Shown: positions 1 through 63,439 of the stretch, piece after piece
Position numbering within the stretch: the stretch's first letter is position 1
Layout of the letters: every line of letters begins with the position of its first letter
Source of the DNA: a virus
DNA length: 63,439 nt
Direction: 5' to 3' (one strand)
Virus record (IMG/VR): IMGVR_UViG_3300045988_126429
Span: 1 to 63,439 of that record
Notes under the pieces: generated by a model
Told to the model about the DNA's origin: nothing
The model's database searches: none
What the model saw: the letters and a program-made list of their open reading frames with translations, nothing else
Position numbers and translations under genes: made by a program

Positions 1-55
1 TTTACAGCACCTTTTCTGTCTACAATTTTTGCGCCGTAGACAAGCTTTATTTTTT
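1..55. repeat. 55-nt terminal overlap identical to 63385..63439 (circular closure of the assembly or a short terminal redundancy)
   Basis: nt 1-55 (tttacagcacc...caagctttatttttt) recur exactly as the last 55 nt of the window. Confidence 0.95.
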
Positions 56-112
56 CCTGTTTGCAATGAGGGCAGCACTGCTTGCCTTCTGCTGTTGTTC
101 CAAGTAGATATT

Positions 113-634
113 TCACTGTTGCTCCTCCGTTACAGCCAGGAATTTTAACACTCTGCCTGTATTACTGATTCTATATTCTTCCAGATCGTCACGCTTCAGG
201 TACTGCCTTCCATATAGCGACTTCATATTCTCCCATACAAGGAACGGCACGTTGTAAAAATCTGTCAGATTAAACGATACCAGGATAAAGCACCTTGCTC
301 CTAAAAAATGATGAACCTTTAGGTATTCAAGCTGGTGCGGTTCAAGTCTGCTTCGCAGCATCTTGTCGCCGTCGGTGTGCTTCGCTTCAAAGCACACCGC
401 TAAACCGCCTCTAAGAGTCCCCTTGTAGTCAACACCGCTTTTCTTTGCATAGTTGGCAATGAACTGTCCATGCGCTCCATAAGGGCGGATATAATGTACA
501 GGTTCGCTCTGTTTCTCTATCTTCGCAATGCCGTGTTCCTCGTAATACCGGCAGCCTGCGTCAATCATCTTTTCAAAGAATGAACCGCTTGCCTTACTCC
601 GCTTGCCTACAATGATACTTTTAAGCTGATTCAT
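113..634 (-). CDS. recU: RecU-like Holliday junction resolvase (PD-(D/E)xK)
   Basis: 173 aa; VDYKGTLRGGLAVCFEAKHTDGD resembles the D-x-G...FEAK-x-T catalytic core of RecU; last gene of the recombination/replication module. Confidence 0.7.
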   Translation of the reverse strand: MNQLKSIIVGKRSKASGSFFEKMIDAGCRYYEEHGIAKIEKQSEPVHYIRPYGAHGQFIANYAKKSGVDYKGTLRGGLAVCFEAKHTDGDKMLRSRLEPHQLEYLKVHHFLGARCFILVSFNLTDFYNVPFLVWENMKSLYGRQYLKRDDLEEYRISNTGRVLKFLAVTEEQQ

Positions 635-905
635 GTTTCTTGTACCCCTTGAATTTCATCCTGCTGAAAGCGTATCTCAGATAAGCTAAGTCCTGAAGCA
701 CATCAATGTATTCAATTTTATCAACATACACCTTGCTTCTTCCCCACGTGCTAATCAGCTTCATGCTAGGATTGTAGGTCTGGTGATATATCGTTTTGTA
801 CAAAAAACAATATTCACTGCAAATCTTCTTGAAATCATCTTTCTTTAATTCGATTTCAGTGAACGCCAGCTTACGCAAGCGGTTAACTTCGTCTTTAATC
901 TTCAT
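621..905 (-). CDS. hypothetical protein
   Basis: 94-aa ORF with GAGGTG RBS, overlaps the downstream recU-like start by 14 nt. Confidence 0.55.
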   Translation of the reverse strand: MKIKDEVNRLRKLAFTEIELKKDDFKKICSEYCFLYKTIYHQTYNPSMKLISTWGRSKVYVDKIEYIDVLQDLAYLRYAFSRMKFKGYKKHESA

Positions 906-917
906 TCTGCACCTCGC

Positions 918-1328
918 TTAAAACGGAATTTCCTCATTAAAAGGTACTGCGCTGCCAAAACCTTGGAAGTCCTGGCTTTCTTCTCCCGGTGTATGCTGAG
1001 ATTCGCCGCCTTGCTCTCTACGCTCAATGAATTCAAAGTGCTCCGCAATGACCTCGGTTACATACTTCTTTTGACCGTCTTTAGCTTCATAACTGCGAAT
1101 TTGCAGTCTGCCTTCAACTAACACACGCTTTCCCTTGCTAAGGTAGTTGCCACAGATTTCAGCTTGTTTACCCCAAATAACAACAGGGATAAAATCCGCT
1201 TCACGCTGCTTGTCTTTCGAATAAGGTCTGTCCACAGCAAGCGTGAACTGAGCAACAACCTTGCTTGTAGAAGTGTATCTTACCTCCGGGTCTTTTGTCA
1301 GTCTGCCTAATAAAACGATTTTGTTCAT
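918..1328 (-). CDS. ssb: single-stranded DNA-binding protein
   Basis: 136 aa; MNKIVLLGRLTKDPEVRYT...VIWGKQAE OB-fold signature and acidic C-terminal tip EEIPF. Confidence 0.92.
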   Translation of the reverse strand: MNKIVLLGRLTKDPEVRYTSTSKVVAQFTLAVDRPYSKDKQREADFIPVVIWGKQAEICGNYLSKGKRVLVEGRLQIRSYEAKDGQKKYVTEVIAEHFEFIERREQGGESQHTPGEESQDFQGFGSAVPFNEEIPF

Positions 1329-1549
1329 GCTTTTTGTTCCTTTCTCTTTAACGGATTGTCCTGGCAGAAAATTTCGCCGCCTTCTTTTTTGATTTTTGCT
1401 TTGATTTCGGCAATAGCTTTATGCAGATAATAAACCTCACCGCTGTCATGATACATATTGATATAGAAATTTACTATTGTCGTAAAATATCTCTTATCTT
1501 TATCACGATTTGCACTTTCAGTGATTCTCGTAAGCTCTTTATCGTCCAT
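1325..1549 (-). CDS. hypothetical protein
   Basis: 74-aa ORF, GGAGGG RBS, overlaps the ssb start by 4 nt. Confidence 0.55.
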   Translation of the reverse strand: MDDKELTRITESANRDKDKRYFTTIVNFYINMYHDSGEVYYLHKAIAEIKAKIKKEGGEIFCQDNPLKRKEQKA

Positions 1550-1558
1550 AATTCCCTC

Positions 1559-2416
1559 CTATAATCCTAATAATTTGTTAGTCGCAGCAAAGCCTTCCGC
1601 AACCTTCTTCCTGCGTCTGCTTGCGTGTGTAACCTCTACCGGGTGGCACATCTGCAAAATGCGGTCATAGATTCTTGTTTCCGTTATCGTCTGCGGCTTT
1701 TTGATTGCTTCAATCGGCAAATTCGTTGTGATGATTGTAGGCAATCCGCTCCGGCAACGGCTGTCGATGATCTGGAACACCAGCTCCTGAGCAAACTCCG
1801 TGCGCCGTTCTGCTCCTAAATCATCAAGCACTAACAACTCAAATTGATTAAATCCATCAAGATACGCTTGCTTTTGTTCAGTGCCCCACAAGGTATTGAA
1901 CACTCTGCCAAAATTAGTCATTAAGCAAGCTACACCTTTATCAATCAGTGCATTGACAACACACGCAGCAGCGAACGTCTTTCCGCTCCCGGAATTTCCG
2001 TAAAGCAGCAATCCTTTATGCATCCTGCGAAAATCATCGTAGTGCTCAACAAAATTCTTCATTGCTCGCATCGTCCGCTCATCTGCGCCGTCATCATGGC
2101 TGAAAGTCTGTGACTGAAGCTCACGCTCCGGGAAGCCAGCTTTTCTAAGCTCTTGTACCCTAGCAAGTCGCTTTTCATGTTCCTCACGTTCACGCTCTGC
2201 CTGAAGCTCTTCCGCTCTGCACTTGCAGATACAAGTTACAGTTCGTTCAACGCCAAACAAGAAACCTCTGCATTGCTTCGGCGTGTGACATTTACCACAC
2301 ATAAGCAATCCGTTTTCGTAATAATCATTTTCGTTTTGCTTATTAAGCTGTGAAGCATTTTTAGCAATGTGATCTACAGCAAGCGTAATCGAATTCTGAA
2401 CATCATTCGCATTCAT
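1559..2416 (-). CDS. DnaC/IstB-like AAA+ helicase loader with N-terminal Cys cluster
   Basis: Walker A GNSGSGKT, Walker B LLVLDDLG, N-terminal CGKCH...CICKC; follows the replisome organizer gene. Confidence 0.85.
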   Translation of the reverse strand: MNANDVQNSITLAVDHIAKNASQLNKQNENDYYENGLLMCGKCHTPKQCRGFLFGVERTVTCICKCRAEELQAEREREEHEKRLARVQELRKAGFPERELQSQTFSHDDGADERTMRAMKNFVEHYDDFRRMHKGLLLYGNSGSGKTFAAACVVNALIDKGVACLMTNFGRVFNTLWGTEQKQAYLDGFNQFELLVLDDLGAERRTEFAQELVFQIIDSRCRSGLPTIITTNLPIEAIKKPQTITETRIYDRILQMCHPVEVTHASRRRKKVAEGFAATNKLLGL

Positions 2417-2428
2417 GCTATCACCTCA

Positions 2429-3322
2429 CTAAAAATATTTGTCCAGGTCTGTTTGGTCGTCCGGCGGTTTCTTTGGCTTTTGATTGTCACCGCTCGCAAG
2501 GTTTCTTGCAACTCCCTCACAATAGGCTATTGACTTCTTTCCTTGCTGCGCTGTTATTGTTACCGCTTGCATAGCTATTAGCTCGCCGTGCTCCTTAACA
2601 ATAGCCTGTAACCGCTCTGCAATATATGGCGTTATCGGCGTAACATTTTGATTCCAAAAGCCAACAGGATTATTATCGCTCGTAACATTTTCGTAACTGT
2701 TACACGTAACAACAGAATTTTCATTGCAACAACCACTACTAAAGTTGTTGTTGTTACTCTTACTCTTATTCTCTTTCTTATTCTTACTCTTATTCTTATC
2801 CGTAACATCTGTGTTTGTTACATCGTTGTTACACGTAACATCTTGACTTGTTACGCTTTTGTTACACGTAACATCTTCGTAACATTCCGTAACATTTGCA
2901 TTTGTTACATCAGTGTTACATGTTTTGGATTCCCTCTCACGCTGCCTTTTAGCTCTCATTGCTTCCTTGCACCGTTCACGCTCCTTAAGCTTTGAAAGCT
3001 CTTCAGCGTTCTGATGCTCACTCCAGCCTACAATATAGATATATCCGTTGTCCTCTATATCAATCATGTTGTACTGCCGAAATACTTCTAAAGCAGTTTC
3101 CGCAATTTTAGGCTTAAAACCACCAACAGCAGCTAAGGTTTTAGGTGTATACGCTACACCTTCGGTAGCGTATACATAACCACCATCGTTTTTTTTACGA
3201 GCTAAAGCTAACAAGAAGAACCACATTAATGCCAGGCTATCACCAATCTTCGTATCAGCACGAAGTATCTTGATTTTTTCGCTGTCGAATACATCAGCGC
3301 TAACCTTGAACCAGTTCTCCAT
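2429..3322 (-). CDS. phage replisome organizer / DnaD-like initiator
   Basis: N-terminus MENWFKVSADVFDSEKIKIL is typical of phage replisome organizers; DnaD-like C-terminus; central low-complexity DVT/NVT repeats are encoded by DNA iterons. Confidence 0.8.
   Translation of the reverse strand: MENWFKVSADVFDSEKIKILRADTKIGDSLALMWFFLLALARKKNDGGYVYATEGVAYTPKTLAAVGGFKPKIAETALEVFRQYNMIDIEDNGYIYIVGWSEHQNAEELSKLKERERCKEAMRAKRQRERESKTCNTDVTNANVTECYEDVTCNKSVTSQDVTCNNDVTNTDVTDKNKSKNKKENKSKSNNNNFSSGCCNENSVVTCNSYENVTSDNNPVGFWNQNVTPITPYIAERLQAIVKEHGELIAMQAVTITAQQGKKSIAYCEGVARNLASGDNQKPKKPPDDQTDLDKYF
2639..2930. repeat. putative replication origin: iterons flanking a pyrimidine-skewed tract, embedded in the initiator gene
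   Basis: At least 8 copies of CGTAACAT (2639, 2681, 2811, 2834, 2867, 2878, 2888...), 3 copies of GTTACACGTAAC (inverted GTTAC/GTAAC), and the tract ttactcttactcttattctctttcttattcttactcttattcttatc between the clusters. Confidence 0.6.
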
Positions 3323-3399
3323 GTCGCCCTCCTACAATAACTTCTTCCATAATGGTTGCCGTCTAAGTAACCTTACATACTTCATAAGTGCTTTCTTTC

Positions 3400-4071
3400 T
3401 CATGCAGTCTGCCCCATTTCTTCAAGTAAGGTCTTAATAGCCGTATGAGCAAGCGCATATTGAGGAATTGTAACCATTTTTTCAAGCTCTTCAATAGTCA
3501 AGTCCTTAATGTTTTTGTATGCAGCAAGCGGTCTGCCGTTCTTATCGTGACCATTAGCAACAGTTACAACAATCTCACCTTGAGGGGTAATCTTAACAAA
3601 TTTATCTCCGGTAGCTTGCGGTTGAGCTTTAGGCTTCTGCTCTGTGTTTTTGGCTTTAAAATCTTGCTTCGGTTCCGGTGCACAAGCTGAATTTCCGTCA
3701 TCGTCCTCTTGCGCAAGTCCAAGAGCCGCTGCAAGGCTGTATCTTCTAGCATATGTCAGCGTACTGCCAAAACCCTGGGCATCATTTTTCTGAATAGGAT
3801 AACTGCTCGTTACCTTAATAAATTGACCGCTGCTATGCATGATCAGTGTAGTAACAGCAAGCTTATTATTTTCTACAATTCCTTCGTTAGCCTGGAATAT
3901 ACTTAAGCCGTTCTTGCTAAGCGGCTCACGTGCTACGTTCAGGCATTCCGCTAAATCCGCATATTTGCTTTTAAAAAACGGATTGTCACAGCCTTTAACA
4001 GCATTTTTCATTTCGCCCTGAGCCTTTGCTAAAGATTCAGCCAAAGCGTCGATTTTTTCGCTCATTTCCAT
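3400..4071 (-). CDS. ERF-family single-strand annealing recombinase
   Basis: 223 aa; KSKYADLAECLNV...GSTLTYARRYSLAAALGL matches remembered ERF motifs. Confidence 0.8.
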   Translation of the reverse strand: MEMSEKIDALAESLAKAQGEMKNAVKGCDNPFFKSKYADLAECLNVAREPLSKNGLSIFQANEGIVENNKLAVTTLIMHSSGQFIKVTSSYPIQKNDAQGFGSTLTYARRYSLAAALGLAQEDDDGNSACAPEPKQDFKAKNTEQKPKAQPQATGDKFVKITPQGEIVVTVANGHDKNGRPLAAYKNIKDLTIEELEKMVTIPQYALAHTAIKTLLEEMGQTA

Positions 4072-4443
4072 TTAAATCACCTTTCCTTCCTTAACCAGCT
4101 CTTCAAGTCTGCTATGAAGCTTAAGAGTTGTTTCAGCATCCCAGTGACAGCATTCACGATAGCTGCCAACTTTAGGATATGTTTGCATATTCACCGACAA
4201 GCTGTTAACGTTATAGCTTAATACATCACCTTCACGCACAGCCTGTTTTTCCTGGTGGTATCCGAAGTGTTGATACTTACATTTGCCATCCCTGGTACAA
4301 TGTGCGCAAGTCTTAAAGTCTTTCAACCAGCTCTCTTTCGTCTGCTTCTGTTCGCCGTGCTTTCTTTTTCTAAAAGCTTCAAATCCTTCCATGCTAAGTC
4401 CGCTGCGAGCTAACACGGCGTTAACCTGTTCATTAGTTACCAT
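4072..4443 (-). CDS. hypothetical Cys/His-rich protein
   Basis: ORF 4072..4473; the internal ATG at 4443 lies 6 nt after AAAGGAGG; CAHCTRDGKC...CCHW. Confidence 0.55.
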   Translation of the reverse strand: MVTNEQVNAVLARSGLSMEGFEAFRKRKHGEQKQTKESWLKDFKTCAHCTRDGKCKYQHFGYHQEKQAVREGDVLSYNVNSLSVNMQTYPKVGSYRECCHWDAETTLKLHSRLEELVKEGKVI

Positions 4444-4642
4444 ATACATCCTCCTTTTGAATTCCGAAACCAAGCTTTAAATCAGCATAGGCTTTGACTA
4501 CTCTGCCTTGTGCAGTTGTATAGCCTTTTAGCTGAAGCTCTTTGTTCCATTCCCTTATAAGCGAGTAGCCTTTTCCAACGCCTACGCCTAAAAGGTTGGC
4601 AATGTCTTTAGCTGTGTAGAATCTGCTTTCCATGTTTGACAA
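4433..4642 (-). CDS. small HTH DNA-binding protein (excisionase/MerR-like)
   Basis: 69 aa; FYTAKDIANLLGVGVGKGYSLIREWN helix-turn-helix pattern. Confidence 0.5.
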   Translation of the reverse strand: MSNMESRFYTAKDIANLLGVGVGKGYSLIREWNKELQLKGYTTAQGRVVKAYADLKLGFGIQKEDVYGN

Positions 4643-4702
4643 CCTCTTTTCCGTATGCTATACTATATATGACCTATTTTTTAAACCGATTTCCTTTCGA
4701 CT

Positions 4703-5173
4703 TTATTTATAGGTTAAAGGCTCTCTATTAGCGTGGGGGGTCTTTTCTTTTTGCTCTTCTTCAATACCAATCAATACAAGTAAAGCCTGTGCACCTTCCC
4801 GGCATTCTTTTAAAAGACTGTCGCCTAGGTGCTTTTTTTGTACCGTTTTTGCTACCATTTGCGGAAACAATTCAACCACTTCTCCGACTTCTTTTTGCGC
4901 CCTCAACATATTCACTGCTAAATCATCAGCAGGAGGAATAAGTCCAAAAACGTCGCAGAACACAATGTTATTTTGCAGGTGCTGTACACGTAACCACGGT
5001 GTACGATAGAGTTTTGCCATTGCTAGTGCAATAACATCAGGGCATTGCCGCCAGTTAATCTCATAATCTTTCAAGCAGCTAGAAGAAATACCTAGTTTTT
5101 CTGCCGCCTTAACGCGGTTCAAACCTGCATATTCTCTAGCTGTTTTGTAGATATTAGTTTGAGTTTCAGACAT
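4703..5173 (-). CDS. HTH (XRE-like) regulator
   Basis: Start MSETQ 9 nt after GAAAGGAG; REYAGLNRVKAAEKLGISSSCLKDYE HTH. Confidence 0.55.
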   Translation of the reverse strand: MSETQTNIYKTAREYAGLNRVKAAEKLGISSSCLKDYEINWRQCPDVIALAMAKLYRTPWLRVQHLQNNIVFCDVFGLIPPADDLAVNMLRAQKEVGEVVELFPQMVAKTVQKKHLGDSLLKECREGAQALLVLIGIEEEQKEKTPHANREPLTYK

Positions 5174-5237
5174 CTTAAAAAACTCCTTTCTGGTATAATA
5201 CAAGTATGGCAGTTAACCAATCGTTATAAATCTGCCA

Positions 5238-5537
5238 TCATTGATTCTTCACTGTGTAGTAATTAACAGTGACTACATCTCCAGGCTGGAGATAACGGCG
5301 GTTGGCGGTCAGATGCTGGTTGTCTTTGCTCACGTTATACCAAAATTCATCGAAGCACATTCTTGTTTTGTTAAGCAGAAAATACTTATCAGCGATTCCA
5401 TACATTGTTTCGCCTTCCTGTACAACGTGTGTGATTGTATGCCTTTGCACCTGGCTGTCCGAAAATCCGCCAACTAAACTAAGGCAAAACCATGTCGCTG
5501 CAATCAAGCAGCAGACTTTGAATGTCTTAACTAACAT
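5238..5537 (-). CDS. membrane-anchored LysM-like protein
   Basis: N-terminal TM (CCLIAATWFCLSLVGG), then HVVQEGETMYGIADKY...LQPGDVVTV resembling LysM. Confidence 0.45.
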   Translation of the reverse strand: MLVKTFKVCCLIAATWFCLSLVGGFSDSQVQRHTITHVVQEGETMYGIADKYFLLNKTRMCFDEFWYNVSKDNQHLTANRRYLQPGDVVTVNYYTVKNQ

Positions 5538-5543
5538 TCTTTA

Positions 5544-5726
5544 TCACTCCTTTGTAGTAATTTCCAGCTTTTCTACTACCGTTAAGATTTTGTAATTTCC
5601 ATGACGATAGCAAGCCCAAAAGCACTTACATGCTTCAGTCTCGTTTCTTTCGGTAAAAATATCAAGTCTTACCTTACCAGTTTCCAAACTTTGAAAAACT
5701 ACTACCCAATCTTTACATTTATACAT
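5544..5726 (-). CDS. hypothetical protein
   Basis: 60-aa ORF with AAGGAGGG RBS. Confidence 0.5.
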   Translation of the reverse strand: MYKCKDWVVVFQSLETGKVRLDIFTERNETEACKCFWACYRHGNYKILTVVEKLEITTKE

Positions 5727-5741
5727 CTCTTCTTCCCTCCT

Positions 5742-5930
5742 TTACGCTTCCAAAAAGTAATCAACGCTTACGCCGAAGTATTCGGCGAGTTTTTGTAATG
5801 CTTCAACATTAGGTTTGTTTCTGCCATTTTTCCAAGTTGAAAAAGCTGAATTGCTAAGTCCTGTTGCCTTCGCAACTTGATAAGCAGTAACATTGTTTTT
5901 CTGCATTAATTCAGCAATTTTTCTATACAT
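5742..5930 (-). CDS. Cro-like XRE-family HTH repressor
   Basis: 62 aa; NNVTAYQVAKATGLSNSAFSTWKNGRNKP; divergent from the CI-like gene, which carries a near-identical HTH. Confidence 0.85.
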   Translation of the reverse strand: MYRKIAELMQKNNVTAYQVAKATGLSNSAFSTWKNGRNKPNVEALQKLAEYFGVSVDYFLEA

Positions 5931-5945
5931 TTCAGCACTCCTTTC

Positions 5946-5974
5946 TTGACGTTCAATTTTGAACGTGATATACT
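5946..5974 (+). promoter_or_regulatory. rightward promoter for the CI-like gene with an operator palindrome in the spacer
   Basis: TTGACG (5946-5951), 17-nt spacer, TATACT (5969-5974); the spacer holds GTTCAAttTTGAAC (5951-5964); the -35 abuts the cro RBS. Confidence 0.55.
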
Positions 5975-6045
5975 TTAATTGACAAATGTAGAATATAGTA
6001 AAGTGTTGTACATTTGTAGATGTTTTTATTTTACTTTCTAGTAAT

Positions 6046-6074
6046 ATTATACTACATTGTTCTACTTTTGTAAA
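6046..6074 (-). promoter_or_regulatory. leftward early promoter for the cro operon
   Basis: Minus strand TTTACA (6074-6069), 17 nt, TATAAT (6051-6046); same core as the three early promoter cassettes at 45.5, 48.5 and 52.8 kb. Confidence 0.6.
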
Positions 6075-6119
6075 GTAGTTTATTGCGTTTTTGTGAAATA
6101 TTTTGTCGAAATGAAATAG

Positions 6120-6515
6120 GTGAAAATGTACGAAAAATTTGAAATATTACTTAATTCAAAAGGTGTAACTGCATATCAGGTTGCCAAAGCAACGGGCGTT
6201 AGTAATTCCATGCTTTCATCATGGAAGAAAAATCGAACAACACCAAAAATGAATACGTTGCAGTTAATCGCCGATTATTTTAATGTCCCGGTGTCATATT
6301 TTTATAGTGACACAGAATATGCTCTCGGTGTAACAGAACAACAAGCAAAGTCCCTCGGCATAGACACTGAAGCAGTAAAGCAGCAGCTCAACGCCCAGCT
6401 TCTCGACGAACAGGCTATTGAGATTGCAAAACAGATTCAGAAGCTCGATGACACCCAAAAGATGGCTATCGAGCAAATTATAAAAGGGCTGTTGCAAGGC
6501 AAAGGCAAGGCCTGA
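6120..6515 (+). CDS. CI-like XRE-family repressor
   Basis: 131 aa (GTG 6120 or ATG 6126); KGVTAYQVAKATGVSNSMLSSWKKNRTTP HTH plus a C-terminal helical region. Confidence 0.85.
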   Translation: MKMYEKFEILLNSKGVTAYQVAKATGVSNSMLSSWKKNRTTPKMNTLQLIADYFNVPVSYFYSDTEYALGVTEQQAKSLGIDTEAVKQQLNAQLLDEQAIEIAKQIQKLDDTQKMAIEQIIKGLLQGKGKA

Positions 6516-6835
6516 CTTCCCCTTCGCCAGCATGGCATAATACCTTGCAATCTAAAGGAAGGAGGTTAAAACGAAGTCGATGTCATACCACTAACGAGTA
6601 TGCACAGCTGATTCGACAATTACCAACAGAGCATGTGTATTTTCTGCTACTCTGCATAGAAATTGCCAACCAACTGGTTGCAAAAAAAGCAAGCTGAAAC
6701 TGTAAAATGCGGACTTAACGATTCAACTTGATGTTAGGGGGATTCTCTTTAGGGAGCCATTTTGTAGAAGAACTACAGCGATAAGAGGGCGTATATGTCC
6801 GTCCTCTTTTTCGTGTACAGAAAAGAGGTTATACA

Positions 6836-7543
6836 ATGAAAAAATTCACAGTATTCATGCTGTTAGCACTTTGTTTGCTCACTGTTGCCTGCGGTGGTCC
6901 TTCAGCTAAAGAAGAAGCAGAACGGTTGCATAAAGACCACACGCTGGCTACAAGAGTGATTTGGAACGATAATTTTGTTCCTAAATTGAAAAAAATTCAT
7001 AACGAATTACCGGAAGATAAAAAGGATGCAGAAGCAGCTAAACTAGCAGAAGAATACAAGCCGAAATTAGAAGATGCATACAAAAAAATTCAAGCTGAAA
7101 AAGTTCAAGACAAAAACAAACATCTTGCGGAGCTGATTCAGCAGCAAGATAAAAACTCGCTAGAATTTTTAAATTTGCTAATAATGCTCAACGATAAGCA
7201 GAATCTAAAAGAGCAAAACTGGCAGCAAGATTTCGCAAACGTAACAATGAGCTTGTTTAACACTAAATTAGAATATGACAACGAATATTCTAAAATCACT
7301 ACCGGGAAAGGCACTTATGAATTAACATTAGCCAACTTCCAAAAAATCCATAAGGGAGATACATATCAGAAAGTTGCTGAAACATTCAAGATGCCCGGCG
7401 TTTTAAAAAGCTCAAGTTCATCTCAGCTTAGCTACGGACTTCACACCCTTAATACATGGGAATGGGAGCTTAATGATTCCAGGGTTAGTATAATTTTTGA
7501 AAATAATAAGGCAGAATTAATTCACCAATTCAATTTAAAGTAA
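6836..7543 (+). CDS. lipoprotein (candidate superinfection-exclusion/moron protein)
   Basis: MKKFTVFMLLALCLLTVAC: signal peptide with lipobox LTVAC; lies between repressor and integrase. Confidence 0.75.
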   Translation: MKKFTVFMLLALCLLTVACGGPSAKEEAERLHKDHTLATRVIWNDNFVPKLKKIHNELPEDKKDAEAAKLAEEYKPKLEDAYKKIQAEKVQDKNKHLAELIQQQDKNSLEFLNLLIMLNDKQNLKEQNWQQDFANVTMSLFNTKLEYDNEYSKITTGKGTYELTLANFQKIHKGDTYQKVAETFKMPGVLKSSSSSQLSYGLHTLNTWEWELNDSRVSIIFENNKAELIHQFNLK

Positions 7544-7578
7544 CAGACTATTCCCCTAGCCTGTTAAAAAAAATCACT

Positions 7579-7600
7579 AGCAGGCGTAAAGCCTGCTTTT
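7579..7600 (+). terminator. intrinsic terminator after the lipoprotein gene
   Basis: AGCAGGC-gtaaa-GCCTGCT followed by TTTT. Confidence 0.6.
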
Positions 7601-7864
7601 GTGCTTTTTGAAATAAAAAAGGCTTGAAAAACAGTCTGAACATAAAATCCCAGGTTGCTTTTCAAGCCAGCGTTTTTATACAGTTTATATTACTATTTTT
7701 ATAGATTAAAAATCTTATCAGAGCTTCATATTTAGCTTATATGAGCATTTAATTTTTACTAATATAAATATAAGCAGAAGCCTTGAAAAGTCGCTTATAA
7801 GCTAAATACTAAAGAGAATTTTTAGCGTTTTTGGCAAAAATTTACATGAAAGGAGCTGCAGAAC

Positions 7865-8974
7865 ATGACAGTAACAAAAAATCTGAAAACAGGAAAATGG
7901 GACTGTGCTTTTTGGTATAAGGATTGGCAAGGCGTACGCAAACATACAACAAAAAGAGGTTTTGACAAAAAGCGCGATGCTGAAAAATACGAAAGCGATA
8001 TGAGAAACAAAACTCATACGCATGATCCGAAATTCAGTGAAGTTATTGCAGCATACCGGGAAGAGCTGGACAGCAAACTAAAGCTAGGAGAATTAAAGCA
8101 ATCGACAGTTGACGGGAAAATCCAGGCATTGGAATATTACGTTCTCCCCTTCTTCGAAAATATGAACGTCGATAAAGTTACTCCGCTTCAAGTTATGCGT
8201 TGGCTTGCACTTCAAAATGAGAAATCAGAAAAAGAACGTCTTTCAAGCAGACTGCTAAACCGCATTCGCTCAGAGCTGAACCAGGTATTTGAATTCTCAA
8301 AAAGAAACTTCGGGACAAAAAATAACCCTGTCACTCTAACCGACAGGGTAAAGCCATATTCCAACGATACACGTGCAAAGTTATGGACAGTTGAACAGTA
8401 TAAAGTTTTCTATGATGATATTGAGATAGCTTCGCATAGGGTGCTATTCAATATCATCTTTTGGGCAGGCTTGCGAATAGGTGAAGTTTTGGCACTAAAA
8501 ATCGAGGATATATCTCCATATAAAATTCACGTTGACAAATCACTCATGAGGATAAACAATAAAGACGAATACGTCATCAGCACAACCAAGACAAGAAGCT
8601 CCGTTCGTGATGTTGAGATACCGAAATACCTCTATCATCAAATCATGGACTACATAAGCACCCTTTACAAGGTCAAAGCCGAAGATTATATCTTTGACGG
8701 CATAAAGCCGACGGCTATCAGAACATATATGCGCTATCACTGCATTAAGTTAGGCTTGCCAAGAATCAGCCCTCATATTCTCCGGCACAGCTATGCTTCC
8801 ATGCTTTACGCAACTACCGGAGATATTTTGGCAGTCGCTGAACAGATTGGTCACGCAGATACAAATACAACCTTTAAATTTTATGCTCACATGATGCCTG
8901 AAGCTAATAGAAAGGCTGTCGACAAATTAGAGAGCTTAACTGTGGATAACTTGCCCCAAAATAGCGAATTTTAA
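7865..8974 (+). CDS. int: tyrosine recombinase / phage integrase
   Basis: 369 aa; GLRIGEVLAL, HILRHSYASML and GHADTNTTFKFYAHMM (R...HxxR...Y); N-terminal arm-binding-type region KTGKWDCAFWYKDWQG. Confidence 0.92.
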   Translation: MTVTKNLKTGKWDCAFWYKDWQGVRKHTTKRGFDKKRDAEKYESDMRNKTHTHDPKFSEVIAAYREELDSKLKLGELKQSTVDGKIQALEYYVLPFFENMNVDKVTPLQVMRWLALQNEKSEKERLSSRLLNRIRSELNQVFEFSKRNFGTKNNPVTLTDRVKPYSNDTRAKLWTVEQYKVFYDDIEIASHRVLFNIIFWAGLRIGEVLALKIEDISPYKIHVDKSLMRINNKDEYVISTTKTRSSVRDVEIPKYLYHQIMDYISTLYKVKAEDYIFDGIKPTAIRTYMRYHCIKLGLPRISPHILRHSYASMLYATTGDILAVAEQIGHADTNTTFKFYAHMMPEANRKAVDKLESLTVDNLPQNSEF

Positions 8975-8975
8975 T

Positions 8976-8998
8976 TTTTGGAACTCATTTTGAACTCA
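8976..8998. repeat. 23-bp direct repeat copy 1 (candidate integrase arm-type sites, attP region)
   Basis: ttttggaactcattttgaactca; copy 2 at 9166..9188 differs at one base; each copy has two GAACTCA units. Confidence 0.6.
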
Positions 8999-9012
8999 TT
9001 CGATAAAAAAAG

Positions 9013-9054
9013 AACCGCCAAACCCCATGAATACTAGGGTTTAGCGGTTTTTGT
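9013..9054 (+). terminator. intrinsic terminator after int
   Basis: aaccgccaaaccc / gggtttagcggtt stem followed by ttttg. Confidence 0.65.
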
Positions 9055-9165
9055 TTATAGTCCCTTTTACTGATTTTACCAAATCAGCCACTTTTTTGCA
9101 AGTGTTTTTTTACTGCATAGTGCATATCTTTTCGTTTATTTTTTTCATTTTTTTAGTTGCTTTTA

Positions 9166-9188
9166 TTTTGGAACTCATTTGGAACTCA
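9166..9188. repeat. 23-bp direct repeat copy 2 (attP region)
   Basis: ttttggaactcatttggaactca, 22/23 identical to 8976..8998. Confidence 0.6.
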
Positions 9189-9193
9189 CAAGC

Positions 9194-9226
9194 AAAAAAG
9201 CAGGCTGACTAAACCTGCTTTTTTTA
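9194..9226. terminator. bidirectional hairpin terminator
   Basis: AAAAAAGCAGG-ctgactaaa-CCTGCTTTTTTT: A-run and T-run flank the stem. Confidence 0.55.
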
Positions 9227-9292
9227 GCCGTATGTAATAGTAAGAAGATAATTGAGATACCGAAATGGAAACAAATTCAAACTCTTAAATAG

Positions 9293-9326
9293 AAAAAGAC
9301 ACTTGCGCAAACGCAGATGCCTTTTT
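9293..9326 (-). terminator. terminator closing the minus-strand accessory operon
   Basis: Minus strand aaaaaggcatctgcgtttgcgcaagtgtcttttt: imperfect hairpin plus T-run, about 110 nt after the stop of 9435..9896. Confidence 0.5.
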
Positions 9327-9434
9327 CCATAACTAGAACACATCTACAATGTTGGCTAGACACTTAATGAAAGACGTGAACTATTACTAGCATATATATA
9401 ATATACCATTTTATTTTTTTTAGCAATTAGAAAA

Positions 9435-9896
9435 TTATTGTCTTTCCTTTGCTCTCATTTGAGCTACCCATAAGTCAAGGACTTTTCCGCTAGGAGCATC
9501 AGGGTCACACATATAAGCTTTAGCAATCTTGACAAGTGTTCCGGTATCACCGCTGAACACTGCACCATAATCACTATACACCATATTCAGCACATAATAC
9601 CAATCAGCTTTATGCTTGATATTATGCTGCTCTGCAAGTTGATTGGTCTGCTCATACGTCCAATGCTCACCATTAGTGCCATCCGTGTTCTGCATCTTGC
9701 TAACTGCAAGCTTTGCAAGTGCTTCGTCAAAGTGAGGGCCATAGGCTACGCAGTGCAGGTCATACAACGTGCGATAAAAAAGGTCTGGGCAATGCATCTT
9801 AAGCTTTTCTAATGCACTGCAAACAATTTCTTCCATTGCTCTCTCTTTTGTATCATCACCTATAATCTTGTTCCAATACTCTTTATAGGAGTGCAT
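9435..9896 (-). CDS. hypothetical protein
   Basis: ATG at 9896 lies 5 nt after AAGGAGGTG; 153 aa with no family I can name. Confidence 0.6.
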   Translation of the reverse strand: MHSYKEYWNKIIGDDTKERAMEEIVCSALEKLKMHCPDLFYRTLYDLHCVAYGPHFDEALAKLAVSKMQNTDGTNGEHWTYEQTNQLAEQHNIKHKADWYYVLNMVYSDYGAVFSGDTGTLVKIAKAYMCDPDAPSGKVLDLWVAQMRAKERQ

Positions 9897-9908
9897 AACC
9901 ACACCTCC

Positions 9909-10343
9909 TTACGCAAGCTTAACCACGCTAATAGCTGCCCTGTTAATTGTTGCCGCTGCCGTTGCCTGTACCTGTAAACTTGTTATGTTGTTTACTGCAC
10001 AGCAAGAAGGACGAACACGAATCAGCGTAGTAAAAGAAATATTCACAGCTGTGTCAGCAACGCCAGTAACAATGCTTTCCGCACCATTAATAACAGAAGA
10101 TGTGCTTTCCGTGGTACTCAGAAGCTGTAAGCCAACATTGCCAGCAGCAGCAGGAACAACATCAGCATTTACACTGACAAGGTACAGGCCACGAATCAGG
10201 CTAACACTAGAGCTTCCAGCAGGATGCTTAATAGCAACGCCAGTCAGAAGATTATTTATAGGAAAGCTAACAAAAGCATTAGCTGCAACAGACTGAGCAG
10301 CAACAGCCGCAGCGTTCAAAGAAGATTTTTCGTAGCAAATCAT
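9909..10343 (-). CDS. C1q/TNF-like (BclA C-terminal-domain-like) protein
   Basis: 144 aa; pattern FPINN...HPAGSSSVSLIRGLYLVSVNADV...LQLL...VINGAES...ISFTTLIRV...ISVVKLA resembles the BclA-C jelly-roll; no collagen repeats. Confidence 0.4.
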   Translation of the reverse strand: MICYEKSSLNAAAVAAQSVAANAFVSFPINNLLTGVAIKHPAGSSSVSLIRGLYLVSVNADVVPAAAGNVGLQLLSTTESTSSVINGAESIVTGVADTAVNISFTTLIRVRPSCCAVNNITSLQVQATAAATINRAAISVVKLA

Positions 10344-10468
10344 TTATTTTCACCTCTTTACGCAATCAAGGTATTTTCTTGATACCTTTAAATTTTATCG
10401 TTTTTTAAAGCAATAGGGACGGCTTGCACCGTCCCTAATACAGTGCAGTTAATGCACATAACTTATTT

Positions 10469-11215
10469 TTAGCCTACATTATAAGCGCAGCCACAAGCAC
10501 CAGCTACATTGGCAGCGACACTTTGATACGGACTAGACGTAATATAAGCAGGTTGAGGATAAGGTCTCAGCGTGCCGATGAGAGCAGCACTCTGTGCTTG
10601 CTGACTTAATTGGAAGTTAGCGGTCTGCAAGTCGCGGTCGCGGTCTGAGAGCTTGTCTCTCAAATCTTGAATCTGGTTAGCTACCATAATTGCCCTGGTC
10701 TTTTCTCCGTCCTCTTTGACGGCGTTTACGATAGCACAAGTATTTTGTGCATTTTCGTAACGCACTGCGTCAATATTTCGGTTAGTTTCGTAGCCAAGAG
10801 AAGCAATAGCTTGTTTTTGCTCGCAGCAGCATTGCTGAGCGGCGAAACGATTTTGTGCAATCTCGCTGCCGAGCTGATAACCAGTCTGCATAATGTCTCG
10901 CTGAACACCGTTAAACCCATTCAGCATAGTGCTGTTCTGAGCGTAAAAACCATCACATAAGCCATTCTGAACACCACGAATACCGTCTTTAATATCCTGC
11001 ATGGAAAATTGGTCTGCAATCTGATCACGTGTCATACTTCCATTAGCAAAAATTTCAGCACCCATGTTACCACGGTTATTCCAGTTGCCGCCCCAACCGC
11101 CCATAAGAGCGAAAAGAACGATAATCCACATAAACCACATACCGCCGCCCCAGCAGTCACCATAACCATTGTTTCGATTCATGTCCATTACAGGGACAAT
11201 GTTTGCACCTTCCAT
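10469..11215 (-). CDS. membrane protein with G/W/N-rich N-terminus, CCCE motif and coiled coil (conserved Firmicutes hypothetical)
   Basis: 248 aa; TM MWFMWIIVLFALMGGWGG; QQCCCEQKQ; C-terminal RPYPQPAY; recalled as a recurrent unnamed family. Confidence 0.6.
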   Translation of the reverse strand: MEGANIVPVMDMNRNNGYGDCWGGGMWFMWIIVLFALMGGWGGNWNNRGNMGAEIFANGSMTRDQIADQFSMQDIKDGIRGVQNGLCDGFYAQNSTMLNGFNGVQRDIMQTGYQLGSEIAQNRFAAQQCCCEQKQAIASLGYETNRNIDAVRYENAQNTCAIVNAVKEDGEKTRAIMVANQIQDLRDKLSDRDRDLQTANFQLSQQAQSAALIGTLRPYPQPAYITSSPYQSVAANVAGACGCAYNVG

Positions 11216-11261
11216 GATTTTTTCACCTCCGTAAAAATCTATCTAAAGCTTCATTGCGCGC

Positions 11262-11492
11262 TTATTGAAGCCTTAAACCAAATTGACTTAAAAATTGATT
11301 AAGCTGTTCATCGTTCATGCCTTTTTGTTTGGCAAGATTCCTCACAAGAGTTTGCATCTGCTCTGGCGATTTACCTTGCCCCATCTGCATCGCCCTACTC
11401 ATTAGCGGATTTTGTCCTGCGAACTGTTGCATTAGTCCCATTGGATTTCCTGCCTGCTGTACCATCTGCATCATCTGGAATATGTTCATCAT
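11262..11492 (-). CDS. Met/Gln-rich small protein
   Basis: 76 aa; own GGAGGAA RBS 6 nt upstream; overlaps the upstream ORF by 98 nt in another frame. Confidence 0.5.
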   Translation of the reverse strand: MMNIFQMMQMVQQAGNPMGLMQQFAGQNPLMSRAMQMGQGKSPEQMQTLVRNLAKQKGMNDEQLNQFLSQFGLRLQ

Positions 11493-11904
11493 TCGTCATT
11501 CCTCCAATCTGCTCTTCGAGCTTTTCAATGCGTCTTTGCAATGCCAGCACTGTGTTATTGTCAGCGTAGGCAGGAGCTTGCATACCACCGTCCTGCTGAA
11601 GCTGATAAACTCTAAAAATCGGCAAGCCGTCCATGCCTATAAGCTTTTCATAAATTTTTCCTTCGGCAGGAGCAGGAAAATATGTACTCGTTCCGTCAAG
11701 GTCAACTTGCGCTGCTCGTGCTTCTTCAATGCTTGTAACAGGTCTGCCTTTAATTTGCTGTACAGGCTGATATGCATTTGGCTGTGCAGGGGGCATCATT
11801 GCAGGCATTGGTTGTTGATACATTTGTTGTTGCTGTTGCAGATTAGCTAACCTCTGTTGCATCTGCTGTGTAGCTCCATAAGGATTGTAATAATTTCCGT
11901 ACAT
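11395..11904 (-). CDS. Gln-rich (prion-like composition) protein
   Basis: ATG 11904 after GAGGTGA; YGNYYNPYGATQQMQQRLANLQQQQQMYQQP, then a globular-looking segment GRPVTSIEEARAAQVDLDG. Confidence 0.6.
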   Translation of the reverse strand: MYGNYYNPYGATQQMQQRLANLQQQQQMYQQPMPAMMPPAQPNAYQPVQQIKGRPVTSIEEARAAQVDLDGTSTYFPAPAEGKIYEKLIGMDGLPIFRVYQLQQDGGMQAPAYADNNTVLALQRRIEKLEEQIGGMTNDEHIPDDADGTAGRKSNGTNATVRRTKSANE

Positions 11905-12020
11905 CTTTATCACCTCACCTATATTTTAAGTGGTAGCAATAAAAACAATCCCTAAAGCTAAAGACACATTCTCCTATACATTCGGACATAATTTAGACAC
12001 GATTCAGGCAGCAAAAAATG

Positions 12021-12076
12021 AGAAAAAAAAATAATCCCCATTAAGAAAAGCTTTTACACTTCTCTTAATGGGGATT
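12021..12076 (-). terminator. strong intrinsic terminator after the sigma-like gene
   Basis: Minus strand AATCCCCATTAAGA...TCTTAATGGGGATT (14-bp stem) followed by a T9 run. Confidence 0.8.
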
Positions 12077-12079
12077 ACT

Positions 12080-12316
12080 TCATTTAGAAAGCACTCGATT
12101 AATAGCCTTATACGCAGTGCTTATTTCTCTGTCAACATTTTTAGTGGAGATGTTCAGCTCCATTGCGATTTGGTAATTCATTTTGCCGTCAACAAATTTC
12201 ATCTCACAGATTTTCATTTGCCGTGGCGTTATCTTCGCTTCTTGAAGCACTGCATAAAATGAGCGGCGCGAGCTTTCGGTCATCCATACCCTCGCGCTTT
12301 TTAGCAGTTCTCTCAT
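12080..12316 (-). CDS. small sigma-70 region-4-like HTH protein
   Basis: 78 aa; TPRQMKICEMKFVDGKMNYQIAMELNISTKNVDREISTAYKAI resembles a region 4.2 HTH. Confidence 0.5.
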   Translation of the reverse strand: MRELLKSARVWMTESSRRSFYAVLQEAKITPRQMKICEMKFVDGKMNYQIAMELNISTKNVDREISTAYKAINRVLSK

Positions 12317-12320
12317 TAAA

Positions 12321-12488
12321 TCACCTTTTTAAAACATAAGCAAGCAGTGCAATCAGACCGATGTTGGCAAACAACATTCCAGCCATGATATAAAACTGCT
12401 TATCAATAATTCTTTTGTTTTCAGCAAACAACATTGTTACCATACCAGCAGGCAAAACTTCCTGCTTAATATTTTCGTTATCATTCAT
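12321..12488 (-). CDS. small membrane protein (55 aa, below the ORF-track cutoff)
   Basis: ATG 12488 after GGGGTGATAGG; C-terminal TM MAGMLFANIGLIALLAYVL; stop is 4 nt before the sigma-like start. Confidence 0.5.
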   Translation of the reverse strand: MNDNENIKQEVLPAGMVTMLFAENKRIIDKQFYIMAGMLFANIGLIALLAYVLKR

Positions 12489-12521
12489 CCTATCACCCCA
12501 TATAATATATTTAATAAATAT

Positions 12522-12551
12522 ATTATATCACATCGACAAACAGACAGTCAC
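12522..12551 (-). promoter_or_regulatory. extended -10 promoter for the small-TM/sigma-like operon
   Basis: Minus strand GTGACT (12551-12546), 18 nt, TGaTATAAT (12530-12522); followed by a 13-bp-arm AT palindrome at 12499-12527. Confidence 0.4.
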
Positions 12552-12827
12552 TAATAAATCAAAGCATAATAAAAGCGTCCTGCTTTCACAGAACGCTCTA
12601 ATGGATATCGAATGAAATCCACCAATCAACAGTTTTAAGCAGGAAGGAATTGCACCTTCATAGGCTATATCCGGCAGTGTTCGACTGCCCCACATTCGCT
12701 AACTCGTGGACTCTGCTTTGTGATTAAACACATAAAACCGATAAAGTTACAATATTGCGCACTACCATAACTTTATTCGAATGTTAATAATAACACTCAT
12801 TACATTTATATTATACCACAGCTATTA

Positions 12828-13295
12828 TCATTTTGCAACCGCACATGCAAGAACGAACACCGCACACCCTGCATACAAGTTACGTTGATGCTTAATTCTT
12901 CTCGTTCTCTTGCGTTCTAACTCCATTTGCTCGATCAACGTCTTGTATAATGCCTTGCTGTCGTCTAACGATTGTTTGGCATTCGCTAATGAGTTTTTGG
13001 AGCTGTTCAGTGCTTTCCTCGTTTCGTTTAGCTGTAACCTCGCTTCTGCTAATTGTTGCATCAGCTCGCTCGACGTGCTTTTCTGCGTCGCTAACATATC
13101 GCTCGCTATCTGCAATTTCGCTTCTAGCAGATTCGTTTCTTGCTTTAAGCTGTTCCACTGTTCCAGTGATATTGTTATCTGCTGAGGTGCCGCTTCTGCC
13201 GTGCCACCGCCAGTACATGTCATTACATATAAGGAAAATCCCAGCAACAATAAGACCAATCTTAACAGCTTTATCGATTTTACGTCTTGTTTCAT
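12828..13295 (-). CDS. secreted/anchored coiled-coil protein (frame alternative B)
   Basis: 155 aa; signal-like LLRLVLLLLGFSLYVMTC...AEA, long heptad coiled coil, C-terminal TM LYAGCAVFVLACAVA; fully overlaps 12892..13302. Confidence 0.4.
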   Translation of the reverse strand: MKQDVKSIKLLRLVLLLLGFSLYVMTCTGGGTAEAAPQQITISLEQWNSLKQETNLLEAKLQIASDMLATQKSTSSELMQQLAEARLQLNETRKALNSSKNSLANAKQSLDDSKALYKTLIEQMELERKRTRRIKHQRNLYAGCAVFVLACAVAK

Positions 13296-13302
13296 CTTTC
13301 AT
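12892..13302 (-). CDS. N-terminally anchored coiled-coil protein (frame alternative A)
   Basis: 136 aa; GAGGT RBS 6 nt upstream; TM AVKIGLIVAGIFLICNDMYW, then a charged helical region. Confidence 0.45.
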   Translation of the reverse strand: MKDETRRKIDKAVKIGLIVAGIFLICNDMYWRWHGRSGTSADNNITGTVEQLKARNESARSEIADSERYVSDAEKHVERADATISRSEVTAKRNEESTEQLQKLISECQTIVRRQQGIIQDVDRANGVRTQENEKN

Positions 13303-13407
13303 TATAACCTCGTACGATTAATAAGTAAGCTTCGCCTACAAGCGACGGTTGAACGCTCATAGGCGAAGTGCTTTTGCGCAATTTGCGCCTTCTTGTAGAT
13401 ATTCAGG

Positions 13408-13506
13408 TTAAAGAGCAAAGTAATGATGCAGTGCGCCAAGCGTGAAGCCTATAATAAGGCCAGCCAAAAATTTTTTGTCAGTCACAAAAGATTTTACCGT
13501 TTCCAT
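13408..13506 (-). CDS. 32-aa single-TM peptide
   Basis: ATG 13506 after GGAGGTGA; FLAGLIIGFTLGALHHYFAL; directly downstream of the lysin candidate. Confidence 0.4.
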   Translation of the reverse strand: METVKSFVTDKKFLAGLIIGFTLGALHHYFAL

Positions 13507-13634
13507 TGTATCACCTCCAATCATTATAAATGCGTCACCGACTATTACGCAAAAATTACCAGAAAATGCTACACGTATAGGAGAGAATAACTAAACCTCT
13601 TGTCGGTGACTATATCTAAAGCATGAGCTTTAAA

Positions 13635-14252
13635 TCATCTTCCATTGCCAGCTTCACCATAGGCAGGTACGCCGTATGGTGAAGTTAAATCAATGCCAGC
13701 AACATACTCATAAGTAATTTGTGCTCTGTTTGCATAACCGGGGCGGTACATCTCGCCAACATCGGCAGCAATCCAGTAATAATTTTCAAACAGTTTATAG
13801 AGTGCTTCCAGGCTGCGCAGGTCGACACGTTCAAAACGATTCTCTAAAAAACGCTTTACAACATAAGTGCTAGTCGGGCACCACATACCGGCATAAATCA
13901 AGCAGCGTGTATCATCCAACGTCGGCACCTGCTGAAGCGCCTCGACGTATTGCAGGCAGTCACGTGATAATTGTTCCAACTGTGCCTGCTGTCCTGCTTC
14001 ACTTCTCAAAAGCTCTTTCAGCATCGGCAGTTCGCCGCTTGCCTTAATGTCGATATAGGTTCTGCCGACAAAGTCTTCACCGCCGGGAATAGCCCTCAAA
14101 AGCTCATCGGCTCTGTTGCCTTCCCATTGTGACACGCCGATTGACGGATAAGCGTAGGCGGTAGACTTCGCCACGCTGTCATAGCCACCCTCGATACCTG
14201 TTGCGATAATGCCTTTGGCGATTTCTCTCGCAAGGCTTTTGTTCCAGTCCAT
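13635..14252 (-). CDS. putative endolysin (lysozyme-like)
   Basis: ATG 14252 after GAGGTGA; IEGGYDSV...SIGVSQWEGNRADELL resembles the GI-x-QW-x-G-x-R motif of phage lysozyme-like domains; sits after the holin. Confidence 0.45.
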   Translation of the reverse strand: MDWNKSLAREIAKGIIATGIEGGYDSVAKSTAYAYPSIGVSQWEGNRADELLRAIPGGEDFVGRTYIDIKASGELPMLKELLRSEAGQQAQLEQLSRDCLQYVEALQQVPTLDDTRCLIYAGMWCPTSTYVVKRFLENRFERVDLRSLEALYKLFENYYWIAADVGEMYRPGYANRAQITYEYVAGIDLTSPYGVPAYGEAGNGR

Positions 14253-14262
14253 AGCTATCACC

Positions 14263-14553
14263 TCACTCACTTTTTAAGCAGCGATTAGAAGCTTTTTTGT
14301 ATACGTCCTCATACATTTCTTGCTTGTCGCCGTTGTATGTATACTCAGCATAAATACCGTCACCGCTCACGGTCGTTGATAACAACGCCTTGTAATTCTG
14401 CAACGTCTTGCACGCCCAAACCACATAGACATTCTCCAGCGTAATAGGCTGAACGTCGTTCGGGCCATGGTTAATGTTGTCGGATTGGTTATACCACTCC
14501 ACTAATTTGTTTTTGCACACAGATTCAAAGTGCGCCATACCGGTAATAATCAT
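14263..14553 (-). CDS. conserved phage protein of unknown function
   Basis: Start MIIT after AAAGGAGT; VYVVWACKTLQNYKALLSTT...YEYTYNGDKQEMYEDVYKK recalled from Gram-positive phages. Confidence 0.55.
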   Translation of the reverse strand: MIITGMAHFESVCKNKLVEWYNQSDNINHGPNDVQPITLENVYVVWACKTLQNYKALLSTTVSGDGIYAEYTYNGDKQEMYEDVYKKASNRCLKSE

Positions 14554-14771
14554 AACTATCACTCCTTTAATTTCACTTCTTAATTTCACATTTTAGTTGT
14601 TTTGTTAAGTTGTTGCTTATCTTCTAAAATGTGTGTTAAATATGTGTCACTTGACTTTTTGCAACAACATCATTACACCTTAAAACCCTTGCTGCATCTA
14701 GCTTTCAGCGTTTTTAGCGAAAATTAGTCAAGTGCATTTTTGTAAAAAAGTCAAGTGGCGTTACTCAAAAT

Positions 14772-15005
14772 TTACTCGTCATTCTTCACTTTCATTGCTT
14801 TAGTCTCTACATACTTGTTACCAAGCTGCGCAAGCATGAAAGATACACAAGCCATAGCAAAGGCTTCATAATTGCCCCACGTTTTTACAAAAAACGCAAG
14901 GTAAAGAGAAATTACACAGAACAAGACGAACGCCAGCACAGCGCATAGTCTGCCGATACTAAGCGTATTCTCGTCCTTTTTTAGCATATTTAATAGCTTC
15001 TTCAT
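14772..15005 (-). CDS. holin (two TM, charged C-terminus)
   Basis: 77 aa; TMs LCAVLAFVLFCVISLYLAFFV and AFAMACVSFMLAQLG; tail KAMKVKNDE. Confidence 0.55.
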   Translation of the reverse strand: MKKLLNMLKKDENTLSIGRLCAVLAFVLFCVISLYLAFFVKTWGNYEAFAMACVSFMLAQLGNKYVETKAMKVKNDE

Positions 15006-15008
15006 TTC

Positions 15009-15323
15009 TTATCCTTTCTGATGCGGCTCATAGTTCGGCAAGTCGTTAAGCTGTTCCATTAAGCCGTTAATAACGCCATTTTCTCCGAGAGCTTCATAGC
15101 TTCTAAAGCATGCGTTGATGCTTTCTAAAGCGTAAATGGGAATCCACTTCTTATCGTCGCAGTAATGGTTGTAAGCCTGGATGATTCTATCTCTCAGCAA
15201 TGCTTGTAAGCCTGCCTTTAAGGCATTGTTTTCTTTTTGCTTTGCGCGATACAAAGCAAAAAGGTAGGAAATAACAGCGCCAGCAATAATGTTTATTACG
15301 GTTTGCATAGTTGATTCAAACAT
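15009..15323 (-). CDS. N-terminally anchored membrane protein, lysis-cassette associated
   Basis: Start MFEST after GGTGAGGTG; TM VINIIAGAVISYLFALY, then ALLRDRIIQAYNHY...ALGENGV, a pattern recalled next to holins in Firmicutes phages. Confidence 0.5.
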   Translation of the reverse strand: MFESTMQTVINIIAGAVISYLFALYRAKQKENNALKAGLQALLRDRIIQAYNHYCDDKKWIPIYALESINACFRSYEALGENGVINGLMEQLNDLPNYEPHQKG

Positions 15324-15331
15324 AAAACACC

Positions 15332-15655
15332 TCACCACTCCAATTTAGGCAACATCGCCAGCAGCTCCGACTCCGACGGCACGGCACGTCTGCCAGCGTT
15401 GACATCAGCTAATACGTCATAGCATAATCGCCACACCTTATCACGCCATGCAAGCACGATGTTTGCCTCACGCTTAAAAATCTCGTCAGTGCTATCTACA
15501 TAACTGATGCACGTAAACACATCATCATAACCTCTTGCCTGTACAGCCTTGTCCATGTAATCCTGTACAAGGCGTGTATATTTAGCCTGCAAATCCTCAA
15601 CGCCAAAATCAGCAGGCGTTAAGTTTAATTTTTTTGCCATTGATAGTCTGCTCAT
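15332..15655 (-). CDS. hypothetical protein (tail-fibre-associated position)
   Basis: 107-aa ORF overlapping the upstream fibre gene stop by 4 nt. Confidence 0.5.
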   Translation of the reverse strand: MSRLSMAKKLNLTPADFGVEDLQAKYTRLVQDYMDKAVQARGYDDVFTCISYVDSTDEIFKREANIVLAWRDKVWRLCYDVLADVNAGRRAVPSESELLAMLPKLEW

Positions 15656-17685
15656 GCTGTCACCTCGTTTAATGCGATAAGATATTCTTCCTCATTCGGG
15701 ACGGGCAAATGGTAGTCGCTGTTGCCAACAAACGTGATTTTATCGCCAGCCTTGCAGTCGACGGCATCAAAGCGGTTGTCCACCTCTGTTACTGTGACGA
15801 TTGGCGTCGCAAGCTCATAGTAAATTGTGATATCATCGTCAACTAAATGCTTTTGAAAAGCTTCGGCTGACTGAATGCTGTCATTGCGCCAACAAAGATT
15901 ATATGCGCTAGCACCATCGTTGATACACATCATGTCTACATCTACGTGTCTGCCTAATTCCATCGCGCTTGTATATCTGTTAATTTGTATAGTTTGAATA
16001 GGCTTGGAGCGTTCCTTAAGTTTGTCGCAAATCATAACAAAACAGGGGATATCATGTGATTGCACACGTTCCACTTGACAGCTAGCTAATTCGATAGACG
16101 GCACCACCCCTACCCTCTGCGTATGGCGTTGGTAATATTTGCCGTTCTGCTCGTAAAACTCTAAGCTGTCATATACACTGCCTGCTGATTTTAGGGAGAT
16201 TTTGTTGGGCAGTGAGATAACCTTATCACCCACCTGTACATCTGTAACATCAGCTGACACGAGTGTGCCTGCATTGTAAGGGTAATCGGGACGCGTGAGC
16301 ATTGCTTGAAATTGCTCTAACGTAGGCTCGTTACCTGCGCCAAACATTTGGGTAAGGTCGATACATTGAATGTTTTTGCATGAAATTGTAGCGCCGATGA
16401 CTGTAGTAGCGCCTGCAGCACGCACTCCTACAACAGATTTTATTGATTTAGCGGCAATATTCATCGCAGCATAGCCGCTCCATTCCGTGCCGTGTAACAC
16501 AACACTGTTTTCCGTCCCAAAAGCATCTTGGTAAACATAAGGACACAGTATGGTGTTGTTCTCACGGTCACTTTTTGCTTCAGCGTACATATAATATTTA
16601 TGATTTTTTATAAATTTCACGAATTGAGCCACGCCCTGCCATTTCTCCGTCACAGTAAACATAGCAACATTATTATTGACAATTATTGGTTGTGTGCCAT
16701 ACACGCGCCAAACGCTATTTGCATCTATATCTGTTTCAAATTTTACATCTTGTATACTCTGATTACTCGCCACGCTCCGGCCGCCAATCAATTTGACGTC
16801 CATAACCTTAGCCCCGCTAGGCACATCCTTGCTGTACGCTGTCTCGCTGTCAGTCTCATAGCGGTGGGTAATGCCTTTGCCCAAGTCGTAAAGCACGGAT
16901 ATACGGCGGTTAGCGTGTTTTAGCTCAGCTTTAAGGTGCTCGTTGTCAGCCTGCAATGTATCAGCAGTATCTCTGATGCCGTCAGCCGCTCCCTGCGCCC
17001 TGTCAGCCTGTGCCGTTGCCTGTGTGATAATCTCTGCTCCCTGCGCATCAATATCGGCTTTTGCCTTAGTGATAACCTCAGCCATGGCCTGTGATGCATT
17101 GTCGAGCATTGTCTGCGTGTCAGTCTTGATTTGCCCTGCCTGCTCCATGTATGTTTGAGCATTGCCCGCCGCCTCGACCGCCTGACCTGTCAACTCAGTA
17201 ACAGATTTTTTATCAGACGCCACCTGTTCAGCGTCACGATTAACTTGCTCCGCTTGCTCTGTGACCTGCTGTGCTGACAACTCTGCATTATCAGCAGATG
17301 CCCCGGCATCGGTAGAGTGTTTTTCTGCGCTCTTGTTGCTCTTCTCTGCGTTTGCAGCAGACTGAGCGGACTCGTAAGCACTGCTCTGAGCATTTATTTC
17401 GCTGGTCTTCGCGTTACCTTCGCTAAGCTTAGCATTGCCTTCAGACAGCGCGGCTTTCTTTTCAGATTCGGCAGCCTGCTTCGCAGATTCAGCAGCAGCT
17501 TTTGCACTTGCAGCAGCGTTAACCGTCAGCGCAGTTGTCGCGCCCTTGCTTGCCTCTGCATCATCAGCATAACCTCTTGCAGCATCTTCAGTTGGCTTCA
17601 CTCTGAGCCGCCGCCTCTTTACTAGTCTCAGCAGCCTTTTCGCTCGCCTTAGCGTTCTTTTCAGACTGTAATGCTGCCGCCGCAC
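15652..17685 (-). CDS. tail fibre, distal part (coiled-coil repeats plus C-terminal receptor-binding-like domain); true start unclear
   Basis: A/S/E/K-rich repeats AAESAKQAAESEKKAALSEGNAKLSEGNAK; C-terminus has LTQMFGAGNEPT; the first ~30 codons (MRRQHYSLKRTLRR...) look non-coding. Confidence 0.75.
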   Translation of the reverse strand: MRRQHYSLKRTLRRAKRLLRLVKRRRLRVKPTEDAARGYADDAEASKGATTALTVNAAASAKAAAESAKQAAESEKKAALSEGNAKLSEGNAKTSEINAQSSAYESAQSAANAEKSNKSAEKHSTDAGASADNAELSAQQVTEQAEQVNRDAEQVASDKKSVTELTGQAVEAAGNAQTYMEQAGQIKTDTQTMLDNASQAMAEVITKAKADIDAQGAEIITQATAQADRAQGAADGIRDTADTLQADNEHLKAELKHANRRISVLYDLGKGITHRYETDSETAYSKDVPSGAKVMDVKLIGGRSVASNQSIQDVKFETDIDANSVWRVYGTQPIIVNNNVAMFTVTEKWQGVAQFVKFIKNHKYYMYAEAKSDRENNTILCPYVYQDAFGTENSVVLHGTEWSGYAAMNIAAKSIKSVVGVRAAGATTVIGATISCKNIQCIDLTQMFGAGNEPTLEQFQAMLTRPDYPYNAGTLVSADVTDVQVGDKVISLPNKISLKSAGSVYDSLEFYEQNGKYYQRHTQRVGVVPSIELASCQVERVQSHDIPCFVMICDKLKERSKPIQTIQINRYTSAMELGRHVDVDMMCINDGASAYNLCWRNDSIQSAEAFQKHLVDDDITIYYELATPIVTVTEVDNRFDAVDCKAGDKITFVGNSDYHLPVPNEEEYLIALNEVTA

Positions 17686-18130
17686 TGTCTGCTGCTTCCT
17701 TCGCGCTCTGAGCGGCGTTGGTTGCGCTTGTAGCGGTCTTTAAACTCTCATCGCGTACCTTGCCAAGAACTTCTTCTAGATAAGTCGGCGTTAATCGTTC
17801 TTCGTCAGGATTATCAAAAGCTCGACCGGAGATAAGTAACAATTTGTCTTCTGCTGTTGCCGTTATATTCTTACCGTTGTTTCGTCCAACAACAGACATA
17901 ATAACTTCGCCTTGATCAGAAATGCATTGGGCAGGAATGATACATTTGTTATCTTGGATATACATTTCATAGGTATTTTGCCCATCCTTAAATAATGCCC
18001 ATTTTTCAAGTTCGGTCCAGTCAGAAGACTGAAAATCAAATAAACATTCAATAAAATTATTAGTTCCACACACAATTTTATTGCTGCTTAAAGTAAGGCG
18101 TTGTGTTTTTATAATAATTTTAATTTGCAT
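17588..18130 (-). CDS. tail fibre, proximal part (Ig-like N-domain plus the start of the same A/S/E/K repeats)
   Basis: 180 aa; ends ...SAKEAADSAAAALQSEKNAKASEKAAETSKEAAAQSEAN*, and the repeats continue in the next ORF in another frame. Confidence 0.7.
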   Translation of the reverse strand: MQIKIIIKTQRLTLSSNKIVCGTNNFIECLFDFQSSDWTELEKWALFKDGQNTYEMYIQDNKCIIPAQCISDQGEVIMSVVGRNNGKNITATAEDKLLLISGRAFDNPDEERLTPTYLEEVLGKVRDESLKTATSATNAAQSAKEAADSAAAALQSEKNAKASEKAAETSKEAAAQSEAN

Positions 18131-18142
18131 TGTTTTAACCTC

Positions 18143-18721
18143 TTACAATTCTATGTTGTCGAGTTCAAAAACAGTTTTGCAAGCTTCTACTTCAGCCTGT
18201 TTTTTCCATCCTTCTTGCTTGCAACCTCCTATATGCATTGACAAATCAGCCATCCATTTCATGACCTGCGACGGATTAAGCCAAAATACAGATTTGCTGT
18301 TCTGCCCGTCAGCAACTCCGCGCACCGGGCAACCTGCAGGATATTTTTCCGCAAATTGTTCCGTGTTTACATTAAGAGCAATCCCTTGCATAGTAAGCTG
18401 AGTATCTACATCACTGTCATAGGTGACTTTTTTTCCACTTGCTTCACTAACAAAACCTCCAGTAATTTTACTTGCAGTCCACTCATCAATCTCTTTCAGT
18501 TTAAGTTTCTTTTGAAATGCTAAAATAAGTTCCTCATCATCTTTTGGGAAAACAACATCACCATTTTCATCAAGAGAAAAATCGGTGGGAGTAGCAGAAG
18601 AACTAATATTTTTAATAACATACTCGTCAACACCATTATCCATGCCTACAATATAGTTTTTCAAAGAATCTTCGGAAGCACTAATAGCAATACCTTTTTT
18701 GTTTTTAAACAAATAAAACAT
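18143..18721 (-). CDS. hypothetical tail-fibre-module protein
   Basis: 192-aa ORF, AAGAGGTGA RBS; position between fibre genes. Confidence 0.5.
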   Translation of the reverse strand: MFYLFKNKKGIAISASEDSLKNYIVGMDNGVDEYVIKNISSSATPTDFSLDENGDVVFPKDDEELILAFQKKLKLKEIDEWTASKITGGFVSEASGKKVTYDSDVDTQLTMQGIALNVNTEQFAEKYPAGCPVRGVADGQNSKSVFWLNPSQVMKWMADLSMHIGGCKQEGWKKQAEVEACKTVFELDNIEL

Positions 18722-18734
18722 TTATTTCACCTCT

Positions 18735-19319
18735 TTAATACTTAACGCCATAAATTTCAATAATAGAGCAGTTTTGAGTTTCAGTGTACCAAATAGTATC
18801 TGTCGAAAGAGGATGAGTAGTTGTTCCAGATTGTACTCCCGAATACAGTAACCAATAAATAGAGTCAGTGTTCAAAAGATTAAAATAAGACCCCTCAGAA
18901 AATGCTTTTTGTAATTCCCAAACATCCCACAAAGTGTATTTTGAACTATTACCTCTATCATCATTGCCAACCACCAAAATCTTATCATACAGTGTGTAAG
19001 ATTCTTTAAGCATTATTGTGCTTGGCATGTTGTCACTTCCACCAGATGTTGTCGGGAAAGAAGCATCACCACCATAAGCTTTGATTCCTGTACCTGTATT
19101 AATAATATTTCTTACATCTGTACCGCCATTTCTTGTTTTCATTGTGTCCCAATCAATCAACGCTACAAGGGTAGGTGTAGTGTTTCCTGCTAATTTGTCG
19201 AGCAAATCAGTCTTAACAAAAGCAAAATCATCACTCCCTACACTAGAGATATTTTTATTGAAACTGTTATAACTAGGAAATACATGAATTTTATCTAACT
19301 TACCTGTTGTACTTGCCAT
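18735..19319 (-). CDS. hypothetical tail-fibre-module protein
   Basis: 194-aa ORF, AAGGAGGT RBS. Confidence 0.5.
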   Translation of the reverse strand: MASTTGKLDKIHVFPSYNSFNKNISSVGSDDFAFVKTDLLDKLAGNTTPTLVALIDWDTMKTRNGGTDVRNIINTGTGIKAYGGDASFPTTSGGSDNMPSTIMLKESYTLYDKILVVGNDDRGNSSKYTLWDVWELQKAFSEGSYFNLLNTDSIYWLLYSGVQSGTTTHPLSTDTIWYTETQNCSIIEIYGVKY

Positions 19320-19331
19320 TTTTTTACCTCC

Positions 19332-19535
19332 TTATAAATCACTCACCGTTGCAGTCAACTCATTAATATCAGTGCCCCAACTAAATGTAACCCCATCAAC
19401 AGAATCAGAAATATTAAGGGTCAGATTATACGTTTTCCCCGATGTAACAGCAACTATACTGTGCATGTCTTGATGGTCGGAGTTACCTTCATCCTCAAAA
19501 CGGGAGTCACTATACCCACTGCCCCATATTTTTTT
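19332..19535 (-). other. -1-frame C-terminal extension of the glycine-rich fibre gene, entered at an A7 run
   Basis: A AAA AAA at 19535-19529 in the 0 frame; the -1 frame stays open for 65 codons (IWGSGYSDSRFEDEGNS...TFSWGTDINELTATVSDL*) and ends 12 nt before the next ATG. Confidence 0.5.
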
Positions 19536-21094
19536 GTACTGTTGTTTATAACAGAAATTGCATAGCTATCCTCCTCTTCAAGTGGCGCATCCGCTGTTAA
19601 GCAATCTGCATCAACTTTAATTTTTGTAATACCAATTGGAACAGTAAAGGATGTAGAGGTTTCAGAAGAACTAAAGTGCTTTTCTCCTGTTATTACAGAT
19701 ATAAATTTCACTTCTAGCACTTCTATTGCCCCGTATTGCACGTTATATACCGCAGTATGTAAAACTCCACTACTATCAATATATTCAAATGTAAGCTTCT
19801 CTTTACTACCCCATGTTTTAAAGGACAGAGAGAATACCCCTAATTGATTAGTATGGTGTGTTTCTCCATTAACTGTAACTGTGCTTCCCATAATAGCATT
19901 ATCATCTAAATAGCATCTACACGTCAATTCAGCTTTTTTATTTACTGTAGGTATATATGGTGTTGTTCCATCGTATTCAATAATAACAAAACCTTGTGTT
20001 CCGTCGCTTACTCTATATCTAAATGCACGGTCATTGTCATTACTATAAAAGGTATTTTTACCACCTGCGCCTACAACAATCTGAATAGTGCTGTTAGGAG
20101 TTACTTCAACCTCTGCATCTACAATAAATGCACCACTATTTCCTGCGACACCAATTTGATTAGAAGTTCCGTCAGTGTCATAAAAATGATAAGAGCCACC
20201 ACCTGCACCATAGATGTTAAACGATTCAAAAGTTCCTGTAGGTGCATATGTTACGCTATCTTTAGTTCCAAGCACATCAGCATAGTAATACCCAACCTTT
20301 CCCATTACGTCTGCTAAAGTAGCAATACCATTCTTGTTAAGTAAAAAACCATATCCATGTACAGTAAAGTCTCTATTTCTAGCGGTAACATATTCCCCTC
20401 TTACACCATTTTTAGAAGCAACAGGCTGATTAACAGTCATTACATTACCACTTCTTAAAGTAGCAGTTGCACCTTGTCCTCCGGGGATAACATAACTGCC
20501 AACTTTCGTATCTCCGCCGTTTCCTGCTTGCATATCCAACGTGGGGCAGGAATTATAAGCACCAACAGTAATACCGCCTGCTCCACCACCACAACCAGTA
20601 ACATATAATTTTGTAATTCTAGCAGGGATTCTCAAACTGTAAGTACCTACATTTTTATAGACAAGCCTTGTACGCTTTAACGTAACTACATCTTTATACA
20701 GTAGATACTTTGAGCCGTCTTTTTTTTGCATCTCAAAAACAGTTTTCGGAATGCTACTCATTTTTTGGGAATACTTATCTTTATCAACCTTATAAGATAA
20801 AATGCAAAATCCGTCTACACCGTTACCGCCTGTACTGCCTTTCGTAGAACTCGACTTACCAACAGGAGAACCACTATCAGCATAGTTGGATGTATTGCTC
20901 GCATTATAAATTCCACCTCTAGCAGTTACACCTAATGCAGAAGAATCCTCTCCTGTTGTACCATAAACATAGTTAGAATTATTGGCTGTTACACCCTTGC
21001 CACCTTTTCCACCAGCACCAATAGTAATAGTGTACTGTGTTCCAGGTATAACACTAATAACTCTTGTTACACGTTCTCCATAACCTATAGTCAT
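19454..21094 (-). CDS. glycine-rich-domain tail fibre protein (C-terminal portion of a split gene)
   Basis: Start MTIGYGE after AAAGAGGTGA; begins mid-domain (RVTRVISVIPGTQYTITIGAGGKGG...GGNGVDGFCILSY), then an intact copy VGTYSLRIPARITKLYVTGCGGGAGG...GFVIIEYDG. Confidence 0.75.
   Translation of the reverse strand: MTIGYGERVTRVISVIPGTQYTITIGAGGKGGKGVTANNSNYVYGTTGEDSSALGVTARGGIYNASNTSNYADSGSPVGKSSSTKGSTGGNGVDGFCILSYKVDKDKYSQKMSSIPKTVFEMQKKDGSKYLLYKDVVTLKRTRLVYKNVGTYSLRIPARITKLYVTGCGGGAGGITVGAYNSCPTLDMQAGNGGDTKVGSYVIPGGQGATATLRSGNVMTVNQPVASKNGVRGEYVTARNRDFTVHGYGFLLNKNGIATLADVMGKVGYYYADVLGTKDSVTYAPTGTFESFNIYGAGGGSYHFYDTDGTSNQIGVAGNSGAFIVDAEVEVTPNSTIQIVVGAGGKNTFYSNDNDRAFRYRVSDGTQGFVIIEYDGTTPYIPTVNKKAELTCRCYLDDNAIMGSTVTVNGETHHTNQLGVFSLSFKTWGSKEKLTFEYIDSSGVLHTAVYNVQYGAIEVLEVKFISVITGEKHFSSSETSTSFTVPIGITKIKVDADCLTADAPLEEEDSYAISVINNSTKKYGAVGIVTPVLRMKVTPTIKTCTV
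21074..21084. repeat. 11-bp direct repeat, downstream copy, flanking the radical-SAM cassette
   Basis: Minus strand GTTATGGAGAA, read in frame as (G)YGE in the 546-aa ORF; identical to 22193..22203. Confidence 0.9.
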
Positions 21095-21096
21095 TT

Positions 21097-22161
21097 CTAC
21101 ATCACCTCTTTTATTGCTCCCCAAAATTCTCGCAAGTAATCACAATAACATAATTCACCATCTTTCTGCACTGCAATGGGACAAATGCAACGGCAAATAT
21201 CCAAATGCTCGCAAGTTTTGCATTTAACAGGCAGAAGTTCCTCAAAAATTTTTCTATGTTTTTCTTGCAACTCTATAAAGTTATCTGTAATATAACCCAC
21301 AATTCTATCAGTATTGTGACACAGCATAACTTCTCCATTAAAATTTACACTAAGACTTACAATAGCAGGACGGCAAGGGGGATATGGATATTCATAAAAT
21401 TCTTCTTTATCAAAATTCCTTACACGCAAAATTTTTGAGAAAAACCAATGTCTTGCATAAGGTGCAATTTTACTATCAGAATTAGCAAATAACCACAAAT
21501 TCTTAACCGCTTTTTTTATTACACTAGGCTCAAATTGGTATAGGTCAAGTGGTGTATGCTCACTCAACACATTAATAAACCCACAAGTAATTTCTGTTTC
21601 GGGGAAAGTGTAATGTAGCCAATCAAAAGCTTCTACCATATTGTCATTAATAGCACTAAAAACAGTATTAACCGTTCTTTTTCTTATACGTAAAAACTTT
21701 TTGCAGGCTTCTTTACTAGGGACTGCATTTCTCGCCGCTCTTGCGTTTGGCGCATCATAACTCATAATAAACCAAATATTATTCTCATTACAGAAGTCAA
21801 CTATCTCATCATTTAAAAGCAATCCGTTACTAAAAATCCTATAGCTAACATTCTTTACACCGTTTTTCTTAAATTCAAGCACAAGCTTCTTAATGGTTTC
21901 CCAATAAAGTAAAGGTTCTCCACCCCAAAAATATAATCGGCGAGGATTATTTTCAGCGTACTTCCAAGGCAGGTTACTCCACATAACTATAAAGTCTTTA
22001 ACATCTTGTGATAACTCTTTTCCATGTGGAGAAAGATTAAAGCAACTTTTAATAGGTGTTTGAACACAATGCCTACATGACATATTACAAGCAGCCCCAA
22101 GTAAAAGATAAATAGCACCCAGGTCATTAAGGTCATGTATTTCTTCGCTAAAGTTTTTCAT
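21097..22161 (-). CDS. radical SAM enzyme with C-terminal SPASM-type Cys cluster
   Basis: CNMSCRHC (CxxxCxxC), GGEPLL, C-terminal CRP...NGEVMLCHN...CKTCEHLDICRCICP; start ATG 22161 (alternative 22200). Confidence 0.85.
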   Translation of the reverse strand: MKNFSEEIHDLNDLGAIYLLLGAACNMSCRHCVQTPIKSCFNLSPHGKELSQDVKDFIVMWSNLPWKYAENNPRRLYFWGGEPLLYWETIKKLVLEFKKNGVKNVSYRIFSNGLLLNDEIVDFCNENNIWFIMSYDAPNARAARNAVPSKEACKKFLRIRKRTVNTVFSAINDNMVEAFDWLHYTFPETEITCGFINVLSEHTPLDLYQFEPSVIKKAVKNLWLFANSDSKIAPYARHWFFSKILRVRNFDKEEFYEYPYPPCRPAIVSLSVNFNGEVMLCHNTDRIVGYITDNFIELQEKHRKIFEELLPVKCKTCEHLDICRCICPIAVQKDGELCYCDYLREFWGAIKEVM

Positions 22162-22168
22162 ACGCACT

Positions 22169-22360
22169 TTAGTTGCCTTCGCCGCCACTGCCTTCTCCAT
22201 AACTGCCGCCCCCACTTCCACTATTATTTCTGTTTTTGCCACGACCACCAGCTCCTGCTCCCGAAATTTCTACTGTAATTTCAGTAACACCTTCGGGAAC
22301 AGTAAATGTATAAGTTCCAGCATTGCTCCATGATGTAACTACATCTACTTTATCAGCCAT
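22169..22360 (-). CDS. 63-aa glycine-rich ORF: N-terminal fragment of the glycine-rich fibre domain and/or precursor-like peptide
   Basis: AAGAGGT RBS; AGTYTFTVPEGVTEITVEISGAGAGGRGKNRNNSGSGGGSYGEGSGGEGN*; parallels the start of the intact domain in 19454..21094. Confidence 0.65.
   Translation of the reverse strand: MADKVDVVTSWSNAGTYTFTVPEGVTEITVEISGAGAGGRGKNRNNSGSGGGSYGEGSGGEGN
22193..22203. repeat. 11-bp direct repeat, upstream copy, flanking the radical-SAM cassette
   Basis: Minus strand GTTATGGAGAA, read in frame as (S)YGE in the 63-aa ORF. Confidence 0.9.
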
Positions 22361-22370
22361 AATATACCTC

Positions 22371-22793
22371 TTATTCTGTATAGGTAATCATCGTTACGCC
22401 TATACTATCAATGCCAAGATTTTTTCTTGCAGCTTCAGGAGTTGTAGCTCCTGTGCCACCATTAGCAATAGGCAATGCACCGTCTGTATTGCCCAAACCT
22501 AAAACATTGCGAACGCCAGCAACAGTAGTTTGCCCGGTGCCACCACCAGCAATAGGAAGAACCTTAAATTTTGCGTCACCGCACAATGCCATGTCCTGCT
22601 TTCCTGCCGCTGGAATAGGAACAAGTCCCGCTTTGCCAGCGGCGTTAGATGTTGCCCCTTCCATATTAGCAATATTGACATTGCCTTTAGAATCGGGTTT
22701 TGCGCCATTAACCGAACGAACAAATTTTGCTTTTATTTGTCCTAAAAAATAGCTTAATCCGTCAAGGTCAATTAATTTTTGCAAGTTAGCCAT
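22371..22793 (-). CDS. tail fibre protein (GGTG repeat type)
   Basis: 140 aa; IAGGGTGQTTVAGVRNVLGLG and IANGGTGATTPEAARKNLGI motifs typical of phage fibre N-terminal regions. Confidence 0.65.
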   Translation of the reverse strand: MANLQKLIDLDGLSYFLGQIKAKFVRSVNGAKPDSKGNVNIANMEGATSNAAGKAGLVPIPAAGKQDMALCGDAKFKVLPIAGGGTGQTTVAGVRNVLGLGNTDGALPIANGGTGATTPEAARKNLGIDSIGVTMITYTE

Positions 22794-23242
22794 TATGCCA
22801 GCTCCTTTGTAATCAAATTCTGAATTTCAGATTCAGTTGCCGTCTTCAGCTTGTAAGCCCTGGGAATAACTTCCCAGGTTACTGAGCCGTCGGTATAAGT
22901 TGCTCCGAGCACAGCTTCACGAAAATCTGGTTCACTTACAGCCGTATCGCCGCCAACAGTACATGCTAAGACAAGACTTTTAGGCAAGTTAGGTGACAAT
23001 ACGATGTCACCATTAACATAAGATGTATTGTTCTTGCGAATGTTTAAGCTGTTAAAAAGGTACTGACTTTTTAAATCACTCACATTCTGTAATTTGTTAA
23101 AGTATTCAAGCGGCGGCGCTTCTCCTTTGTCAAGATAGCCCCAACCACGCAGGTAATCAAGCTCAGGCCAAGAATCAATCATCTCACCAATGCTTGCGCT
23201 ACTACCAAAAATCAAATCAAAAGTAGGCTGTTTCATTACCAT
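22793..23242 (-). CDS. baseplate/tail-fibre-proximal protein
   Basis: 149-aa ORF directly after the gpI-like gene. Confidence 0.45.
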   Translation of the reverse strand: MVMKQPTFDLIFGSSASIGEMIDSWPELDYLRGWGYLDKGEAPPLEYFNKLQNVSDLKSQYLFNSLNIRKNNTSYVNGDIVLSPNLPKSLVLACTVGGDTAVSEPDFREAVLGATYTDGSVTWEVIPRAYKLKTATESEIQNLITKELA

Positions 23243-23928
23243 TATTCAACAAGTCCCCCTTTCACCTTTATAATCCTTGCGAATGTTCCTTGATTAAATC
23301 CTTTAAATCTATAGGGATTTTCTCCGCTTCTACTAAAACCGAACGTATTCGCAGCATCGAACGAATATACATAAATAACGCCGATACCTGCGCCACGGAT
23401 AATAAGGTTCAGTGCATCAATCAAACGGCTTTCCTTGCTGGTTACTACGCGCCCTATTCCTATGCGCATTTTAGCATTTCCTGCATTAACAGCGGAAACG
23501 CGTTCGACATTAAAAACATTCTTTATACTATGTATTGTGCTAACGCGAGAGCAGTCAGTCGTGTTTTTCTCAATTTTAGAGATAACAGCAAGACGGTAGT
23601 GCTGGTCGTTCAAGTCGCTGGATGCAAGATAATTATCATACATACGTCTAAACGGAGCTTGTCCGAATCCCATGTTGCCATGATCGGGAAAGCCAAAAAA
23701 ATCCATTGCAATAGCGTTTTCAACACGGCGAGAAATATCAGCGACTTCACCGCACATATCAAGCTGCTTACCAACTGCCGTATCTGGCCATATCTGTGTC
23801 CTTATCTGCTCCCTTACTTTATCTATGCTGTCGAGTTCGTTTCCGACGGCATTAAGAAAAGCTTTAATGTTGGGTTTGTTACGAAACTGACTTAACAAAT
23901 GGTTATACATTCTTTCGCTTGTAGTCAT
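23242..23928 (-). CDS. baseplate wedge protein (gpI-like)
   Basis: 228 aa; LLSQFRNKPNIKAFLNAVGNELDSI...AVGKQLDMCGEVADISR pattern; follows the baseplate J gene. Confidence 0.6.
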   Translation of the reverse strand: MTTSERMYNHLLSQFRNKPNIKAFLNAVGNELDSIDKVREQIRTQIWPDTAVGKQLDMCGEVADISRRVENAIAMDFFGFPDHGNMGFGQAPFRRMYDNYLASSDLNDQHYRLAVISKIEKNTTDCSRVSTIHSIKNVFNVERVSAVNAGNAKMRIGIGRVVTSKESRLIDALNLIIRGAGIGVIYVYSFDAANTFGFSRSGENPYRFKGFNQGTFARIIKVKGGLVE

Positions 23929-23930
23929 GA

Positions 23931-25346
23931 TTACAACTCCAAAGCTACAGTAACATTAGCAAGTTTTGTTACTGCCAGCTCATTACGTTCAATCGAAATA
24001 TTTTCCTGTTTATACGTTTGACCGTCTTTAGACACGCTGCACTCAATATAGCTAATGCCGTCAACGCCGCTGTAAATAGGACCAAGAAAACGCTGATAAA
24101 TAACATCATTACCCATCGACAGTTTGCCAATCTGTTTGACAACGATATTTTTAATTTTGTCGATTGCGTCACCGGGTAAAATTTCCTCATTATATTCTTT
24201 AATGATAACTTTAACATAAATTTGTACCTCGTGCGGACGGCTAAAGCATACATCTTGCGCTGCACCCTCGCTATCCTCAATGCGAACGCAAATATCGCCG
24301 TTCGTATCAATGCCTAAAGGTGCGACATTCAAGATTGTACGTGCAATAGCTTCTTCGTCACCGCCGAAAACAATAGCTTGAAAGGAATGAGGTTTTAAGC
24401 CATCAACTGTTTCATCAGTGCGGTTTTCATAAATAGTTACGCTGGTAACATCCTGCAATTCAAGCAAGGCAGCCTTAATACTTTCTTTCATTCCTATGCT
24501 GTTTCTGAACACTGCAGACGCATAACGCTGACGAACTTCGGATGCTGTTTCGTAGTCACGACCTACATATGTTTCAGATTCGTTGTTAACAGAAAACCAG
24601 CCGTCATAATTTGTGTTGATATAATTCACGCTATTTAGCAAAGGTTCGATTTCTCCGTATTCTTCACAGTCAAAACGAATAGGACTTCCAACCTGCGTTA
24701 CTACAAATGATTCATTAGGCACAACCACAGCTCCATATCGCCTGTCAGAGCGTTCAAAAACCAGCTTGCCTTCAACAATACTGCCTTGCCACTTTTCAAG
24801 GCTCTGAGAAGCCAAGGCAACAGCGACATTTAACGCAGTATCATTTTCTTGCGCTGTATATTTTATAACTGCATCATTATCAAACTGCACACTGTAAACT
24901 TTTCCTTTAGCTGGCGTTTCAACTTCCAGGGTTACATGCACGCAGTCATTAAGAGTGATCGTGCTTTCTTCAATAATATTCCATTTGTAGCCAGAAGCAT
25001 CTTTAATTTGGCAGTTAGCAGGAAGAACCATTCCGCTGCGTCCATAACAAACAGCATAGAGATAGCTTGCCTGAGCTTTCTTGCGCTGCACATTGGTGTA
25101 AGCAAGCGTATTATCTAAACTGCCTTCGCTGGCACTAATCGGCGAACGGTCATAATAATCACGCTCTAAAAGCTGCCACATTCGGTCAAGCTCAGCAGCA
25201 TACACACCAACAAGAACGCCTATCATGCTGTTAGGCTGACGGCTAACTGTCGAGCCTAAATTTTGCTCCAAGCTTTTAAAAATATCTTCTCGAATCTCCG
25301 GCAAACGCTTTCTAACAAAACCGTTAACTGTTACTCCGTACTCCAT
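23931..25346 (-). CDS. baseplate J-like protein
   Basis: 471 aa; size, position and N-terminus (VTVNGFVRKRLPEIREDI) typical of the gpJ/gp47 family. Confidence 0.7.
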   Translation of the reverse strand: MEYGVTVNGFVRKRLPEIREDIFKSLEQNLGSTVSRQPNSMIGVLVGVYAAELDRMWQLLERDYYDRSPISASEGSLDNTLAYTNVQRKKAQASYLYAVCYGRSGMVLPANCQIKDASGYKWNIIEESTITLNDCVHVTLEVETPAKGKVYSVQFDNDAVIKYTAQENDTALNVAVALASQSLEKWQGSIVEGKLVFERSDRRYGAVVVPNESFVVTQVGSPIRFDCEEYGEIEPLLNSVNYINTNYDGWFSVNNESETYVGRDYETASEVRQRYASAVFRNSIGMKESIKAALLELQDVTSVTIYENRTDETVDGLKPHSFQAIVFGGDEEAIARTILNVAPLGIDTNGDICVRIEDSEGAAQDVCFSRPHEVQIYVKVIIKEYNEEILPGDAIDKIKNIVVKQIGKLSMGNDVIYQRFLGPIYSGVDGISYIECSVSKDGQTYKQENISIERNELAVTKLANVTVALEL

Positions 25347-25710
25347 AGCCTAAAACCTCCTTCCTTACAATCATGCCGTATTCACTTTCCGCTTCATAGC
25401 TTAATAACATTTTTCGTGTAGCAGATTCAAAATCAATATCAATGCTGACTAAATTGCTTACGCCGTCAACTTTTAAAATTTGCTCACGGAAAAGCTCTCT
25501 AATTAGCGTAAAATTAGGATTTTTGATAAGCACATAATCGAGATAAGGTACGCCATGCGTAACGTCTAAAAACCATTCACCAAGGAAAGTAAGCAACTGT
25601 ATTTTTATCTGCTGTGCTACACGCTCAACATCATCAATAAACATTACATCTCCATTAAGTGCAAGGTCATGTGTCTTTGCGTTTAAAGCAAGGTCAAGCA
25701 TTGCCGACAC
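25324..25710 (-). CDS. baseplate wedge protein (gpW/gp25-like)
   Basis: 128 aa; DLALNGDVMFIDDVERVAQQIKIQLLTFLGEWFLD pattern; precedes the J-like gene. Confidence 0.6.
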   Translation of the reverse strand: MSAMLDLALNAKTHDLALNGDVMFIDDVERVAQQIKIQLLTFLGEWFLDVTHGVPYLDYVLIKNPNFTLIRELFREQILKVDGVSNLVSIDIDFESATRKMLLSYEAESEYGMIVRKEVLGYGVRSNS

Positions 25711-26356
25711 CTCCTAAATAACTAGGAACATATATATCCAAGCCGTTTTCTTGAATTTGTGTAAGCAAACCACAATCAATATAAAGTTTTTTAACAATCG
25801 CTTTCTTATCGGGTGTTTTTACAACATTACCTCTATCCTCTACAAGGCAAATGAAGTCCATCTTGCTGTTACCTTGCCAAAACGATTCCGCATAATCATT
25901 AATATGCGCAGCTTCAGTAACCCTAGCTGTCGAAATATCCTTGATAACAAAATCAAGCTCCGGCTGTTCAGCATCAACAATCTTTTCGCCAGCACTGCCT
26001 TCTGCCTGCCCCGATGCCTCAGATGTAGTATATCTGATTTTATCGGCAAGATTTTCTTTCAGCCATTCCCACGCATACCAATATGGTGTTAAATCAATAC
26101 TGCCTACCTCACTATTGTATTCAATGCCATACTTTTCGTCATCTTTGCACTTTAATGCCGCTTTTGTCTGCGATACATAAGCACCACGAATAACAGCACG
26201 AACAGAATCAGATACACTATCAGCATTGCTAAAATAACTATCAATAGCTTTTTCAAGCTGGACAAAATACGTCCATGAGCTTGTTAGTGTAGGAAACGCC
26301 GCAATGCAAGACGCTTTTTGTTCCTCGTAGGCTCTCAAAACTTCTTCTTTCTTCAT
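25694..26356 (-). CDS. hypothetical baseplate-module protein
   Basis: 220-aa ORF, AAAGGAGT RBS. Confidence 0.5.
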   Translation of the reverse strand: MKKEEVLRAYEEQKASCIAAFPTLTSSWTYFVQLEKAIDSYFSNADSVSDSVRAVIRGAYVSQTKAALKCKDDEKYGIEYNSEVGSIDLTPYWYAWEWLKENLADKIRYTTSEASGQAEGSAGEKIVDAEQPELDFVIKDISTARVTEAAHINDYAESFWQGNSKMDFICLVEDRGNVVKTPDKKAIVKKLYIDCGLLTQIQENGLDIYVPSYLGGVGNA

Positions 26357-26368
26357 AACGCGACTCCT

Positions 26369-26953
26369 TTACTGTGACGAACTCGTTGTTCCGTGATGGT
26401 ACGAATGTGTATGACCTATAAGGCTGATGCCGCCACCCTGCACATCACCTGTACAAGTTATCGTCCCTTGCACATTGATATTTCCGACAACATTAATCGT
26501 GTTGCCAGGAGTAAGGCTAATTTTCGTGCCTCCGTTAATAACTTCAACATTTTCGGCAGATATTGACTGTGACGGCATCATTCCAACAAAACAGAAGCCA
26601 TCAGTCAAATCATATTGTCGAGGATCATGGTTATCATCGGTTCCAGCACCAAGCCATTCATCAATACTGCGTTCAGAAAAAACAATTAAGCAACTATCAC
26701 CAGGCTTTACAGGATAAGTAATCTGAGCCGCTCCTGCGTGTGGCATAAAAACAGGAACACCATCAATAACCGGGTATTCAAGAACTCTGCCGTCGGAGGT
26801 AAATTTCTTTAACGTTGACTTCACGCTGGCAAGGCAAGTAGAAGCATCAAATGACAAGATTGTACCAGGCAAGCAAGTGTGAATATTGCCTATTTTTTGC
26901 TGCATCAGATTTTCCAATCCTTCCAGCGTATCTGTTGTTGCATCAAGGCTCAT
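26369..26953 (-). CDS. baseplate central spike / gpV-like protein
   Basis: 194 aa; IHTCLPGTILSFD...PGDSCLIVFSERSID...FVGM...GISLIGHTH resembles gpV/gp45-type spike proteins. Confidence 0.65.
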   Translation of the reverse strand: MSLDATTDTLEGLENLMQQKIGNIHTCLPGTILSFDASTCLASVKSTLKKFTSDGRVLEYPVIDGVPVFMPHAGAAQITYPVKPGDSCLIVFSERSIDEWLGAGTDDNHDPRQYDLTDGFCFVGMMPSQSISAENVEVINGGTKISLTPGNTINVVGNINVQGTITCTGDVQGGGISLIGHTHSYHHGTTSSSQ

Positions 26954-26959
26954 ATCTAA

Positions 26960-27862
26960 TCACTCCTTCGGTACAATCTCATACACTTCAAGCTCCGTAT
27001 ACCAATTCTGTCCGCTATACGAGCCGTTGTGTTTTAAGCTTTCTATTTTAAACCAGCCTTTTATTTTCTGCGAATCAATGTAAACCAAATCTCCAGGATT
27101 TAATACAGGCTGTAAAAGGCATTTAACATTCCAGCCTGCTTTCTTATCCCTTTTAGGTTGGGTAGTCTTTTTACTTGTTTTTTGTTTTGCTGCTTTTGTT
27201 GGACCTTTAAGAAGTTTTTCAACAAAACCAATTAATCCGCTTTCAGGAGTAAGCTTTATAGCTTGCACATTAGTATTGCCACCTTGCTTAATAATCTGCA
27301 AGGTATTGTTTTGAATACTCCATTCTAAATCAGTGCCAGCGCACACTTTATCAAGGCACTCACGTCCTGCACCAACAAAAGAAAAACCATTCGCAAAAGT
27401 CGCAAACTCACAATCATCAGCATACGTTACTACAAGTCCCATATCTGCTGCCACATCGTCAATAGCTTTCTTCCTGCTAACATCTTTAGCGTAAGACAAG
27501 GACACGATACTATCACGGATAGCAACGTGCCCATCATAAAGCTTCATCTCTGTTACTTTGTCAGAACCGCTCATGTAGGAATAACAGTCGGTTACCCAGC
27601 CGATGAATATTCTTTTCAAGCCAGCGTCCTCGCTGTACCCCACTTCAAGGATGCAGATTGTATCTGCTCTTTCCAATTTATCGGCTGTCGCTTTTGACAA
27701 GTTATAAATTTTCAGTGAACAGGAATTGCTTTGCTTAGCAAGACTTTTTGCAATGTCAAACTCAATCTCTAATCCTTGTTCTTTCGCCTTTGCTTCAATG
27801 ACAACACCGTCCGAACCTTGTACGCCTAGAGTAATTTTATAGATGCGGTCAAACTGTGCCAT
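26960..27862 (-). CDS. baseplate hub protein (XkdQ/gpD-like)
   Basis: 300 aa; position after the tape measure and Dit-like genes; FDRIYKITLGVQGSDGVVIE... Confidence 0.5.
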   Translation of the reverse strand: MAQFDRIYKITLGVQGSDGVVIEAKAKEQGLEIEFDIAKSLAKQSNSCSLKIYNLSKATADKLERADTICILEVGYSEDAGLKRIFIGWVTDCYSYMSGSDKVTEMKLYDGHVAIRDSIVSLSYAKDVSRKKAIDDVAADMGLVVTYADDCEFATFANGFSFVGAGRECLDKVCAGTDLEWSIQNNTLQIIKQGGNTNVQAIKLTPESGLIGFVEKLLKGPTKAAKQKTSKKTTQPKRDKKAGWNVKCLLQPVLNPGDLVYIDSQKIKGWFKIESLKHNGSYSGQNWYTELEVYEIVPKE

Positions 27863-27864
27863 AG

Positions 27865-28185
27865 TTAACCTCCATAAAATTCATCTTCTGTACAATACAC
27901 GAGCGTTGCTGCTCCGCTTTGAAAATCATCTCTGCCTACACTTTCTTTGTCCGTTAAGACAAGTAATTCTCCCCTTGGAGCATTACTTTTATGATGATTC
28001 ATCAACAAAGGAAATTTCGGCACAACGCAAGCGTTAGCAAGAATTACATTGTTGTTAGCGTCCCAAAGGTGCAATGCCCAAAATTGCCCTTCATGGTTCC
28101 AGCACATTCTTACCTTATATTTCTTGCCGTCAAAAGGAACGCTAAAAACAACATCATTGCCGTCAGCAAAATTAATCATAATCAT
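27865..28185 (-). CDS. small baseplate-module protein
   Basis: 106-aa ORF, AGGAGGT RBS. Confidence 0.5.
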   Translation of the reverse strand: MIMINFADGNDVVFSVPFDGKKYKVRMCWNHEGQFWALHLWDANNNVILANACVVPKFPLLMNHHKSNAPRGELLVLTDKESVGRDDFQSGAATLVYCTEDEFYGG

Positions 28186-28193
28186 GTTACCTC

Positions 28194-28766
28194 CTAAAAC
28201 AGCAAGCCTAATCCGCTTTTAATATTATCTACTCCGCCAACGTCAACAGAAGATGTTTTTGCTGCGCCTGCGTTCGCTGCTGTTTCTCCTGCGTTTTCTT
28301 CCTGCGAAGCAGTAACGACATTCTCTGGTATCGTTGTTGTCTGCGTTGTTACCTTAACAATCTGTTGAAAAGCCAAGTCAGCATAAATAATGCTTTTGGA
28401 CGAATCCTGTTTGCTTACCCGGCACGAAGTCATAACCATGTTGTCATACTTCTTTTCAGGACGAATAATGGACACAGGCTCTTTCTTATCTCTGATTTCC
28501 TCTAAAAGCTGGAGGCCATTAGCAAATTTCTTTTCTCCCCACCCATTCTTATAAAACCACGTTACAGGAGTAGACGAAATGCCGACAGTCATTGTCAGTT
28601 TTAAAGGCTTGTTAACAATATGGTCAGCAATTTCAAAGCCTGTTTCTACCGGGTGTCCTGTTACGTCCTGATCATAGGTGTATTCAAAAGATTTTACTAT
28701 ATCAACCTTCAGAGAACCAACTTGCGTAGGATTTTTAATGTTGTAACCTAAAATATCTGCCAGCAT
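28194..28766 (-). CDS. distal-tail/baseplate protein following the tape measure
   Basis: 190 aa; position immediately after the TMP; VTGHPVETGFEIADHIVNKPLKL pattern. Confidence 0.5.
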   Translation of the reverse strand: MLADILGYNIKNPTQVGSLKVDIVKSFEYTYDQDVTGHPVETGFEIADHIVNKPLKLTMTVGISSTPVTWFYKNGWGEKKFANGLQLLEEIRDKKEPVSIIRPEKKYDNMVMTSCRVSKQDSSKSIIYADLAFQQIVKVTTQTTTIPENVVTASQEENAGETAANAGAAKTSSVDVGGVDNIKSGLGLLF

Positions 28767-28779
28767 AACATTATCACTC

Positions 28780-30615
28780 CTAGCAATACTCGAAAGCAGG
28801 GTTAGAGCTATCGATTGCGCCGCTTAGACCACCATTACTACGCTGAATGCCGTTTGCAACACCTGCGCCGATATCTGACGGAGAAGCATTGCTACTCGTG
28901 TTAACAGTAATATAATTGGTTTGGTTACCGCTATTGTTAACACTAGTAGACGCACTCATAGGCGTATACCCAACCTTCCCATAATAACTCAAATCATTAG
29001 GAGCAGCAGGGCCAGTGCCGTTAACGCCATTATTAACAAAATTGGAAAAACCTTCTTTAATTGACGGCCAAAGAGGTCCACCAAATTTTTCTTTCAAGCT
29101 CTCTCCCCATGACCTTGCTGTTTTGGCAATCTTATCACCAAGTTTACCAAGCCAATCAATAGCAAGCTTAATAATACCAATGACGCGCATGTTACAGAAA
29201 TCTTCAAATGCTTTAGAAACGGAATCCCATGCTTCCTTAAACCAATTACAGAAGTTTTGCCATTTTTCGCCCCAGCCAGTCAATGCACTGCCGATAACGC
29301 TATCACCGCCAGAAAACCAACGGTAAAGGTCACGGATAAGCTCGAGTACAACCCAAATCCATGTTACAATCGGCAAGAAGCGGATAGGACTATTTTCGAG
29401 CATAGTAAGAAATTCATTAGCCTTATTCTTCACAGCGTCAAAGTCGCCAAACCATCGTTTCATCATTGTATCAGCCGTTGGATCAGTTATCCATTTGTAA
29501 AAGTCTTGAATAAGCAAGACAACAAATGCAATCGCAGCTGCGATTAAGAGGAATTTACCCATTATTAGCATCTGCATAGCTGCTCCCTTTCGCGTTTGGC
29601 TGTTAAACACTATTTGAGCACCTGTTGCCAGCATTAACGCATCTCTAACGGCAACAATCCATTTCACAGCAGTTCCAAGCATCATTACAAAGCTACTCCA
29701 TTTTGCCATGCCAAAAAGAACACCTGCGTAAATTGCTGCAATTCGCAAACCCGAAATAAAGTTATCGAGATTGATTTTTTCAACATAATCTGCAAATTTC
29801 GCAATGCTTTTTGCCATGCTGTCTATAATGCCTGTCTTATCTTCAAATTCCTTAAAAAACTTTCCGACCGCGTTTTGCATTTTGTTAGATGCCTGCCCGA
29901 TAGTCCAGGGCATTTTACCTAACTCCATTTTTAAGCGGTCAGATTGCCCACGAATAGCATTAAAAACATCTTGTGCAGTTAATTTGCCTTCGCTGCCCAT
30001 CTGCCTTAACTGACCGATTGTAGTTCCCATGCCATCGGCAATAGCTTTCGCAAGGCGAGGTGCTTGCTCTAAAATGGAGTTCAGTTCATCACCACGCAAC
30101 GTACCAGAACCTAAAGCCTGTCCTAACTGCACCAACGCAGCTTGCTGAGATGAAGCATCACCGCCACCCAGCAACATTGCGTTTGAAACATCTTCGGTAA
30201 ACAGCAAAATGTCTTTAGTGCTTTTCTTTAGCTCCTGTGCATTACGTGCGACAGATGTAAAAAGCTCGGCGGTAGAGCCGTATTGCTGACGAGTACGGCT
30301 TGCAATATTGTAAATCTCTTTTTGAACAGCTTTTGATTCCTGCTGGCTTTTGGTTACGTTGTTTACCTGACCTTCAATAACCTTCCATTCGTCAATCGTT
30401 TTAACGATGCTTCCAAGAGTTAGTGATACGCCAGCAAACATAGCCAGACCGCTTAACTTAGAAAATAAACTATCTACTTTATTGCCAGCTTTATCAGCAG
30501 AATCCCCAACACGTTCAAGTCCTGTTTTAACTTTTTTAGTTGTCTGCTCTACTTGCTTAACATTCGAATTGTTTACCTTAAAGCCAATCGCAATAACCAG
30601 ACTTCTTACGTCCAC
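28780..30615 (-). CDS. tail tape measure protein
   Basis: 611 aa, GTG start after AAAGGAG; GDELNSILEQAPRLAKAIADGMG...GKLTAQDVFNAI motif; central TM-like segments. Confidence 0.88.
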   Translation of the reverse strand: MDVRSLVIAIGFKVNNSNVKQVEQTTKKVKTGLERVGDSADKAGNKVDSLFSKLSGLAMFAGVSLTLGSIVKTIDEWKVIEGQVNNVTKSQQESKAVQKEIYNIASRTRQQYGSTAELFTSVARNAQELKKSTKDILLFTEDVSNAMLLGGGDASSQQAALVQLGQALGSGTLRGDELNSILEQAPRLAKAIADGMGTTIGQLRQMGSEGKLTAQDVFNAIRGQSDRLKMELGKMPWTIGQASNKMQNAVGKFFKEFEDKTGIIDSMAKSIAKFADYVEKINLDNFISGLRIAAIYAGVLFGMAKWSSFVMMLGTAVKWIVAVRDALMLATGAQIVFNSQTRKGAAMQMLIMGKFLLIAAAIAFVVLLIQDFYKWITDPTADTMMKRWFGDFDAVKNKANEFLTMLENSPIRFLPIVTWIWVVLELIRDLYRWFSGGDSVIGSALTGWGEKWQNFCNWFKEAWDSVSKAFEDFCNMRVIGIIKLAIDWLGKLGDKIAKTARSWGESLKEKFGGPLWPSIKEGFSNFVNNGVNGTGPAAPNDLSYYGKVGYTPMSASTSVNNSGNQTNYITVNTSSNASPSDIGAGVANGIQRSNGGLSGAIDSSNPAFEYC

Positions 30616-30878
30616 GGCGCATCAGCTCCTTTCTTTTTTGGGTGGTCAAGATGATACTTCTGAATATCGCTCTGCATATCAAGTAGGGCGTTTATTTTGC
30701 ACAAGTCACCTAAAGTTACCGTGCCATCTTTAATTTCAGTTACTGTAACGACTTTTGCCAGCACTGGCCGCCAAACAAATGATTCAGCGGTCAGCTCCGG
30801 GCTAACCGCACCAGGTATCTCTATTTGTTCGCCAACATCTCGCGGAATCCAGAGAGGTTGGGAATTAAATCGAAAAAA
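30606..30878 (-). CDS. -1 frameshift extension of the tail assembly chaperone (gpGT-like)
   Basis: Slippery T TTT TTC at 30878-30872 in the 0 frame; the -1 frame is open for 88 codons (RFNSQPLWIPRDVGEQ...DHPKKKGADAPWT*) and ends inside the TMP start. Confidence 0.75.
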   Translation of the reverse strand, partial: FFRFNSQPLWIPRDVGEQIEIPGAVSPELTAESFVWRPVLAKVVTVTEIKDGTVTLGDLCKINALLDMQSDIQKYHLDHPKKKGADAPWT

Positions 30879-31294
30879 TCACCAAAATTTACCTCGATAA
30901 TAAATTTCTCCAATTTCAGCATATCAACAAGCTTGCCGGTAAACAGCTCATTAATAACGTCTTCGGTTAACATAATAGCTTCTTCTTCACCCTTAATCTT
31001 TACGCTGACATATTCAGCATCAAGCAGACGTTCAGAGAACTGTGCCAGCACTTCACCATTAAAGCTTTCGCCTAACTGAGCAATGATAGCACCGACGTTA
31101 ATCTGCGCTCCTAACAATGCTTCTTTCATGTCCTCAGTTTCGCCGTTCGGAGTTAACCCGCCTTTTAAAGCTGATGTAACAGCTCTTTGCAGGTCACCAT
31201 ACAGCTTTAAGCCTTGTAATGGAGGGAAAGCACGAACGTAGAAGGTGTTCGCGCCAATCTTGCGATTTTTAACATCATATTTTGCTTGTCTCAT
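30821..31294 (-). CDS. tail assembly chaperone (gpG-like)
   Basis: 157 aa between the tube and tape measure genes; carries the slippery site near its 3' end. Confidence 0.75.
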   Translation of the reverse strand: MRQAKYDVKNRKIGANTFYVRAFPPLQGLKLYGDLQRAVTSALKGGLTPNGETEDMKEALLGAQINVGAIIAQLGESFNGEVLAQFSERLLDAEYVSVKIKGEEEAIMLTEDVINELFTGKLVDMLKLEKFIIEVNFGDFFDLIPNLSGFREMLANK

Positions 31295-31305
31295 TTTTTT
31301 ACCTC

Positions 31306-31749
31306 TTAGCTATGCCCGCCAACTAAAAATGCTTCATCGGGGACAACAGCCATGAATACCCATTCGCATTTACCGTCAGAAGCAGACTTACCACGCTGGA
31401 AGTTCGGCTTCTTTACAATCCATGCCTGATCACTAATCATAACGCTGTCACCGCTCAAATCCTTAATAACCAACGGTAACAAGCCTGCGCCGCTTTGATT
31501 GTCAGCATCTTGAATTAAGCTCAACGCCGCATTGCTAGAGCTAGACTGCAACAACGTTACGGTGACTTGCTTTAAGACAGAGGACGGGTCGATACTGCGG
31601 ACAATTTCCTGGTCACAGCCTACGACAGCACTAATGCCGTCACCCTGCGTTTCGACGTTAATAAAAGTACCTTCGTCAACGCCAGTCAAAATAAGCGAGC
31701 CGAACAATACTTTAACCTTCTTCGGGTCGTATGTCTTTACTCTTGCCAT
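31306..31749 (-). CDS. tail tube protein
   Basis: 147 aa directly after the sheath-position gene; MARVKTYDPKKVKVLFGSLILTGVDEGTFI. Confidence 0.6.
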   Translation of the reverse strand: MARVKTYDPKKVKVLFGSLILTGVDEGTFINVETQGDGISAVVGCDQEIVRSIDPSSVLKQVTVTLLQSSSSNAALSLIQDADNQSGAGLLPLVIKDLSGDSVMISDQAWIVKKPNFQRGKSASDGKCEWVFMAVVPDEAFLVGGHS

Positions 31750-31763
31750 TTATTCCACCATCC

Positions 31764-32846
31764 TTATGCTTGAATAAGATTCTCGTAGGTCAACGAGCCT
31801 TTGATGTTAACTGCGTGAATAGCACCTGCTAAACGAGCAGTGAATTTCACATCGTCAAGAACACGTTGAGCTTTCTTGTTTGCGCTGATGTTCGCAGCTT
31901 TCGGAACGCTAATCGTGTAGCCAAGATTCTTATTGCCGTTATCGTCGTATTCTGTAGGAGCAATACCGCCACGGTCTTGACCAAGCTTTAAGACTTTATT
32001 CAGCACGCCCTCGACAAGCGCAATACCTGCATCAGTGTAAGGCAATTTTTCACGGTTAATAAGCATTGCAAATTCTTCTGTTTTAATTGTTTCGATAAGC
32101 CAAGCACGAAAACGGATAACATCAATCCATTCGCCTGCGCAAGTCTTGCCGTTTTGCGTAATGCTAACACCGTCAGAGAAGTTTTCAAAAGTATTGTAGT
32201 TTTTTGCAGTTAAAGCAAGGTACTCTGTCTCAGTCAAATTGTCATTTGTAATGCCAGAAAGCTTTTTGTTTGCCCACGTTTCACCGCCAGGATATACAGT
32301 AAAGCAGCTCGACATCAAAGCTGCTTCGGGAAATTCCTTTTCTGATTCTTTATGATAAAAAATAAAAGTGTTGAAATAATTCTTTTCTTTTAATTTACTG
32401 CCTGTATCTGTTGCAACGCCAGTTTGCAAAGCGTCGGGTTCAGCCACGGACGTTCCATAAAGCTTCGTATGAGCCTCAGCCCATTCAGCCATCTCCATAA
32501 TCTTTGCAGAGGTGCGTTCAACATAGCACAAGCCAAACCAGTCATTGTCAACAGCGCAAATTTTAGCCATGTTATCCGCCACAGAGCTATCAGTGTTCAT
32601 TCTGCCAATTTTAATTCTTTCATAATGCGGAATCTGGCTAAACGCTTGTAATGCAGCTTTATACACTGCATCATCTGCGCTCCAGCCTAAATCCAAAAGC
32701 TGGTCTGCGTCAGTAATTGTCAGCACATACGCAGGAGCAGCGTGTTCATGAGCCGACACAATCATAAGCGTGTTAAAGCCATTGGACGAAATGCCAGTGG
32801 TGTTTAAGGCAATCTGCACGTTGACTAATCTGTCAATATTCGCCAT
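31764..32846 (-). CDS. tail sheath protein
   Basis: 360 aa at the sheath position of a genome that encodes baseplate J/W/V proteins; assigned by synteny. Confidence 0.6.
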   Translation of the reverse strand: MANIDRLVNVQIALNTTGISSNGFNTLMIVSAHEHAAPAYVLTITDADQLLDLGWSADDAVYKAALQAFSQIPHYERIKIGRMNTDSSVADNMAKICAVDNDWFGLCYVERTSAKIMEMAEWAEAHTKLYGTSVAEPDALQTGVATDTGSKLKEKNYFNTFIFYHKESEKEFPEAALMSSCFTVYPGGETWANKKLSGITNDNLTETEYLALTAKNYNTFENFSDGVSITQNGKTCAGEWIDVIRFRAWLIETIKTEEFAMLINREKLPYTDAGIALVEGVLNKVLKLGQDRGGIAPTEYDDNGNKNLGYTISVPKAANISANKKAQRVLDDVKFTARLAGAIHAVNIKGSLTYENLIQA

Positions 32847-32859
32847 TCAATTCACTCTC

Positions 32860-33426
32860 CTATTCTAATTCACCAGTAATTTCAATTTTTACAATTTCCC
32901 CATCCACAGCAGGGCGTTCTTCTTTATCTTTGCCGTTGCTCGTCGTGCCGTTGATTTTTAGCTTATCAAACCAGTCTACGCCGTCCTGCAACAGCTCACG
33001 ACTATACGACACAGTAAGGTCGACAGAACCTCTTTCCTGCCACGTAGAGCCATCAAGCGCAGCAGTCAAATTTTGTACCTGCTCAACGCTGTTTATAGCA
33101 ACATTAGCTTCGCTGCACAGGTCAACAACATTTGGCATTTCCACCAAATATTTAAGCTGGTCTAAAAGCTCTAATGAGCCTTCTCCAATAGCCTGTACAT
33201 TTACCGTGGCTTCTTGAAAGCCTACATTGCTGTATTGTTGGCTCTTAGGCAAAAAAACGACCTCGTTGCCTATATTTCTTTCAGACAAGAGGTCTACAAC
33301 AATGTTTAATTCATTCGTAGCAGGAGCATTTGTTTTTGCCCTGCGCACTGGCACAGAAGGATAAAGCTTCTGCATTAAGGCGATAAAGAAGGTATGGACT
33401 TCGTTTCGGGTGTTAGCTTCACTCAA
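32860..33426 (-). CDS. neck / tail-terminator-position protein
   Basis: 188-aa ORF between the head-completion genes and the sheath gene. Confidence 0.4.
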   Translation of the reverse strand: MSEANTRNEVHTFFIALMQKLYPSVPVRRAKTNAPATNELNIVVDLLSERNIGNEVVFLPKSQQYSNVGFQEATVNVQAIGEGSLELLDQLKYLVEMPNVVDLCSEANVAINSVEQVQNLTAALDGSTWQERGSVDLTVSYSRELLQDGVDWFDKLKINGTTSNGKDKEERPAVDGEIVKIEITGELE

Positions 33427-33773
33427 AATTCGCTCACCTCCACAGCGTAGGCACGATAGTGGTTTATAACGTCGCTCTGAAAAATATCGCTAGCAACAAT
33501 CTCAAACGTCCTGCCACGCCAAATAAAGCGGTCAGCCTGCGTTCCTGTATGTTGGTCAGCAGTGTACAGCTCAACATCTGTATAAATCTTTACCGCTCTG
33601 CCTTGCCTGCGTCCTTCTGGCAGTGCGTACATCTCATTCGCCTTTAAAGCCTGTACGCTCGCATAAACTTCAAGCTCCGTTGCATCGGGATAAAGATACG
33701 TTCCGTCAGCGAGTAATTCGGGTTTACCGTCATAACGCAGGACTGTGATAGGCTTGCGAAAGCTACTCATCAT
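33423..33773 (-). CDS. head-tail joining protein
   Basis: Start MMSSF after GAAAGGCGG; ...ADRFIWRGRTFEIV pattern; synteny. Confidence 0.45.
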   Translation of the reverse strand: MMSSFRKPITVLRYDGKPELLADGTYLYPDATELEVYASVQALKANEMYALPEGRRQGRAVKIYTDVELYTADQHTGTQADRFIWRGRTFEIVASDIFQSDVINHYRAYAVEVSEF

Positions 33774-34257
33774 CACTACCGCCTTTCTCGATAACGTAGC
33801 GAATTGATTGACGCAGGTGTCCTGTATCAATCAATGGTCTAGAGCTTTTCTTTCGTTTAATTGTAGCGGGTGAGTTCGGAACAAATGGTCCGTCAACTAT
33901 TTTCTTCTGAACCATGCCCTGTACAACATTACCTAACTGATCAAGAGCTGTTTCCGTGCTAATGCCTTTTATAGCACTGTTAACAATATGGTCACCCATC
34001 TTATTAATCATTGGCTTATTTTCATCAAAAGCAGAGCGCAGGAATGAGCGTTGTGGCATACCACCTAACCCAAACTCATGTATCGCTGCAATAACAGCCA
34101 ACGGCTGGTCAGTGTTGCGTATGCCGCCGTCCTTCCCGCGCTTCACAGTTTTATCCTTAGCTTGAACGCCAACTTTAATTACAACATCGCTTAGCTCTTC
34201 CTTAAGCGTAACTATAATACGGTTTAAGCCTAAATCGGTATCTTCCACCTTGCTCAT
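33763..34257 (-). CDS. HK97 gp10-like tail-completion / morphogenesis protein
   Basis: IAAIHEFGLGGMPQRSFLRSAFDE and PLIDTGHLRQSI motifs. Confidence 0.6.
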   Translation of the reverse strand: MSKVEDTDLGLNRIIVTLKEELSDVVIKVGVQAKDKTVKRGKDGGIRNTDQPLAVIAAIHEFGLGGMPQRSFLRSAFDENKPMINKMGDHIVNSAIKGISTETALDQLGNVVQGMVQKKIVDGPFVPNSPATIKRKKSSRPLIDTGHLRQSIRYVIEKGGSDDE

Positions 34258-34652
34258 AACGCACCATCCAATCTTGTTACTATCGGAACAACGCACATAG
34301 AGCGCAGACGTTTAAATTCAATGCCATAGTACGTCTTGTCCAGCATATCAAAAGAAGCCGACCTGTTACCATATGAACGCTGCAAGTCACCTTCTTTTTC
34401 CGACGTCACAGAGCCTGTAATACCAACATCAGATGAGCCGTTTTCTCCAGACTGCGCAATAAGCTGACGCAGGACAATGTGATGCGCCATGAGATAAACA
34501 AATGCTGTTATATACATGTTGCCAAAAACACTTTCTGACAGCATAGGCGAAACAAGATTAATGTAGACCTCTAATTCTTCATCAGTAAGAATCAGTTCGG
34601 GGCAGATAACAGAAAAAGCTTGCTTTATTTTATCTTTAGTTTCCGTTAACAT
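34254..34652 (-). CDS. head-tail connector protein
   Basis: 132 aa; synteny after the capsid gene; FGNMYITAFVYLMAHHIVL. Confidence 0.45.
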   Translation of the reverse strand: MLTETKDKIKQAFSVICPELILTDEELEVYINLVSPMLSESVFGNMYITAFVYLMAHHIVLRQLIAQSGENGSSDVGITGSVTSEKEGDLQRSYGNRSASFDMLDKTYYGIEFKRLRSMCVVPIVTRLDGAL

Positions 34653-34980
34653 TTTTCTTTGCCACGTTTACAAAAGCAAAAATAACGGAATAAATATCTT
34701 CTGCTGTTTCTGCGCCCTCTACATTAATATTGTATTTCTTAGCGAAAGCAGTCAAAGAACGCTTGCTGGATTCAGCGGACAGTCCTGCAAGGTCTGCTGC
34801 CATATCATCAACATTTGCTTCTTTAGCATTGCCTTTCTCAACAGTAATCATTTGTTCTTTGATGTAGGCTTTTACAATAATGTTTTCGCCCCATTCATCA
34901 CCAACGATGCCGCACTGATCAGGAATGATATATTTACCGTCGATATTAATTACAGCTTTAGAGATGTTTTTAACTTTCAT
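34636..34980 (-). CDS. hypothetical head-module protein
   Basis: 114-aa ORF, AGGAGGAA RBS. Confidence 0.5.
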   Translation of the reverse strand: MKVKNISKAVINIDGKYIIPDQCGIVGDEWGENIIVKAYIKEQMITVEKGNAKEANVDDMAADLAGLSAESSKRSLTAFAKKYNINVEGAETAEDIYSVIFAFVNVAKKNVNGN

Positions 34981-35038
34981 TTGTGTTCCTCCTAAAAAGA
35001 AAATGCCCTCTCATGCGAAAGGGCAGTATATAGTCAGA

Positions 35039-36004
35039 TTAGATGCCAGAAGCCTTGTTCATGGACAGCGGATAGTAAATCAACACGCCAGCGGTACGAA
35101 CCTCGCAGGGGACTTCAAATTCCAAGCCTTTTTGCTGAATAGTGTGCTGAGTGAACGGCAACGGAACTTCCAAAGTTTGATGGTCTGCATCCTTAACGTA
35201 TGCAATCATCATATCCAAGCCGCCCACACCTGCGCCAGCCAGCTCATTGGCTTTCAATACAGTTACATCCGGGTTATTGCGTTTAAACACAGACAGGATG
35301 GAATCTGCAACTACATCAGAATACGGAGTGGAAGCAATGTAGTTGTATTGGTCTGGCGGCAGTACCAAGGTATTCGGGTTTTCTACGTCATTGGTCTGTT
35401 TGCTAACAGAATTGATAATGCCGTTCATATCACGCAGAATCTGAACAGCGGTTTTATCCTTGAATTTAGTAGAAGAACCGGAGCCATCACCGGGAACAGT
35501 ATAGTTACCGATGTTAGGATTGTCCAGGATACCAACAACGCCATATTTAGCATCACCATGAAAAGCAATGCGGTTAATATATTCGTCGAGAGCACGGCGA
35601 ACAGCAATAGCCTTGCGAGCAGTCAGCGGTTTTCTTGCCATAGCAGCACGGCGCAAGTCCTGCATGGTGTAGCCATATGCTGCACCGCCAGCAATAACTT
35701 TAGCAATGTGTTCTTCAGCCAGTACATCTACACGAGTAAAGTCGGTTGCATAGTTGGCGATAGTCTTTGCCATGCCGACAGAACCCAAGGACTGATAGCT
35801 GATAGTGTCAGCGCCGGGGTCAACGTCAGAGGACATATCAAACAGTTTCAGCGCATTCAGATTAGCGAATTTCTGGTCATAGGTTTTTGCCTTTACAGCT
35901 TCAAGTTCTTTTGCAACAAAAATAGTATCGCCTGCGTCTTTACGCAAGCCGTCGCAACGCTCAATAACATTCAGGTCTAATTCATCATAGTGCATTTGAG
36001 TCAT
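35039..36004 (-). CDS. major capsid protein
   Basis: 321 aa after the scaffold and decoration genes; sequence resembles the capsid family that co-occurs with this portal/MuF/scaffold set. Confidence 0.75.
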   Translation of the reverse strand: MTQMHYDELDLNVIERCDGLRKDAGDTIFVAKELEAVKAKTYDQKFANLNALKLFDMSSDVDPGADTISYQSLGSVGMAKTIANYATDFTRVDVLAEEHIAKVIAGGAAYGYTMQDLRRAAMARKPLTARKAIAVRRALDEYINRIAFHGDAKYGVVGILDNPNIGNYTVPGDGSGSSTKFKDKTAVQILRDMNGIINSVSKQTNDVENPNTLVLPPDQYNYIASTPYSDVVADSILSVFKRNNPDVTVLKANELAGAGVGGLDMMIAYVKDADHQTLEVPLPFTQHTIQQKGLEFEVPCEVRTAGVLIYYPLSMNKASGI

Positions 36005-36029
36005 TACTATTTCACCTCGTCTTTTCTAA

Positions 36030-36497
36030 TTAACCAATTTCGATAACTGCCAAGCCTGCTTTATCGCAGGAAGTAATAAATTTAGCACCGCAGCCAAGAG
36101 CTTCAATAGTGCCAGCAGCAACAGCATCTTTAACGAAAGTGCCGTCAGCAAGCTTCAGATGAGCTTCGTCGCCTGCGTTAACCGCACCTCCGGTAGTTAC
36201 CCATACACGACCTTTAGTTACAACAGGAACAGTGTAATTTTGCGGATAATATTTTTTGCCAGCTTCAGGCGGCTCAATATGGGTATGCAAAGTAACGCCG
36301 ATAACTTTCGCACCGTCACCAGATGCGGACGGAGATTTTACCTGATGCTCTGCGTCAGTGCCACGGATAACGGCGCAAGCAACGCCAATGCCGTCAGCTT
36401 CTTCAACAGCAAAGGAATCTACAGTATGAGAGGACAAATCATACAGTGCACCAGCAAAAGCTTTGTCCATGGTTAATGCATAATTAGTAATTGCCAT
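36030..36497 (-). CDS. head decoration-like protein
   Basis: Start MAITNY after AAGAGGTGA; 155 aa between the scaffold and capsid genes. Confidence 0.5.
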   Translation of the reverse strand: MAITNYALTMDKAFAGALYDLSSHTVDSFAVEEADGIGVACAVIRGTDAEHQVKSPSASGDGAKVIGVTLHTHIEPPEAGKKYYPQNYTVPVVTKGRVWVTTGGAVNAGDEAHLKLADGTFVKDAVAAGTIEALGCGAKFITSCDKAGLAVIEIG

Positions 36498-36513
36498 TGT
36501 ATTCACCTCTTTC

Positions 36514-37671
36514 TTATTCTTCGCCGCGCATACGTGCAATCATGCGGCTACGTGCATCGTTAGCAGAATCATTCTTAGTTTCTTGCTTTTCAGCACCGCC
36601 TTTAGCTTTTGCGGCTTGATTTTTTGCGTTATCGTTACGAAGCATCTCTTTAGCAGCAGAATATGCGCCGTCAAGATAAGCATCAGACGCACCGTCAAGC
36701 TTAAAGCTTTCGCCGAATGCAGCTTTAACAATGCCAGCTTTCAACTCAGCGTTGGTCAAGCCATCGGTTTTTTCAACCTTTGCAATTTTAGCGGTTTCTT
36801 CAAGCTCCGCACGTTCCTGCATATCAGCCTTTACAGCTTCAACAGCCTCTTTTACAGCTTTCTCCTTTTCAGCGTCAGCAGCATCAACTTTAGCTTTCAA
36901 GCCGTCACGTTCAGCGGTCATTGCGTCAAGTTTAGCTTTTTTGTCGTCAGCATCAGCTTTAAGAGCGGTATTTTGCTCCTTTACAGATTTAAGCTCAGTG
37001 TTAGCTGTATCAAGCTTTACACGAGCGTTTTCTTCTTTGTTTTGCAGAGAGTTGACGTAGTTGGCAATTTTTTCATCAACTTCAAAATCAACAGAATCAA
37101 TTTTAATTTTCATTTTTGTTTCTACTCCTTCGATAATTTCGTCACCGTCAAGATTCAGACGTGCTTTTGCTCCTGCACGTCCCCTATCAACAACGGCTAA
37201 ATGATTGATACGAATGTTGCGCTGGATAACATCATATTGCTGTCCGTCAGGTGTAATGCCTGGGGCTTCTTCGATATCCACTCTGTAGCCTAAAGACAAG
37301 CCACGCTTTTCACCGATGGCAGAGGGATTATGGATAACAATATCGCAGGCAATATTTGTTTCGTCCTTCTGATAGCCGCTGGATAGAATTGTACCAATGG
37401 CTAAATCTTGTGCGGTATCGCTGTTTACAATGCCGCTGGCAGGATGTCCTACCACAATAGGCTTGCCGATAAAGCTTGCTTCACTGTCAGCGTCGAATAC
37501 TTCCTCCGGCGGTCTGTATTCTCGTCTAATAGTCCCGTCTGGCTGTTGGTAGATATAGATGCCAGTACGTGCCACGATTGGAGAATCACGCAAGAAGCCG
37601 TCAGCGTCAGTAACTGCACAGCCAACAAGCATCCATGAGTCAAGGCGCTCATATCGTTGTACACTTCCCAA
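36514..37671 (-). CDS. scaffold / prohead-core protein with C-terminal coiled coil
   Basis: Probable TTG start after AAGGAGGTGA; long charged helical C-terminus [35 protein letters not shown]. Confidence 0.6.
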
Positions 37672-37733
37672 AAAATTCACCTCCTTATTTTTGGGGTATA
37701 TAAAAAGCATATGCAATTTCTTACATACGCCTT

Positions 37734-38612
37734 CTAGCTTAATTCTTTACTTTTCTTTACATTCACCCTACCCATTGGAACTGCTGTTGTCATGTTCCAT
37801 TGCTCCAGGTCAATAACAGGTAATGCTACGCAACGGCAGTTATAATCCATACACGGATGATATTTCGGAGAAGGATAAACCTTTATGCCGTTAATTTCAC
37901 CAACCTTGTCGCTATTCCAATAGAAGTATTTCCCATCCATCTCAGCATGAGAAGGTCTAACACGTTCATCATGTGACGATGACCATTGGTACACGCTTAT
38001 ACCGCAATCAACCTGCCTACGCATTGTTATAATGCCGTTCAGATTGCCTACCTCGTTCCTTGCGATAAATTTCGCCCGCTTGTCGGTAGTGTTAAGCAGT
38101 ACCTTGATTTCTTCTTTAACTTCACTCATAGCAGTGCCACGCTGAACAGCATTGCTAACAATAATTTGCAGTTTTTCGATGTAGGTATTTACTATGCTGT
38201 CCACAAGCCTGCTCTGCTGCGCTTTCCATTCTGCTTTTACTGTATCAAGTAAGGCTGAATCATTTAGAAACACATCAACGCTGACTGCTTCTGCGAAAGC
38301 ACTGATAACATTAGCATCGACAACGCTGGACACGCCAGCAAGAATAAGCTCTAATTCGCTCATAGCTTCCTCAATAGTCATACTCTTTAAAAGCTCGGCA
38401 AGTATCGCCTGAACGAAAGCATCCGTAACAGTGCTGTCATCGTCCTGGCGCAACGAATATGCCAGCATAGGTATATTGTTATTCGTGGCACTTTTTAAAC
38501 GTCTTACAACGGCTCTGAGGACGCGATAATAATCACGCTCAAAATTCTTTGGATATTTCGGACGCTTCTTTACTTTAAGGTAGCGTATCGATTTCTTCTG
38601 TTTCTTCATCAT
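37734..38612 (-). CDS. head morphogenesis protein (Mu gpF / SPP1 gp7 family)
   Basis: RNEVGNLNG...[23 protein letters not shown]...CRC motif. Confidence 0.85.
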
Positions 38613-39903
38613 CTAAATCCAGCTCACTTTCTGTAACTGGAATATCTCCACGCTCTTTGAGGTATTGGCGTGCTTGCGTTGCATCTAACAGTTGATTATC
38701 AACCAGGTCAAAAACAAGCTTAACAACGGCGGCTCTTACTTCCGCCTGTGTCTTGTCAACATTGGCTTGCTCCAGATCATTTAGCGGTTCGATTGCCTTA
38801 AACTTAATGCTCCACTTTTCAAGTTCCTTGCCGTTGGTCGGCCCTTCTTTCGCAAGCTGAATAAGTCTTACAAGATACTCTAACGCAGGACGAATCTTCC
38901 TGCGTTGAATACGTCTGACGGTATCGTAGTAAATCTGCAAGTCGCTCTTGCCTGTGCTGTTCATGCCAGCCGGAGAACGCCCAAACAAAACAGTAAAAGG
39001 ATACCCGGTAACAGCACATAAAGCCTGCTCAAACTCTTGAATAATATCCGTTAAACCTGTAAGCGGAATATTGAAAATGCCGTATTCATCTTCCTTGTCG
39101 ACGGCTACACTGCCATTAAATCTGCGTGAGTAGTCTATCAGCTCTAAACGCCGAATAACAGTTTGCGTGCCGTCTTCTTTTGCCAGCAGATTGCTTAAGC
39201 CTTCTAGCTTTAACAGTGACGTGCTAACCTTATCCATTATGTCGATTGTTTTATTCATTGCAGTTTTTACACGGTTCAGCGCAGCCGGAACACCATCCAG
39301 GCAGGATAAGCCAGCACCATTATTAGCAACGCGCTCTATCTTTGGCAGCATTTCGCCGTCAAAAACCAGCAGTCTGCTTCTGTGTGCTTTAAACTGAGTT
39401 CCGTTCGGTGGCGAAATTGTGTAAAACTCCGGCTTGCCAAAGTTCGCATCTCGAATATCTGTATCAAGATAAATTGAGGTTGTGTCCGGATAAATATCTC
39501 GCTTGTCAAAAATTTCTAATCCGTTAATCCTGCGTAAACGGTTGATATTAATAGGCTCGCTTAATTCCTGCCCATCGTCAGCAAGGATAAGAGCACAAGA
39601 CATACCGAACAGTCTGTCCCAATATAAAGCCTCTGTAAGCTTTTCCTGAACAAACAGCGTTTCAAGTTCCTGCAAGATACAATCGTCAGAATCGCCTTCG
39701 ATTTCTATAAAATTTTTCATAGCATCATCGGCAACAAGTGTAACAATCCTTCGCACGAGAGCATTTCTGTACATTGTAGCCAATGTTAAGTCTGTGAGTT
39801 TTCGCTCATTTAACAGACCTTCATAATTGCGAGCTTTACGTGTAATAAAAGCATCTTTAAAGCCGCTATCTGCACGAATTGAATTATCTTTTCTTTTTAC
39901 CAT
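38575..39903 (-). CDS. portal protein
   Basis: 442 aa directly after the terminase large subunit; acidic C-terminus. Confidence 0.75.
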   Translation of the reverse strand: MVKRKDNSIRADSGFKDAFITRKARNYEGLLNERKLTDLTLATMYRNALVRRIVTLVADDAMKNFIEIEGDSDDCILQELETLFVQEKLTEALYWDRLFGMSCALILADDGQELSEPININRLRRINGLEIFDKRDIYPDTTSIYLDTDIRDANFGKPEFYTISPPNGTQFKAHRSRLLVFDGEMLPKIERVANNGAGLSCLDGVPAALNRVKTAMNKTIDIMDKVSTSLLKLEGLSNLLAKEDGTQTVIRRLELIDYSRRFNGSVAVDKEDEYGIFNIPLTGLTDIIQEFEQALCAVTGYPFTVLFGRSPAGMNSTGKSDLQIYYDTVRRIQRRKIRPALEYLVRLIQLAKEGPTNGKELEKWSIKFKAIEPLNDLEQANVDKTQAEVRAAVVKLVFDLVDNQLLDATQARQYLKERGDIPVTESELDLDDEETEEIDTLP

Positions 39904-39911
39904 TATTCCTC

Positions 39912-41690
39912 CTAGCTCGTTAAGCCGCCCCAGCTGCGGGAGTTCATGAGCTTGTTAAACGCATCACTGGACGCATCAACCATATCATCATGCTTGCTTT
40001 CGGGGAAAGATTCAAGCTCTGACAAATACATATCATTCCACTCGCCTTTAAGGAGAAGCACGTTCCCTGCCTGTACCTGTGAAGCAAATGGAGTAGCACG
40101 AACCTCTTTGCTGCCTGTCGGCGATACAATCTCCACCGAGTAACCTGCAAGCATTGATACAAGGCTTTGAGCTTGCGCCTTGCCTGCCTGCCCTGGGTCT
40201 TGCGGTATCGTGATTTGTACAAATTTATATTTGCCCTGGTCTATTGCTGCCATGTTACGCAGAAGATTCCTAGCGTCATTCGCCTTTATCTGCTTGCGCT
40301 TTACATCAAGAACAATTACTCTGCCATCGTCAAGCAGTCCCATTAACACGCCTGCTGTTGCGTCCGGGTCTGGGTTAAGCGGCGTAGGCTCTGTTGCTGC
40401 CAAGTCCCAAGAACGTGCATAAGCAACGATATTTTTCGGTACAGCATCAACAAAAGTGAAGTTTTCTGTTTTAAAGTACATACCAGCAGCAGGACGGATT
40501 TTCCAGTTGCCATATAAAAGACGTTCTTTGTCAATTTCTGCCAACGCTTTAAGGTTAGCCATGTACGACGGGTCTTTAGCCATTAAAACCTTGTTGTCTG
40601 TCAGTTTAGACGCTATAAACGTAACCGACTTGCATTCTTCAACATTTACGCCGTGTTCCTTTGCGAGTTCATGCGGATTACTTCCCCAATAAATCGTATC
40701 ATTCAGGACGCACATATAACGCACAACACCGCTGCGCTCGTAGATTGGATAGCCTGTATCTTGATTTATCCACCAAGAAATAAAATCAGCTACCCAACTA
40801 TCGCTGTCCGGGTTGCACGTCGCTCTTACATAAGGACGGATACCGCACGTTGAACGGTTACGAGAAAGCATATACAAAAATTGGTGTCGGCTAAAATGCG
40901 TCAGCTCGTCAAATGCTAGATAGCAGATTTCTGAGCCTTGCCAGCCTTGCAAATCTTCGTCACGCTCCAAATGCGCAAAATGAATTCTTGCTCCGCTGGG
41001 ACTAAAAAACCAATGTAGTTTTGGAGTTTTCTTAGGTTTTGCGCCTTGCACTTGTCCATATATTTTGTTAGCAGCATCCCACAAACCGCCTGAAGCTGTG
41101 ATTTGAGTATAATTTTTTCGAAACACAACGCCGCTAAATCCTGCTATATCTTTATGCCTTAATCCTTCCAGGAGAAGTGCAAAAGTTTTTCCGCCGCCAG
41201 CTGCTCCACCATAAATTACTATATCAGCAGAAGAACACATAAAAGCTGTTTGCGGTCCTGGTTGCGGAGTTAGATACAGCGGCTCAAATGTATCTCTGCC
41301 GTTATTTGGAATGTAGATAGATTGGTAAGCGTCTATTGTTTCAACGCTTGCATCTTCCGCCAGCGACAATATACCTCCGTCAGCTCCTGCCAATGTAGCA
41401 AGAGTGCGAATTGCATTAACATCACTTTCTTTTAAAGCTTTGTTAAGCAACTTCGCTATCATTAAGGCTTGATAGTTTTGATCTTGCTCGTCTAAGCCGA
41501 AAGCGTGTAAAAAGCTTTTTGCTTTATCGTCGTGTACTTGTGATTCAAGTATCGTTTTTGCTATCTGCTGTAAGTTTTTTTTCGCCCGTCTTATTTCACC
41601 GGATTTTTTGCCGCCAACAGTTCCTCTTTTTCTTGCTTCATCCTTGCTTTGGACAGGCCTTAAATTGCTAACATTTCCTCGTGCTGGCAC
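39912..41690 (-). CDS. terL: terminase large subunit with TerS-like basic N-terminal extension
   Basis: GTG start; Walker A YGGAAGGGKT, Walker B-like CYLAFDELTHF; first ~130 aa (KDEARKRGTVGGKKSGEIRRAKKN) resemble small-terminase N-termini. Confidence 0.85.
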   Translation of the reverse strand: MPARGNVSNLRPVQSKDEARKRGTVGGKKSGEIRRAKKNLQQIAKTILESQVHDDKAKSFLHAFGLDEQDQNYQALMIAKLLNKALKESDVNAIRTLATLAGADGGILSLAEDASVETIDAYQSIYIPNNGRDTFEPLYLTPQPGPQTAFMCSSADIVIYGGAAGGGKTFALLLEGLRHKDIAGFSGVVFRKNYTQITASGGLWDAANKIYGQVQGAKPKKTPKLHWFFSPSGARIHFAHLERDEDLQGWQGSEICYLAFDELTHFSRHQFLYMLSRNRSTCGIRPYVRATCNPDSDSWVADFISWWINQDTGYPIYERSGVVRYMCVLNDTIYWGSNPHELAKEHGVNVEECKSVTFIASKLTDNKVLMAKDPSYMANLKALAEIDKERLLYGNWKIRPAAGMYFKTENFTFVDAVPKNIVAYARSWDLAATEPTPLNPDPDATAGVLMGLLDDGRVIVLDVKRKQIKANDARNLLRNMAAIDQGKYKFVQITIPQDPGQAGKAQAQSLVSMLAGYSVEIVSPTGSKEVRATPFASQVQAGNVLLLKGEWNDMYLSELESFPESKHDDMVDASSDAFNKLMNSRSWGGLTS

Positions 41691-41718
41691 ATTAAAACAC
41701 CTGTCCTTTCTTTAGATT

Positions 41719-42294
41719 TTATTTGCTGTTTACAAGGTAAAATTCTTTTCGCAGTTCGGCGTTTACTAAAAATTGTCCGCCACATGAAGCAGTCTTTGTT
41801 TTTACTCCTGGTTTTTTAATTCCTCTAGCAGTCATACAAGAGTGTTCGCCTTGAATAACTACAATAACGTCCTCTGTCCCTAAAATTTTTGTAAGAATAT
41901 CGCGAATTTCCTTGCCGATACGCTCTTGAATTTGTAGACGTTTTGTTACTGCGTCAGCAATACGTGCAATTTTGCTAATGCCGATAACTTTACCGTTAGG
42001 GATATAGCCTACATCAACAGTCATGTTATACATGAGTGCGATATGATGCTCGCAATAAGAAAAGCAGTTAATGCCTTTTAGCACTACCATATCATCATTA
42101 TCGCAGGAAAAGCATTTGTTGAATTTTTTTGCGATTTCGTCGTTGCTAACACTGGCGTACTCTAATTGCTCCATTAGCATTTTTGCGAACCGTTTAGGGG
42201 TTTCAATAAGTCCCTCTCGGTTCGGGTTTTCGCCGATGCCCTCAATAATAAGCCTTGCGGCTTGTTCTAGCTTTTTAGCGTCCATGTTACACAC
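41719..42294 (-). CDS. folE: GTP cyclohydrolase I
   Basis: GENPNREGLIETPKRFAKM, CEHHIALM and VVIQGEHSCMTARG motifs. Confidence 0.9.
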   Translation of the reverse strand: MCNMDAKKLEQAARLIIEGIGENPNREGLIETPKRFAKMLMEQLEYASVSNDEIAKKFNKCFSCDNDDMVVLKGINCFSYCEHHIALMYNMTVDVGYIPNGKVIGISKIARIADAVTKRLQIQERIGKEIRDILTKILGTEDVIVVIQGEHSCMTARGIKKPGVKTKTASCGGQFLVNAELRKEFYLVNSK

Positions 42295-42940
42295 CCCTTT
42301 TATCTTTATCCCAAATAATTTTATGAAGCTGCACTTGTACGCAGATGTTATGCGGCGATTTTTTTGCGTACTCTACAAGCTCCGCAGGTTCGATTGCGCC
42401 CCACACTGGCGAGATGTAAACTTTTGCCTGGCATTTGATTTTTTTGCAATAGTCAAGCACACGATCTACGTCGTTAAAATCTTCTTTGCTGCCAACTACA
42501 AATTTTATAACGTCCTTTGCGTTAAGGTGCTTGTAATTATCCATTAGCATTTTATTAGATTCGCCAGACGTGCCGCACTTGTAATCAATGGTATAAAAAA
42601 TACCGCTTAACCTTTTTTTGTAAAGCGGTACAGCACCATTTGTTTCAATATTCACCTCATATTTGGCTTTGTGCAGCAGTTCAAGAAGTGGTTGCAAGTC
42701 GTGCAGGAGTGGTTCACCGCCGGTAATAGTTACACGCTTGCAGTTATACTCGCTTATCTCATCCATAAGCTCCTGCTCATTATAACTGCTGGCAGCATCT
42801 GCGAATTGTTGAGCATAGATTGTATCGCAATAGCTACAACGCAGGTTGCAGCCAGCCAAACGAACAAATACAGAAGGATAGCCAGTTCGCTTTCCTTCTC
42901 CTTCGATACTTTTAAAAATTTCCACTACATTATATTTCAT
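42287..42940 (-). CDS. queE: 7-carboxy-7-deazaguanine synthase (radical SAM)
   Basis: Start MKYNVVEIFKSIEGEG; FVRLAGCNLRCSYCDT cluster motif; TITGGEPLL. Confidence 0.88.
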   Translation of the reverse strand: MKYNVVEIFKSIEGEGKRTGYPSVFVRLAGCNLRCSYCDTIYAQQFADAASSYNEQELMDEISEYNCKRVTITGGEPLLHDLQPLLELLHKAKYEVNIETNGAVPLYKKRLSGIFYTIDYKCGTSGESNKMLMDNYKHLNAKDVIKFVVGSKEDFNDVDRVLDYCKKIKCQAKVYISPVWGAIEPAELVEYAKKSPHNICVQVQLHKIIWDKDKRGV

Positions 42941-43259
42941 ACACGGCAACATTCCCTTCGCTTTCCTGTACCGACACCTTAACGCAGTGCGGAACTTTTT
43001 CGCAAATCCAACGAGCAATGTTTTCTGCTGTCGGATTGCATTGTAACACGTCGTTTAAATATTGATGGTCAAGCATATCAGAAACAAGGTTTTTAATATG
43101 CTTGAAATCTACTACCATGCCGTTAGCGTCTAAGGTTTCGCTTTGGCAAGTTACGCAGATAATCCAATTATGGCCATGTAAATTTTTGCACTTACTTTCA
43201 TAATTTAAAGAAAGTTGGTGTGCTGCCGAAATTTCTAATCGTTTTGTTACTGTATACAT
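42930..43259 (-). CDS. queD: 6-carboxy-5,6,7,8-tetrahydropterin synthase
   Basis: 109 aa; EISAAHQL...CKNLHGHNW...VVDFKHIK motifs. Confidence 0.88.
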   Translation of the reverse strand: MYTVTKRLEISAAHQLSLNYESKCKNLHGHNWIICVTCQSETLDANGMVVDFKHIKNLVSDMLDHQYLNDVLQCNPTAENIARWICEKVPHCVKVSVQESEGNVAVYEI

Positions 43260-43260
43260 A

Positions 43261-43950
43261 TTAATCCTCCAACGCAGGGTCTTTCACGCCGTTAGCTTCA
43301 AATGCCATCGCACGGTCAATACACGTTCCGCAAGTTCCGCAAGGCTTTTCTCCGCCCTCGTAGCAGCTCCATGTAAACTGATATGGTGCGTTAAGCTCTA
43401 ATCCAAGCTTAACAACGCCTGCTTTATTTAGATTGATAAGCGGTGCTTCAAGATGTGTGGTTCGTCCGCTACCCTCAAAAATCGCTTTATTCATATAATC
43501 AACGAACTCAGGCGTGCAATCAGGGTACGCTCGCCCTGCTGCATCGTCAGCATGAGCACCATAATAAATAGCTTCTGCTTCTACGCTTACAGCAACAGCG
43601 GCCGCATAAGAAAGTAACAAGCCGTTTCTGAAAGGTACGTAAGTATCAACAGTACCTTCACCGCCAAGCTCTTTAAGCTGCTTTGCATAGGATTCATGTT
43701 TAATATCATGCGTGCTTTTAGCTAGCAATGGGCAATCGCTCATAGAGAACGCCAGCGACAAATCAGTTTCTTTATGCTCTACACCATAAAAAGCAGCGAC
43801 TTTTCTTGCGCTTTCAATTTCTCTTTTATGCCTTTGTCCATAAAAAGCAGATAAGGCTAAAACTTTTTCTGTACCATATTTTTTGACTGCAACGGCTAAA
43901 CAAGTAGTACTATCTACACCACCACTTAATAAAACAACTGCTTTTTTCAT
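43261..43950 (-). CDS. queC: 7-cyano-7-deazaguanine (preQ0) synthase
   Basis: KAVVLLSGGVDSTTCL PP-loop and C-terminal CGTCGTCIDR zinc motif; no amidotransferase fusion. Confidence 0.9.
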   Translation of the reverse strand: MKKAVVLLSGGVDSTTCLAVAVKKYGTEKVLALSAFYGQRHKREIESARKVAAFYGVEHKETDLSLAFSMSDCPLLAKSTHDIKHESYAKQLKELGGEGTVDTYVPFRNGLLLSYAAAVAVSVEAEAIYYGAHADDAAGRAYPDCTPEFVDYMNKAIFEGSGRTTHLEAPLINLNKAGVVKLGLELNAPYQFTWSCYEGGEKPCGTCGTCIDRAMAFEANGVKDPALED

Positions 43951-43965
43951 TTTTATTACCTCTTT

Positions 43966-44811
43966 TCAAAAATGAGTTTTTGCATACTCCTGAAATTTTA
44001 CCCATTCTATAAAATTATTAATAGCTACTTCTTTATTTCTCACTCGCATGCCTGCAGGCTTATTATATTTAACCATCGTTTTTCCATTGAACTTATATAC
44101 TGCGCCGAATCTATTGCCAGATACCCACGCAGTAGAATCTACACTGTCAAAATGAAAGCGCGGCAAATATTTTAATTGAGTAAATCCTAAACCGTGAATT
44201 TTAGCTCCATGCGAGTGTGCTTCTTTGATAAGCAAAGGAAATTTTTCAACTTCACCTTTTGTAAATTCACCGCTAACATAACCGCCTATTGCAACATACT
44301 TATACCGCTTGCACATTTCAATAAAGTCTTTCATTCCACGACTTTTATGCCATACAGGAATCGGTGACCTTCCGACTTTTTCAGCAATGTATTTTCTGAT
44401 TTTCAAAACTTCTTCGTAGCCTACAACAGGGTCAATGTCAAGCTCAAAGAATTTCTGTACATTGTATTTTTGGACATAAGCAATATAAGAGTCTACATAG
44501 GTTTTTAAATCAACTTTTTTTGCATTACCCATCAACATGCTGAATGCTCCAGAATCGAGCATGTAATCACCATAATAAGGCAAATATTTTACTGACTTCT
44601 CGGTTGTTTGCAAAAACGATTCGAGAATATAAGGTTTATATTTTTTTCTTTGCTCTCCCACCTGATTTTCTTCGGCAGTAGGACAATTAATTATCGCCTT
44701 ACTATATATCAATTCGCGCCACGGAACATCACCTGCAAGAAATAATTTCATTATTGCCCCCCCAAATAGCAACTCACGGTAGCCTATACCGCCAGCTAAA
44801 TACAGTTTCAT
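43966..44811 (-). CDS. dpdA: DpdA-like DNA-guanine transglycosylase
   Basis: TGT-like YMLDSGAFSM; translationally coupled to the ParB-like gene (ATGA overlap); N-terminal 20 aa tandemly duplicated. Confidence 0.7.
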   Translation of the reverse strand: MKLYLAGGIGYRELLFGGAIMKLFLAGDVPWRELIYSKAIINCPTAEENQVGEQRKKYKPYILESFLQTTEKSVKYLPYYGDYMLDSGAFSMLMGNAKKVDLKTYVDSYIAYVQKYNVQKFFELDIDPVVGYEEVLKIRKYIAEKVGRSPIPVWHKSRGMKDFIEMCKRYKYVAIGGYVSGEFTKGEVEKFPLLIKEAHSHGAKIHGLGFTQLKYLPRFHFDSVDSTAWVSGNRFGAVYKFNGKTMVKYNKPAGMRVRNKEVAINNFIEWVKFQEYAKTHF

Positions 44812-45296
44812 ATTTCAAATTCTTCGCCGCAGTGTGGGCAAGTAATAGTTTTAGGCTTATGCTCGTTACTATTAGATGTAGAAGCATTTTCAAAAAAATC
44901 TCCTATTTCGCCGCCTAAATCATGCGATTCAAATCCAAAATCGCCCATATCAATATCCTCGATTTGCTCCAGCTCTAACGCTAACTTTTCAAAATCCCAG
45001 CCAGCAAGTTCCCCGGTTTTATTATCTGCCAGGCGATAAGCTCTTGCTTGCTCATCTGATAAGTTTCCGGCAACAATTACCGGAGCTTCAGTTAAACCTA
45101 GCTCCTGAGCAGCAAGATAGCGTGTATGACCAACGATGATAACATTATCCTTGTCAACTACGATAGGCTGATTAAAGCCAAACTCCTTAATGGAGTTAGC
45201 AACCTTCTCAACAGCTTCTTCGTTGTTTCTTGGATTGTTTTCATAAGGCGTAATGTCTGCCAACGCCATTAATGTAATTTTGCTTCTTAAATCCAT
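44808..45296 (-). CDS. ParB/Srx-like N-terminal domain protein with C-terminal zinc ribbon
   Basis: ENNPRNN...SIKEFGFNQPIVVD...VIIVGHTRYLAA; C-terminal CPHCGEEF. Confidence 0.75.
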   Translation of the reverse strand: MDLRSKITLMALADITPYENNPRNNEEAVEKVANSIKEFGFNQPIVVDKDNVIIVGHTRYLAAQELGLTEAPVIVAGNLSDEQARAYRLADNKTGELAGWDFEKLALELEQIEDIDMGDFGFESHDLGGEIGDFFENASTSNSNEHKPKTITCPHCGEEFEI

Positions 45297-45338
45297 GATG
45301 TACCTCCATTTTTTGCAATAAAAAAGGACAGTGCTTTT

Positions 45339-45458
45339 TTACAAGGTTTCATTATGAAGCTCTCTGGCTTTTTCTTTTTCTTCGTCATTTTTTGCTGCAT
45401 CAAACGCAGCTATTGCTTGGAATTCCTTTTGATAAGCTTCTTCAAAAATATTTTTCAT
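45339..45458 (-). CDS. 39-aa leader ORF after early promoter cassette P2
   Basis: ATG 45458 after AAAGGAAGTCGG; MKNIFEEAYQKEFQAIAAFDAAKNDEEKEKARELHNETL*; below the ORF-track cutoff. Confidence 0.4.
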   Translation of the reverse strand: MKNIFEEAYQKEFQAIAAFDAAKNDEEKEKARELHNETL

Positions 45459-45515
45459 TTTAACCGACTTCCTTTACTCTTTATTTAGCAGGTACTTTAT
45501 CTTCCTTACACTTAT

Positions 45516-45544
45516 ATTATACTACATTATACTATTTTTGTAAA
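45516..45544 (-). promoter_or_regulatory. promoter cassette P2 (upstream of the deazaguanine and structural genes)
   Basis: Minus strand TTTACA (45544-45539), 17 nt, TATAAT (45521-45516); shares about 60 nt of flanking consensus with P3 and P4. Confidence 0.65.
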
Positions 45545-45584
45545 GATTTTTCTTTATAGAACATCGGTTATATTTTATATATTT

Positions 45585-45625
45585 AAAAAGCCGTCTACAT
45601 ATCAATCATTTGTAGGCGGCTTTTT
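45585..45625. terminator. bidirectional hairpin terminator
   Basis: AAAAAGCCGTCTACA...TGTAGGCGGCTTTTT. Confidence 0.7.
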
Positions 45626-45716
45626 GAGTACACAACATATTTTTAGGAGAAGGCTTTATCATCCAACTGTTGCATCTTAATTATATCATTCCTTTAATTG
45701 CCTTGTAAATGACACC

Positions 45717-45986
45717 TTACTGACATGATTTTAAAAGGTGCTCTATTTGTATCCTGGCAAACTCTGCATCTTCGGCTGTGTAGGCTTTTTCGCAGTAACC
45801 ATTACAGGCAGGCTTTGTTTGGTCTTTCTTATAGCTAAAAATAACATTCTGGTATACAGCAAGCTGGCGCATCTGCTCATAAGCTCCTATGCTTATAACA
45901 TACTCCCAAAACGCTCTTAAGCTATCCTCGCCTTTGCTATAAGCTTCTATATACTCATTTAGCAGCTCGTTTAAAGGCTTATCCAT
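45717..45986 (-). CDS. hypothetical protein
   Basis: 89-aa ORF overlapping the upstream stop. Confidence 0.5.
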   Translation of the reverse strand: MDKPLNELLNEYIEAYSKGEDSLRAFWEYVISIGAYEQMRQLAVYQNVIFSYKKDQTKPACNGYCEKAYTAEDAEFARIQIEHLLKSCQ

Positions 45987-46290
45987 TTTTAGCTCTGCAC
46001 TTTCTTATTTTAAGAGCATTGCTGGAAGGATTTTCGCCAAGATACACGCCTTTGGTGTACGGCAGATATGCCGAAACAGTGCTCTTGCTTACACGCAATT
46101 TTTCGGCTATGTTCTCCACGCTGTAACCTTGCTCATACAAATCATTGACCTGTATGGACATATCACTTTCGTACTCACCGGCATCAATGAGAACCTTCCT
46201 GACTTTCTGTTCCGAAATGCGGAACAACGCAGCAACTTTTTTAATGCTGCCTTCTGTGCCATACGCTCTGACAATATCTCCTGGCTTCAC
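45979..46290 (-). CDS. double-HTH DNA-binding protein
   Basis: GTG 46290 after AAAGGAAGTG; IKKVAALFRISEQKVRKVL and VENIAEKLRVSKSTVSAYL. Confidence 0.5.
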   Translation of the reverse strand: MKPGDIVRAYGTEGSIKKVAALFRISEQKVRKVLIDAGEYESDMSIQVNDLYEQGYSVENIAEKLRVSKSTVSAYLPYTKGVYLGENPSSNALKIRKCRAKNG

Positions 46291-46312
46291 AAAATCACTT
46301 CCTTTGTTTTGA

Positions 46313-46573
46313 TTAATTTTCAACCCGAAATTCAATATTTTTTAAAATCTGTTTACTTACGATTGCAAATATGGCTCTAAATTTTTCTATTGCTTTTTTT
46401 TGAATATACGCTTTGTCGCCTTCAATCGCTGCGAATGCAGAACCTTGGCTTATATTTTCTGTTTCATCGTAAATTCTCATTATGTAGAAACCTATTTTTT
46501 CATCAGAATATACATCGATATAGATATTTAAGCCGTATATATTACCAACATTTTTCCTTTTAAACTCCTTCAT
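46313..46573 (-). CDS. hypothetical protein
   Basis: Start MKEFKRK (internal to track ORF 46313..46624). Confidence 0.45.
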   Translation of the reverse strand: MKEFKRKNVGNIYGLNIYIDVYSDEKIGFYIMRIYDETENISQGSAFAAIEGDKAYIQKKAIEKFRAIFAIVSKQILKNIEFRVEN

Positions 46574-46961
46574 TTTTTCTCTGCCTTTCAACATTAATGT
46601 TAACAACATTCGCAAGGCAGTCAAGATATTCGTTTATTAAATTGCCCTCGAAAGCATCACTATAAGTTATTATTAGCTTGTTGTCGTCATCGTTGATTTC
46701 GACATTGCTAAACCGCTCCAAATACATTCTAATAAGTTTTTCTTCATCGATTGTAATGTTGCTAACTACAATCGTTTTTGTGGTATTCAGCTCTTGATGA
46801 ATCTTATCAGCAAGCTCTTTTAAACAGTTGTCGCACAGATGGAGCGACGAACTTTGTACATCGTTACTGCTTATTGTGACGGTTCTGCTTTGTTTTGAAC
46901 CGCACGCTTGACACCAAAACAATTGCTTTGATTGTCTGCGCTCTACATGAATTTTAATCAT
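46560..46961 (-). CDS. zinc-ribbon protein
   Basis: CQACGSK...CDNC; GAGGATGA RBS. Confidence 0.5.
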   Translation of the reverse strand: MIKIHVERRQSKQLFWCQACGSKQSRTVTISSNDVQSSSLHLCDNCLKELADKIHQELNTTKTIVVSNITIDEEKLIRMYLERFSNVEINDDDNKLIITYSDAFEGNLINEYLDCLANVVNINVERQRKNEGV

Positions 46962-47305
46962 TATAACTCATCCTCATCCCAAATTATCATTTTTCGATAT
47001 TTAACGGTTTTATTGCCAAAAATAGCAGCTGGCTTAAGTTGTTTTTCCAGAACTCTTACGCAAGCATTGCCGTCGCCGTTTATACAAACATCGTCGCTCT
47101 GAAAACCTTTGCATTCAAAGCTATATTTTCCGTTTTCGGCTTTTACGAAAATATCATCATCAGCGCCAGTATTGACGATGACACCGTAAACACGATGAGC
47201 GTTTTCGCCTTTATACTGACTGTAACCGTCTGCATTATGCCACAGTTGGATGATGACGGTATCAACGGGATTGAACCGTTCGGTGTAATGCGGGATAAAT
47301 CCCAT
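46961..47305 (-). CDS. hypothetical protein
   Basis: 114-aa ORF. Confidence 0.45.
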   Translation of the reverse strand: MGFIPHYTERFNPVDTVIIQLWHNADGYSQYKGENAHRVYGVIVNTGADDDIFVKAENGKYSFECKGFQSDDVCINGDGNACVRVLEKQLKPAAIFGNKTVKYRKMIIWDEDEL

Positions 47306-47350
47306 AAATTTTTGCTTCCCGGTTACTTCCAGAATATAGCATTTTGTAAA

Positions 47351-47515
47351 TCAAATATCCGTACCGAAGGTTCCGTTTTCGTAGCACTTAACGCCCTTCC
47401 AGGCTTTGCGGGCCTCATCATAGCAGCCTGGGAACATTGCGTATCTAGTTGAATAAGATGTATCGGCGATTACTTTAACAGCTCCGGCTACATTGTTATT
47501 AGCCTCGTTATACAT
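47351..47515 (-). CDS. 54-aa hypothetical protein (below the ORF-track cutoff)
   Basis: ATG 47515 after AAAGGAGGA; MYNEANNNVAGAVKVIADTSYSTRYAMFPGCYDEARKAWKGVKCYENGTFGTDI*. Confidence 0.5.
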   Translation of the reverse strand: MYNEANNNVAGAVKVIADTSYSTRYAMFPGCYDEARKAWKGVKCYENGTFGTDI

Positions 47516-47535
47516 GCTCTCTGTCCTCCTTTTAG

Positions 47536-47811
47536 TTAATTTTTTACAGCTTTCAAATACAAATTTTTTGGAGCTTTGCCGCTACAATCTACAATGTAGG
47601 GCACTGCGATATCGCCTTTATGCTCGGTGAAAACTTCGTAAGCCAACGTAATTTGACCATCTGGCCATTCAATGGCTTTAGTTTCGTCCTGCATTGTAAC
47701 TTCCTTGAAACCTTCCGGAAGAATGATTTCCACTTCATCGTAGATTTCAGCAGGAACAACAGCATAAGTACCGCTTTCCCAGATGCTGTTAAAATTCAAA
47801 AACATCTTCAT
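47536..47811 (-). CDS. hypothetical protein
   Basis: Start MKMFLNF; its ATG overlaps (ATGA) the stop of the start-less ORF 47808..48074. Confidence 0.5.
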   Translation of the reverse strand: MKMFLNFNSIWESGTYAVVPAEIYDEVEIILPEGFKEVTMQDETKAIEWPDGQITLAYEVFTEHKGDIAVPYIVDCSGKAPKNLYLKAVKN

Positions 47812-48074
47812 TTGCTCGCCCTCTTTCCGTAGCAGTACAAATTCCACGCTTGGTCATCTTGTTTCCACAAGTCTACCAATGCTTGACGCTCAGCACGAAT
47901 TTCTGCGTCAATTTTACGCTCATATTCGATTGGGTTAACACCTTCAGGAATGTACTGTAACGCTTCACTGAAAGAAAACTCCTTAATATTGCCAACACCT
48001 TCACGATTGATGTCGGCAGCTTGCTGAGCGCATTCACCGCACAGAAAGTTGTGCGAGTTTACACGAAGTAATGC
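47808..48074 (-). CDS. second half of a zinc-ribbon gene, in the -1 frame relative to 48059..48259; no start codon of its own
   Basis: 88 open codons (...NSHNFLCGECAQQAADINREGV...WNLYCYGKRASK*) with no ATG/GTG/TTG near the 5' end; CGEC completes the CQHC of the upstream ORF. Confidence 0.55.
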   Translation of the reverse strand, partial: ALLRVNSHNFLCGECAQQAADINREGVGNIKEFSFSEALQYIPEGVNPIEYERKIDAEIRAERQALVDLWKQDDQAWNLYCYGKRASK

Positions 48075-48259
48075 TTACCGCAATGCTGGCAAACCTTTTG
48101 GGTACCAGCTGCTTCTGCAATTAAGGAGCGAATTTTCGCAAACAGCTCCTTACGAGTCGTTTTCTTATTGAAGCGGAAAACTCTTTGTTCACCGCCGATT
48201 TTTACAACACACGCCTGACGATGTGCACGCCAGGTGAACTCGACTTGACCTATCTTCAT
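48059..48259 (-). CDS. first half of the zinc-ribbon gene
   Basis: 66 aa ending ...VCQHCGKHYFV*. Confidence 0.55.
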   Translation of the reverse strand: MKIGQVEFTWRAHRQACVVKIGGEQRVFRFNKKTTRKELFAKIRSLIAEAAGTQKVCQHCGKHYFV

Positions 48260-48273
48260 GATTTCCTCCCTCC

Positions 48274-48441
48274 TTAATTCATGCGGCTGAGAATTTCCGC
48301 CTTAATTGCTTCTTCATACTGACCAGATTTACCCAAGCAAGCTTCCAGGTGCTGCGTATTATACAGCACAATTTTTTCAAACTCACCAACTAATTCCTCT
48401 TTACTCATATTTTTTAAAGCAGCAATTTTCTTTTCCAGCAT
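48274..48441 (-). CDS. 55-aa leader ORF after promoter cassette P3
   Basis: ATG 48441 after GAAAGGAAGTCGG; MLEKKIAALKNMSKEELVGEFEKIVLYNTQHLEACLGKSGQYEEAIKAEILSRMN*. Confidence 0.45.
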   Translation of the reverse strand: MLEKKIAALKNMSKEELVGEFEKIVLYNTQHLEACLGKSGQYEEAIKAEILSRMN

Positions 48442-48490
48442 TATAACCGACTTCCTTTCTTGTAAGTTCTTATATCTTCCTTACAATTAT

Positions 48491-48519
48491 ATTATACTAT
48501 ATTTCTCCGCTTTTGTAAA
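48491..48519 (-). promoter_or_regulatory. promoter cassette P3
   Basis: Minus strand TTTACA (48519-48514), 17 nt, TATAAT (48496-48491). Confidence 0.65.
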
Positions 48520-48538
48520 GAGCTTTCTTTATAGAATG

Positions 48539-48772
48539 TCAGTTTTCTTCTAAATCTTCTTTGGTTACTTCATACTCAATACTGCCGTCACGCTTGCGCA
48601 GAACTACCTCAAAGTCACAGGCAGTTGCAAGCTCCAGCAGAAGCTTAAGTGATTTGCATTTTTTAACCTTGTAGTTCAGGGACATTGGCGTAATGCCCAT
48701 TTCCCTAGCTAATGTAGCCTGGTTTTTTCCTGTTGAAGCGATTAATACCTTGATTTTGTTTTCTATTGACAT
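48539..48772 (-). CDS. HTH (XRE-like) regulator
   Basis: 77 aa; GKNQATLAREMGITPMSLNYKVKK. Confidence 0.6.
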   Translation of the reverse strand: MSIENKIKVLIASTGKNQATLAREMGITPMSLNYKVKKCKSLKLLLELATACDFEVVLRKRDGSIEYEVTKEDLEEN

Positions 48773-48805
48773 AGTAGCACCACCTTAATTATTATATCTC
48801 TTATC

Positions 48806-48834
48806 ATTATACAGTGTTCTCTTTATGTAATCAA
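48806..48834 (-). promoter_or_regulatory. promoter of the HTH gene
   Basis: Minus strand TTGATT (48834-48829), 17 nt, TATAAT (48811-48806). Confidence 0.55.
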
Positions 48835-48844
48835 TATAATCTTT

Positions 48845-48884
48845 TATAAAAATATTGCCTGCGAGATTTCCCGCAGGCTTTTTG
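48845..48884 (-). terminator. intrinsic terminator
   Basis: Minus strand GCCTGCG-ggaaatct-CGCAGGC followed by aatattttt. Confidence 0.65.
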
Positions 48885-49550
48885 TTAAGATACTTCAATC
48901 ATCGTGTTTAACCACGAATCGCTTGACGCATTAATGAGCCATTTCTTATTATAGCCGTTATAATGCCTGATCAAGTAAAACTTTGTCTTGTCGCCTTCGT
49001 CATTGTACAGAGAGAAGTTAGGGAACTTCTTGCCTTCTGATTGCTCCAGCTGGTAAAAGTATTCGCGAATTTCTTTTGCTCTCTTTATAACCTCCCAGTC
49101 TGGCGTAAACTCATCAGCATAGTTGTATCGCTTTGCCCGGTCATCTGAATGTACTCTATATCCGGCAAGGTTGGGCAGCACACATATTTTATCAAACGAT
49201 GCTCCCAGGCTATTCACAAAAGCAAGAATCGAATCGAAGTCATAGGCAAAATGAGTGTTACGCATACCGGGCAATTTATACTTATTGCAGTCATCGTTCG
49301 GTTCTTCGTCTGTAATGTAGAATAAGAAGTCTACGAATCCTACATACTGCAAGCCGCCATAAAGCTTCTTTCTTTCGCCAAGCATTTCACAGCAAACAAT
49401 TTCAAGATAAACGCCCTTGCCGTTATCGAGGTGAAATGCTGTTCTAACACGGCAGTTGCCTATGGTGTTGATGCTGCGCTCTGCCTTTTCCCAGCCAGCA
49501 CCTTCAAAATACAATGTTTTCACGTTAACCACTACCTTTCTATTGCTCAT
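48885..49550 (-). CDS. hypothetical protein (221 aa)
   Basis: Long ORF with no motif I recognise. Confidence 0.55.
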   Translation of the reverse strand: MSNRKVVVNVKTLYFEGAGWEKAERSINTIGNCRVRTAFHLDNGKGVYLEIVCCEMLGERKKLYGGLQYVGFVDFLFYITDEEPNDDCNKYKLPGMRNTHFAYDFDSILAFVNSLGASFDKICVLPNLAGYRVHSDDRAKRYNYADEFTPDWEVIKRAKEIREYFYQLEQSEGKKFPNFSLYNDEGDKTKFYLIRHYNGYNKKWLINASSDSWLNTMIEVS

Positions 49551-49618
49551 CGGTAGGAACTATTTCAAATTCTCCTATGTCAAACGCAGTTTCCTTAAAT
49601 TTATCAAAAGGTGTCATA

Positions 49619-49903
49619 TTAGCATACCCCCTTTCTGATAATCATGTGTCGGAGTATTTCTTCAGTAATCTCCATTGCTTTGTGAAGCTCAAGTACACAT
49701 TTCTTGCTTGCATGAAACGTAACCAGGACATAAATACCATTCTCGTAGTCCTGAATCACGTAAGGCATCCTTCTTTCTCCCCAGCGTTCTGTCTTTTCAA
49801 CTACACCACCATTAGAAGCTATTAAGTCATTGAATTTCAAGATAACATCCTCGACTATTTCCTGCTCCGGGCGCATAACGTACATAATTTCATAAGCGTT
49901 CAT
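49619..49903 (-). CDS. rpsF: ribosomal protein bS6 homologue
   Basis: Start MNAYEIMYVMRPEQE after AAGGAGGAAAG; ...GGVVEKTERWGERRMPYVIQDYENGIYVLVTF...ITEEILRHMIIR is colinear with bacterial S6 (compare B. subtilis MRKYEVMYIIRP...DWGKRRLAY...G.Y...IIRH.VV). Confidence 0.8.
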   Translation of the reverse strand: MNAYEIMYVMRPEQEIVEDVILKFNDLIASNGGVVEKTERWGERRMPYVIQDYENGIYVLVTFHASKKCVLELHKAMEITEEILRHMIIRKGVC

Positions 49904-49916
49904 TTTTCTTTCCTCC

Positions 49917-50510
49917 TTACATTTGTTCATCTTCCTGAAAACTGTAGTAACTGCCGTCACCTATAATGATATGATCATAGCAAGGTATTCCCATTATTGC
50001 CCCGGCTTTAACAATATCCCTGGTTAACTTTTTATCGTCAGCACTAGGTGTTGCAAGGCCTGAAGGATGATTATGCGCTACAAAGATTGCAGCAGCATTT
50101 TTCATGATGGCATACTTGAAAATCTCTCTAGGATGAACATAACAGTTAGTCAGCGTTCCTTTCAGTATAGCTCTTGCCTCAATTATTCTGTTTTTGCTGT
50201 CTGCTGCAATTACCCAGAATTCTTCATGATTTAAATACCGCAACTTCGGCATCATATATTCAGCTAAGTCTTGCGGAGCACAGCAGTGTCTCTTTTCCTC
50301 AGCTTTGGTTTCGGTGAAAGCTCTTTTGCCTAACTCTACACCACACAAGAAAGCTTCTGCTTTCTGTTTGTCTAATCCATATGCTTTCAGTTCGTCGGTA
50401 TCTTCCAAGCGATACAATTTCTGCGCCGTTAATTCGGAAACCTTATAAGCTTCTTGCCCTAGCAACGCTTCGCATAACTCTTTGTAACTTTTATCTGCTA
50501 CTTTACACAT
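49917..50510 (-). CDS. radC: RadC-like JAB/MPN domain protein
   Basis: VAHNHPSGLATPSADDKKLTRDIVKAGAIMGIPCYDHIIIG. Confidence 0.88.
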   Translation of the reverse strand: MCKVADKSYKELCEALLGQEAYKVSELTAQKLYRLEDTDELKAYGLDKQKAEAFLCGVELGKRAFTETKAEEKRHCCAPQDLAEYMMPKLRYLNHEEFWVIAADSKNRIIEARAILKGTLTNCYVHPREIFKYAIMKNAAAIFVAHNHPSGLATPSADDKKLTRDIVKAGAIMGIPCYDHIIIGDGSYYSFQEDEQM

Positions 50511-50573
50511 GATTTTCACTCCAATCTTTTTTCCAGCGCACACCTTTCGGTGTACGCTGGTTCTTTCTTTTAT

Positions 50574-50768
50574 TTATGGCTGTTTGTAGGGGTAGTAGCT
50601 TCTCGGCATCAGAAGCTTTTCACGCAATGCATTGATTCTCTTTTCGCGGCGTTTAGTATTTTCCATGAGTTCATGGAATTTATCTCCGGCAAGAGGGAGC
50701 GTTTCCAACATCAGTACATACTTTATAAGTTGTCTTGTTCTCACATTAATCACATCCAATCTTCGCAA
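50574..50768 (-). CDS. hypothetical small protein
   Basis: 64-aa ORF, weak start context. Confidence 0.3.
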   Translation of the reverse strand: MRRLDVINVRTRQLIKYVLMLETLPLAGDKFHELMENTKRREKRINALREKLLMPRSYYPYKQP

Positions 50769-51196
50769 TTCTTAAGATATTCTTTCTTTGCTTCAAATAA
50801 AGCTTTTTTCATAACCGGGTCAGAGTTAACTTGCTCATAAGTCAAAAGCAAAGCATCCAGCGTATCGTCAAGCTCATAAGTTATACAAAACTCATGGTTA
50901 GCAAGTTCGTAACGGAAGGCTGATTTCAAGAAGTCGAAATCTTTCATGTGCTCCTTCTTTTCGATGTTCAGGCGTTTTACTAAATCATTATGAGCCTTAG
51001 CCTGGGCACGAAGGATATATCCTCCGAAGCCGATTTGATAAACCTTGTCGGTATCATTAGGAGCTAACCCAAATCTTTTCATGCCTTCGTTGAACTGTTC
51101 TTCAGTAAAAGCAAAGAACATTTTATCTTTGGTAAAGCTTTCGTATTCCTTTTGCTGTTCTTTGATTAAGGTTGAGTAATCTTTGTATTTCAACAT
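50750..51196 (-). CDS. hypothetical protein
   Basis: 148-aa ORF, AGGAGGGA RBS. Confidence 0.55.
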   Translation of the reverse strand: MLKYKDYSTLIKEQQKEYESFTKDKMFFAFTEEQFNEGMKRFGLAPNDTDKVYQIGFGGYILRAQAKAHNDLVKRLNIEKKEHMKDFDFLKSAFRYELANHEFCITYELDDTLDALLLTYEQVNSDPVMKKALFEAKKEYLKNCEDWM

Positions 51197-51209
51197 CCTA
51201 GCATCCCTC

Positions 51210-51683
51210 CTAAAACGTCATAAATTTCATCATTGGTTTTTGGATTTTAAATTCCATATCTCCAATATGATTGTTGATTCTTGTCAAACACTTCACAACG
51301 GCGTTTGCTTCACTCTCACTGAACGGCATGCAGTCGCCTTCCTCGTTTGTGTAGCACAGCAGCACGTTACCGCACAGGCACTGATCATGTAATCTGCCGT
51401 AACCATAAATAACACTTGCAAGCTCATTGGCTACAGGCTTTTCGTTTTTCAGAAGAAATTCTTCATCGAACACCAGGGTGACTGCCGGGATGATTCCAAG
51501 CTCGCCGTCAAATTCTACTAATTGAAGCGGCATATCCTTAATATCAACAAGCTCGCATTCGCAAAGCTTGTACATAGATTCCAGGGAAATAGTTGGGAAT
51601 ACCTCCATCATTGGCACTTTCTCCACAGAGTTTGTTTTGCCATTGGCATCAACCACAGTTTTCAGTAAAATTGCATAGTTCAT
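51210..51683 (-). CDS. hypothetical protein
   Basis: 157-aa ORF, GAAAGGAAGTCG RBS. Confidence 0.55.
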   Translation of the reverse strand: MNYAILLKTVVDANGKTNSVEKVPMMEVFPTISLESMYKLCECELVDIKDMPLQLVEFDGELGIIPAVTLVFDEEFLLKNEKPVANELASVIYGYGRLHDQCLCGNVLLCYTNEEGDCMPFSESEANAVVKCLTRINNHIGDMEFKIQKPMMKFMTF

Positions 51684-51710
51684 AAAATCGACTTCCTTTC
51701 TAAAGCTATT

Positions 51711-51773
51711 GGCAAGGACTTTGAACCTTCTGCCCGGTAGCTTTACAGGAGCTTAAGCTCCTGTCATCAGCTT
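51711..51773 (-). ncRNA. intercistronic two-hairpin RNA element, copy A
   Basis: Starts at the stop codon: AAGCTGATG-ACAGGAGCttaaGCTCCTGT-AAAGCTACCG-GGCAgaAGGttcaaagtCCTTGCC; homologous to 52532..52594 with compensatory changes. Confidence 0.5.
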
Positions 51774-51935
51774 TTAAAGCTCTATACCTCTTTCCGCTGC
51801 AATTTCTTCCAGCTCTTCAAAATGCTCATTCAAGCATTGATGATGCCATGGGTCGCGCGAGCTGTTGTAAATCTTAATCAGCCTAGCGTTTTCCTGCTTT
51901 AATTCTTCGTTAGTCATGTCTTTAGGTTCTTTCAT
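51774..51935 (-). CDS. hypothetical small protein
   Basis: Start MKEPKD after AAGGAGGAAG. Confidence 0.5.
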   Translation of the reverse strand: MKEPKDMTNEELKQENARLIKIYNSSRDPWHHQCLNEHFEELEEIAAERGIEL

Positions 51936-51948
51936 TGGTTCTTCCTCC

Positions 51949-52233
51949 TTAAATTTCAATCTCGCCTTCAGCAAATGCCTGATAAATATCTTGAGCCATC
52001 AAGTAAGCATCACTAGCTTTTTGGTATCTCTCGTCAGCTTCTTCAGTAATTTCATCATACACATCGGCTTGTTCTGCTCTGGAAGCATTCGGATTATTCT
52101 CAAGCCATGCATAGTAATCATTTTTGGCTTCTTCCAAAGCTAGCTCTTGCTTCCTCTTTTCTTGGTAAAATTTGAGTTTTGCTTCTTTCAGCACACCTAC
52201 GATGTAGGTTAACTGCTTGTAGTTTAATTTCAT
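51949..52233 (-). CDS. hypothetical protein
   Basis: 94-aa ORF. Confidence 0.5.
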   Translation of the reverse strand: MKLNYKQLTYIVGVLKEAKLKFYQEKRKQELALEEAKNDYYAWLENNPNASRAEQADVYDEITEEADERYQKASDAYLMAQDIYQAFAEGEIEI

Positions 52234-52249
52234 TTTGTTCTACTCATTT

Positions 52250-52501
52250 CTATTGTTCAATCATAGTAACATCGTAGCGGCAATATTTATACTCCACGGT
52301 GTCTTTACCCCAGGTAAAGGTTCTTCTGAGCTGAAATTCTCTTCCGTTATAGCCGATGCTGAACAGAAGATAATCAACTGTATATCCATTGCTTGCACTT
52401 TCAAGCAGAACAATCTGCTTCATCGCCGGAGCAAAGCCGAAGTATTTTTCCAGGCATTTGCAGGCAAGCTTTTTCATTTCTTGCTTTTCTTGATAAGTCA
52501 T
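52250..52501 (-). CDS. hypothetical protein
   Basis: 83-aa ORF, AAGGAGGAC RBS. Confidence 0.55.
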   Translation of the reverse strand: MTYQEKQEMKKLACKCLEKYFGFAPAMKQIVLLESASNGYTVDYLLFSIGYNGREFQLRRTFTWGKDTVEYKYCRYDVTMIEQ

Positions 52502-52531
52502 TTTTAAGTCCTCCTTAAAGTTTAAGCTTTA

Positions 52532-52594
52532 GGCACAGGGTTTGAACTGTCTGCCTGCCAGCTTTACAAGGGCTATCGCCCTTGTCATCAGCTT
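52532..52594 (-). ncRNA. intercistronic two-hairpin RNA element, copy B
   Basis: AAGCTGATG-ACAAGGGCgataGCCCTTGT-AAAGCTGGCAG-GCAgaCAGttcaaaccCTGTGCC, starting at the stop codon of 52595..52771. Confidence 0.5.
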
Positions 52595-52771
52595 TTATTT
52601 AGCTTCTTCGATTGCTTGCAGCATATTTGCAAGCTTTTCAACCTCATTCCATTTTCGTTGCGCTTTATTTCTAGCAACGCTGCTTTTAGGGAATTTTTCT
52701 GCAATTTTTTTAAGGTCGCACCAAACTAGCACTGCTTCACTTAATGCTGATTTTAATTCTTCTTGTGTCAT
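52595..52771 (-). CDS. 58-aa leader ORF after promoter cassette P4
   Basis: ATG 52771 after GAAAGGAAGTCG; MTQEELKSALSEAVLVWCDLKKIAEKFPKSSVARNKAQRKWNEVEKLANMLQAIEEAK*. Confidence 0.5.
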   Translation of the reverse strand: MTQEELKSALSEAVLVWCDLKKIAEKFPKSSVARNKAQRKWNEVEKLANMLQAIEEAK

Positions 52772-52819
52772 TGTTACGACTTCCTTTCTTGTAGGTTACT
52801 CTCTCTTCCCTACACTTAT

Positions 52820-52848
52820 ATTATACTATGAAACTCACCTTTTGTAAA
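52820..52848 (-). promoter_or_regulatory. promoter cassette P4
   Basis: Minus strand TTTACA (52848-52843), 17 nt, TATAAT (52825-52820); the -35 lies inside the inverted repeat aaactcacctttt/aaaaggtgagttt. Confidence 0.6.
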
Positions 52849-52877
52849 GATTTTTCTTTATAAAAGGTGAGTTTTTC

Positions 52878-53570
52878 TTATTGTTTTTCGATATTTTTTT
52901 CTTTGGCAAGACGAGCTGCCCTTCTGCGCTTTTTATCTTCCAGCAGGTTCACGCCATCTACGCCAAACAGCAAAGCGGTTAGCTGCTCGACAGCATCGTT
53001 TGTGTCACGCCATATCTGCCTTTCGCTCACTGACCATTTTTGCGCAAGACTTGCTACCATATCGGTAACATACGCTTCTGGCGGACAAGGTTTAAGGAAC
53101 AGCACGTCAAGCACATCTGCCCGGCGCAAATCTTCCTGCTTGCCGCTGTTATACCTGGTCTGCTTGTAAAGTGCTATCATGTCGTCCATGTAGTTTATCA
53201 GCACTTTTGTTCGCATTGTTGAGCTTATAATGCTTTCAAGTTTTAGCTCATTAGCTCCCATGCTTTTCAGGTTTTGGAACGAATCAAGAATTTCGATAGC
53301 CGAAATCTGTTCATCGTCGATATTGACAATCTCGCTAGTCTTTAACGCTGCGTGCTCCTGAAGGCTTCTGTAATTCTTTAGCAGCAAGCGCACGTTATAC
53401 AGTCGCTTATCGAAATCCCTCCGCTGTGCTTCTTTGCTGTACAAATCATCACACAACTTTTTAGATGTCTTTTTTGCGGTCTGTTCTGCCACACGTTCGA
53501 TAAGTTCTTCGAAATACGCCAGCGGAACGGTTATCGTGCTTTGATTTTCATTTACAGTCATATCTTCCAT
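52878..53570 (-). CDS. putative transcription regulator (C-terminal HTH / sigma region-4-like)
   Basis: 230 aa; LLLKNYRSLQEHA... and C-terminal WSVSERQIWRDTNDAVEQLTALLFG. Confidence 0.3.
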   Translation of the reverse strand: MEDMTVNENQSTITVPLAYFEELIERVAEQTAKKTSKKLCDDLYSKEAQRRDFDKRLYNVRLLLKNYRSLQEHAALKTSEIVNIDDEQISAIEILDSFQNLKSMGANELKLESIISSTMRTKVLINYMDDMIALYKQTRYNSGKQEDLRRADVLDVLFLKPCPPEAYVTDMVASLAQKWSVSERQIWRDTNDAVEQLTALLFGVDGVNLLEDKKRRRAARLAKEKNIEKQ

Positions 53571-53587
53571 GCGCTTACTCCCTTCTG

Positions 53588-53911
53588 TTATTTAAGTTCT
53601 TTGATAAGGCGGTCAAGATACCATCTTGCTTTTAGGCAATCTTCTACGCCGTTTTTTTCTTCGTAACGCCATAAATATTTGATGATGTTGGCAACGCAGA
53701 CAGCTTCAATGCCTGTTTTGCCAACTGTAGCAGCCTTTAGGGCATCTATACACTCAATACCGCCTTTGGTGTAGTGTTTCGGATGATTTACGTTATCCTC
53801 AGGGAGCGGCATTGTAAAGCTATCCTTTGAATTCTTCGGTGCTTCTTTGACAATAACGTATTTATCATCTTTTAATCCGATAAAACTAAATGGAGATTTA
53901 AACGCACTCAT
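53588..53911 (-). CDS. conserved phage protein (HPxHY...KY..R family)
   Basis: NHPKHYTKGGIECIDALKA...NIIKYLWRYEEKNGVEDCLKARWYL matches a widespread phage domain of unknown function. Confidence 0.65.
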   Translation of the reverse strand: MSAFKSPFSFIGLKDDKYVIVKEAPKNSKDSFTMPLPEDNVNHPKHYTKGGIECIDALKAATVGKTGIEAVCVANIIKYLWRYEEKNGVEDCLKARWYLDRLIKELK

Positions 53912-54090
53912 TATTTATGCTCCTTTATCCATTTTTCGTGTCTGGCAACTGCTCCAGCTGTAGGTGAAAGCGTTTCAAGATACATGGCTTTCAGTATTTT
54001 ACACTGCTGGATTTTCCATTCGCTAAAAGCATTACAAGTAGCGTGGCAGCCTATTTTTCTTTCTGTGCATCCTCTGCATGGTGTTTTCAT
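53911..54090 (-). CDS. 59-aa Cys-rich protein (below the ORF-track cutoff)
   Basis: ATG 54090 after GAGGTG; MKTPCRGCTERKIGCHATCNAFSEW...; its stop overlaps the next ATG (TAATG). Confidence 0.5.
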   Translation of the reverse strand: MKTPCRGCTERKIGCHATCNAFSEWKIQQCKILKAMYLETLSPTAGAVARHEKWIKEHK

Positions 54091-54099
54091 GTAGCACCT

Positions 54100-54465
54100 C
54101 TAAAATAATTCTTGTTGGTTGCTTATATCATTCGGTGTTTTAGTGGTAATGCCTGGATATGATCCTGCGAACTTTTTCATCCGGTAATCATAATACTTTC
54201 CGTCGGCAGCCATATAGTTTGCGTCAACTTCCTCAGGTGTCGGCATATAATATTGGGCTGGCAAAGGAATATTGGTACACAGCTCTTCAAGTCTGCTCTT
54301 TCCGTAAATTATATGATTCCTTACTAAATTCATGTTTTCGCCGTCAGGATAAAAAGGGTCTTGGCATCCATAGGTCCGGATATGTTCCCACCGCAAAAAA
54401 CTGTCTATAAGCATAGCTGTTTCTTCTTTAATTTGTTCTTCAATGCTTTTTTCTTTTTTTGGCAT
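54100..54465 (-). CDS. hypothetical protein
   Basis: Start MPKKEK after GGGAGTG. Confidence 0.5.
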   Translation of the reverse strand: MPKKEKSIEEQIKEETAMLIDSFLRWEHIRTYGCQDPFYPDGENMNLVRNHIIYGKSRLEELCTNIPLPAQYYMPTPEEVDANYMAADGKYYDYRMKKFAGSYPGITTKTPNDISNQQELF

Positions 54466-54477
54466 TTTACACACTCC

Positions 54478-54654
54478 CTACATTTCTTCTACTTCCGGGT
54501 CGTACAGCTCAAGAAGTTCTAAAAATTCTCCTTTGCTAGCTATCTTTATAGCTTCTTCAGGCGAAGAAGCTAACACTCTGTCGTGAAAATCAACCTCGCC
54601 CGAAATCAAACTGCGCCAGCTAATAAGATAAAGCTTAGCGTCCTGTTGAGCCAT
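54478..54654 (-). CDS. hypothetical small protein
   Basis: Start MAQQDAK; overlaps the dut 3' end. Confidence 0.4.
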   Translation of the reverse strand: MAQQDAKLYLISWRSLISGEVDFHDRVLASSPEEAIKIASKGEFLELLELYDPEVEEM

Positions 54655-55075
54655 AACCGCCACCACGAACAGCACTTGCTTCATCGTCCGAGGTTACGCA
54701 GTAACGCACGAAGATTCCCTGTGCACAGCGTTCACCTTCTCTGATGATGATAGTTTCTCTGCCGTTGTTTCTGAATTTAACACCTATATTGCCGTCATTG
54801 TCCTGGTTGTTGGCATAATCGCTATCAATAATGCCTACGCCGTTAACTAGCGACAAATTCAACTTAACCGCAAGACTGCTGCGGATGAACAGCATTAGGA
54901 CCATATCGCCAGGCATAATAGCTTTGATGTTCAGCGGAATAAGTACGCTTTCACCGCCAGCTGGAACAAAAATATCTGTCGGTGCGTAAAAATCATAGCC
55001 AGCAGAAAACTGTGTGCTACGTTGCGGAAGCTTCGTGTTTGCTGGTGCGTCAATCGTCGGTAAAAATTTAATCAT
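54635..55075 (-). CDS. dut: dUTP diphosphatase
   Basis: SAGYDFYAP, RSSLA, GIIDSDY and C-terminal RGGGYGSTG motifs. Confidence 0.9.
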   Translation of the reverse strand: MIKFLPTIDAPANTKLPQRSTQFSAGYDFYAPTDIFVPAGGESVLIPLNIKAIMPGDMVLMLFIRSSLAVKLNLSLVNGVGIIDSDYANNQDNDGNIGVKFRNNGRETIIIREGERCAQGIFVRYCVTSDDEASAVRGGGYGSTGR

Positions 55076-55258
55076 CTTAAAAACCTCCTAAAATATCTCT
55101 CCAGATTATAACCAGGATTCCAATAGTACCCATAATAGCAAAAATTTCCATACAAATACTTGCAACAAGATGTAAATATTTTAAATTACCACTCCCTGTT
55201 TAACATCCATAAAGCTACACACATAACAGCTACGTCAAGCAGTGTGCAACTGACAATA

Positions 55259-55576
55259 TCAACTAAGCATATTTCCATTGGTTGTACCTCTGGCAATCTC
55301 TGCTAACTTTGCTCTTTGTGCTTTTACTGCATCAAGCAGCGGCTTTTGAAAGCGGCAATCATCGTCTAAAGCGATTCTTCCGGTTTCCTCTAGTCTGCTT
55401 TGCATTAATTCAAAATTCCATTCAATGTCTCTTTCCATCTGCGTCAACATCCAATCTGGCATTTTATGGAGATTATCGAACAGCTCGTTTTGAATTTCAC
55501 GCAATGCCTGTGTGGGAATTCTATGCACGGCGTACCTAAACGCGAACAGCAGGACTATTAATTTTTCATCTTTCAT
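55259..55576 (-). CDS. hypothetical protein
   Basis: 105 aa; LLFAFRYAVHRIPTQA pattern common in phage early genes. Confidence 0.5.
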   Translation of the reverse strand: MKDEKLIVLLFAFRYAVHRIPTQALREIQNELFDNLHKMPDWMLTQMERDIEWNFELMQSRLEETGRIALDDDCRFQKPLLDAVKAQRAKLAEIARGTTNGNMLS

Positions 55577-55580
55577 TTTT

Positions 55581-55847
55581 TTACTCCTTATTGTAATGAA
55601 CTAATTTCGCCGCTTCTGTCATCATGCTCATTAATTCTTGCATAGCCATTTCTTCACCATATTTGCCACGCACACCTAATGCTGCCTGCGCCATCGTACC
55701 AATGATCAAGCTTTTAAGGATAATATAATTACCTGATGCACAAACAACATCATCGTTATTGCTGTCATTATAGGCAATTATAAAAGATGCTCCACATTCT
55801 TGTAGCAGTTCTTTCGCCTGTTCGGCTTTCTTGTAATTAATCATCAT
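55581..55847 (-). CDS. hypothetical protein
   Basis: Start MMINYKK overlapping the upstream stop (ATGATGA). Confidence 0.5.
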   Translation of the reverse strand: MMINYKKAEQAKELLQECGASFIIAYNDSNNDDVVCASGNYIILKSLIIGTMAQAALGVRGKYGEEMAMQELMSMMTEAAKLVHYNKE

Positions 55848-56260
55848 TTTTCCGTCTTTCTTATCCAAACGCCATTAGCTAACTTTTCCAAATCTATTTT
55901 CTCCCGGCAATGCGGACAAATCGGCATCATATCATTCTTTCGTCCCATATGTTCCTGTAGCATCTTTAGCACACGTTTATATGGTCGAAACTTCGTGCCA
56001 ATCTCATAGCACCTCAACGTCTGTTTCCTAGCTCTGTCATAGTCCTTTGCTATTGCTTGCCAATCGTTACACATCAGCTCCAGTACAACGATAGGTTCAA
56101 CCATGTTGCCACAGTGATTGCAGAAGCAGATTTTGGTGTCCGGGTCGACTGTAAAACTGATAGGCTTTTTACTGCCACCATAGATGTCTGTTTCTTTATA
56201 GCAATGGCAAGTATTTCTGCCCTGCTCACGCTTAATTGGTGAAAACTTTAATATTTTCAT
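55844..56260 (-). CDS. zinc-finger protein
   Basis: CFCNHCG...CPHC; start MKILKF. Confidence 0.5.
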   Translation of the reverse strand: MKILKFSPIKREQGRNTCHCYKETDIYGGSKKPISFTVDPDTKICFCNHCGNMVEPIVVLELMCNDWQAIAKDYDRARKQTLRCYEIGTKFRPYKRVLKMLQEHMGRKNDMMPICPHCREKIDLEKLANGVWIRKTEK

Positions 56261-56424
56261 TTTTCCTGCTCTTTCCAGTATACAATTTCTCGCCCACAAT
56301 AAGGACAATAGCCGTATTCTTCATAACGGTCAATAAATTCAGCATTACACTCGTTGCACCTGTATTCTGACACTAATTCATCACATACAAAACGTTGCAA
56401 CCGTATTACTGTTGTTTTTTCCAT
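56257..56424 (-). CDS. zinc-ribbon protein
   Basis: Start MEKTTV after AAAGGAGTGA; CNECNAEF...CPYCG. Confidence 0.5.
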   Translation of the reverse strand: MEKTTVIRLQRFVCDELVSEYRCNECNAEFIDRYEEYGYCPYCGREIVYWKEQEK

Positions 56425-56524
56425 GTTCTTTATCACTCCTTTATAAAAAAGCGGCGGCGTGAGAATTCTCAGCAATGCCTACTGCCATTCGGCAACCCAG
56501 CCGCCGCACCCTAGGGCTAGTTAT

Positions 56525-56728
56525 TTATTTTTTGCTGTTGATAGTTGCAGCCAAGTAATCGAGAATTCGCAAGGCCTCATCCTTAGTATCGTAAGTGCCA
56601 TAGACACATTTCTCTCTGTCTGTATACACGCAAACATCCCACTGTTTCTTGATGCCTCTTTGATGTAATTTAACCGCATTTATTTTCTTTGCTTTAATCC
56701 ATTGCGTTTCGCCAATCTTAATCAGCAT
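56525..56728 (-). CDS. hypothetical protein
   Basis: 67-aa ORF, AAGGAGTGA RBS. Confidence 0.5.
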   Translation of the reverse strand: MLIKIGETQWIKAKKINAVKLHQRGIKKQWDVCVYTDREKCVYGTYDTKDEALRILDYLAATINSKK

Positions 56729-56739
56729 TTTTTCACTCC

Positions 56740-56967
56740 TTACTGTCTACGATTTTTCGGCCATTTTTTGACGGCTTCCGGGTGCTTTGCTTTCATTCTT
56801 TGCACAAACAATTTTTTTAAACTGAACCACGCATATCTATTTCTTCTAAAAACAACATTTACGGCACGTCTAATCATTACTAATCGTGGCAAGAATTCAC
56901 TTCCGGGCGGTTTCAAATGTTTGTAGTCGTTTAGCTTATTGCCAATGGTTCTTTTCATAATTTTCAC
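56740..56967 (-). CDS. small basic protein
   Basis: 75 aa, GAGGTGA RBS; preceded by conserved leader copy 1. Confidence 0.45.
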   Translation of the reverse strand: MKIMKRTIGNKLNDYKHLKPPGSEFLPRLVMIRRAVNVVFRRNRYAWFSLKKLFVQRMKAKHPEAVKKWPKNRRQ

Positions 56968-57030
56968 CTCAACTTTTTCAAGGGACTTTTTGCCCCAACC
57001 TACAACTTTTTCAAGGAAGTTTTACGCAAA
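56965..57030 (-). repeat. conserved ~65-nt leader, copy 1 (two TCC(C)TTGAAAAAG boxes)
   Basis: Minus strand aacTTCCTTGAAAAAGttgtaggttGGGGCAAAAAGTCCCTTGAAAAAGttGAGGTGAA; about 85% identical to 57697..57765. Confidence 0.7.
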
Positions 57031-57359
57031 ACCCTATCTTCCAAGCAAACCAATTCCGCCCCACATTTTCCACAATAGGCTTTATCGTCATTATATGTCG
57101 GCAAATCGTTATCATCACTGTTAATTACTCCGCAATTAGGACATTCCAGCCCCCACCCGGCAGCAAGTAATGCAACCGCTGAAATATCCTTATCATGGTA
57201 TGCGTCAAGCTCTGGCTCGCGCCATACTTTAATATCCTCGGTTTCATCAGCGTTCCAGCCTTCAGCAACGGCTACCATAGATTTCGCTTCTTCTGAATTG
57301 TCAGCAAAAACGATGTAGTTGTAAAAGTTTATGTAATTTTCGTAGCTATATGCCTTCAT
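57000..57359 (-). CDS. zinc-ribbon protein, paralogue of 57356..57688
   Basis: DIKVWREPELDAY...GWGLECPNCG...YCGKCG, versus DIRVWRMPWADKY...GWHFTCNTCG...CCKKC in the neighbour. Confidence 0.55.
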   Translation of the reverse strand: MKAYSYENYINFYNYIVFADNSEEAKSMVAVAEGWNADETEDIKVWREPELDAYHDKDISAVALLAAGWGLECPNCGVINSDDNDLPTYNDDKAYCGKCGAELVCLEDRVLRKTSLKKL

Positions 57360-57688
57360 TTTCCTTTCTCCCACTCATCAAAACACTTCTTGCAACAGAA
57401 CCCTTCATTGTTGATGTAAAAATTTGTCGCATCTTCTATTATTGCACCACAGGTATTGCAAGTGAAATGCCAGCCGTGGTCTAACCATTCCTTAACAGGG
57501 ATTTTGTCAACGCTCTCGTATTTGTCTGCCCAAGGCATACGCCAGACTCTGATGTCCTTATAATTTATGCCGTTCATCATGCTGAAATCTTGTTTAGCCT
57601 TTCCTGCTGTTTCAGCAAATGTTATTTCTTCCGATATATCATCAATATCGTAGTCTGCGGCGTTCGCAAAAACATATGCTTTATTCAT
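57356..57688 (-). CDS. zinc-ribbon protein, paralogue of 57000..57359
   Basis: 110 aa, AAGGAGGTGA RBS. Confidence 0.55.
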   Translation of the reverse strand: MNKAYVFANAADYDIDDISEEITFAETAGKAKQDFSMMNGINYKDIRVWRMPWADKYESVDKIPVKEWLDHGWHFTCNTCGAIIEDATNFYINNEGFCCKKCFDEWEKGK

Positions 57689-57696
57689 GCATTTTC

Positions 57697-57765
57697 ACCT
57701 CCTTAAATTTTCAAGGGAGTTTTTGTCCCCACGTGCAGCTTTTTCAAAGGACTTTGAGCTGTTGC
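57697..57765 (-). repeat. conserved ~65-nt leader, copy 2
   Basis: Minus strand aaaGTCCTTTGAAAAAGctgcacgtGGGGACAAAAACTCCCTTGAAAAtttaAGGAGGTGAA. Confidence 0.7.
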
Positions 57766-57781
57766 GTTTTTTGCAACAACT

Positions 57782-57825
57782 TTTACACGAGAAAATTGCA
57801 ACATGTTGCAATTTTCTCGTGTAAA
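57782..57825. repeat. perfect 44-bp palindrome (22-bp arms)
   Basis: TTTACACGAGAAAATTGCAACA|TGTTGCAATTTTCTCGTGTAAA, starting 4 nt after the stop of 57829..58002. Confidence 0.95.
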
Positions 57826-57828
57826 GCT

Positions 57829-58002
57829 CTATTCAGTGCATTTAATCAGTATATCGCTGCTATTATCACGCACTTTCAACAACCATACATCGTCAAGCCA
57901 TGTTTCTGATACATCACCATCTTCATCGTAGCACTCGATGTTGATTTCATAGTCGACGCATTCATTAGCTTTCGCCCATTGATACAGCTCTTTAATCGTC
58001 AT
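57829..58002 (-). CDS. 57-aa protein, member of the MT(I/V)(K/E)E(L/F)Y-WA paralogue family
   Basis: ATG 58002 after GGAGGGAAAAC; MTIKELYQWAKANECVDYEINIECYDEDGD...; below the ORF-track cutoff. Confidence 0.55.
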   Translation of the reverse strand: MTIKELYQWAKANECVDYEINIECYDEDGDVSETWLDDVWLLKVRDNSSDILIKCTE

Positions 58003-58528
58003 TGTTTTCCCTCCTTCTTACCCACTTTTTGGCAAACAACCGGATATAATGTAAATACCTGCTATCAGTCAACGGCTCAACGCTTTTACGTTGTGGTGCT
58101 TTTTTAATCACCTTGAATTCATTGCTTTCGACGATTAATCCAGCATCTTTTTCCTTGCATACACGCAAGACTTCTTCTTTGTGTTTAGCGTAAAGCTCCA
58201 TCGGCATACAATAGTAGAAACCTCTTACATCCGGAAAGTTGTGATATAAGGTTTTCTGTTGGTCTGCTCTGAAATCAGCAATACTCAGCTTTATCTCGAC
58301 TTCGTATAGATATCTGCCTTGAGTGATATACAGGAAATCCGCCTCGTATTCAAAACTGCAATATACTTCACGTCCATCTTGCATGATTTTTGAAAATACC
58401 CATTCACCATCCGCTTTGTATTGCGACATTATAATGTTTGGACCGCAATCAAGCCCTCTCTCGATGCCGTAGTGCCGCCCTAAGCGCAAACAAAGACTAT
58501 CTTCTGTATGTTTATCGCCATAATTCAT
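57992..58528 (-). CDS. putative PD-(D/E)xK nuclease-fold protein
   Basis: 178 aa; ...EADFLYI...YLYEVEIKLSIADFRAD resembles a D...ExK motif. Confidence 0.4.
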   Translation of the reverse strand: MNYGDKHTEDSLCLRLGRHYGIERGLDCGPNIIMSQYKADGEWVFSKIMQDGREVYCSFEYEADFLYITQGRYLYEVEIKLSIADFRADQQKTLYHNFPDVRGFYYCMPMELYAKHKEEVLRVCKEKDAGLIVESNEFKVIKKAPQRKSVEPLTDSRYLHYIRLFAKKWVRRRENNDD

Positions 58529-58538
58529 TTAAAGCCTC

Positions 58539-59174
58539 CTACAGCTTATACTCCACTCCAAATTCGGCAGCCACCTTAGGCAATGCAGCTTCTGCTTCTT
58601 CCTGGGTACGGTATACCCAGCCTTTGGCTAATAAAGCTAAGTCAAACGGATGATTCGACCATTGTTGCTGCCAAGCGCACCATTCCCCGAGGAACCTGCA
58701 GAATGAGTAATAGGTTTCTCCGACTTTCGGTTCCCATTGCTCTACGGTTTCGGTGTAACTGGTCGGTAATTCGTACTCCGCTCCTATTTCTTTTGCCACA
58801 GCAGGCAAGGCTGCTTGCGCTTCTGCGCACGTGCGGTAAACCCAGCCTTTTTCAAGCAAGCCATACTCATTCGGAAAGCCGCCCCAGTGCAACGAGCCTA
58901 CACCCCATTTGTCGCCCATGAGTACAAAGGTAAAATAAACATCGCCTTTCTTCGGCTTCCACGGTAATTTGACAATTTCGTCTTTGCCATTCAGTAAAGC
59001 AACAAACGCTACCTTAGCAGCTAAATCGGATAGTTCTATATTATTGTCATAAGTTAATTGTAATCTGTCGCTAGCAAATCTATACGTCAACTCCTCATGT
59101 CCTTTAATTTTAAATTCTTCGCCCAGCTCCACGCCGAGCATCTTTGCAATTTCCTGGATTAAATTTTTAGTCAT
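58539..59174 (-). CDS. hypothetical protein with an internal duplicated module
   Basis: Start MTKNLI after GGAGGAAAAA; repeats LLEKGWVYRTCAEAQAALPAVAKEIGAEYEL and LLAKGWVYRTQEEAEAALPKVAAEFGVEYKL. Confidence 0.55.
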   Translation of the reverse strand: MTKNLIQEIAKMLGVELGEEFKIKGHEELTYRFASDRLQLTYDNNIELSDLAAKVAFVALLNGKDEIVKLPWKPKKGDVYFTFVLMGDKWGVGSLHWGGFPNEYGLLEKGWVYRTCAEAQAALPAVAKEIGAEYELPTSYTETVEQWEPKVGETYYSFCRFLGEWCAWQQQWSNHPFDLALLAKGWVYRTQEEAEAALPKVAAEFGVEYKL

Positions 59175-59343
59175 TATTTTTCCTCCGTTTCTTTTTACAT
59201 TCGCAACATCTATTGCATCCATCACAAAAAAAGCCTATATATACAAGATACGCAAAAAGCGGCGTAACAATTAGACCAAGGATAGTGAATATTTCGTCGT
59301 CGGTTCCAGCGGTCAATAATAATTCTGCCATGTTATCACTCCT

Positions 59344-59508
59344 TTATTTCCGAATAACCACCGCTGTGGTGCTACTGTCTAATTTGGCGATTGCCAAATT
59401 GCTTTCTACAACCAACTCGTTGAAAAGCTCATTCCATGTATCTACGTGCAATGTCATATCTTCTGCGTTTCGTTCTTTTGCCCATTCGTAAAGTTCTTTG
59501 ACGGTCAT
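59344..59508 (-). CDS. 54-aa paralogue family member
   Basis: MTVKELYEWAKERNAEDMTLHVDTW... Confidence 0.5.
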   Translation of the reverse strand: MTVKELYEWAKERNAEDMTLHVDTWNELFNELVVESNLAIAKLDSSTTAVVIRK

Positions 59509-59714
59509 GGTTTTCTCTCCTTCTTCATTTTTTCTTGGCATTTAGGGCAATAGGCTTTATAGCCTAATTGTTTATCCTTAATAAATTTCCAATCTGTTTG
59601 TGCTTCGATTATAGATTTTTCGGACGGCAAGTCTCGTCTGCGCATAACTCCTGTCGGTTCAAAGAAATCACCACACCCATCGCAAAAAAGCGTTAGCTCG
59701 TATTGAAAACTCAT
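59505..59714 (-). CDS. zinc-ribbon protein
   Basis: CDGCG...CPKC. Confidence 0.5.
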   Translation of the reverse strand: MSFQYELTLFCDGCGDFFEPTGVMRRRDLPSEKSIIEAQTDWKFIKDKQLGYKAYCPKCQEKMKKERKP

Positions 59715-60082
59715 TGCTCTTCCTCCTTTATGGCCTTACTTGCCTTTGCTATTTTCTCAATTAGTGCATCTACGGCTTTATCCGCAAATTCACCTGTAGC
59801 CTTGATGTTTGCTGGTGTTATATGTTCTGCAGCATACATAGCGTATATTTCTTTTTCTGTCGGGAGAAATACTCCCAAAATATCTAAAAGCAAAGCTGTA
59901 CAAACAAGTATTTTAACTGCCTTAACGGATTCTTTATTCTTATTAACATCTGTCATGACTGCTATTGTAGCAATCACGGTATATATAGTTACAATAAAAC
60001 CTACTATAAGGCAAAACCCTTGTATAAAGTCTATTCTTCCTGCCCAGTAAATCAACCACGGCGAAACAATCGGTTCGTTCAT
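59711..60082 (-). CDS. membrane protein
   Basis: Start MNEPIV after GGGAGGAGGAAG; TMs FIQGFCLIVGFIVTIYTVIATIAVM and ILVCTALLLDILGVFL. Confidence 0.55.
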   Translation of the reverse strand: MNEPIVSPWLIYWAGRIDFIQGFCLIVGFIVTIYTVIATIAVMTDVNKNKESVKAVKILVCTALLLDILGVFLPTEKEIYAMYAAEHITPANIKATGEFADKAVDALIEKIAKASKAIKEEEQ

Positions 60083-60102
60083 TACTCTTCCTCCTCCCTT
60101 TA

Positions 60103-60474
60103 TCAGCGACAATCCCATGTTTCGAGATATGCCCATTCACGTTCCATATCGTATTCTATTTGTTTATCATCATAGATTTCTTTTCGTGTGGGCAAATATC
60201 CATACTCCGCTATTGCCTGCTTTACTACTTCACGAGCTTCCATTTTATCAAGTAGCATACAATATTTTGCAAGCATTCTTCGTCTCGGCTTCGCCCCTAA
60301 CCTAGCTAAAAACTCGTCAGTCCAATCATTTTGATGATAATACCATGAAAACTTTTGTCGGCAAGGTACTTTCCGCTTTGCACAGCTATGCTTACATTTT
60401 CTGCACGATTTATACGTTACAAATTCTTTGTACTCTGCGGCGCTATCGCATAGACACCTTTTTAATCTACTCAT
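60103..60474 (-). CDS. Cys-rich hypothetical protein
   Basis: Start MSRLKR overlapping the upstream stop; CRKCKHSCAKRKVPC. Confidence 0.45.
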   Translation of the reverse strand: MSRLKRCLCDSAAEYKEFVTYKSCRKCKHSCAKRKVPCRQKFSWYYHQNDWTDEFLARLGAKPRRRMLAKYCMLLDKMEAREVVKQAIAEYGYLPTRKEIYDDKQIEYDMEREWAYLETWDCR

Positions 60475-60823
60475 TACTCTTACACCCCACAATCTTTCTG
60501 CCGCACCAGCAGCAGTACGACTGCCCAAAATTTTCAAACGTACCACCGCACTTTTTGCAGCGATACATCGGGAACGCCTCTTGATAGTATCCCATATACG
60601 TCGCCACTGCTTTATTGTCAAGCTCATGCTTTAAAGCTGTTAATACAACCTTTTTCTTTTTTATCCGGGAGATAACCCATTTTTTATCGTTATCTGTCAA
60701 ACGGCCACGTTGAAGCGCAAACTTCGACTTCGAGATTGTCCCTTTAGTCTCCAAAATTTGTTCACGTAACATCTTTTCGCGTTCCGGCAGGCTATCCCAC
60801 CATTGTTTACGTTCTGGAGTCAT
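60467..60823 (-). CDS. zinc-ribbon protein
   Basis: YRCKKCGGTF...CCWCG. Confidence 0.5.
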   Translation of the reverse strand: MTPERKQWWDSLPEREKMLREQILETKGTISKSKFALQRGRLTDNDKKWVISRIKKKKVVLTALKHELDNKAVATYMGYYQEAFPMYRCKKCGGTFENFGQSYCCWCGRKIVGCKSNE

Positions 60824-60837
60824 TACCTCTTCCTCCT

Positions 60838-61071
60838 TTAGTCAATTTCTTCAGCTTCGGTATATTCAATTTCCTCGTCACAGTTAATGCTAACAGTAGC
60901 AGAATCGGTGTCACACACGCCAATTATCTTATCAGTGCCACCATTGCCAACAAAAGCCATTACCGAGGAACATTCATTGTAAGCTCTTTCAATAGCATCT
61001 TCCTTATCTTCCGCTTCCAATTCTACTCGCACCCATGTCGATACTTTTCCATAAACCGCATATTTTTTCAT
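60838..61071 (-). CDS. hypothetical acidic protein
   Basis: 77-aa ORF. Confidence 0.5.
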   Translation of the reverse strand: MKKYAVYGKVSTWVRVELEAEDKEDAIERAYNECSSVMAFVGNGGTDKIIGVCDTDSATVSINCDEEIEYTEAEEID

Positions 61072-61138
61072 TCACTCTTCCTCCGCAACCAGAATTATAC
61101 TTTTGCTCATTGCTACTACCTCCGCTTTCTTTCAACTT

Positions 61139-61306
61139 TTATCTCAAATTAATAACCACTTCCTTGCATTGACGTTCTTCAATACACTGGTCGTTAATGA
61201 TCCAGCATTCATCTTCTTTACCATTTCCGTCATAGCATTTGACTGTTATTTCCATTCCTTCGCAGTCATGTTTGACTGCCCATTTATAAAACTCTTCGAC
61301 GGTCAT
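61139..61306 (-). CDS. 55-aa paralogue family member
   Basis: MTVEEFYKWAVKHDCEGMEITVKCYDGNGKED... after AAAGAGGTGA. Confidence 0.5.
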   Translation of the reverse strand: MTVEEFYKWAVKHDCEGMEITVKCYDGNGKEDECWIINDQCIEERQCKEVVINLR

Positions 61307-61311
61307 TATTA

Positions 61312-61785
61312 TCACCTCTTTATTTTTACAAAAAACGTCCAACGTGTTTTTCCTTGCTTATCTCCGGCAAGCGGAAGATAAGGTAACGCACACCTCAGCA
61401 CATCCTTATGCGGAATGTCCTCATCGCTCCATTTAAACAGCAACATCCCACCAGGTTTAAGCACTCTAAAGCACTCAGAAAACGCTTTTGTCATCCACTC
61501 TTCCCATAGCACCGGAAGTTGCCCATACTTCTGTGCCAACCAGCTGCTCTCGCCAACTTTTACCAGGTGCGGCGGGTCAAAAATGATGTAGCTGAATGCT
61601 TCATCTGCTATATTCTCCATGTTGGTTACATCAATTATCTTGTCTGGCTGAATATGTAATTCTCTTCCGTCGCAGAGCTTTGTATGCAGCTCTCGTATGT
61701 CACAAAACATAACAGCGTCGCTCTCTTTGCCATGGAAGAACATCTTGCTTCCACAGCATGGGTCTAAGATAAACGGCTTATCCAT
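61312..61785 (-). CDS. small SAM-dependent DNA methyltransferase (N6A/N4C type)
   Basis: Start MDKPF after AAGGAGG; motif I ILDPCCGS, motif IV IIFDPPH. Confidence 0.6.
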   Translation of the reverse strand: MDKPFILDPCCGSKMFFHGKESDAVMFCDIRELHTKLCDGRELHIQPDKIIDVTNMENIADEAFSYIIFDPPHLVKVGESSWLAQKYGQLPVLWEEWMTKAFSECFRVLKPGGMLLFKWSDEDIPHKDVLRCALPYLPLAGDKQGKTRWTFFVKIKR

Positions 61786-62005
61786 TATTGCCTCCTTGCG
61801 CTGCATTGATTTTTTTAGCAAGCTCATCCATAGCTTTCTCTGCTTCTTCATAATCGCTACATTCTTTATAACCGAATTCTTCTCCGTTTTTCATGCTTAC
61901 GAGGATTGTATAATAGCAGCGACTCATACCTTTGCACAGCGCCACTCTTAAGCCAACAACATTGCTCATATCTTGCCACGTGCCATTCTTAAGCTTAATT
62001 AACAT
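61778..62005 (-). CDS. hypothetical protein
   Basis: 75-aa ORF. Confidence 0.5.
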   Translation of the reverse strand: MLIKLKNGTWQDMSNVVGLRVALCKGMSRCYYTILVSMKNGEEFGYKECSDYEEAEKAMDELAKKINAAQGGNNG

Positions 62006-62229
62006 TCCTTTCGCTCTTCCTCCTTGCGTCCGCCGACATTCTCCAGCTCATCACCGATACGCTTAATGGTTCTGCCCAGGATTTTACACATTTTCTTCAA
62101 CCACTGAACGCTATGCCCTTCAAGCACCTTGTCCATTTCTTCGTCGGTCAAGTCCGAGAAGCAAACGCTTTCCCAACGATTGTTACGTTTAACTCTAAAA
62201 TAAATTCCGTCTAAATCTCTATTTACCAT
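61999..62229 (-). CDS. hypothetical protein
   Basis: 76-aa ORF. Confidence 0.5.
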   Translation of the reverse strand: MVNRDLDGIYFRVKRNNRWESVCFSDLTDEEMDKVLEGHSVQWLKKMCKILGRTIKRIGDELENVGGRKEEERKEC

Positions 62230-62353
62230 ATTTTTTCCTCATTTCCATACGCACTTCATAGTCTACAACGCTCACCCGGAACAGCTCACGTGCTTTACGC
62301 AAGCAGTAACGATAATATTTCAGCTTCTGCTGTCTTCGCTTTACCACAGCCAT
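62219..62353 (-). CDS. 44-aa basic peptide (below the ORF-track cutoff)
   Basis: MAVVKRRQQKLKYYRYCLRKARELF...; overlaps both neighbours in the chained-ORF style of this region. Confidence 0.35.
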   Translation of the reverse strand: MAVVKRRQQKLKYYRYCLRKARELFRVSVVDYEVRMEMRKKYGK

Positions 62354-62460
62354 ATTAACCACCCAATCGCAGCACCTAACAGAGCACCAAACATAGCAGG
62401 TATGCCGATGATTAGTATAACCGTGATCATGTCGATGATTACATTTAGCAATTTACTCAT
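62341..62460 (-). CDS. 39-aa single-TM peptide (below the ORF-track cutoff)
   Basis: MSKLLNVIIDMITVILIIGIPAMFGALLGAAIGWLIWLW*; its ATG overlaps the upstream stop. Confidence 0.4.
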   Translation of the reverse strand: MSKLLNVIIDMITVILIIGIPAMFGALLGAAIGWLIWLW

Positions 62461-62869
62461 TTGCATTACCTCTGTTTGGATTCTGTTTCCAGCCACCTAC
62501 AGGACGATACAGATGTAAAACATCGTATATCCCGCCTACGCCGTGTAAATACTCGCTTTCTTTTGGGTGAATCTGATGAACTTCTTCTTCCGGTAGCCAG
62601 AACACGTCTTTAACCTGGCACATAACCTCCCATGAAGGTGTTTTATTCGTCGTGCCGCAAAATTTCACGCTCACGTGCTCCCATTGGTTGCCGTCCTGAT
62701 CAGGCTCAACGCCTACAACACACTGCAAGCTCTTTTTGATTCCTGGCAGATGCAGGAAGCCTATTAACACCAAGCCTTCAAAAGCAAAATCATTTTTCTT
62801 GTCGGCTTGAAACTTTTCATTTGCCAAAATCTCATTAACACTTCTCATCTTAATCTCCTTGCTCCGCAC
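62453..62869 (-). CDS. conserved phage protein of unknown function
   Basis: WEHVSVKF...TPSWEVMCQVKDVFWLPEEEVHQIHPKESEY...LHLYRP pattern seen in many phages. Confidence 0.6.
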   Translation of the reverse strand: MRSKEIKMRSVNEILANEKFQADKKNDFAFEGLVLIGFLHLPGIKKSLQCVVGVEPDQDGNQWEHVSVKFCGTTNKTPSWEVMCQVKDVFWLPEEEVHQIHPKESEYLHGVGGIYDVLHLYRPVGGWKQNPNRGNANE

Positions 62870-63315
62870 AGTTGCGGATTATTACTGCACTGTTTACATT
62901 CCTTATCGCACTCCCAGCAGCATACGTGGCAAACCTCGCTTCTTACGCAGCCGGGGAACGGAAAAGGGCAAACATATTTATTTTTCAGCTTTTTCGTGAT
63001 TATCGGCTCTGTATCTTTCAAAAAATTTTCGGCAGGCTTTTGAGATATAGCCTTACTTTTGTTAGTTGCCTGCCTTCTAGTTTGCGCAAGGCTCATGATT
63101 TTGTGCTTGCACTCCTTGCCACCGCAGCTCATTCCTTGCCGCCGGGCTAGGTTAGATACATCTCTGTAACATTCAGTGCCACATTCGCAAAGGCATTTTG
63201 CAACCGAAACCTTCTTTTTAGGTCTGATGCTGATAACGCCTGGAGGATAAATTTCAAGCACTGTCAGCATACCTATTTTCTGCCCTAGCAGATAGCTCCA
63301 ATCCTTATTCTGCAT
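62845..63315 (-). CDS. Cys-rich zinc-binding protein (LTVL...CxCxCG...SCGG motif family)
   Basis: Start MQNKDW after GAAAGGAAGTCGG; LLGQKIGMLTVLE...CLCECGTE...GMSCGG plus a C-terminal Cys cluster. Confidence 0.6.
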   Translation of the reverse strand: MQNKDWSYLLGQKIGMLTVLEIYPPGVISIRPKKKVSVAKCLCECGTECYRDVSNLARRQGMSCGGKECKHKIMSLAQTRRQATNKSKAISQKPAENFLKDTEPIITKKLKNKYVCPFPFPGCVRSEVCHVCCWECDKECKQCSNNPQLCGARRLR

Positions 63316-63384
63316 TAAACCGACTTCCTTTCGCTTTACTTTAACCAAACTGTTCCATAGCACGATGAGCATCTAAACGCCCAT

Positions 63385-63439
63385 TTTACAGCACCTTTTC
63401 TGTCTACAATTTTTGCGCCGTAGACAAGCTTTATTTTTT
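63385..63439. repeat. 55-nt terminal overlap, identical to 1..55
   Basis: Exact repeat of the first 55 nt of the window. Confidence 0.95.

Follow-up and report, generated by a model that had tools for sequence, protein, structure and literature searches.

We analyzed a 63,439-nucleotide stretch of viral DNA (IMG/VR record IMGVR_UViG_3300045988_126429; hereafter, the window) in which a gut-phage tail-fiber gene is present in two pieces, with a radical-SAM enzyme gene between them. The elements described in a first-pass annotation of the locus, namely, a short open reading frame (ORF) with its own ribosome-binding site (RBS), a SPASM enzyme and a glycine-rich fiber, are all present on the minus strand. 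A proximal tail-fiber protein of 140 aa (positions 22371-22793; tail-fiber PHROGs 5481, 10316 and 11393) is an anchor or shaft piece ahead of the module. It is followed by the 63-aa N-terminal fragment of the fiber (22169-22360), the 354-aa radical-SAM/SPASM enzyme (21097-22161; Pfam, NCBIfam and PHROG matches) and a glycine-rich 546-aa ORF that comprises the C-terminal fragment and the distal fiber (19454-21094). The next ORF, of 194 aa (18735-19319), gave no family match in Pfam and PHROG profile searches; at its N-terminus, it is similar to the ORF located immediately after the enzyme gene in two other phage lineages, L036 and L191 (BLASTP E value of 6e-05 over aa 8-35). A 192-aa DUF4376/tail-fiber-type protein (18143-18721; PF14301, 22.6 bits, just under the cut-off; phrog_1348, 5e-14) closes the module, and a DUF4376-type protein also follows it in L002, L036 and L191; in the latter two lineages, homologs of the 140-aa ORF precede the tail-bearing ORF as well. 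Overall, the neighbors of the module match tail-fiber PHROGs, DUF4376 and Baseplate_J. No protease, exporter/transporter or immunity gene was detected among the window neighbors (ORF list, Pfam, PHROG), no sulfatase or cofactor substrate gene lies near the enzyme gene, and megablast found no match to this region among GenBank phages.

The split Gly_rich_2 domain

The 63-aa ORF is preceded by the RBS AAGAGGT, 7 nt upstream of its ATG, and terminates in ...GRGKNRNNSGSGGGSYGEGSGGEGN; as previously noted, it contains no cysteine. Its homolog clusters (n = 32) all measure 59-69 aa, and its first 36 codons display 21 synonymous versus 4 non-synonymous codon variants among 14 relatives. Judged by these sequence features, the ORF is a real gene. 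It consists of Gly_rich_2 beta-strands 1-2 (TYTFTVPEGVTEITVEISGAGAGG), a hypervariable linker (aa 40-54) and a conserved C-terminal tail (G55-E-G-S-G-G-E-G-N63; 22172-22198, minus strand), and can be aligned with stretches inside long PHROG tail proteins. Profile comparison indicates that it is the N-terminal part of a split Gly_rich_2 domain and not a stand-alone precursor. Within the 226-position PF21722 profile, the 63-aa fragment covers positions 3-41 (22.5 bits, missing the cut-off of 24.3 when taken alone), and the C-fragment covers positions 43-129, starting from residue 17 (39.5 bits, which exceeds the cut-off); the two stretches complement each other and together form one contiguous domain. 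The rest of the domain begins at residue 1 of the 546-aa ORF, and thus the enzyme gene is located inside a split domain. The ATG at 21094, with the RBS AAAGAGGTG ahead of it, is probably the true start of the 546-aa glycine-rich fiber ORF. Residues 1 to ~115 of the 546-aa protein complete the split domain, and residues ~135-390 form a second, uninterrupted glycine-rich domain, an intact copy of the split one; the N-fragment also aligns to aa 135-165 of this protein. As a protein query, the first 140 aa of the C-fragment yielded only 3 matches, all of them short.

The split at profile positions ~37-43 recurs in lineages L005, L111 and L189. In L002, the split persists although the enzyme gene is not located between the halves, which suggests that a free tail is needed and did not simply arise as a by-product of an insertion. 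An unsplit (empty-site) allele was not found in the IMG/VR fiber search: all 10 relatives that it recovered carry the enzyme gene.

The window also contains an 11-nt direct repeat, GTTATGGAGAA, in only two copies (21074-21084 and 22193-22203, minus strand). These are 1119 nt (373 codons) apart and in frame, and bracket the tail, the enzyme gene and the restart codon. The chance expectation for such a repeat in the window is 0.05, but it is not conserved in sister phages with 89-95% identity, and its meaning is therefore uncertain; accordingly, we do not interpret it as a target-site duplication. Several known types of insertion were rejected as well. For a group I/II intron, there is no room for a ribozyme, and Rfam gave no match in the region at gathering thresholds; an intein does not fit an enzyme ORF (1065 of the 1119 intervening nt) that is read in another frame than the ORFs on either side; and, with regard to a homing-endonuclease-type insertion, the insert encodes radical-SAM domains only and is present in 10 of the 10 close fiber relatives. 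Genes in pieces are known to be produced by a free-standing mobile gene in Aeromonas phage Aeh1, where mobE splits nrdA. As in mobE/nrdA, an extra ORF resides inside a gene, each half persists as its own ORF, the first with a new stop and the second with a new start, and the halves presumably reassemble. Unlike mobE/nrdA, the inserted ORF encodes a radical-SAM enzyme instead of a homing endonuclease, selection maintains a conserved peptide motif at the new C-terminus, and no intact allele was found among the 10 relatives.

The radical-SAM/SPASM enzyme and its characterized relatives

The likeliest start of the enzyme is the ATG at 22161, which is conserved in sister phages, with the stop at 21097; a longer version starting from GTG 22248 is an ORF-caller artifact. 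The enzyme contains the radical-SAM motifs C25-x3-C29-x2-C32 and FWGGEPLL, and C25, C29, C32 and the SAM-binding G80-G81-E82 are invariant across 44 sequences. The seven-cysteine SPASM pattern, CX9-15GX4C ... CX2CX5CX3C ... C, which corresponds to two auxiliary 4Fe-4S clusters, is complete (C263-x12-G276-x4-C281, C314-x2-C317-x5-C323-x3-C327, C340), its residues being invariant or at least 90% conserved among the 44 homologs (alignment A1). The Pfam Radical_SAM profile (PF04055) scores 32.1 bits, with a cut-off of 29.5, which places the enzyme in this superfamily. The SPASM profile TIGR04085 scores 25.9 bits versus a cut-off of 27, and PF13186 was not reported at E <= 0.01. The AF2 model (pLDDT of 93) is closest to the folds of anSME, CteB, ChlB and TigE, with the SuiB fold also matched, and the PDB profile search identified TigE (4e-28) and CteB (8e-22). 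The protein starts only 16 residues before the first strand of the radical-SAM core and lacks an N-terminal RRE domain. It reaches no curated subfamily cut-off (PapB, 49 versus 340 bits; anSME, 37.9 versus 349.45), and the only NCBIfam model that aligns over its full length is PapB (residues 44-356 to profile positions 3-316 of 330). The solved structures nearest to the enzyme all modify peptides or proteins, and by profile and fold comparison, the enzyme groups with the peptide- and protein-modifying SPASM enzymes, as the first-pass annotation had surmised. Fusion partners were considered as a clue to the substrate and dropped: fusions in the wider enzyme family are all double rSAM-rSAM, and fiber fusions are absent.

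The best structural match is anSME (anSMEcpe, PDB 4K36-4K39; Foldseek E value of 7e-13, TM of about 0.6). Like the window enzyme, it has no RRE, carries two auxiliary clusters and is of similar size (~370 aa); moreover, it acts on a whole protein, not on a small peptide. The target residue of anSME is Cys or Ser, which mirrors the alternation of Ser and Cys in the tails described below. Unlike in anSME (TIGR03942), the C/S-x-P/A-x-R motif and a sulfatase gene are absent here, and a phage tail protein is the proposed target, at its C-terminal tail. PapB and QhpD connect Cys with Asp or Glu side chains a few residues away, a linkage comparable to what Cys-type tails such as C-G-G-E would allow; QhpD, moreover, has a protein subunit as its substrate, that of quinohemoprotein amine dehydrogenase. 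The window enzyme is far below the cut-offs of both (PapB, NF047865, 49 versus 340 bits; QhpD, 49 versus 453), a multi-repeat peptide precursor is absent, and the window tail has Ser in place of Cys, so that an ether or another chemistry would be needed. TigE-class enzymes act on repeated short glycine-containing motifs. TigE (PDB 8VPO, cyclopropylglycine synthase) and CteB (5WGG, sactisynthase) match the enzyme across the radical-SAM and SPASM domains; unlike the window enzyme, both have an N-terminal RRE/leader-binding domain of ~90-100 aa, and the alignments start at their residues 103 and 89, respectively. The window tail contains neither a Val for cyclopropanation nor a Cys for a sactionine bond. 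The paper citing 8VPO deals with radical-SAM cyclopropyl synthases, which join the geminal methyls of valine (PMC10878394).

The conserved C-terminal tail and its linkage to the enzyme family

The tail of the 63-aa ORF, GEGSGGEGN, includes the core unit S-G-G-E. In 12 phage lineages (the window clade, L111, L005, L189, L191, L002/29/30, L190, L031/113, L112, L036-41, L042 and L192), which include myo-, podo- and P2-like phages and phages of ~100 kb and span enzyme identities of 35-100%, the upstream tail-protein ORFs end with one or two copies of [S/C]-G-G-E. The tail-bearing ORF ends no more than 10 nt from the enzyme start in the surveyed lineages outside the L002 clade, and in that clade it lies one gene further upstream. 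Thus, the survey bears out the earlier proposal to the extent that a maturase gene is adjacent to an ORF with a glycine-rich, core-like C-terminal tail in 12 of the 12 lineages; the part of that proposal that does not stand is a free-standing precursor. Conversely, the motif is found in the last 12 aa of 72 among the 4695 ORFs scanned, and an enzyme of this family is encoded next to 63 of these 72.

The host genes of the tail vary, with fiber, podovirus nozzle and Ig-like proteins represented; the carriers in other phages are 172-595 aa long and include the N-terminal part of a podovirus nozzle protein. In alignment A2, G-E-x-S-G-G-E is invariant, and the linker ahead of it is hypervariable. 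The same tail is found in distant phages with other Gly and Ser codons, including Ser AGY versus TCN, and this synonymous variation implies selection on the peptide rather than on the DNA. Cys-type tails (C-G-S-E, C-G-G-G-E, C-G-G-E and C-S-V-D) are also represented, with Cys-x2-3-Glu confined to the relatives L036, L042 and L192. The carriers from L036 and L191, for example, are 48% identical (E value of 1e-52) and end with PYDDSSCGSEGGCGGGEA and PYDVSTGSGGEGSGGEGG, respectively: homologous carriers differ only in having a Ser-type or a Cys-type tail.

A degenerate DNA pattern for the tail (GEG-S-GGEG plus stop) had 12 matches in IMG/VR, 6 being known loci and the other 6 being chance frames that lie in GC-rich contigs, away from any gene for the enzyme. 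The tail codons, GGN GAR GGN, are purine-rich and could add a Shine-Dalgarno-like signal that would explain part of the tail conservation. Among more distant enzymes (33-36% identity), L193, L194 and L001 belong to tandem-rSAM or cellular clusters that lack the tail, and hence the linkage holds for the phage tail-module subfamily only. In the distant cellular branch L001, six tandem paralogs are followed by a 53-aa peptide ending in GCPEQVPGCCCGCGSQ, which looks like a classical precursor layout with a C-terminal core and resembles a true RiPP cluster.

A putative maturase of phage tail proteins and alternative explanations

From comparative evidence drawn from metagenomes, we lean towards the explanation, somewhat more plausible than not in our assessment, that a dedicated radical-SAM/SPASM maturase acts on a phage tail protein and modifies its C-terminal tail. 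The enzyme would be made from the late tail-fiber operon, with its start no more than 10 nt from the stop of the upstream ORF, and would act on the flexible tail at the C-terminus of that ORF, which in the 63-aa fragment reads ...GEG-S-G-G-E-GN. A 5'-deoxyadenosyl radical would abstract a hydrogen atom, after which the Ser or Cys side chain could be joined to the Glu two or three residues downstream, yielding an ether or thioether ring, or, alternatively, could be oxidized to formylglycine. The window tail has no Cys, and therefore the thioether chemistries of sacti- and ranthipeptides cannot apply as such. An intermolecular thioether between a Cys of the large fiber, which the first-pass annotation had raised as a partner, and the tail Glu is unsupported because Cys is missing from the glycine-rich portion of the L005 downstream fragment. 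The modified 63-aa fragment might then pair with the 546-aa fragment by beta-strand complementation, rebuilding the split Gly_rich_2 domain of the distal fiber. A bolder and rather improbable extension is that the modified tail covalently staples together a tail protein (fiber tip or podovirus nozzle) that is deliberately split into two, or makes a reactive aldehyde or macrocycle at the receptor-binding tip for host attachment.

Several other readings of the locus were weighed. The enzyme may target something else, such as a host molecule, a different tail protein or the glycine-rich loops in the fragment downstream, with the tail acting as a docking or assembly peptide. We consider this unlikely, even though the enzyme is co-transcribed with several glycine-rich proteins, Cys is absent from the window's tail, and entire proteins serve as substrates for SPASM enzymes that lack an RRE, such as anSME: the tail is the only feature common to all 12 contexts. 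The downstream genes differ (a second glycine-rich half, an unrelated ORF of 136-152 aa or, in L031, a membrane-protein-like ORF that is a probable holin), and no residue is conserved among the N-termini of the downstream fragments. Somewhat less likely still is a selfish mobile cassette, composed of the tail codons, stop, radical-SAM gene, RBS and restart codon, that inserts into Gly-codon-rich loops by microhomology and splits the host genes, the tail being merely the 5' end of the element, with no role in the fiber. The location of the enzyme gene in the same domain loop in four lineages, the diversity of the host genes, the exact in-frame bracketing of the unit by the 11-nt repeat in the window and the variable copy number of the GEGSG unit are all compatible with mobility, but an ORF that fills 1065 of the 1119 nt encodes no nuclease, transposase or recombinase domain. 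Every catalytic Cys is kept across 35-100% identity, selection on the tail acts at the amino acid level, none of the 10 fiber homologs has an empty site, the repeat is missing from the sister phages, and the L002 split persists with no enzyme gene between the halves; besides, mobility would be compatible with the maturase explanation.

If the tail were kept mainly as a translational-coupling or Shine-Dalgarno element and the enzyme were an unrelated passenger (a moron or auxiliary gene), one could account for the GAAGG or GAGG that closely precedes the next start in each arrangement, including L002, where the next gene is not the enzyme, and for the stop/start overlaps (ATGA or TAATG) at several loci. 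What makes this quite improbable is that AGY-to-TCN changes leave the Ser intact, conservation extends to the upstream G-E at 20-25 nt from the start, GAAGG in the window clade is 14 nt from the ATG, some tails gain extra SGGE units, and a passenger would not hold its position across myo-, podo- and P2-like phages. Finally, the locus, whose layout the first-pass annotation had likened to that of a RiPP, could be a classical, phage-borne RiPP locus in which the 63-aa ORF encodes a precursor from which a small peptide (bacteriocin or signal) is released. A short ORF with a core-like C-terminal tail beside a SPASM enzyme, and the similarity of the distant L001 cluster to a true RiPP cluster, invite this reading, but a small diffusible precursor is highly improbable: the 63-aa ORF encodes part of a structural domain, the carriers elsewhere are structural proteins of 172-595 aa, including the nozzle N-terminus, and an RRE, protease, exporter and immunity gene are all absent.

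Radical-SAM/SPASM maturases are known to act on small RiPP peptides and a few enzymes (sulfatases, amine dehydrogenase), and a full-text literature search found no paper describing a system like this one. If tail proteins are indeed modified by these enzymes, one radical-SAM/SPASM family would be specialized for virion tail proteins, and phage structural biology would gain a new type of post-translational modification that could affect receptor binding, gut stability or tail assembly. The split domain would then be a natural cut that turns an internal loop into an enzyme-accessible terminus, and the alternation of Ser and Cys could point to a rare ether- or formylglycine-forming chemistry. A short portable C-terminal tag, [S/C]GGE, together with a compact RRE-less enzyme, might also be a possible protein-engineering tool. 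Should the modified tail staple the halves or form a reactive tip, radical-SAM chemistry would be a built-in step of virion assembly.

Gene order in the fibre region and the phage that carries it

The genes of the fibre/enzyme region all lie on the minus strand in the ORF calls for the window. The region begins with a 140-aa tail-fibre protein (22793..22371), followed by a 63-aa ORF (22360..22169) with the C-terminal end ...GSGGGSYGEGSGGEGN, a 354-aa radical-SAM protein (ATG 22161 to 21097; hereinafter, the enzyme) and a 546-aa glycine-rich protein (ATG 21094 to 19454) that starts 3 nt past the enzyme stop codon and is preceded by AAAGAGGTG. As the first-pass annotation had it, the short ORF possesses its own ribosome-binding site (AAGAGGT, 7 nt 5' of the ATG) and directly precedes the SPASM enzyme, the ATG of which comes 10 nt past the ORF's stop. 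This ATG is kept in sister phages, whereas the spacer before it differs; the longer ORF that begins at GTG 22248 was rejected as a mechanical ORF-calling artefact.

Taken as a whole, the window represents a temperate phage, or prophage, of myovirus type, with genes for an integrase, large terminase, tape measure and Baseplate_J along with a FolE/QueE-like/QueC set. Contigs with close relatives are binned to Phascolarctobacterium, and an enzyme with 46% identity is present in an isolate genome, Succiniclasticum ruminis DSM 9236, so the host is probably a member of Acidaminococcaceae. The 7-deazaguanine/queuosine-type set adjoins the terminase (41719-43950) and consists of genes for GTP cyclohydrolase I (41719-42294, minus strand), another small radical-SAM protein, QueE-like to judge from its position (42287-43018, minus), and QueC (43261-43950, minus), suggesting that the phage DNA is modified; a ParB_N-domain ORF is located at 44808-45296. 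In addition, two Type-P5 twister ribozymes (51714-51772 and 52535-52593, both minus; 48.3 and 45.4 bits against the Rfam gathering threshold of 37.6), about 820 nt apart, bracket small early-region ORFs.

An enzyme gene within a split glycine-rich domain

The enzyme belongs to the radical-SAM superfamily, and both its motifs and its fold place it in the SPASM group. The C25-x3-C29-x2-C32 and FWGGEPLL motifs, as well as the complete seven-Cys SPASM pattern, are conserved without exception, or almost so, in 44 homologues; the wider family includes 315 representatives at E <= 1e-30, and its only PHROGs label is "radical SAM domain-containing protein". The confident AF2 model (pLDDT 93) is closest in fold to anSME, CteB, ChlB, TigE, SuiB and SkfB, and the closest solved structures by sequence profile are TigE (4e-28) and CteB (8e-22). 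The NCBIfam matches are peptide- or protein-maturase models only, with every score far under the cut-off; PapB is the sole model that aligns full-length. The curated thresholds of the anSME, PapB, CteB and TigE families exclude the enzyme from each of them.

The 63-aa ORF covers profile positions 3-41 of the Pfam domain Gly_rich_2 (PF21722), and the 546-aa ORF covers the same profile from position 43 on, beginning at its own residue 17; the two share one frame and are 1236 nt apart. The PHROGs alignments place the 63-aa sequence inside longer tail proteins (195-924 aa), and a further alignment, to residues 135-165 of the 546-aa protein, falls at the start of a second, uninterrupted Gly-rich domain. 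Judging from these complementary alignments, the enzyme gene therefore interrupts a domain-coding sequence at the first glycine-rich loop, and the stand-alone precursor peptide originally proposed gives way to half of a split domain. The complementary Pfam coverage also leads us to infer that the two fragments would reassemble by strand complementation. That the small ORF is genuine is seen from its homologues, which form 32 clusters, each of 59-69 aa, and from the codon variants in the first 36 codons among 14 relatives, 21 synonymous versus 4 non-synonymous.

An 11-nt direct repeat, GTTATGGAGAA, encloses the tail together with the enzyme gene and restart codon (copies 1119 nt apart, in frame); it was not found in sister phages and hence was given no weight. 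An intron or intein was ruled out: Rfam yielded no match in this region, and the ORF occupies 1065 of the 1119 nt in a different frame. The linker that joins the beta-strand part of the 63-aa ORF to its tail (aa 40-54; 22199-22243, minus) is hypervariable, in sequence as well as in length, in relatives otherwise 85-95% identical. The number of GEGSG/SGGE units differs as well, a pattern suggestive of slippage between repeats within the Gly codons.

A conserved C-terminal tail next to the enzyme

The main result comes from a comparison of 12 phage lineages (enzyme identity 35-100%). The first-pass annotation suggested a survey of whether enzyme homologues recur beside glycine-rich fibre genes. 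What recurs in all 12 is a tail-module ORF that closes with the unit [S/C]-G-(G/S)-(G)-E, present once or twice; its stop codon is no more than 10 nt from the enzyme start, except for the L002 clade, where the ORF is one gene upstream. The motif is at the end of 72 of the 4695 ORFs in all DNA fetched, and in 63 of these 72 cases a family enzyme follows within 2.2 kb.

Gly_rich_2 is split at the identical loop in the window clade (tail end GEGSGGEGN), in L111 (GGEGSGGEG) and in two podovirus-like loci with Head-tail_con and T7_gp14 neighbours, L005 (GEGSGGEGA) and L189 (GSGGEGSGGEA); the split gene of L189 contains the Pfam domain Phage_nozzle, and L005 has the same gene layout. The other lineages are the P2-like prophage L191 (tail GSGGEGSGGEGG), the phages of about 100 kb L002/L029/L030 (GEGSGGEGA), L031/L113 (GEGSGGEGSGGE; L113 is the prophage of S. 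ruminis DSM 9236), L036-41 with the backbone of the window and a different fibre module (SSCGSEGGCGGGEA), L042 (SSGCGGEGG), L192 (GCYDSGGEG), L190 and L112. In the window clade, G-E-x-S-G-G-E is invariant despite the hypervariable linker ahead of it. The tail-bearing proteins of L036 and L191 are 48% identical (E 1e-52) as far as PYD-x-S, beyond which the former has a Cys-type and the latter a Ser-type tail.

The best-supported reading of these patterns, which we hold to be probable if only just, is that a dedicated maturase modifies a tail protein at its C-terminal tail. The enzyme could instead have another target, with the tail as a docking peptide, which seems unlikely. That the enzyme gene is a selfish cassette appears quite improbable: in L002, the two domain halves adjoin each other with an ATGA overlap, followed by the enzyme gene, and because no enzyme gene separates the halves there, the free tail seems to be the selected feature rather than just an insertion scar. 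We consider it very unlikely that the tail codons are conserved for a Shine-Dalgarno-type role; the peptide is constant while the codons vary freely across lineages, with Ser encoded by AGT, AGC, TCT or TCC. A classical secreted RiPP is given hardly any credence. The RiPP-locus layout noted at first pass survives in that, as in RiPP pairs, a C-terminal core is paired with a maturase, but the locus falls outside the definition of a RiPP locus in precursor type, RRE (a leader-binding domain, absent from the N-terminus here), protease and exporter.

Under modification of the tail by a dedicated maturase, the enzyme, a product of the same late operon as the tail protein, would act on the C-terminal tail of the latter. 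The S/C and E residues of the tail are invariant, Gly-flanked and at fixed spacing, an arrangement that, at the sequence level, fits two chemistries of RRE-less SPASM enzymes. One would be a side-chain cross-link from Cys to Asp/Glu, of the kind made by PapB and QhpD, or an ether where the residue is Ser; the other would oxidise Cys or Ser to formylglycine, the reaction catalyzed by anSME, for which either residue is a natural target. Each route removes 2 Da, and the two cannot be separated by sequence. Full-text literature searches turned up no account that links a radical-SAM enzyme with phage tail proteins.

Distant relatives and other fibre-radical-SAM pairs

Distant members of the family (L001, L193 and L194; 33-36% identity) belong to tandem radical-SAM clusters without the [S/C]GGE tail. 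The L001 cluster (7515-17178), on a low-GC (27.6%), cellular-looking contig with rnpA and rpmH near, comprises a split or degraded radical-SAM gene, six intact tandem paralogues and a TupA-like ATP-grasp, and closes with a 53-aa Cys/Gly-rich peptide, ...GCPEQVPGCCCGCGSQ. This is a classical precursor layout, and L001 appears to be an uncharacterised multi-radical-SAM RiPP cluster.

Comparison of L036 (IMGVR_UViG_3300045988_090788, 1410-7000) with the window (18143-25346) reveals the same baseplate genes and an alternative distal-fibre module, in which a 201-aa Ig-like protein bears the Cys-type tail and the enzyme shares only 38% identity with that of the window; the difference resembles a swap of host-range modules in which the tail-plus-enzyme pair is retained. 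In the L002 phage (~105 kb; region 7225-9957), another fibre protein, with the C-terminal end ...GSYDDYGGDS, is directly followed by a second radical-SAM gene, the 335-aa product of which is only distant kin of the family (27% identity over the N-terminal half). The pairing of fibres with radical-SAM enzymes may extend past the enzyme family represented in the window.

Follow-up and report, generated by a model that had tools for sequence, protein, structure and literature searches.

Radical-SAM enzymes with a SPASM domain form C–S, C–C and C–O crosslinks. The substrate of QhpD is a protein subunit and not a released peptide, while anSME, an enzyme of about 360–370 aa that has no RRE, converts a residue of a folded protein to formylglycine and accepts either Ser or Cys. 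Genes in pieces are known from phages, e.g., nrdA of phage Aeh1, which the homing endonuclease gene mobE interrupts, and gp39/gp60 of T4. The maturase PapB works on C-terminal segments and requires a carboxylate (PMC12373016). Full-text literature searches retrieved no published description of an arrangement that combines a split domain with a radical-SAM gene.

In the window (the whole stretch of 63,439 nt of viral DNA that was analyzed), three genes lie head to tail on the minus strand, and their coordinates were re-checked. A small ORF of 63 aa (22360..22169), ending in GGGSYGEGSGGEGN before the stop, is followed after 7 nt by a radical-SAM/SPASM gene of 354 aa (22161..21097, ATG at 22161, TAG stop at 21099–21097) and, after a further 2 nt, by a fibre ORF (21094..19454, ATG at 21094, stop at 19454) that begins with MTIGYGERVTRV, is 546 aa long as encoded here and shares 85–99% identity with its relatives. 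The three genes are probably co-transcribed. Shine-Dalgarno sequences are clear for the small ORF (TAAGAGG at 22373–22367) and for the fibre ORF, where AAGAGGTGAT (21101..21110, minus strand), as read from the sequence, lies within the last radical-SAM codons and is kept in relatives; the one of the radical-SAM ORF is weaker. Besides the domain discussed below, the fibre ORF carries a second, unbroken glycine-rich domain (aa 149–376, window 20650–19967, minus strand), and a homopolymer tract (A7) lies at 19529–19535. The surroundings are baseplate and fibre genes, and the locus sits in a variable distal-fibre cassette of the phage family (18422..22365, minus strand), bounded by the loss of same-family homology at about 22366–22596 and its return at about 18421–18508. 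This cassette contains the small ORF, the radical-SAM gene, the fibre ORF, two further ORFs of 44 aa and 194 aa and a portion of one of 192 aa, and the same site in same-family phages holds alternative cassettes, some with a radical-SAM gene and some without. The likely hosts of the phages with this gene arrangement are Negativicutes, e.g., Phascolarctobacterium or Succiniclasticum; the prophage-bearing isolate Succiniclasticum ruminis DSM 9236 has a relative at 46% identity.

The sequence-only reading had taken the 63-aa ORF for the start of a glycine-rich domain and the beginning of the large ORF for the rest of it, and Pfam bore out both: the small ORF matched positions 3–41 of Gly_rich_2 (PF21722) with 22.5 bits, below the gathering score of 24.3, and the first 101 aa of the fibre protein (20792..21094, minus strand), which align to intact domains, matched positions 43–129 with 39.1 bits. 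The proposed deletion of 1,119 bp was made in silico and did fuse the two into one ORF, with a single Gly_rich_2 stretch (positions 3–129) of 60.8 bits that passes the gathering score and thus belongs to this domain family. We therefore read the two ORFs as one split domain, because their Pfam coordinates are contiguous and the precise fusion outscores its parts (60.8 bits, against 43.7 for a plain concatenation of the halves). The point at which the domain had been said to break was supported as well. An uninterrupted homologue (P0003) aligned across the junction with 43% identity over 114 columns, and so did an intact nozzle domain (L259), in which GGNGERIIKTVTL stands against SYGERVTRVISV of the fused version. 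For the fused domain, AF2 run with no alignment gave a model with a pLDDT of 57, which was used only for strand order and fold class, the latter being tentative at this pLDDT; its nearest Foldseek matches were 7ypx and the glycine-rich domains of ALK/LTK, the resemblance to the ALK domain and to the Pam3 fibre being weak. A sequence search of the PDB with P0003 gave no useful solved Gly_rich_2 relative.

The enzyme encoded between the two halves carries only the radical-SAM and Fer4_12 domains of Pfam. It scored above the cut-offs of both PF04055 (32.3 vs. 29.5 bits), which places it in the radical SAM superfamily, and TIGR04085 (28.5 vs. 27), which places it in the SPASM subfamily. The cysteines of CX3CX2C (C25/C29/C32) were invariant across 31 homologues, and so were all residues of the seven-cysteine SPASM motif (C263, G276, C281, C314, C317, C323, C327 and C340), for which the pattern CX9-15GX4C...CX2CX5CX3C...C with two auxiliary clusters was tested. 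Its AF2 model (pLDDT 90.5) matched anSMEcpe, TigE, ChlB and CteB in Foldseek, with anSME 4k38 at the top (E 6e-12), a resemblance that is generic. NCBIfam returned only sub-threshold matches to peptide and protein maturases, among which PapB was matched over nearly the whole length. By sequence and by model it belongs to the peptide/protein-maturase branch. The PDB sequence matches to TigE (8vpo) and CteB leave out roughly the first 100 residues of these chains, so the phage enzyme has no counterpart of the N-terminal region in which they carry their RiPP-recognition domain. In the collection of GenBank phages, neither the locus (blastn) nor the enzyme (tblastn) found a match. The searches for the enzyme gave 478 radical-SAM loci in IMG/VR and roughly 450 related clusters. 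Fusions of fibre and radical-SAM proteins were considered and rejected, the 660–800-aa matches of the representative search being tandem double radical-SAM proteins.

The small ORF forms a family of 32 clusters (59–69 aa), and its codon differences over 36 codons were mostly synonymous (176 vs. 30 nonsynonymous). Since the three-gene layout also recurs in 11 IMG/VR relatives and in these 32 clusters, we consider the genes to be real and under selection. Its C-terminal tail, G-E-G-S-G-G-E-G-N in the window (22172..22198, minus strand), follows the consensus (GEGSGG)n-EG(N/A)-stop, with synonymously differing codons, across relatives of the radical-SAM gene of 45–100% identity, and it was found on the ORF preceding this gene wherever that ORF was readable, in phages of myo-, sipho- and podovirus-like type. 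In the clade of at least 44% identity, the tail ORF stood directly 5′ of the radical-SAM gene (spacing of –21 to +8 nt) or one gene further 5′ in all loci whose upstream ORF was readable. Of the 707 ORFs in the window only 1 carried the motif; among 9,426 ORFs of same-family loci it was present in 11, always just 5′ of the radical-SAM gene, and it was absent from all 62 same-family loci that have no radical-SAM gene of this type. The residues GSGGEGN-stop that follow the left repeat described below are not junk read into a cassette; nothing else in the system is as well conserved. The tail type also shifts with the enzyme clade (Ser-type, then Cys-type, then Cys-rich): clades at 35–38% pair with tails ending in SSCGSEGGCGGGEA or CSVDSSGCGGEGG before the stop, those at 24–30% with NCNCNC/CDCKCDC tails on fibre-like proteins. 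Four loci (L030, L031, L044, and L115) have the tail on fibres with no recognizable Gly_rich_2 C-terminal half, still directly before the radical-SAM gene, and in three of them (L031, L044, and L115) no such half follows the enzyme either, from which we conclude that split and tail are separable. The split also occurs with no gene in between: in one lineage (L027, L042, and L043) the two halves share an ATGA overlap, and the enzyme gene comes after both, with tail, stop and restart still present. Given its adjacency to the enzyme gene, its exclusivity and its co-variation, the tail is probably a substrate or recognition motif of the radical-SAM enzyme. It could also be a ribosome-binding or translational-coupling signal, its codons (GGNGGNGARGG, with GGAGGTGAAGGAGCATGA in L042) being Shine-Dalgarno-like, or it could belong to the structure of the domain as a polyglycine-II segment. 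The 63-aa protein of the window has no Cys and places a Glu in S-G-G-E, while Cys is present in the 35–38% clades; thioether formation, the best-understood chemistry of such enzymes, can therefore not apply to the tails of the window clade.

Among T7/epsilon15-like phages the module is found again, here dividing the nozzle protein. Residues 6–168 of the phiV10 nozzle match a 234-aa ORF of one such locus (L023) and residues 169–822 match its 692-aa ORF from residue 106 onwards, and when these halves were fused in silico, a Gly_rich_2 domain that had been undetected appeared with 41.8 bits. The radical-SAM gene is missing from all 69 nozzle relatives (48–98% identity, most 82–89%). Among the closer ones, the four that were read through are single ORFs of 918–934 aa, and the two of these that were scanned had an intact Gly_rich_2 domain; one relative at 48% and phiV10 itself had none. 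Intact, split and domain-free states are thus all present at one podophage site.

As the probable explanation, we propose a conserved, mobile split-domain module, in which one domain is made from two polypeptides and the radical-SAM enzyme modifies the tail of a virion protein, and not a recent insertion. The unit that recurs across phages comprises the glycine-rich N-terminal half with its tail, the radical-SAM gene and the glycine-rich C-terminal half, and the enzyme gene alone is not the mobile unit; in fibres and nozzle proteins of unrelated phages this module seems to stand in place of intact glycine-rich domains. The 63-aa protein would supply the first three strands and, at its end, a free flexible tail of the form (G-E-G-S-G-G)n-E-G-N, and the fibre protein would contribute the remaining part of the domain from its N-terminus. 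The enzyme would then modify the tail of the first half, after which the two halves would reassemble non-covalently into one virion domain. Two chemistries are candidates: a crosslink, as in PapB/QhpD, that joins the side chain of Ser/Cys to the Glu located three or four residues after it, or the oxidation of Ser/Cys to formylglycine, as in anSME.

A different origin had been suggested by an 11-mer, GTTATGGAGAA, which lies at both junctions: the left copy (22193..22203, minus strand) is read as S-Y-G-E, and the right one (21074..21084, minus strand) as G-Y-G-E, within the native G-x-G-E-R-V before strand 4 of the domain. The coordinates given for it and the shared Y-G-E frame were confirmed, with a spacing of 1,119 nt (373 codons), and a count over the whole window, proposed as a check, gave these two exact copies only, so the 11-mer is not common (0.05 expected from shuffles, 0 of 100 shuffles reaching two). 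The 1.5-kb region, however, contains 12 short direct-repeat families of 10–22 nt, another exact 10-mer among them, and an exact 11-mer pair somewhere in such a repeat-rich region is not rare; what is notable about this pair is only its in-register position at both junctions. The left copy is exact in this window alone. Four relatives with His at that position, namely a single IMG/VR contig that was sampled twice (L001 and L253) together with the metagenome contigs L254 and L255, have GTCATGGAGAA with a single C-to-T change (10/11), and the remaining ten IMG/VR relatives match at 7–8 of 11 bases. Being inexact in all of them, the repeat cannot count as a target-site duplication that was conserved, and the exact version is a lineage-specific near-coincidence over a short native G-x-G-E present at both junctions.

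A mobile radical-SAM cassette that recently entered an intact fibre gene, duplicated 11 bp of target and could be excised with 1,119 bp to restore the gene would account for the exact in-frame repeat, and the fusion made by the precise deletion both gave the top Pfam score and resembles the GGNGERI of intact domains. We nevertheless consider such an insertion highly improbable: the left copy matches at only 7–10 of 11 bases in every relative, whereas the layout of three genes persists down to 45% identity of the enzyme, the sequence past the left repeat codes for the conserved tail, and same-family phages exchange the whole 3.9-kb cassette and not the radical-SAM gene alone. No terminal inverted repeats were seen at the cassette ends and Pfam gave no transposase, integrase or recombinase, the radical-SAM gene being the sole ORF between the halves; a transposable element with a target-site duplication was rejected on these grounds and for the lack of conservation of the repeat. 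All relatives checked at the junction retained three separate genes. The sequence-only reading had proposed a search for uninterrupted genes, which turned up intact homologues and no excised or fused variant, neither among 73 same-family loci nor by junction-pattern scans of viral and metagenome collections, where the fused pattern had 0 matches against 3 for the unfused control (a weak negative, few copies being sampled). Its view of the repeat as a target-duplication scar does not hold for an exact copy that all relatives lack, nor does that of an inserted enzyme cassette for a recurring unit that includes both domain halves and the tail. The shared frame of the halves, 373 codons apart, would also suit a removal of the interruption at the level of RNA or translation (intron, intein, ribosomal bypassing or recoding) that yields a single fibre protein, yet we give this hardly any credence, as each half has its own conserved stop, Shine-Dalgarno sequence and ATG, and in L027 and L042 the halves abut and still keep a stop and restart. 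Group I/II introns were rejected because Rfam gave no match at E ≤ 1 over 18500–23500, an intein because the middle ORF is read in another frame, starts and stops independently and has no Hint domain in Pfam, and TAG or TGA recoding because TAA ends the small ORF and a TGA follows in frame after the TAG of the radical-SAM gene.

It is unlikely, though less so, that the enzyme is a mere passenger (a moron, a metabolic or an anti-defence gene) functionally unrelated to the fibre halves, with the tail as a structural polyglycine segment or a translational-coupling signal and a split that is tolerated through reassembly of the halves. Intact Gly_rich_2 domains do work without any radical-SAM enzyme, the tail codons resemble a Shine-Dalgarno sequence, and genes split by an inserted ORF can stay functional, as nrdA/mobE of Aeh1 illustrates. 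Against this stand the peptide/protein-maturase branch to which the enzyme belongs, the tail that directly precedes it even on the four fibres without a C-terminal half, the change of tail type with enzyme clade, and the repetition of the tail two or three times, beyond what a Shine-Dalgarno sequence needs. At the other extreme, the enzyme might rejoin the halves covalently, crosslinking the tail of the first to the second in a radical-based ligation that heals the split protein. SPASM enzymes do form crosslinks, the module splits an essential nozzle protein, and the radical-SAM gene accompanies the split, tail-bearing version and never stood beside the intact Gly_rich_2 domains examined. Some loci, however, have tail and enzyme without a C-terminal half, the N-termini of these halves (MTIGYGERV, MAGELKK, MGNNGGRGG, and MSTGRIQ) share no conserved acceptor, and we know of no precedent for intermolecular crosslinking by enzymes of this class, which leaves ligation very improbable. 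A broader and still rather doubtful extension of the split-domain reading is that the split deliberately exposes the tail, which once modified would lock the halves together, perhaps covalently, or form a reactive or crosslinked adhesion element; if true, phages would use radical-SAM/SPASM enzymes for the chemical modification of their own tail proteins, as a new class of virion maturation and possibly by radical-based protein ligation.

If the enzyme modifies the tail, receptor-binding and nozzle proteins of phages would join the few SPASM substrates that are proteins and not peptides, and a RiPP-like enzyme–substrate pair would operate within virion assembly. The Ser-for-Cys tail hints at a chemistry new to this enzyme branch. 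The module shows that the coding sequence of an essential structural protein can be broken up around an enzyme gene, and units of this kind are found in gut phages of myo-, sipho- and podovirus-like type. As a single site occurs in three natural states (without the domain, with the domain intact, and with a split domain plus the enzyme), the question is directly testable.

Compared with the known systems, the phage enzyme shares CX3CX2C and the full set of SPASM cysteines with the maturases PapB and QhpD, which form thioethers between Cys and Asp/Glu, and like PapB, whose profile it matches over nearly its full length, has its predicted substrate encoded beside it, in a repeated motif with an acidic residue 3–4 positions after Ser/Cys. 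It stays far below the PapB equivalog cut-off (NF047865, 49.4 vs. 340 bits), the tail of the window clade offers Ser in place of the Cys donor, and the predicted substrate is part of a virion protein with no protease or exporter nearby. To anSME it is similar in size and closest in Foldseek, and the acceptance of Ser or Cys parallels the Ser-type and Cys-type tails across clades, but TIGR03942 is not reached (38.3 vs. 349), the tail does not contain the sulfatase motif C/S-x-P/A-x-R, and no sulfatase lies nearby. RiPP clusters (SCIFF/CteB, TigE) likewise have a short ORF with a repetitive end directly before a radical-SAM/SPASM enzyme, and bacterial relatives at 33–37% identity adjoin a Cys-rich 53-aa precursor (L029). 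The canonical RRE or leader recognition, leader protease and exporter are lacking here, where the neighbours are baseplate and fibre genes, the enzyme is without the N-terminal extension of CteB and TigE, the phage “leader” is a structural half-domain, and the predicted podophage substrate is a 230-aa nozzle piece. The Gly_rich_2 phage-fibre domains, the ALK/LTK domain and the fibre of cyanophage Pam3 are single-chain, whereas the profile match here runs over two genes. As in genes in pieces, an independent gene interrupts a coding sequence whose halves each gain a stop and a start, and non-covalent reassembly presumably preserves the function; the intervening gene, however, is a predicted radical-SAM maturase in place of a homing endonuclease, a conserved tail has been added to the upstream half, and the moving unit contains both halves of the domain.

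On the minus strand of the window, a small ORF (22360..22169, 63 aa, MADKVDVVTSWSNAGTYTFTVPEGVTEITVEISGAGAGGRGKNRNNSGSGGGSYGEGSGGEGN and a stop), a radical-SAM/SPASM gene (rSAM, 354 aa, ATG at 22161 to TAG at 21099-21097) and a fibre ORF (546 aa, ATG at 21094 to 19454, opening with MTIGYGERVTRVISV...) lie head to tail, with the rSAM gene beginning 7 nt past the small-ORF stop and the fibre ORF 2 nt past the rSAM stop. As read from the sequence, both fibre pieces have a clear ribosome-binding site each (TAAGAGG for the small ORF; AAGAGGTGAT, within the final rSAM codons, for the fibre ORF), and the rSAM ORF has a weaker GAAGG ~14 nt upstream. Pfam positions 3-41 of Gly_rich_2 (PF21722) were matched by the small ORF (N-half) and positions 43-129 by the N-terminus of the fibre ORF (C-half), and in-silico deletion of 1,119 nt produced one match over positions 3-129 with 60.8 bits, higher than the sum of both parts and than a plain concatenation (43.7 bits). 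A single domain is divided between two polypeptides in the window, and the contiguous positions together with the single fusion match bear out the sequence-only reading, which had seen one Gly-rich domain split over the 63-aa ORF and the fibre N-terminus.

Pairwise counts among relatives in a 36-codon core of the small ORF gave 176 synonymous vs. 30 nonsynonymous codon changes, and the ORF is a real gene. A database search placed it in a family of 32 clusters (59-69 aa), all of which (32/32) end with a variable number of GEGSGG-like units followed by ...SGGE(G)(N/A/D); as the tail codons differ synonymously (GGC/GGT/GGA, AGC/AGT), conservation acts on the protein level. This tail motif was present in 1 of 707 ORFs in the window and in 11 of 9,426 ORFs in 73 same-family loci (baseplate protein at least 89% identical). 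The 11 belong to exactly the loci carrying the window's rSAM type, in which the motif is always on the ORF directly upstream of rSAM; it is thus highly specific.

The minus-strand 11-mer GTTATGGAGAA was found only twice in the 63-kb window (22193-22203 in the small ORF and 21074-21084 in the fibre ORF), both copies being in the same frame and 1,119 nt apart, as first noticed. Its interpretation as a target-duplication-like mark of insertion did not hold, as the repeat is not kept in relatives and no terminal inverted repeats were found in the 1.5-kb region. In all 11 IMG/VR relatives with 89-100% identical rSAM (11/11), the three genes are separate with unchanged spacing, and the left junction reads SHGE, SAGE or SVGE, matching the right 11-mer at 10/11 positions in the nearest relative and at 7-8/11 in the others. 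The left junction turned up three more times in public data (L253, one of the three, and locus L001 are a single contig), each time with CAT (His), so that the window's exact repeat is one C-to-T change from a 10/11 match. Twelve families of short direct repeats (10-22 nt), including one exact 10-mer, were also found in the 1.5-kb region, and the right copy of the 11-mer is native to the domain, with ...GGNGERIIKTVTL in intact domains where the fusion has ...SYGERVTRVISV. The 11-mer is no evidence for recent transposition, but given the short G-x-G-E at both junctions in the window's lineage, a small duplication may have arisen long ago where the domain was split.

Homology to same-family relatives stops at window position ~22366-22596, varying by relative but mostly at 22366, just before the small-ORF start, and restarts at about 18421-18508. 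The hypervariable distal tail-fibre cassette (18422-22365), with flanks about 91-93% identical in same-family phages, carries unrelated inserts of roughly 1.3-2.5 kb vs. 3.9 kb in the window. The window's module was found in 11 of the 73 same-family loci and a Cys-tail module with a 38% identical rSAM in five, and about 30 loci with enough flank have other distal-fibre genes without rSAM; the module thus reads as part of a swappable cassette in this phage family. Intact Gly-rich homologues exist (28-32% identical, elsewhere in some same-family genomes, with no rSAM of the window's type adjacent; and P0003, carried by the phage L022, with no rSAM found nearby), but a fused version of the window's own fibre occurred in 0 of 73 loci.

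Further features were observed in these genomes. At a poly-A tract (19529-19535, A7, minus strand) the frame of the window's fibre gene changes, giving the 546-aa ORF (19454..21094) and, in the -1 frame, a 44-aa ORF of its own (19332..19466); a 99% relative (L012) has A8 and a single 587-aa fibre ORF ending ...TATVSDL, and L016 has A9 with a further frame shift. The sequence A_AAA_AAA is also known as a classic slippery heptamer for -1 shifts, and assembly error, phase variation and programmed slippage are each possible causes of the frame change. At 17000-17750, GC content is 0.52-0.55 (about 0.35-0.43 nearby), covering the 3' part of a 677-aa tail gene and the C-terminus of the next ORF, which is low-complexity and Ala/Ser/Glu/Lys-rich (...AAQSAKEAADSAAAALQSEKNAKASEKAAETSKEAAAQSEAN). 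In L022, the DNA polymerase III alpha gene (17426-20777) is in several pieces, one with an intein (PF14890).

The tail and the enzyme recur together in unrelated phages. In L114 (rSAM 72% identical), small ORF, rSAM and C-half are arranged as in the window, and in two T7/epsilon15-like podophages (L023 and L025, rSAM 67% and 56%) a 227-234-aa protein ending ...GTYTFTVPTGITRISVEIAGAGEGG...GEGSGGEGA is followed by rSAM and by a 692-699-aa nozzle protein whose N-terminus is the remainder of the Gly-rich domain. Among siphovirus-like tail genes (L027, L042, L043; rSAM 49-52%), the stop codon of a 268-aa protein with the end ...GEGSGGEGA overlaps the putative C-half ATG (GCATGA), and rSAM lies downstream of both pieces. 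Fibre proteins of 440-600 aa directly precede rSAM in L030, L031, L044 and L115 (45-47%), with ends such as ...SGSGGEGSGGEGGA and ...GEGSGGEGSGGE; the holin gene comes next after rSAM in L031, L044, L046 and L047, so the C-half is absent there. L027 also carries a second, unrelated rSAM (335 aa) after a 573-aa fibre protein ending ...GSYDDYGGDS (5225-7957), and this phage thus has two fibre/rSAM pairs side by side.

The 823-aa nozzle or tail protein of phiV10 aligns by residues 6-168 with residues 11-162 of the 234-aa ORF of L023, and by residues 169-822 with its 692-aa ORF from residue 106, which places the module of N-half with tail, rSAM and C-half at nozzle position 168/169, where it cuts an essential protein in two. 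None of 69 IMG/VR relatives of the L023 nozzle (48-98% identical, most 82-89%) had rSAM. Each of the closer relatives that were read through (L256, L259, L263, L311) has its nozzle in one ORF of 918-934 aa, and both of those scanned (L256, L259) have an intact Gly_rich_2 (profile 2-175) at the same nozzle site, where the domain is absent from phiV10 and from L322, a 48% relative of 754 aa. Fusing the halves in silico raised Gly_rich_2 from undetected to 41.8 bits in L023; the fusions scored 26.4 bits in L025 and 21.2 bits, under the cut-off, in L027. The module appears to have been swapped whole into the L023 nozzle, since the nozzle flanks are ~88% identical to the rSAM-less relatives, whereas the C-half has no detectable match in them, the N-half is by eye roughly half identical, and N-half and rSAM resemble those of the window instead.

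Tail type varies with enzyme clade. Phages of the window's family, L049-L054 (e.g., L049:3381-5450), have at this genomic site (window ~22360-19454) a 206-aa protein ending ...DYTFTVVTDTTVTTSQPYDDSSCGSEGGCGGGEA (also given as ...SSCGSEGGCGGGEA), then the 38% rSAM and then a 137-aa protein; their tail, with Cys in the place of Ser, points to a related reaction that would use thioether chemistry. The protein preceding a 35% rSAM ends ...NLTFTVWGDTTITATNPWDDSCSVDSSGCGGEGG, and fibre-like proteins before 24-30% rSAM clades end NCNCNC... or CDCKCDC...DEE. These clades share a short strand motif (x-Y/L-T-F-T-V ... T-I/V-T) and, after it, a tail in which an acidic residue lies 3-4 positions beyond Ser or Cys; such co-variation is what an enzyme and its substrate are expected to show. 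Separately, IMG/VR loci L056-L070 (e.g., L058:2148-3986, L062:2222-4004) have fibre-like proteins with Cys-rich tails (...SYNCNCNCSDTDE, ...SNCDCKCDCKCDCTGGNDEE) and at least one distantly related rSAM/SPASM gene directly 3', and the pairing of fibre tail and rSAM may be a broad phage theme. Bacterial relatives (33-37% identical) form one cluster of six tandem rSAM genes with a 53-aa Cys-rich peptide; on the metagenome contig L029 (7515-17178) the six paralogues are accompanied by a seventh remnant copy in two pieces, an ATP-grasp gene and the peptide (...GCPEQVPGCCCGCGSQ). The cluster is probably of RiPP type and akin to the ancestors of the phage enzymes.

The CX3CX2C motif of rSAM (C25, C29, C32) and a full SPASM set (C263, G276, C281, C314, C317, C323, C327, C340) are invariant in 31 homologues. 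NCBIfam matches were sub-threshold only and every one a peptide or protein maturase (including lachnocin, CcpM, QhpD, SCIFF and anSME), with PapB covered nearly full length. PDB sequence matches start near residue 100 of the TigE (8vpo) and CteB (5wgg) chains, so nothing in the phage enzyme corresponds to the N-terminal region of these two proteins, where CteB has its RiPP-recognition domain. The AF2 model (pLDDT 90.5) had anSMEcpe, TigE, ChlB, CteB and SkfB as best Foldseek matches. Clustered at 50% identity, the family comprises 64 clusters with E ≤ 1e-30 and 451 with E ≤ 1e-10. With copies in a Phascolarctobacterium MAG (93%) and the isolate Succiniclasticum ruminis DSM 9236 (46%), the hosts are likely gut Negativicutes, a tentative assignment because two more close copies were binned with Bacteroides and Segatella MAGs.

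The tail forms the free C-terminal end of the first polypeptide and is strictly associated and co-varying with the rSAM/SPASM enzyme. We propose that the enzyme modifies the tail of the N-half and that the two halves would reassemble into a single Gly-rich domain; the very purpose of the split may be to offer the enzyme a free, flexible C-terminus. PapB reportedly works on C-terminal segments and requires a carboxylate (PMC12373016). The Glu that obligatorily lies 3-4 residues beyond Ser/Cys, and the tandem arrangement of the units, favour PapB/QhpD-like side-chain crosslinks, while oxidation to formylglycine as by anSME is favoured by the fold match and by the exchange of Ser and Cys between clades. 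On a Ser-type tail, the crosslink would be an ether link, to our knowledge unprecedented for this enzyme branch.

SPASM maturases next to their substrate genes, protein substrates (QhpD, anSME) and genes broken up by an inserted ORF are all familiar, but their combination is not, and no account of it turned up in full-text literature searches. There is a slight chance that the chemistry or role behind it, e.g., covalent re-joining, is categorically new. The unit was found in tail genes of three morphotypes. In this case the apparent substrate is a phage virion protein, Ser replaces Cys in the core, and the enzyme gene lies between the two parts of a structural domain.
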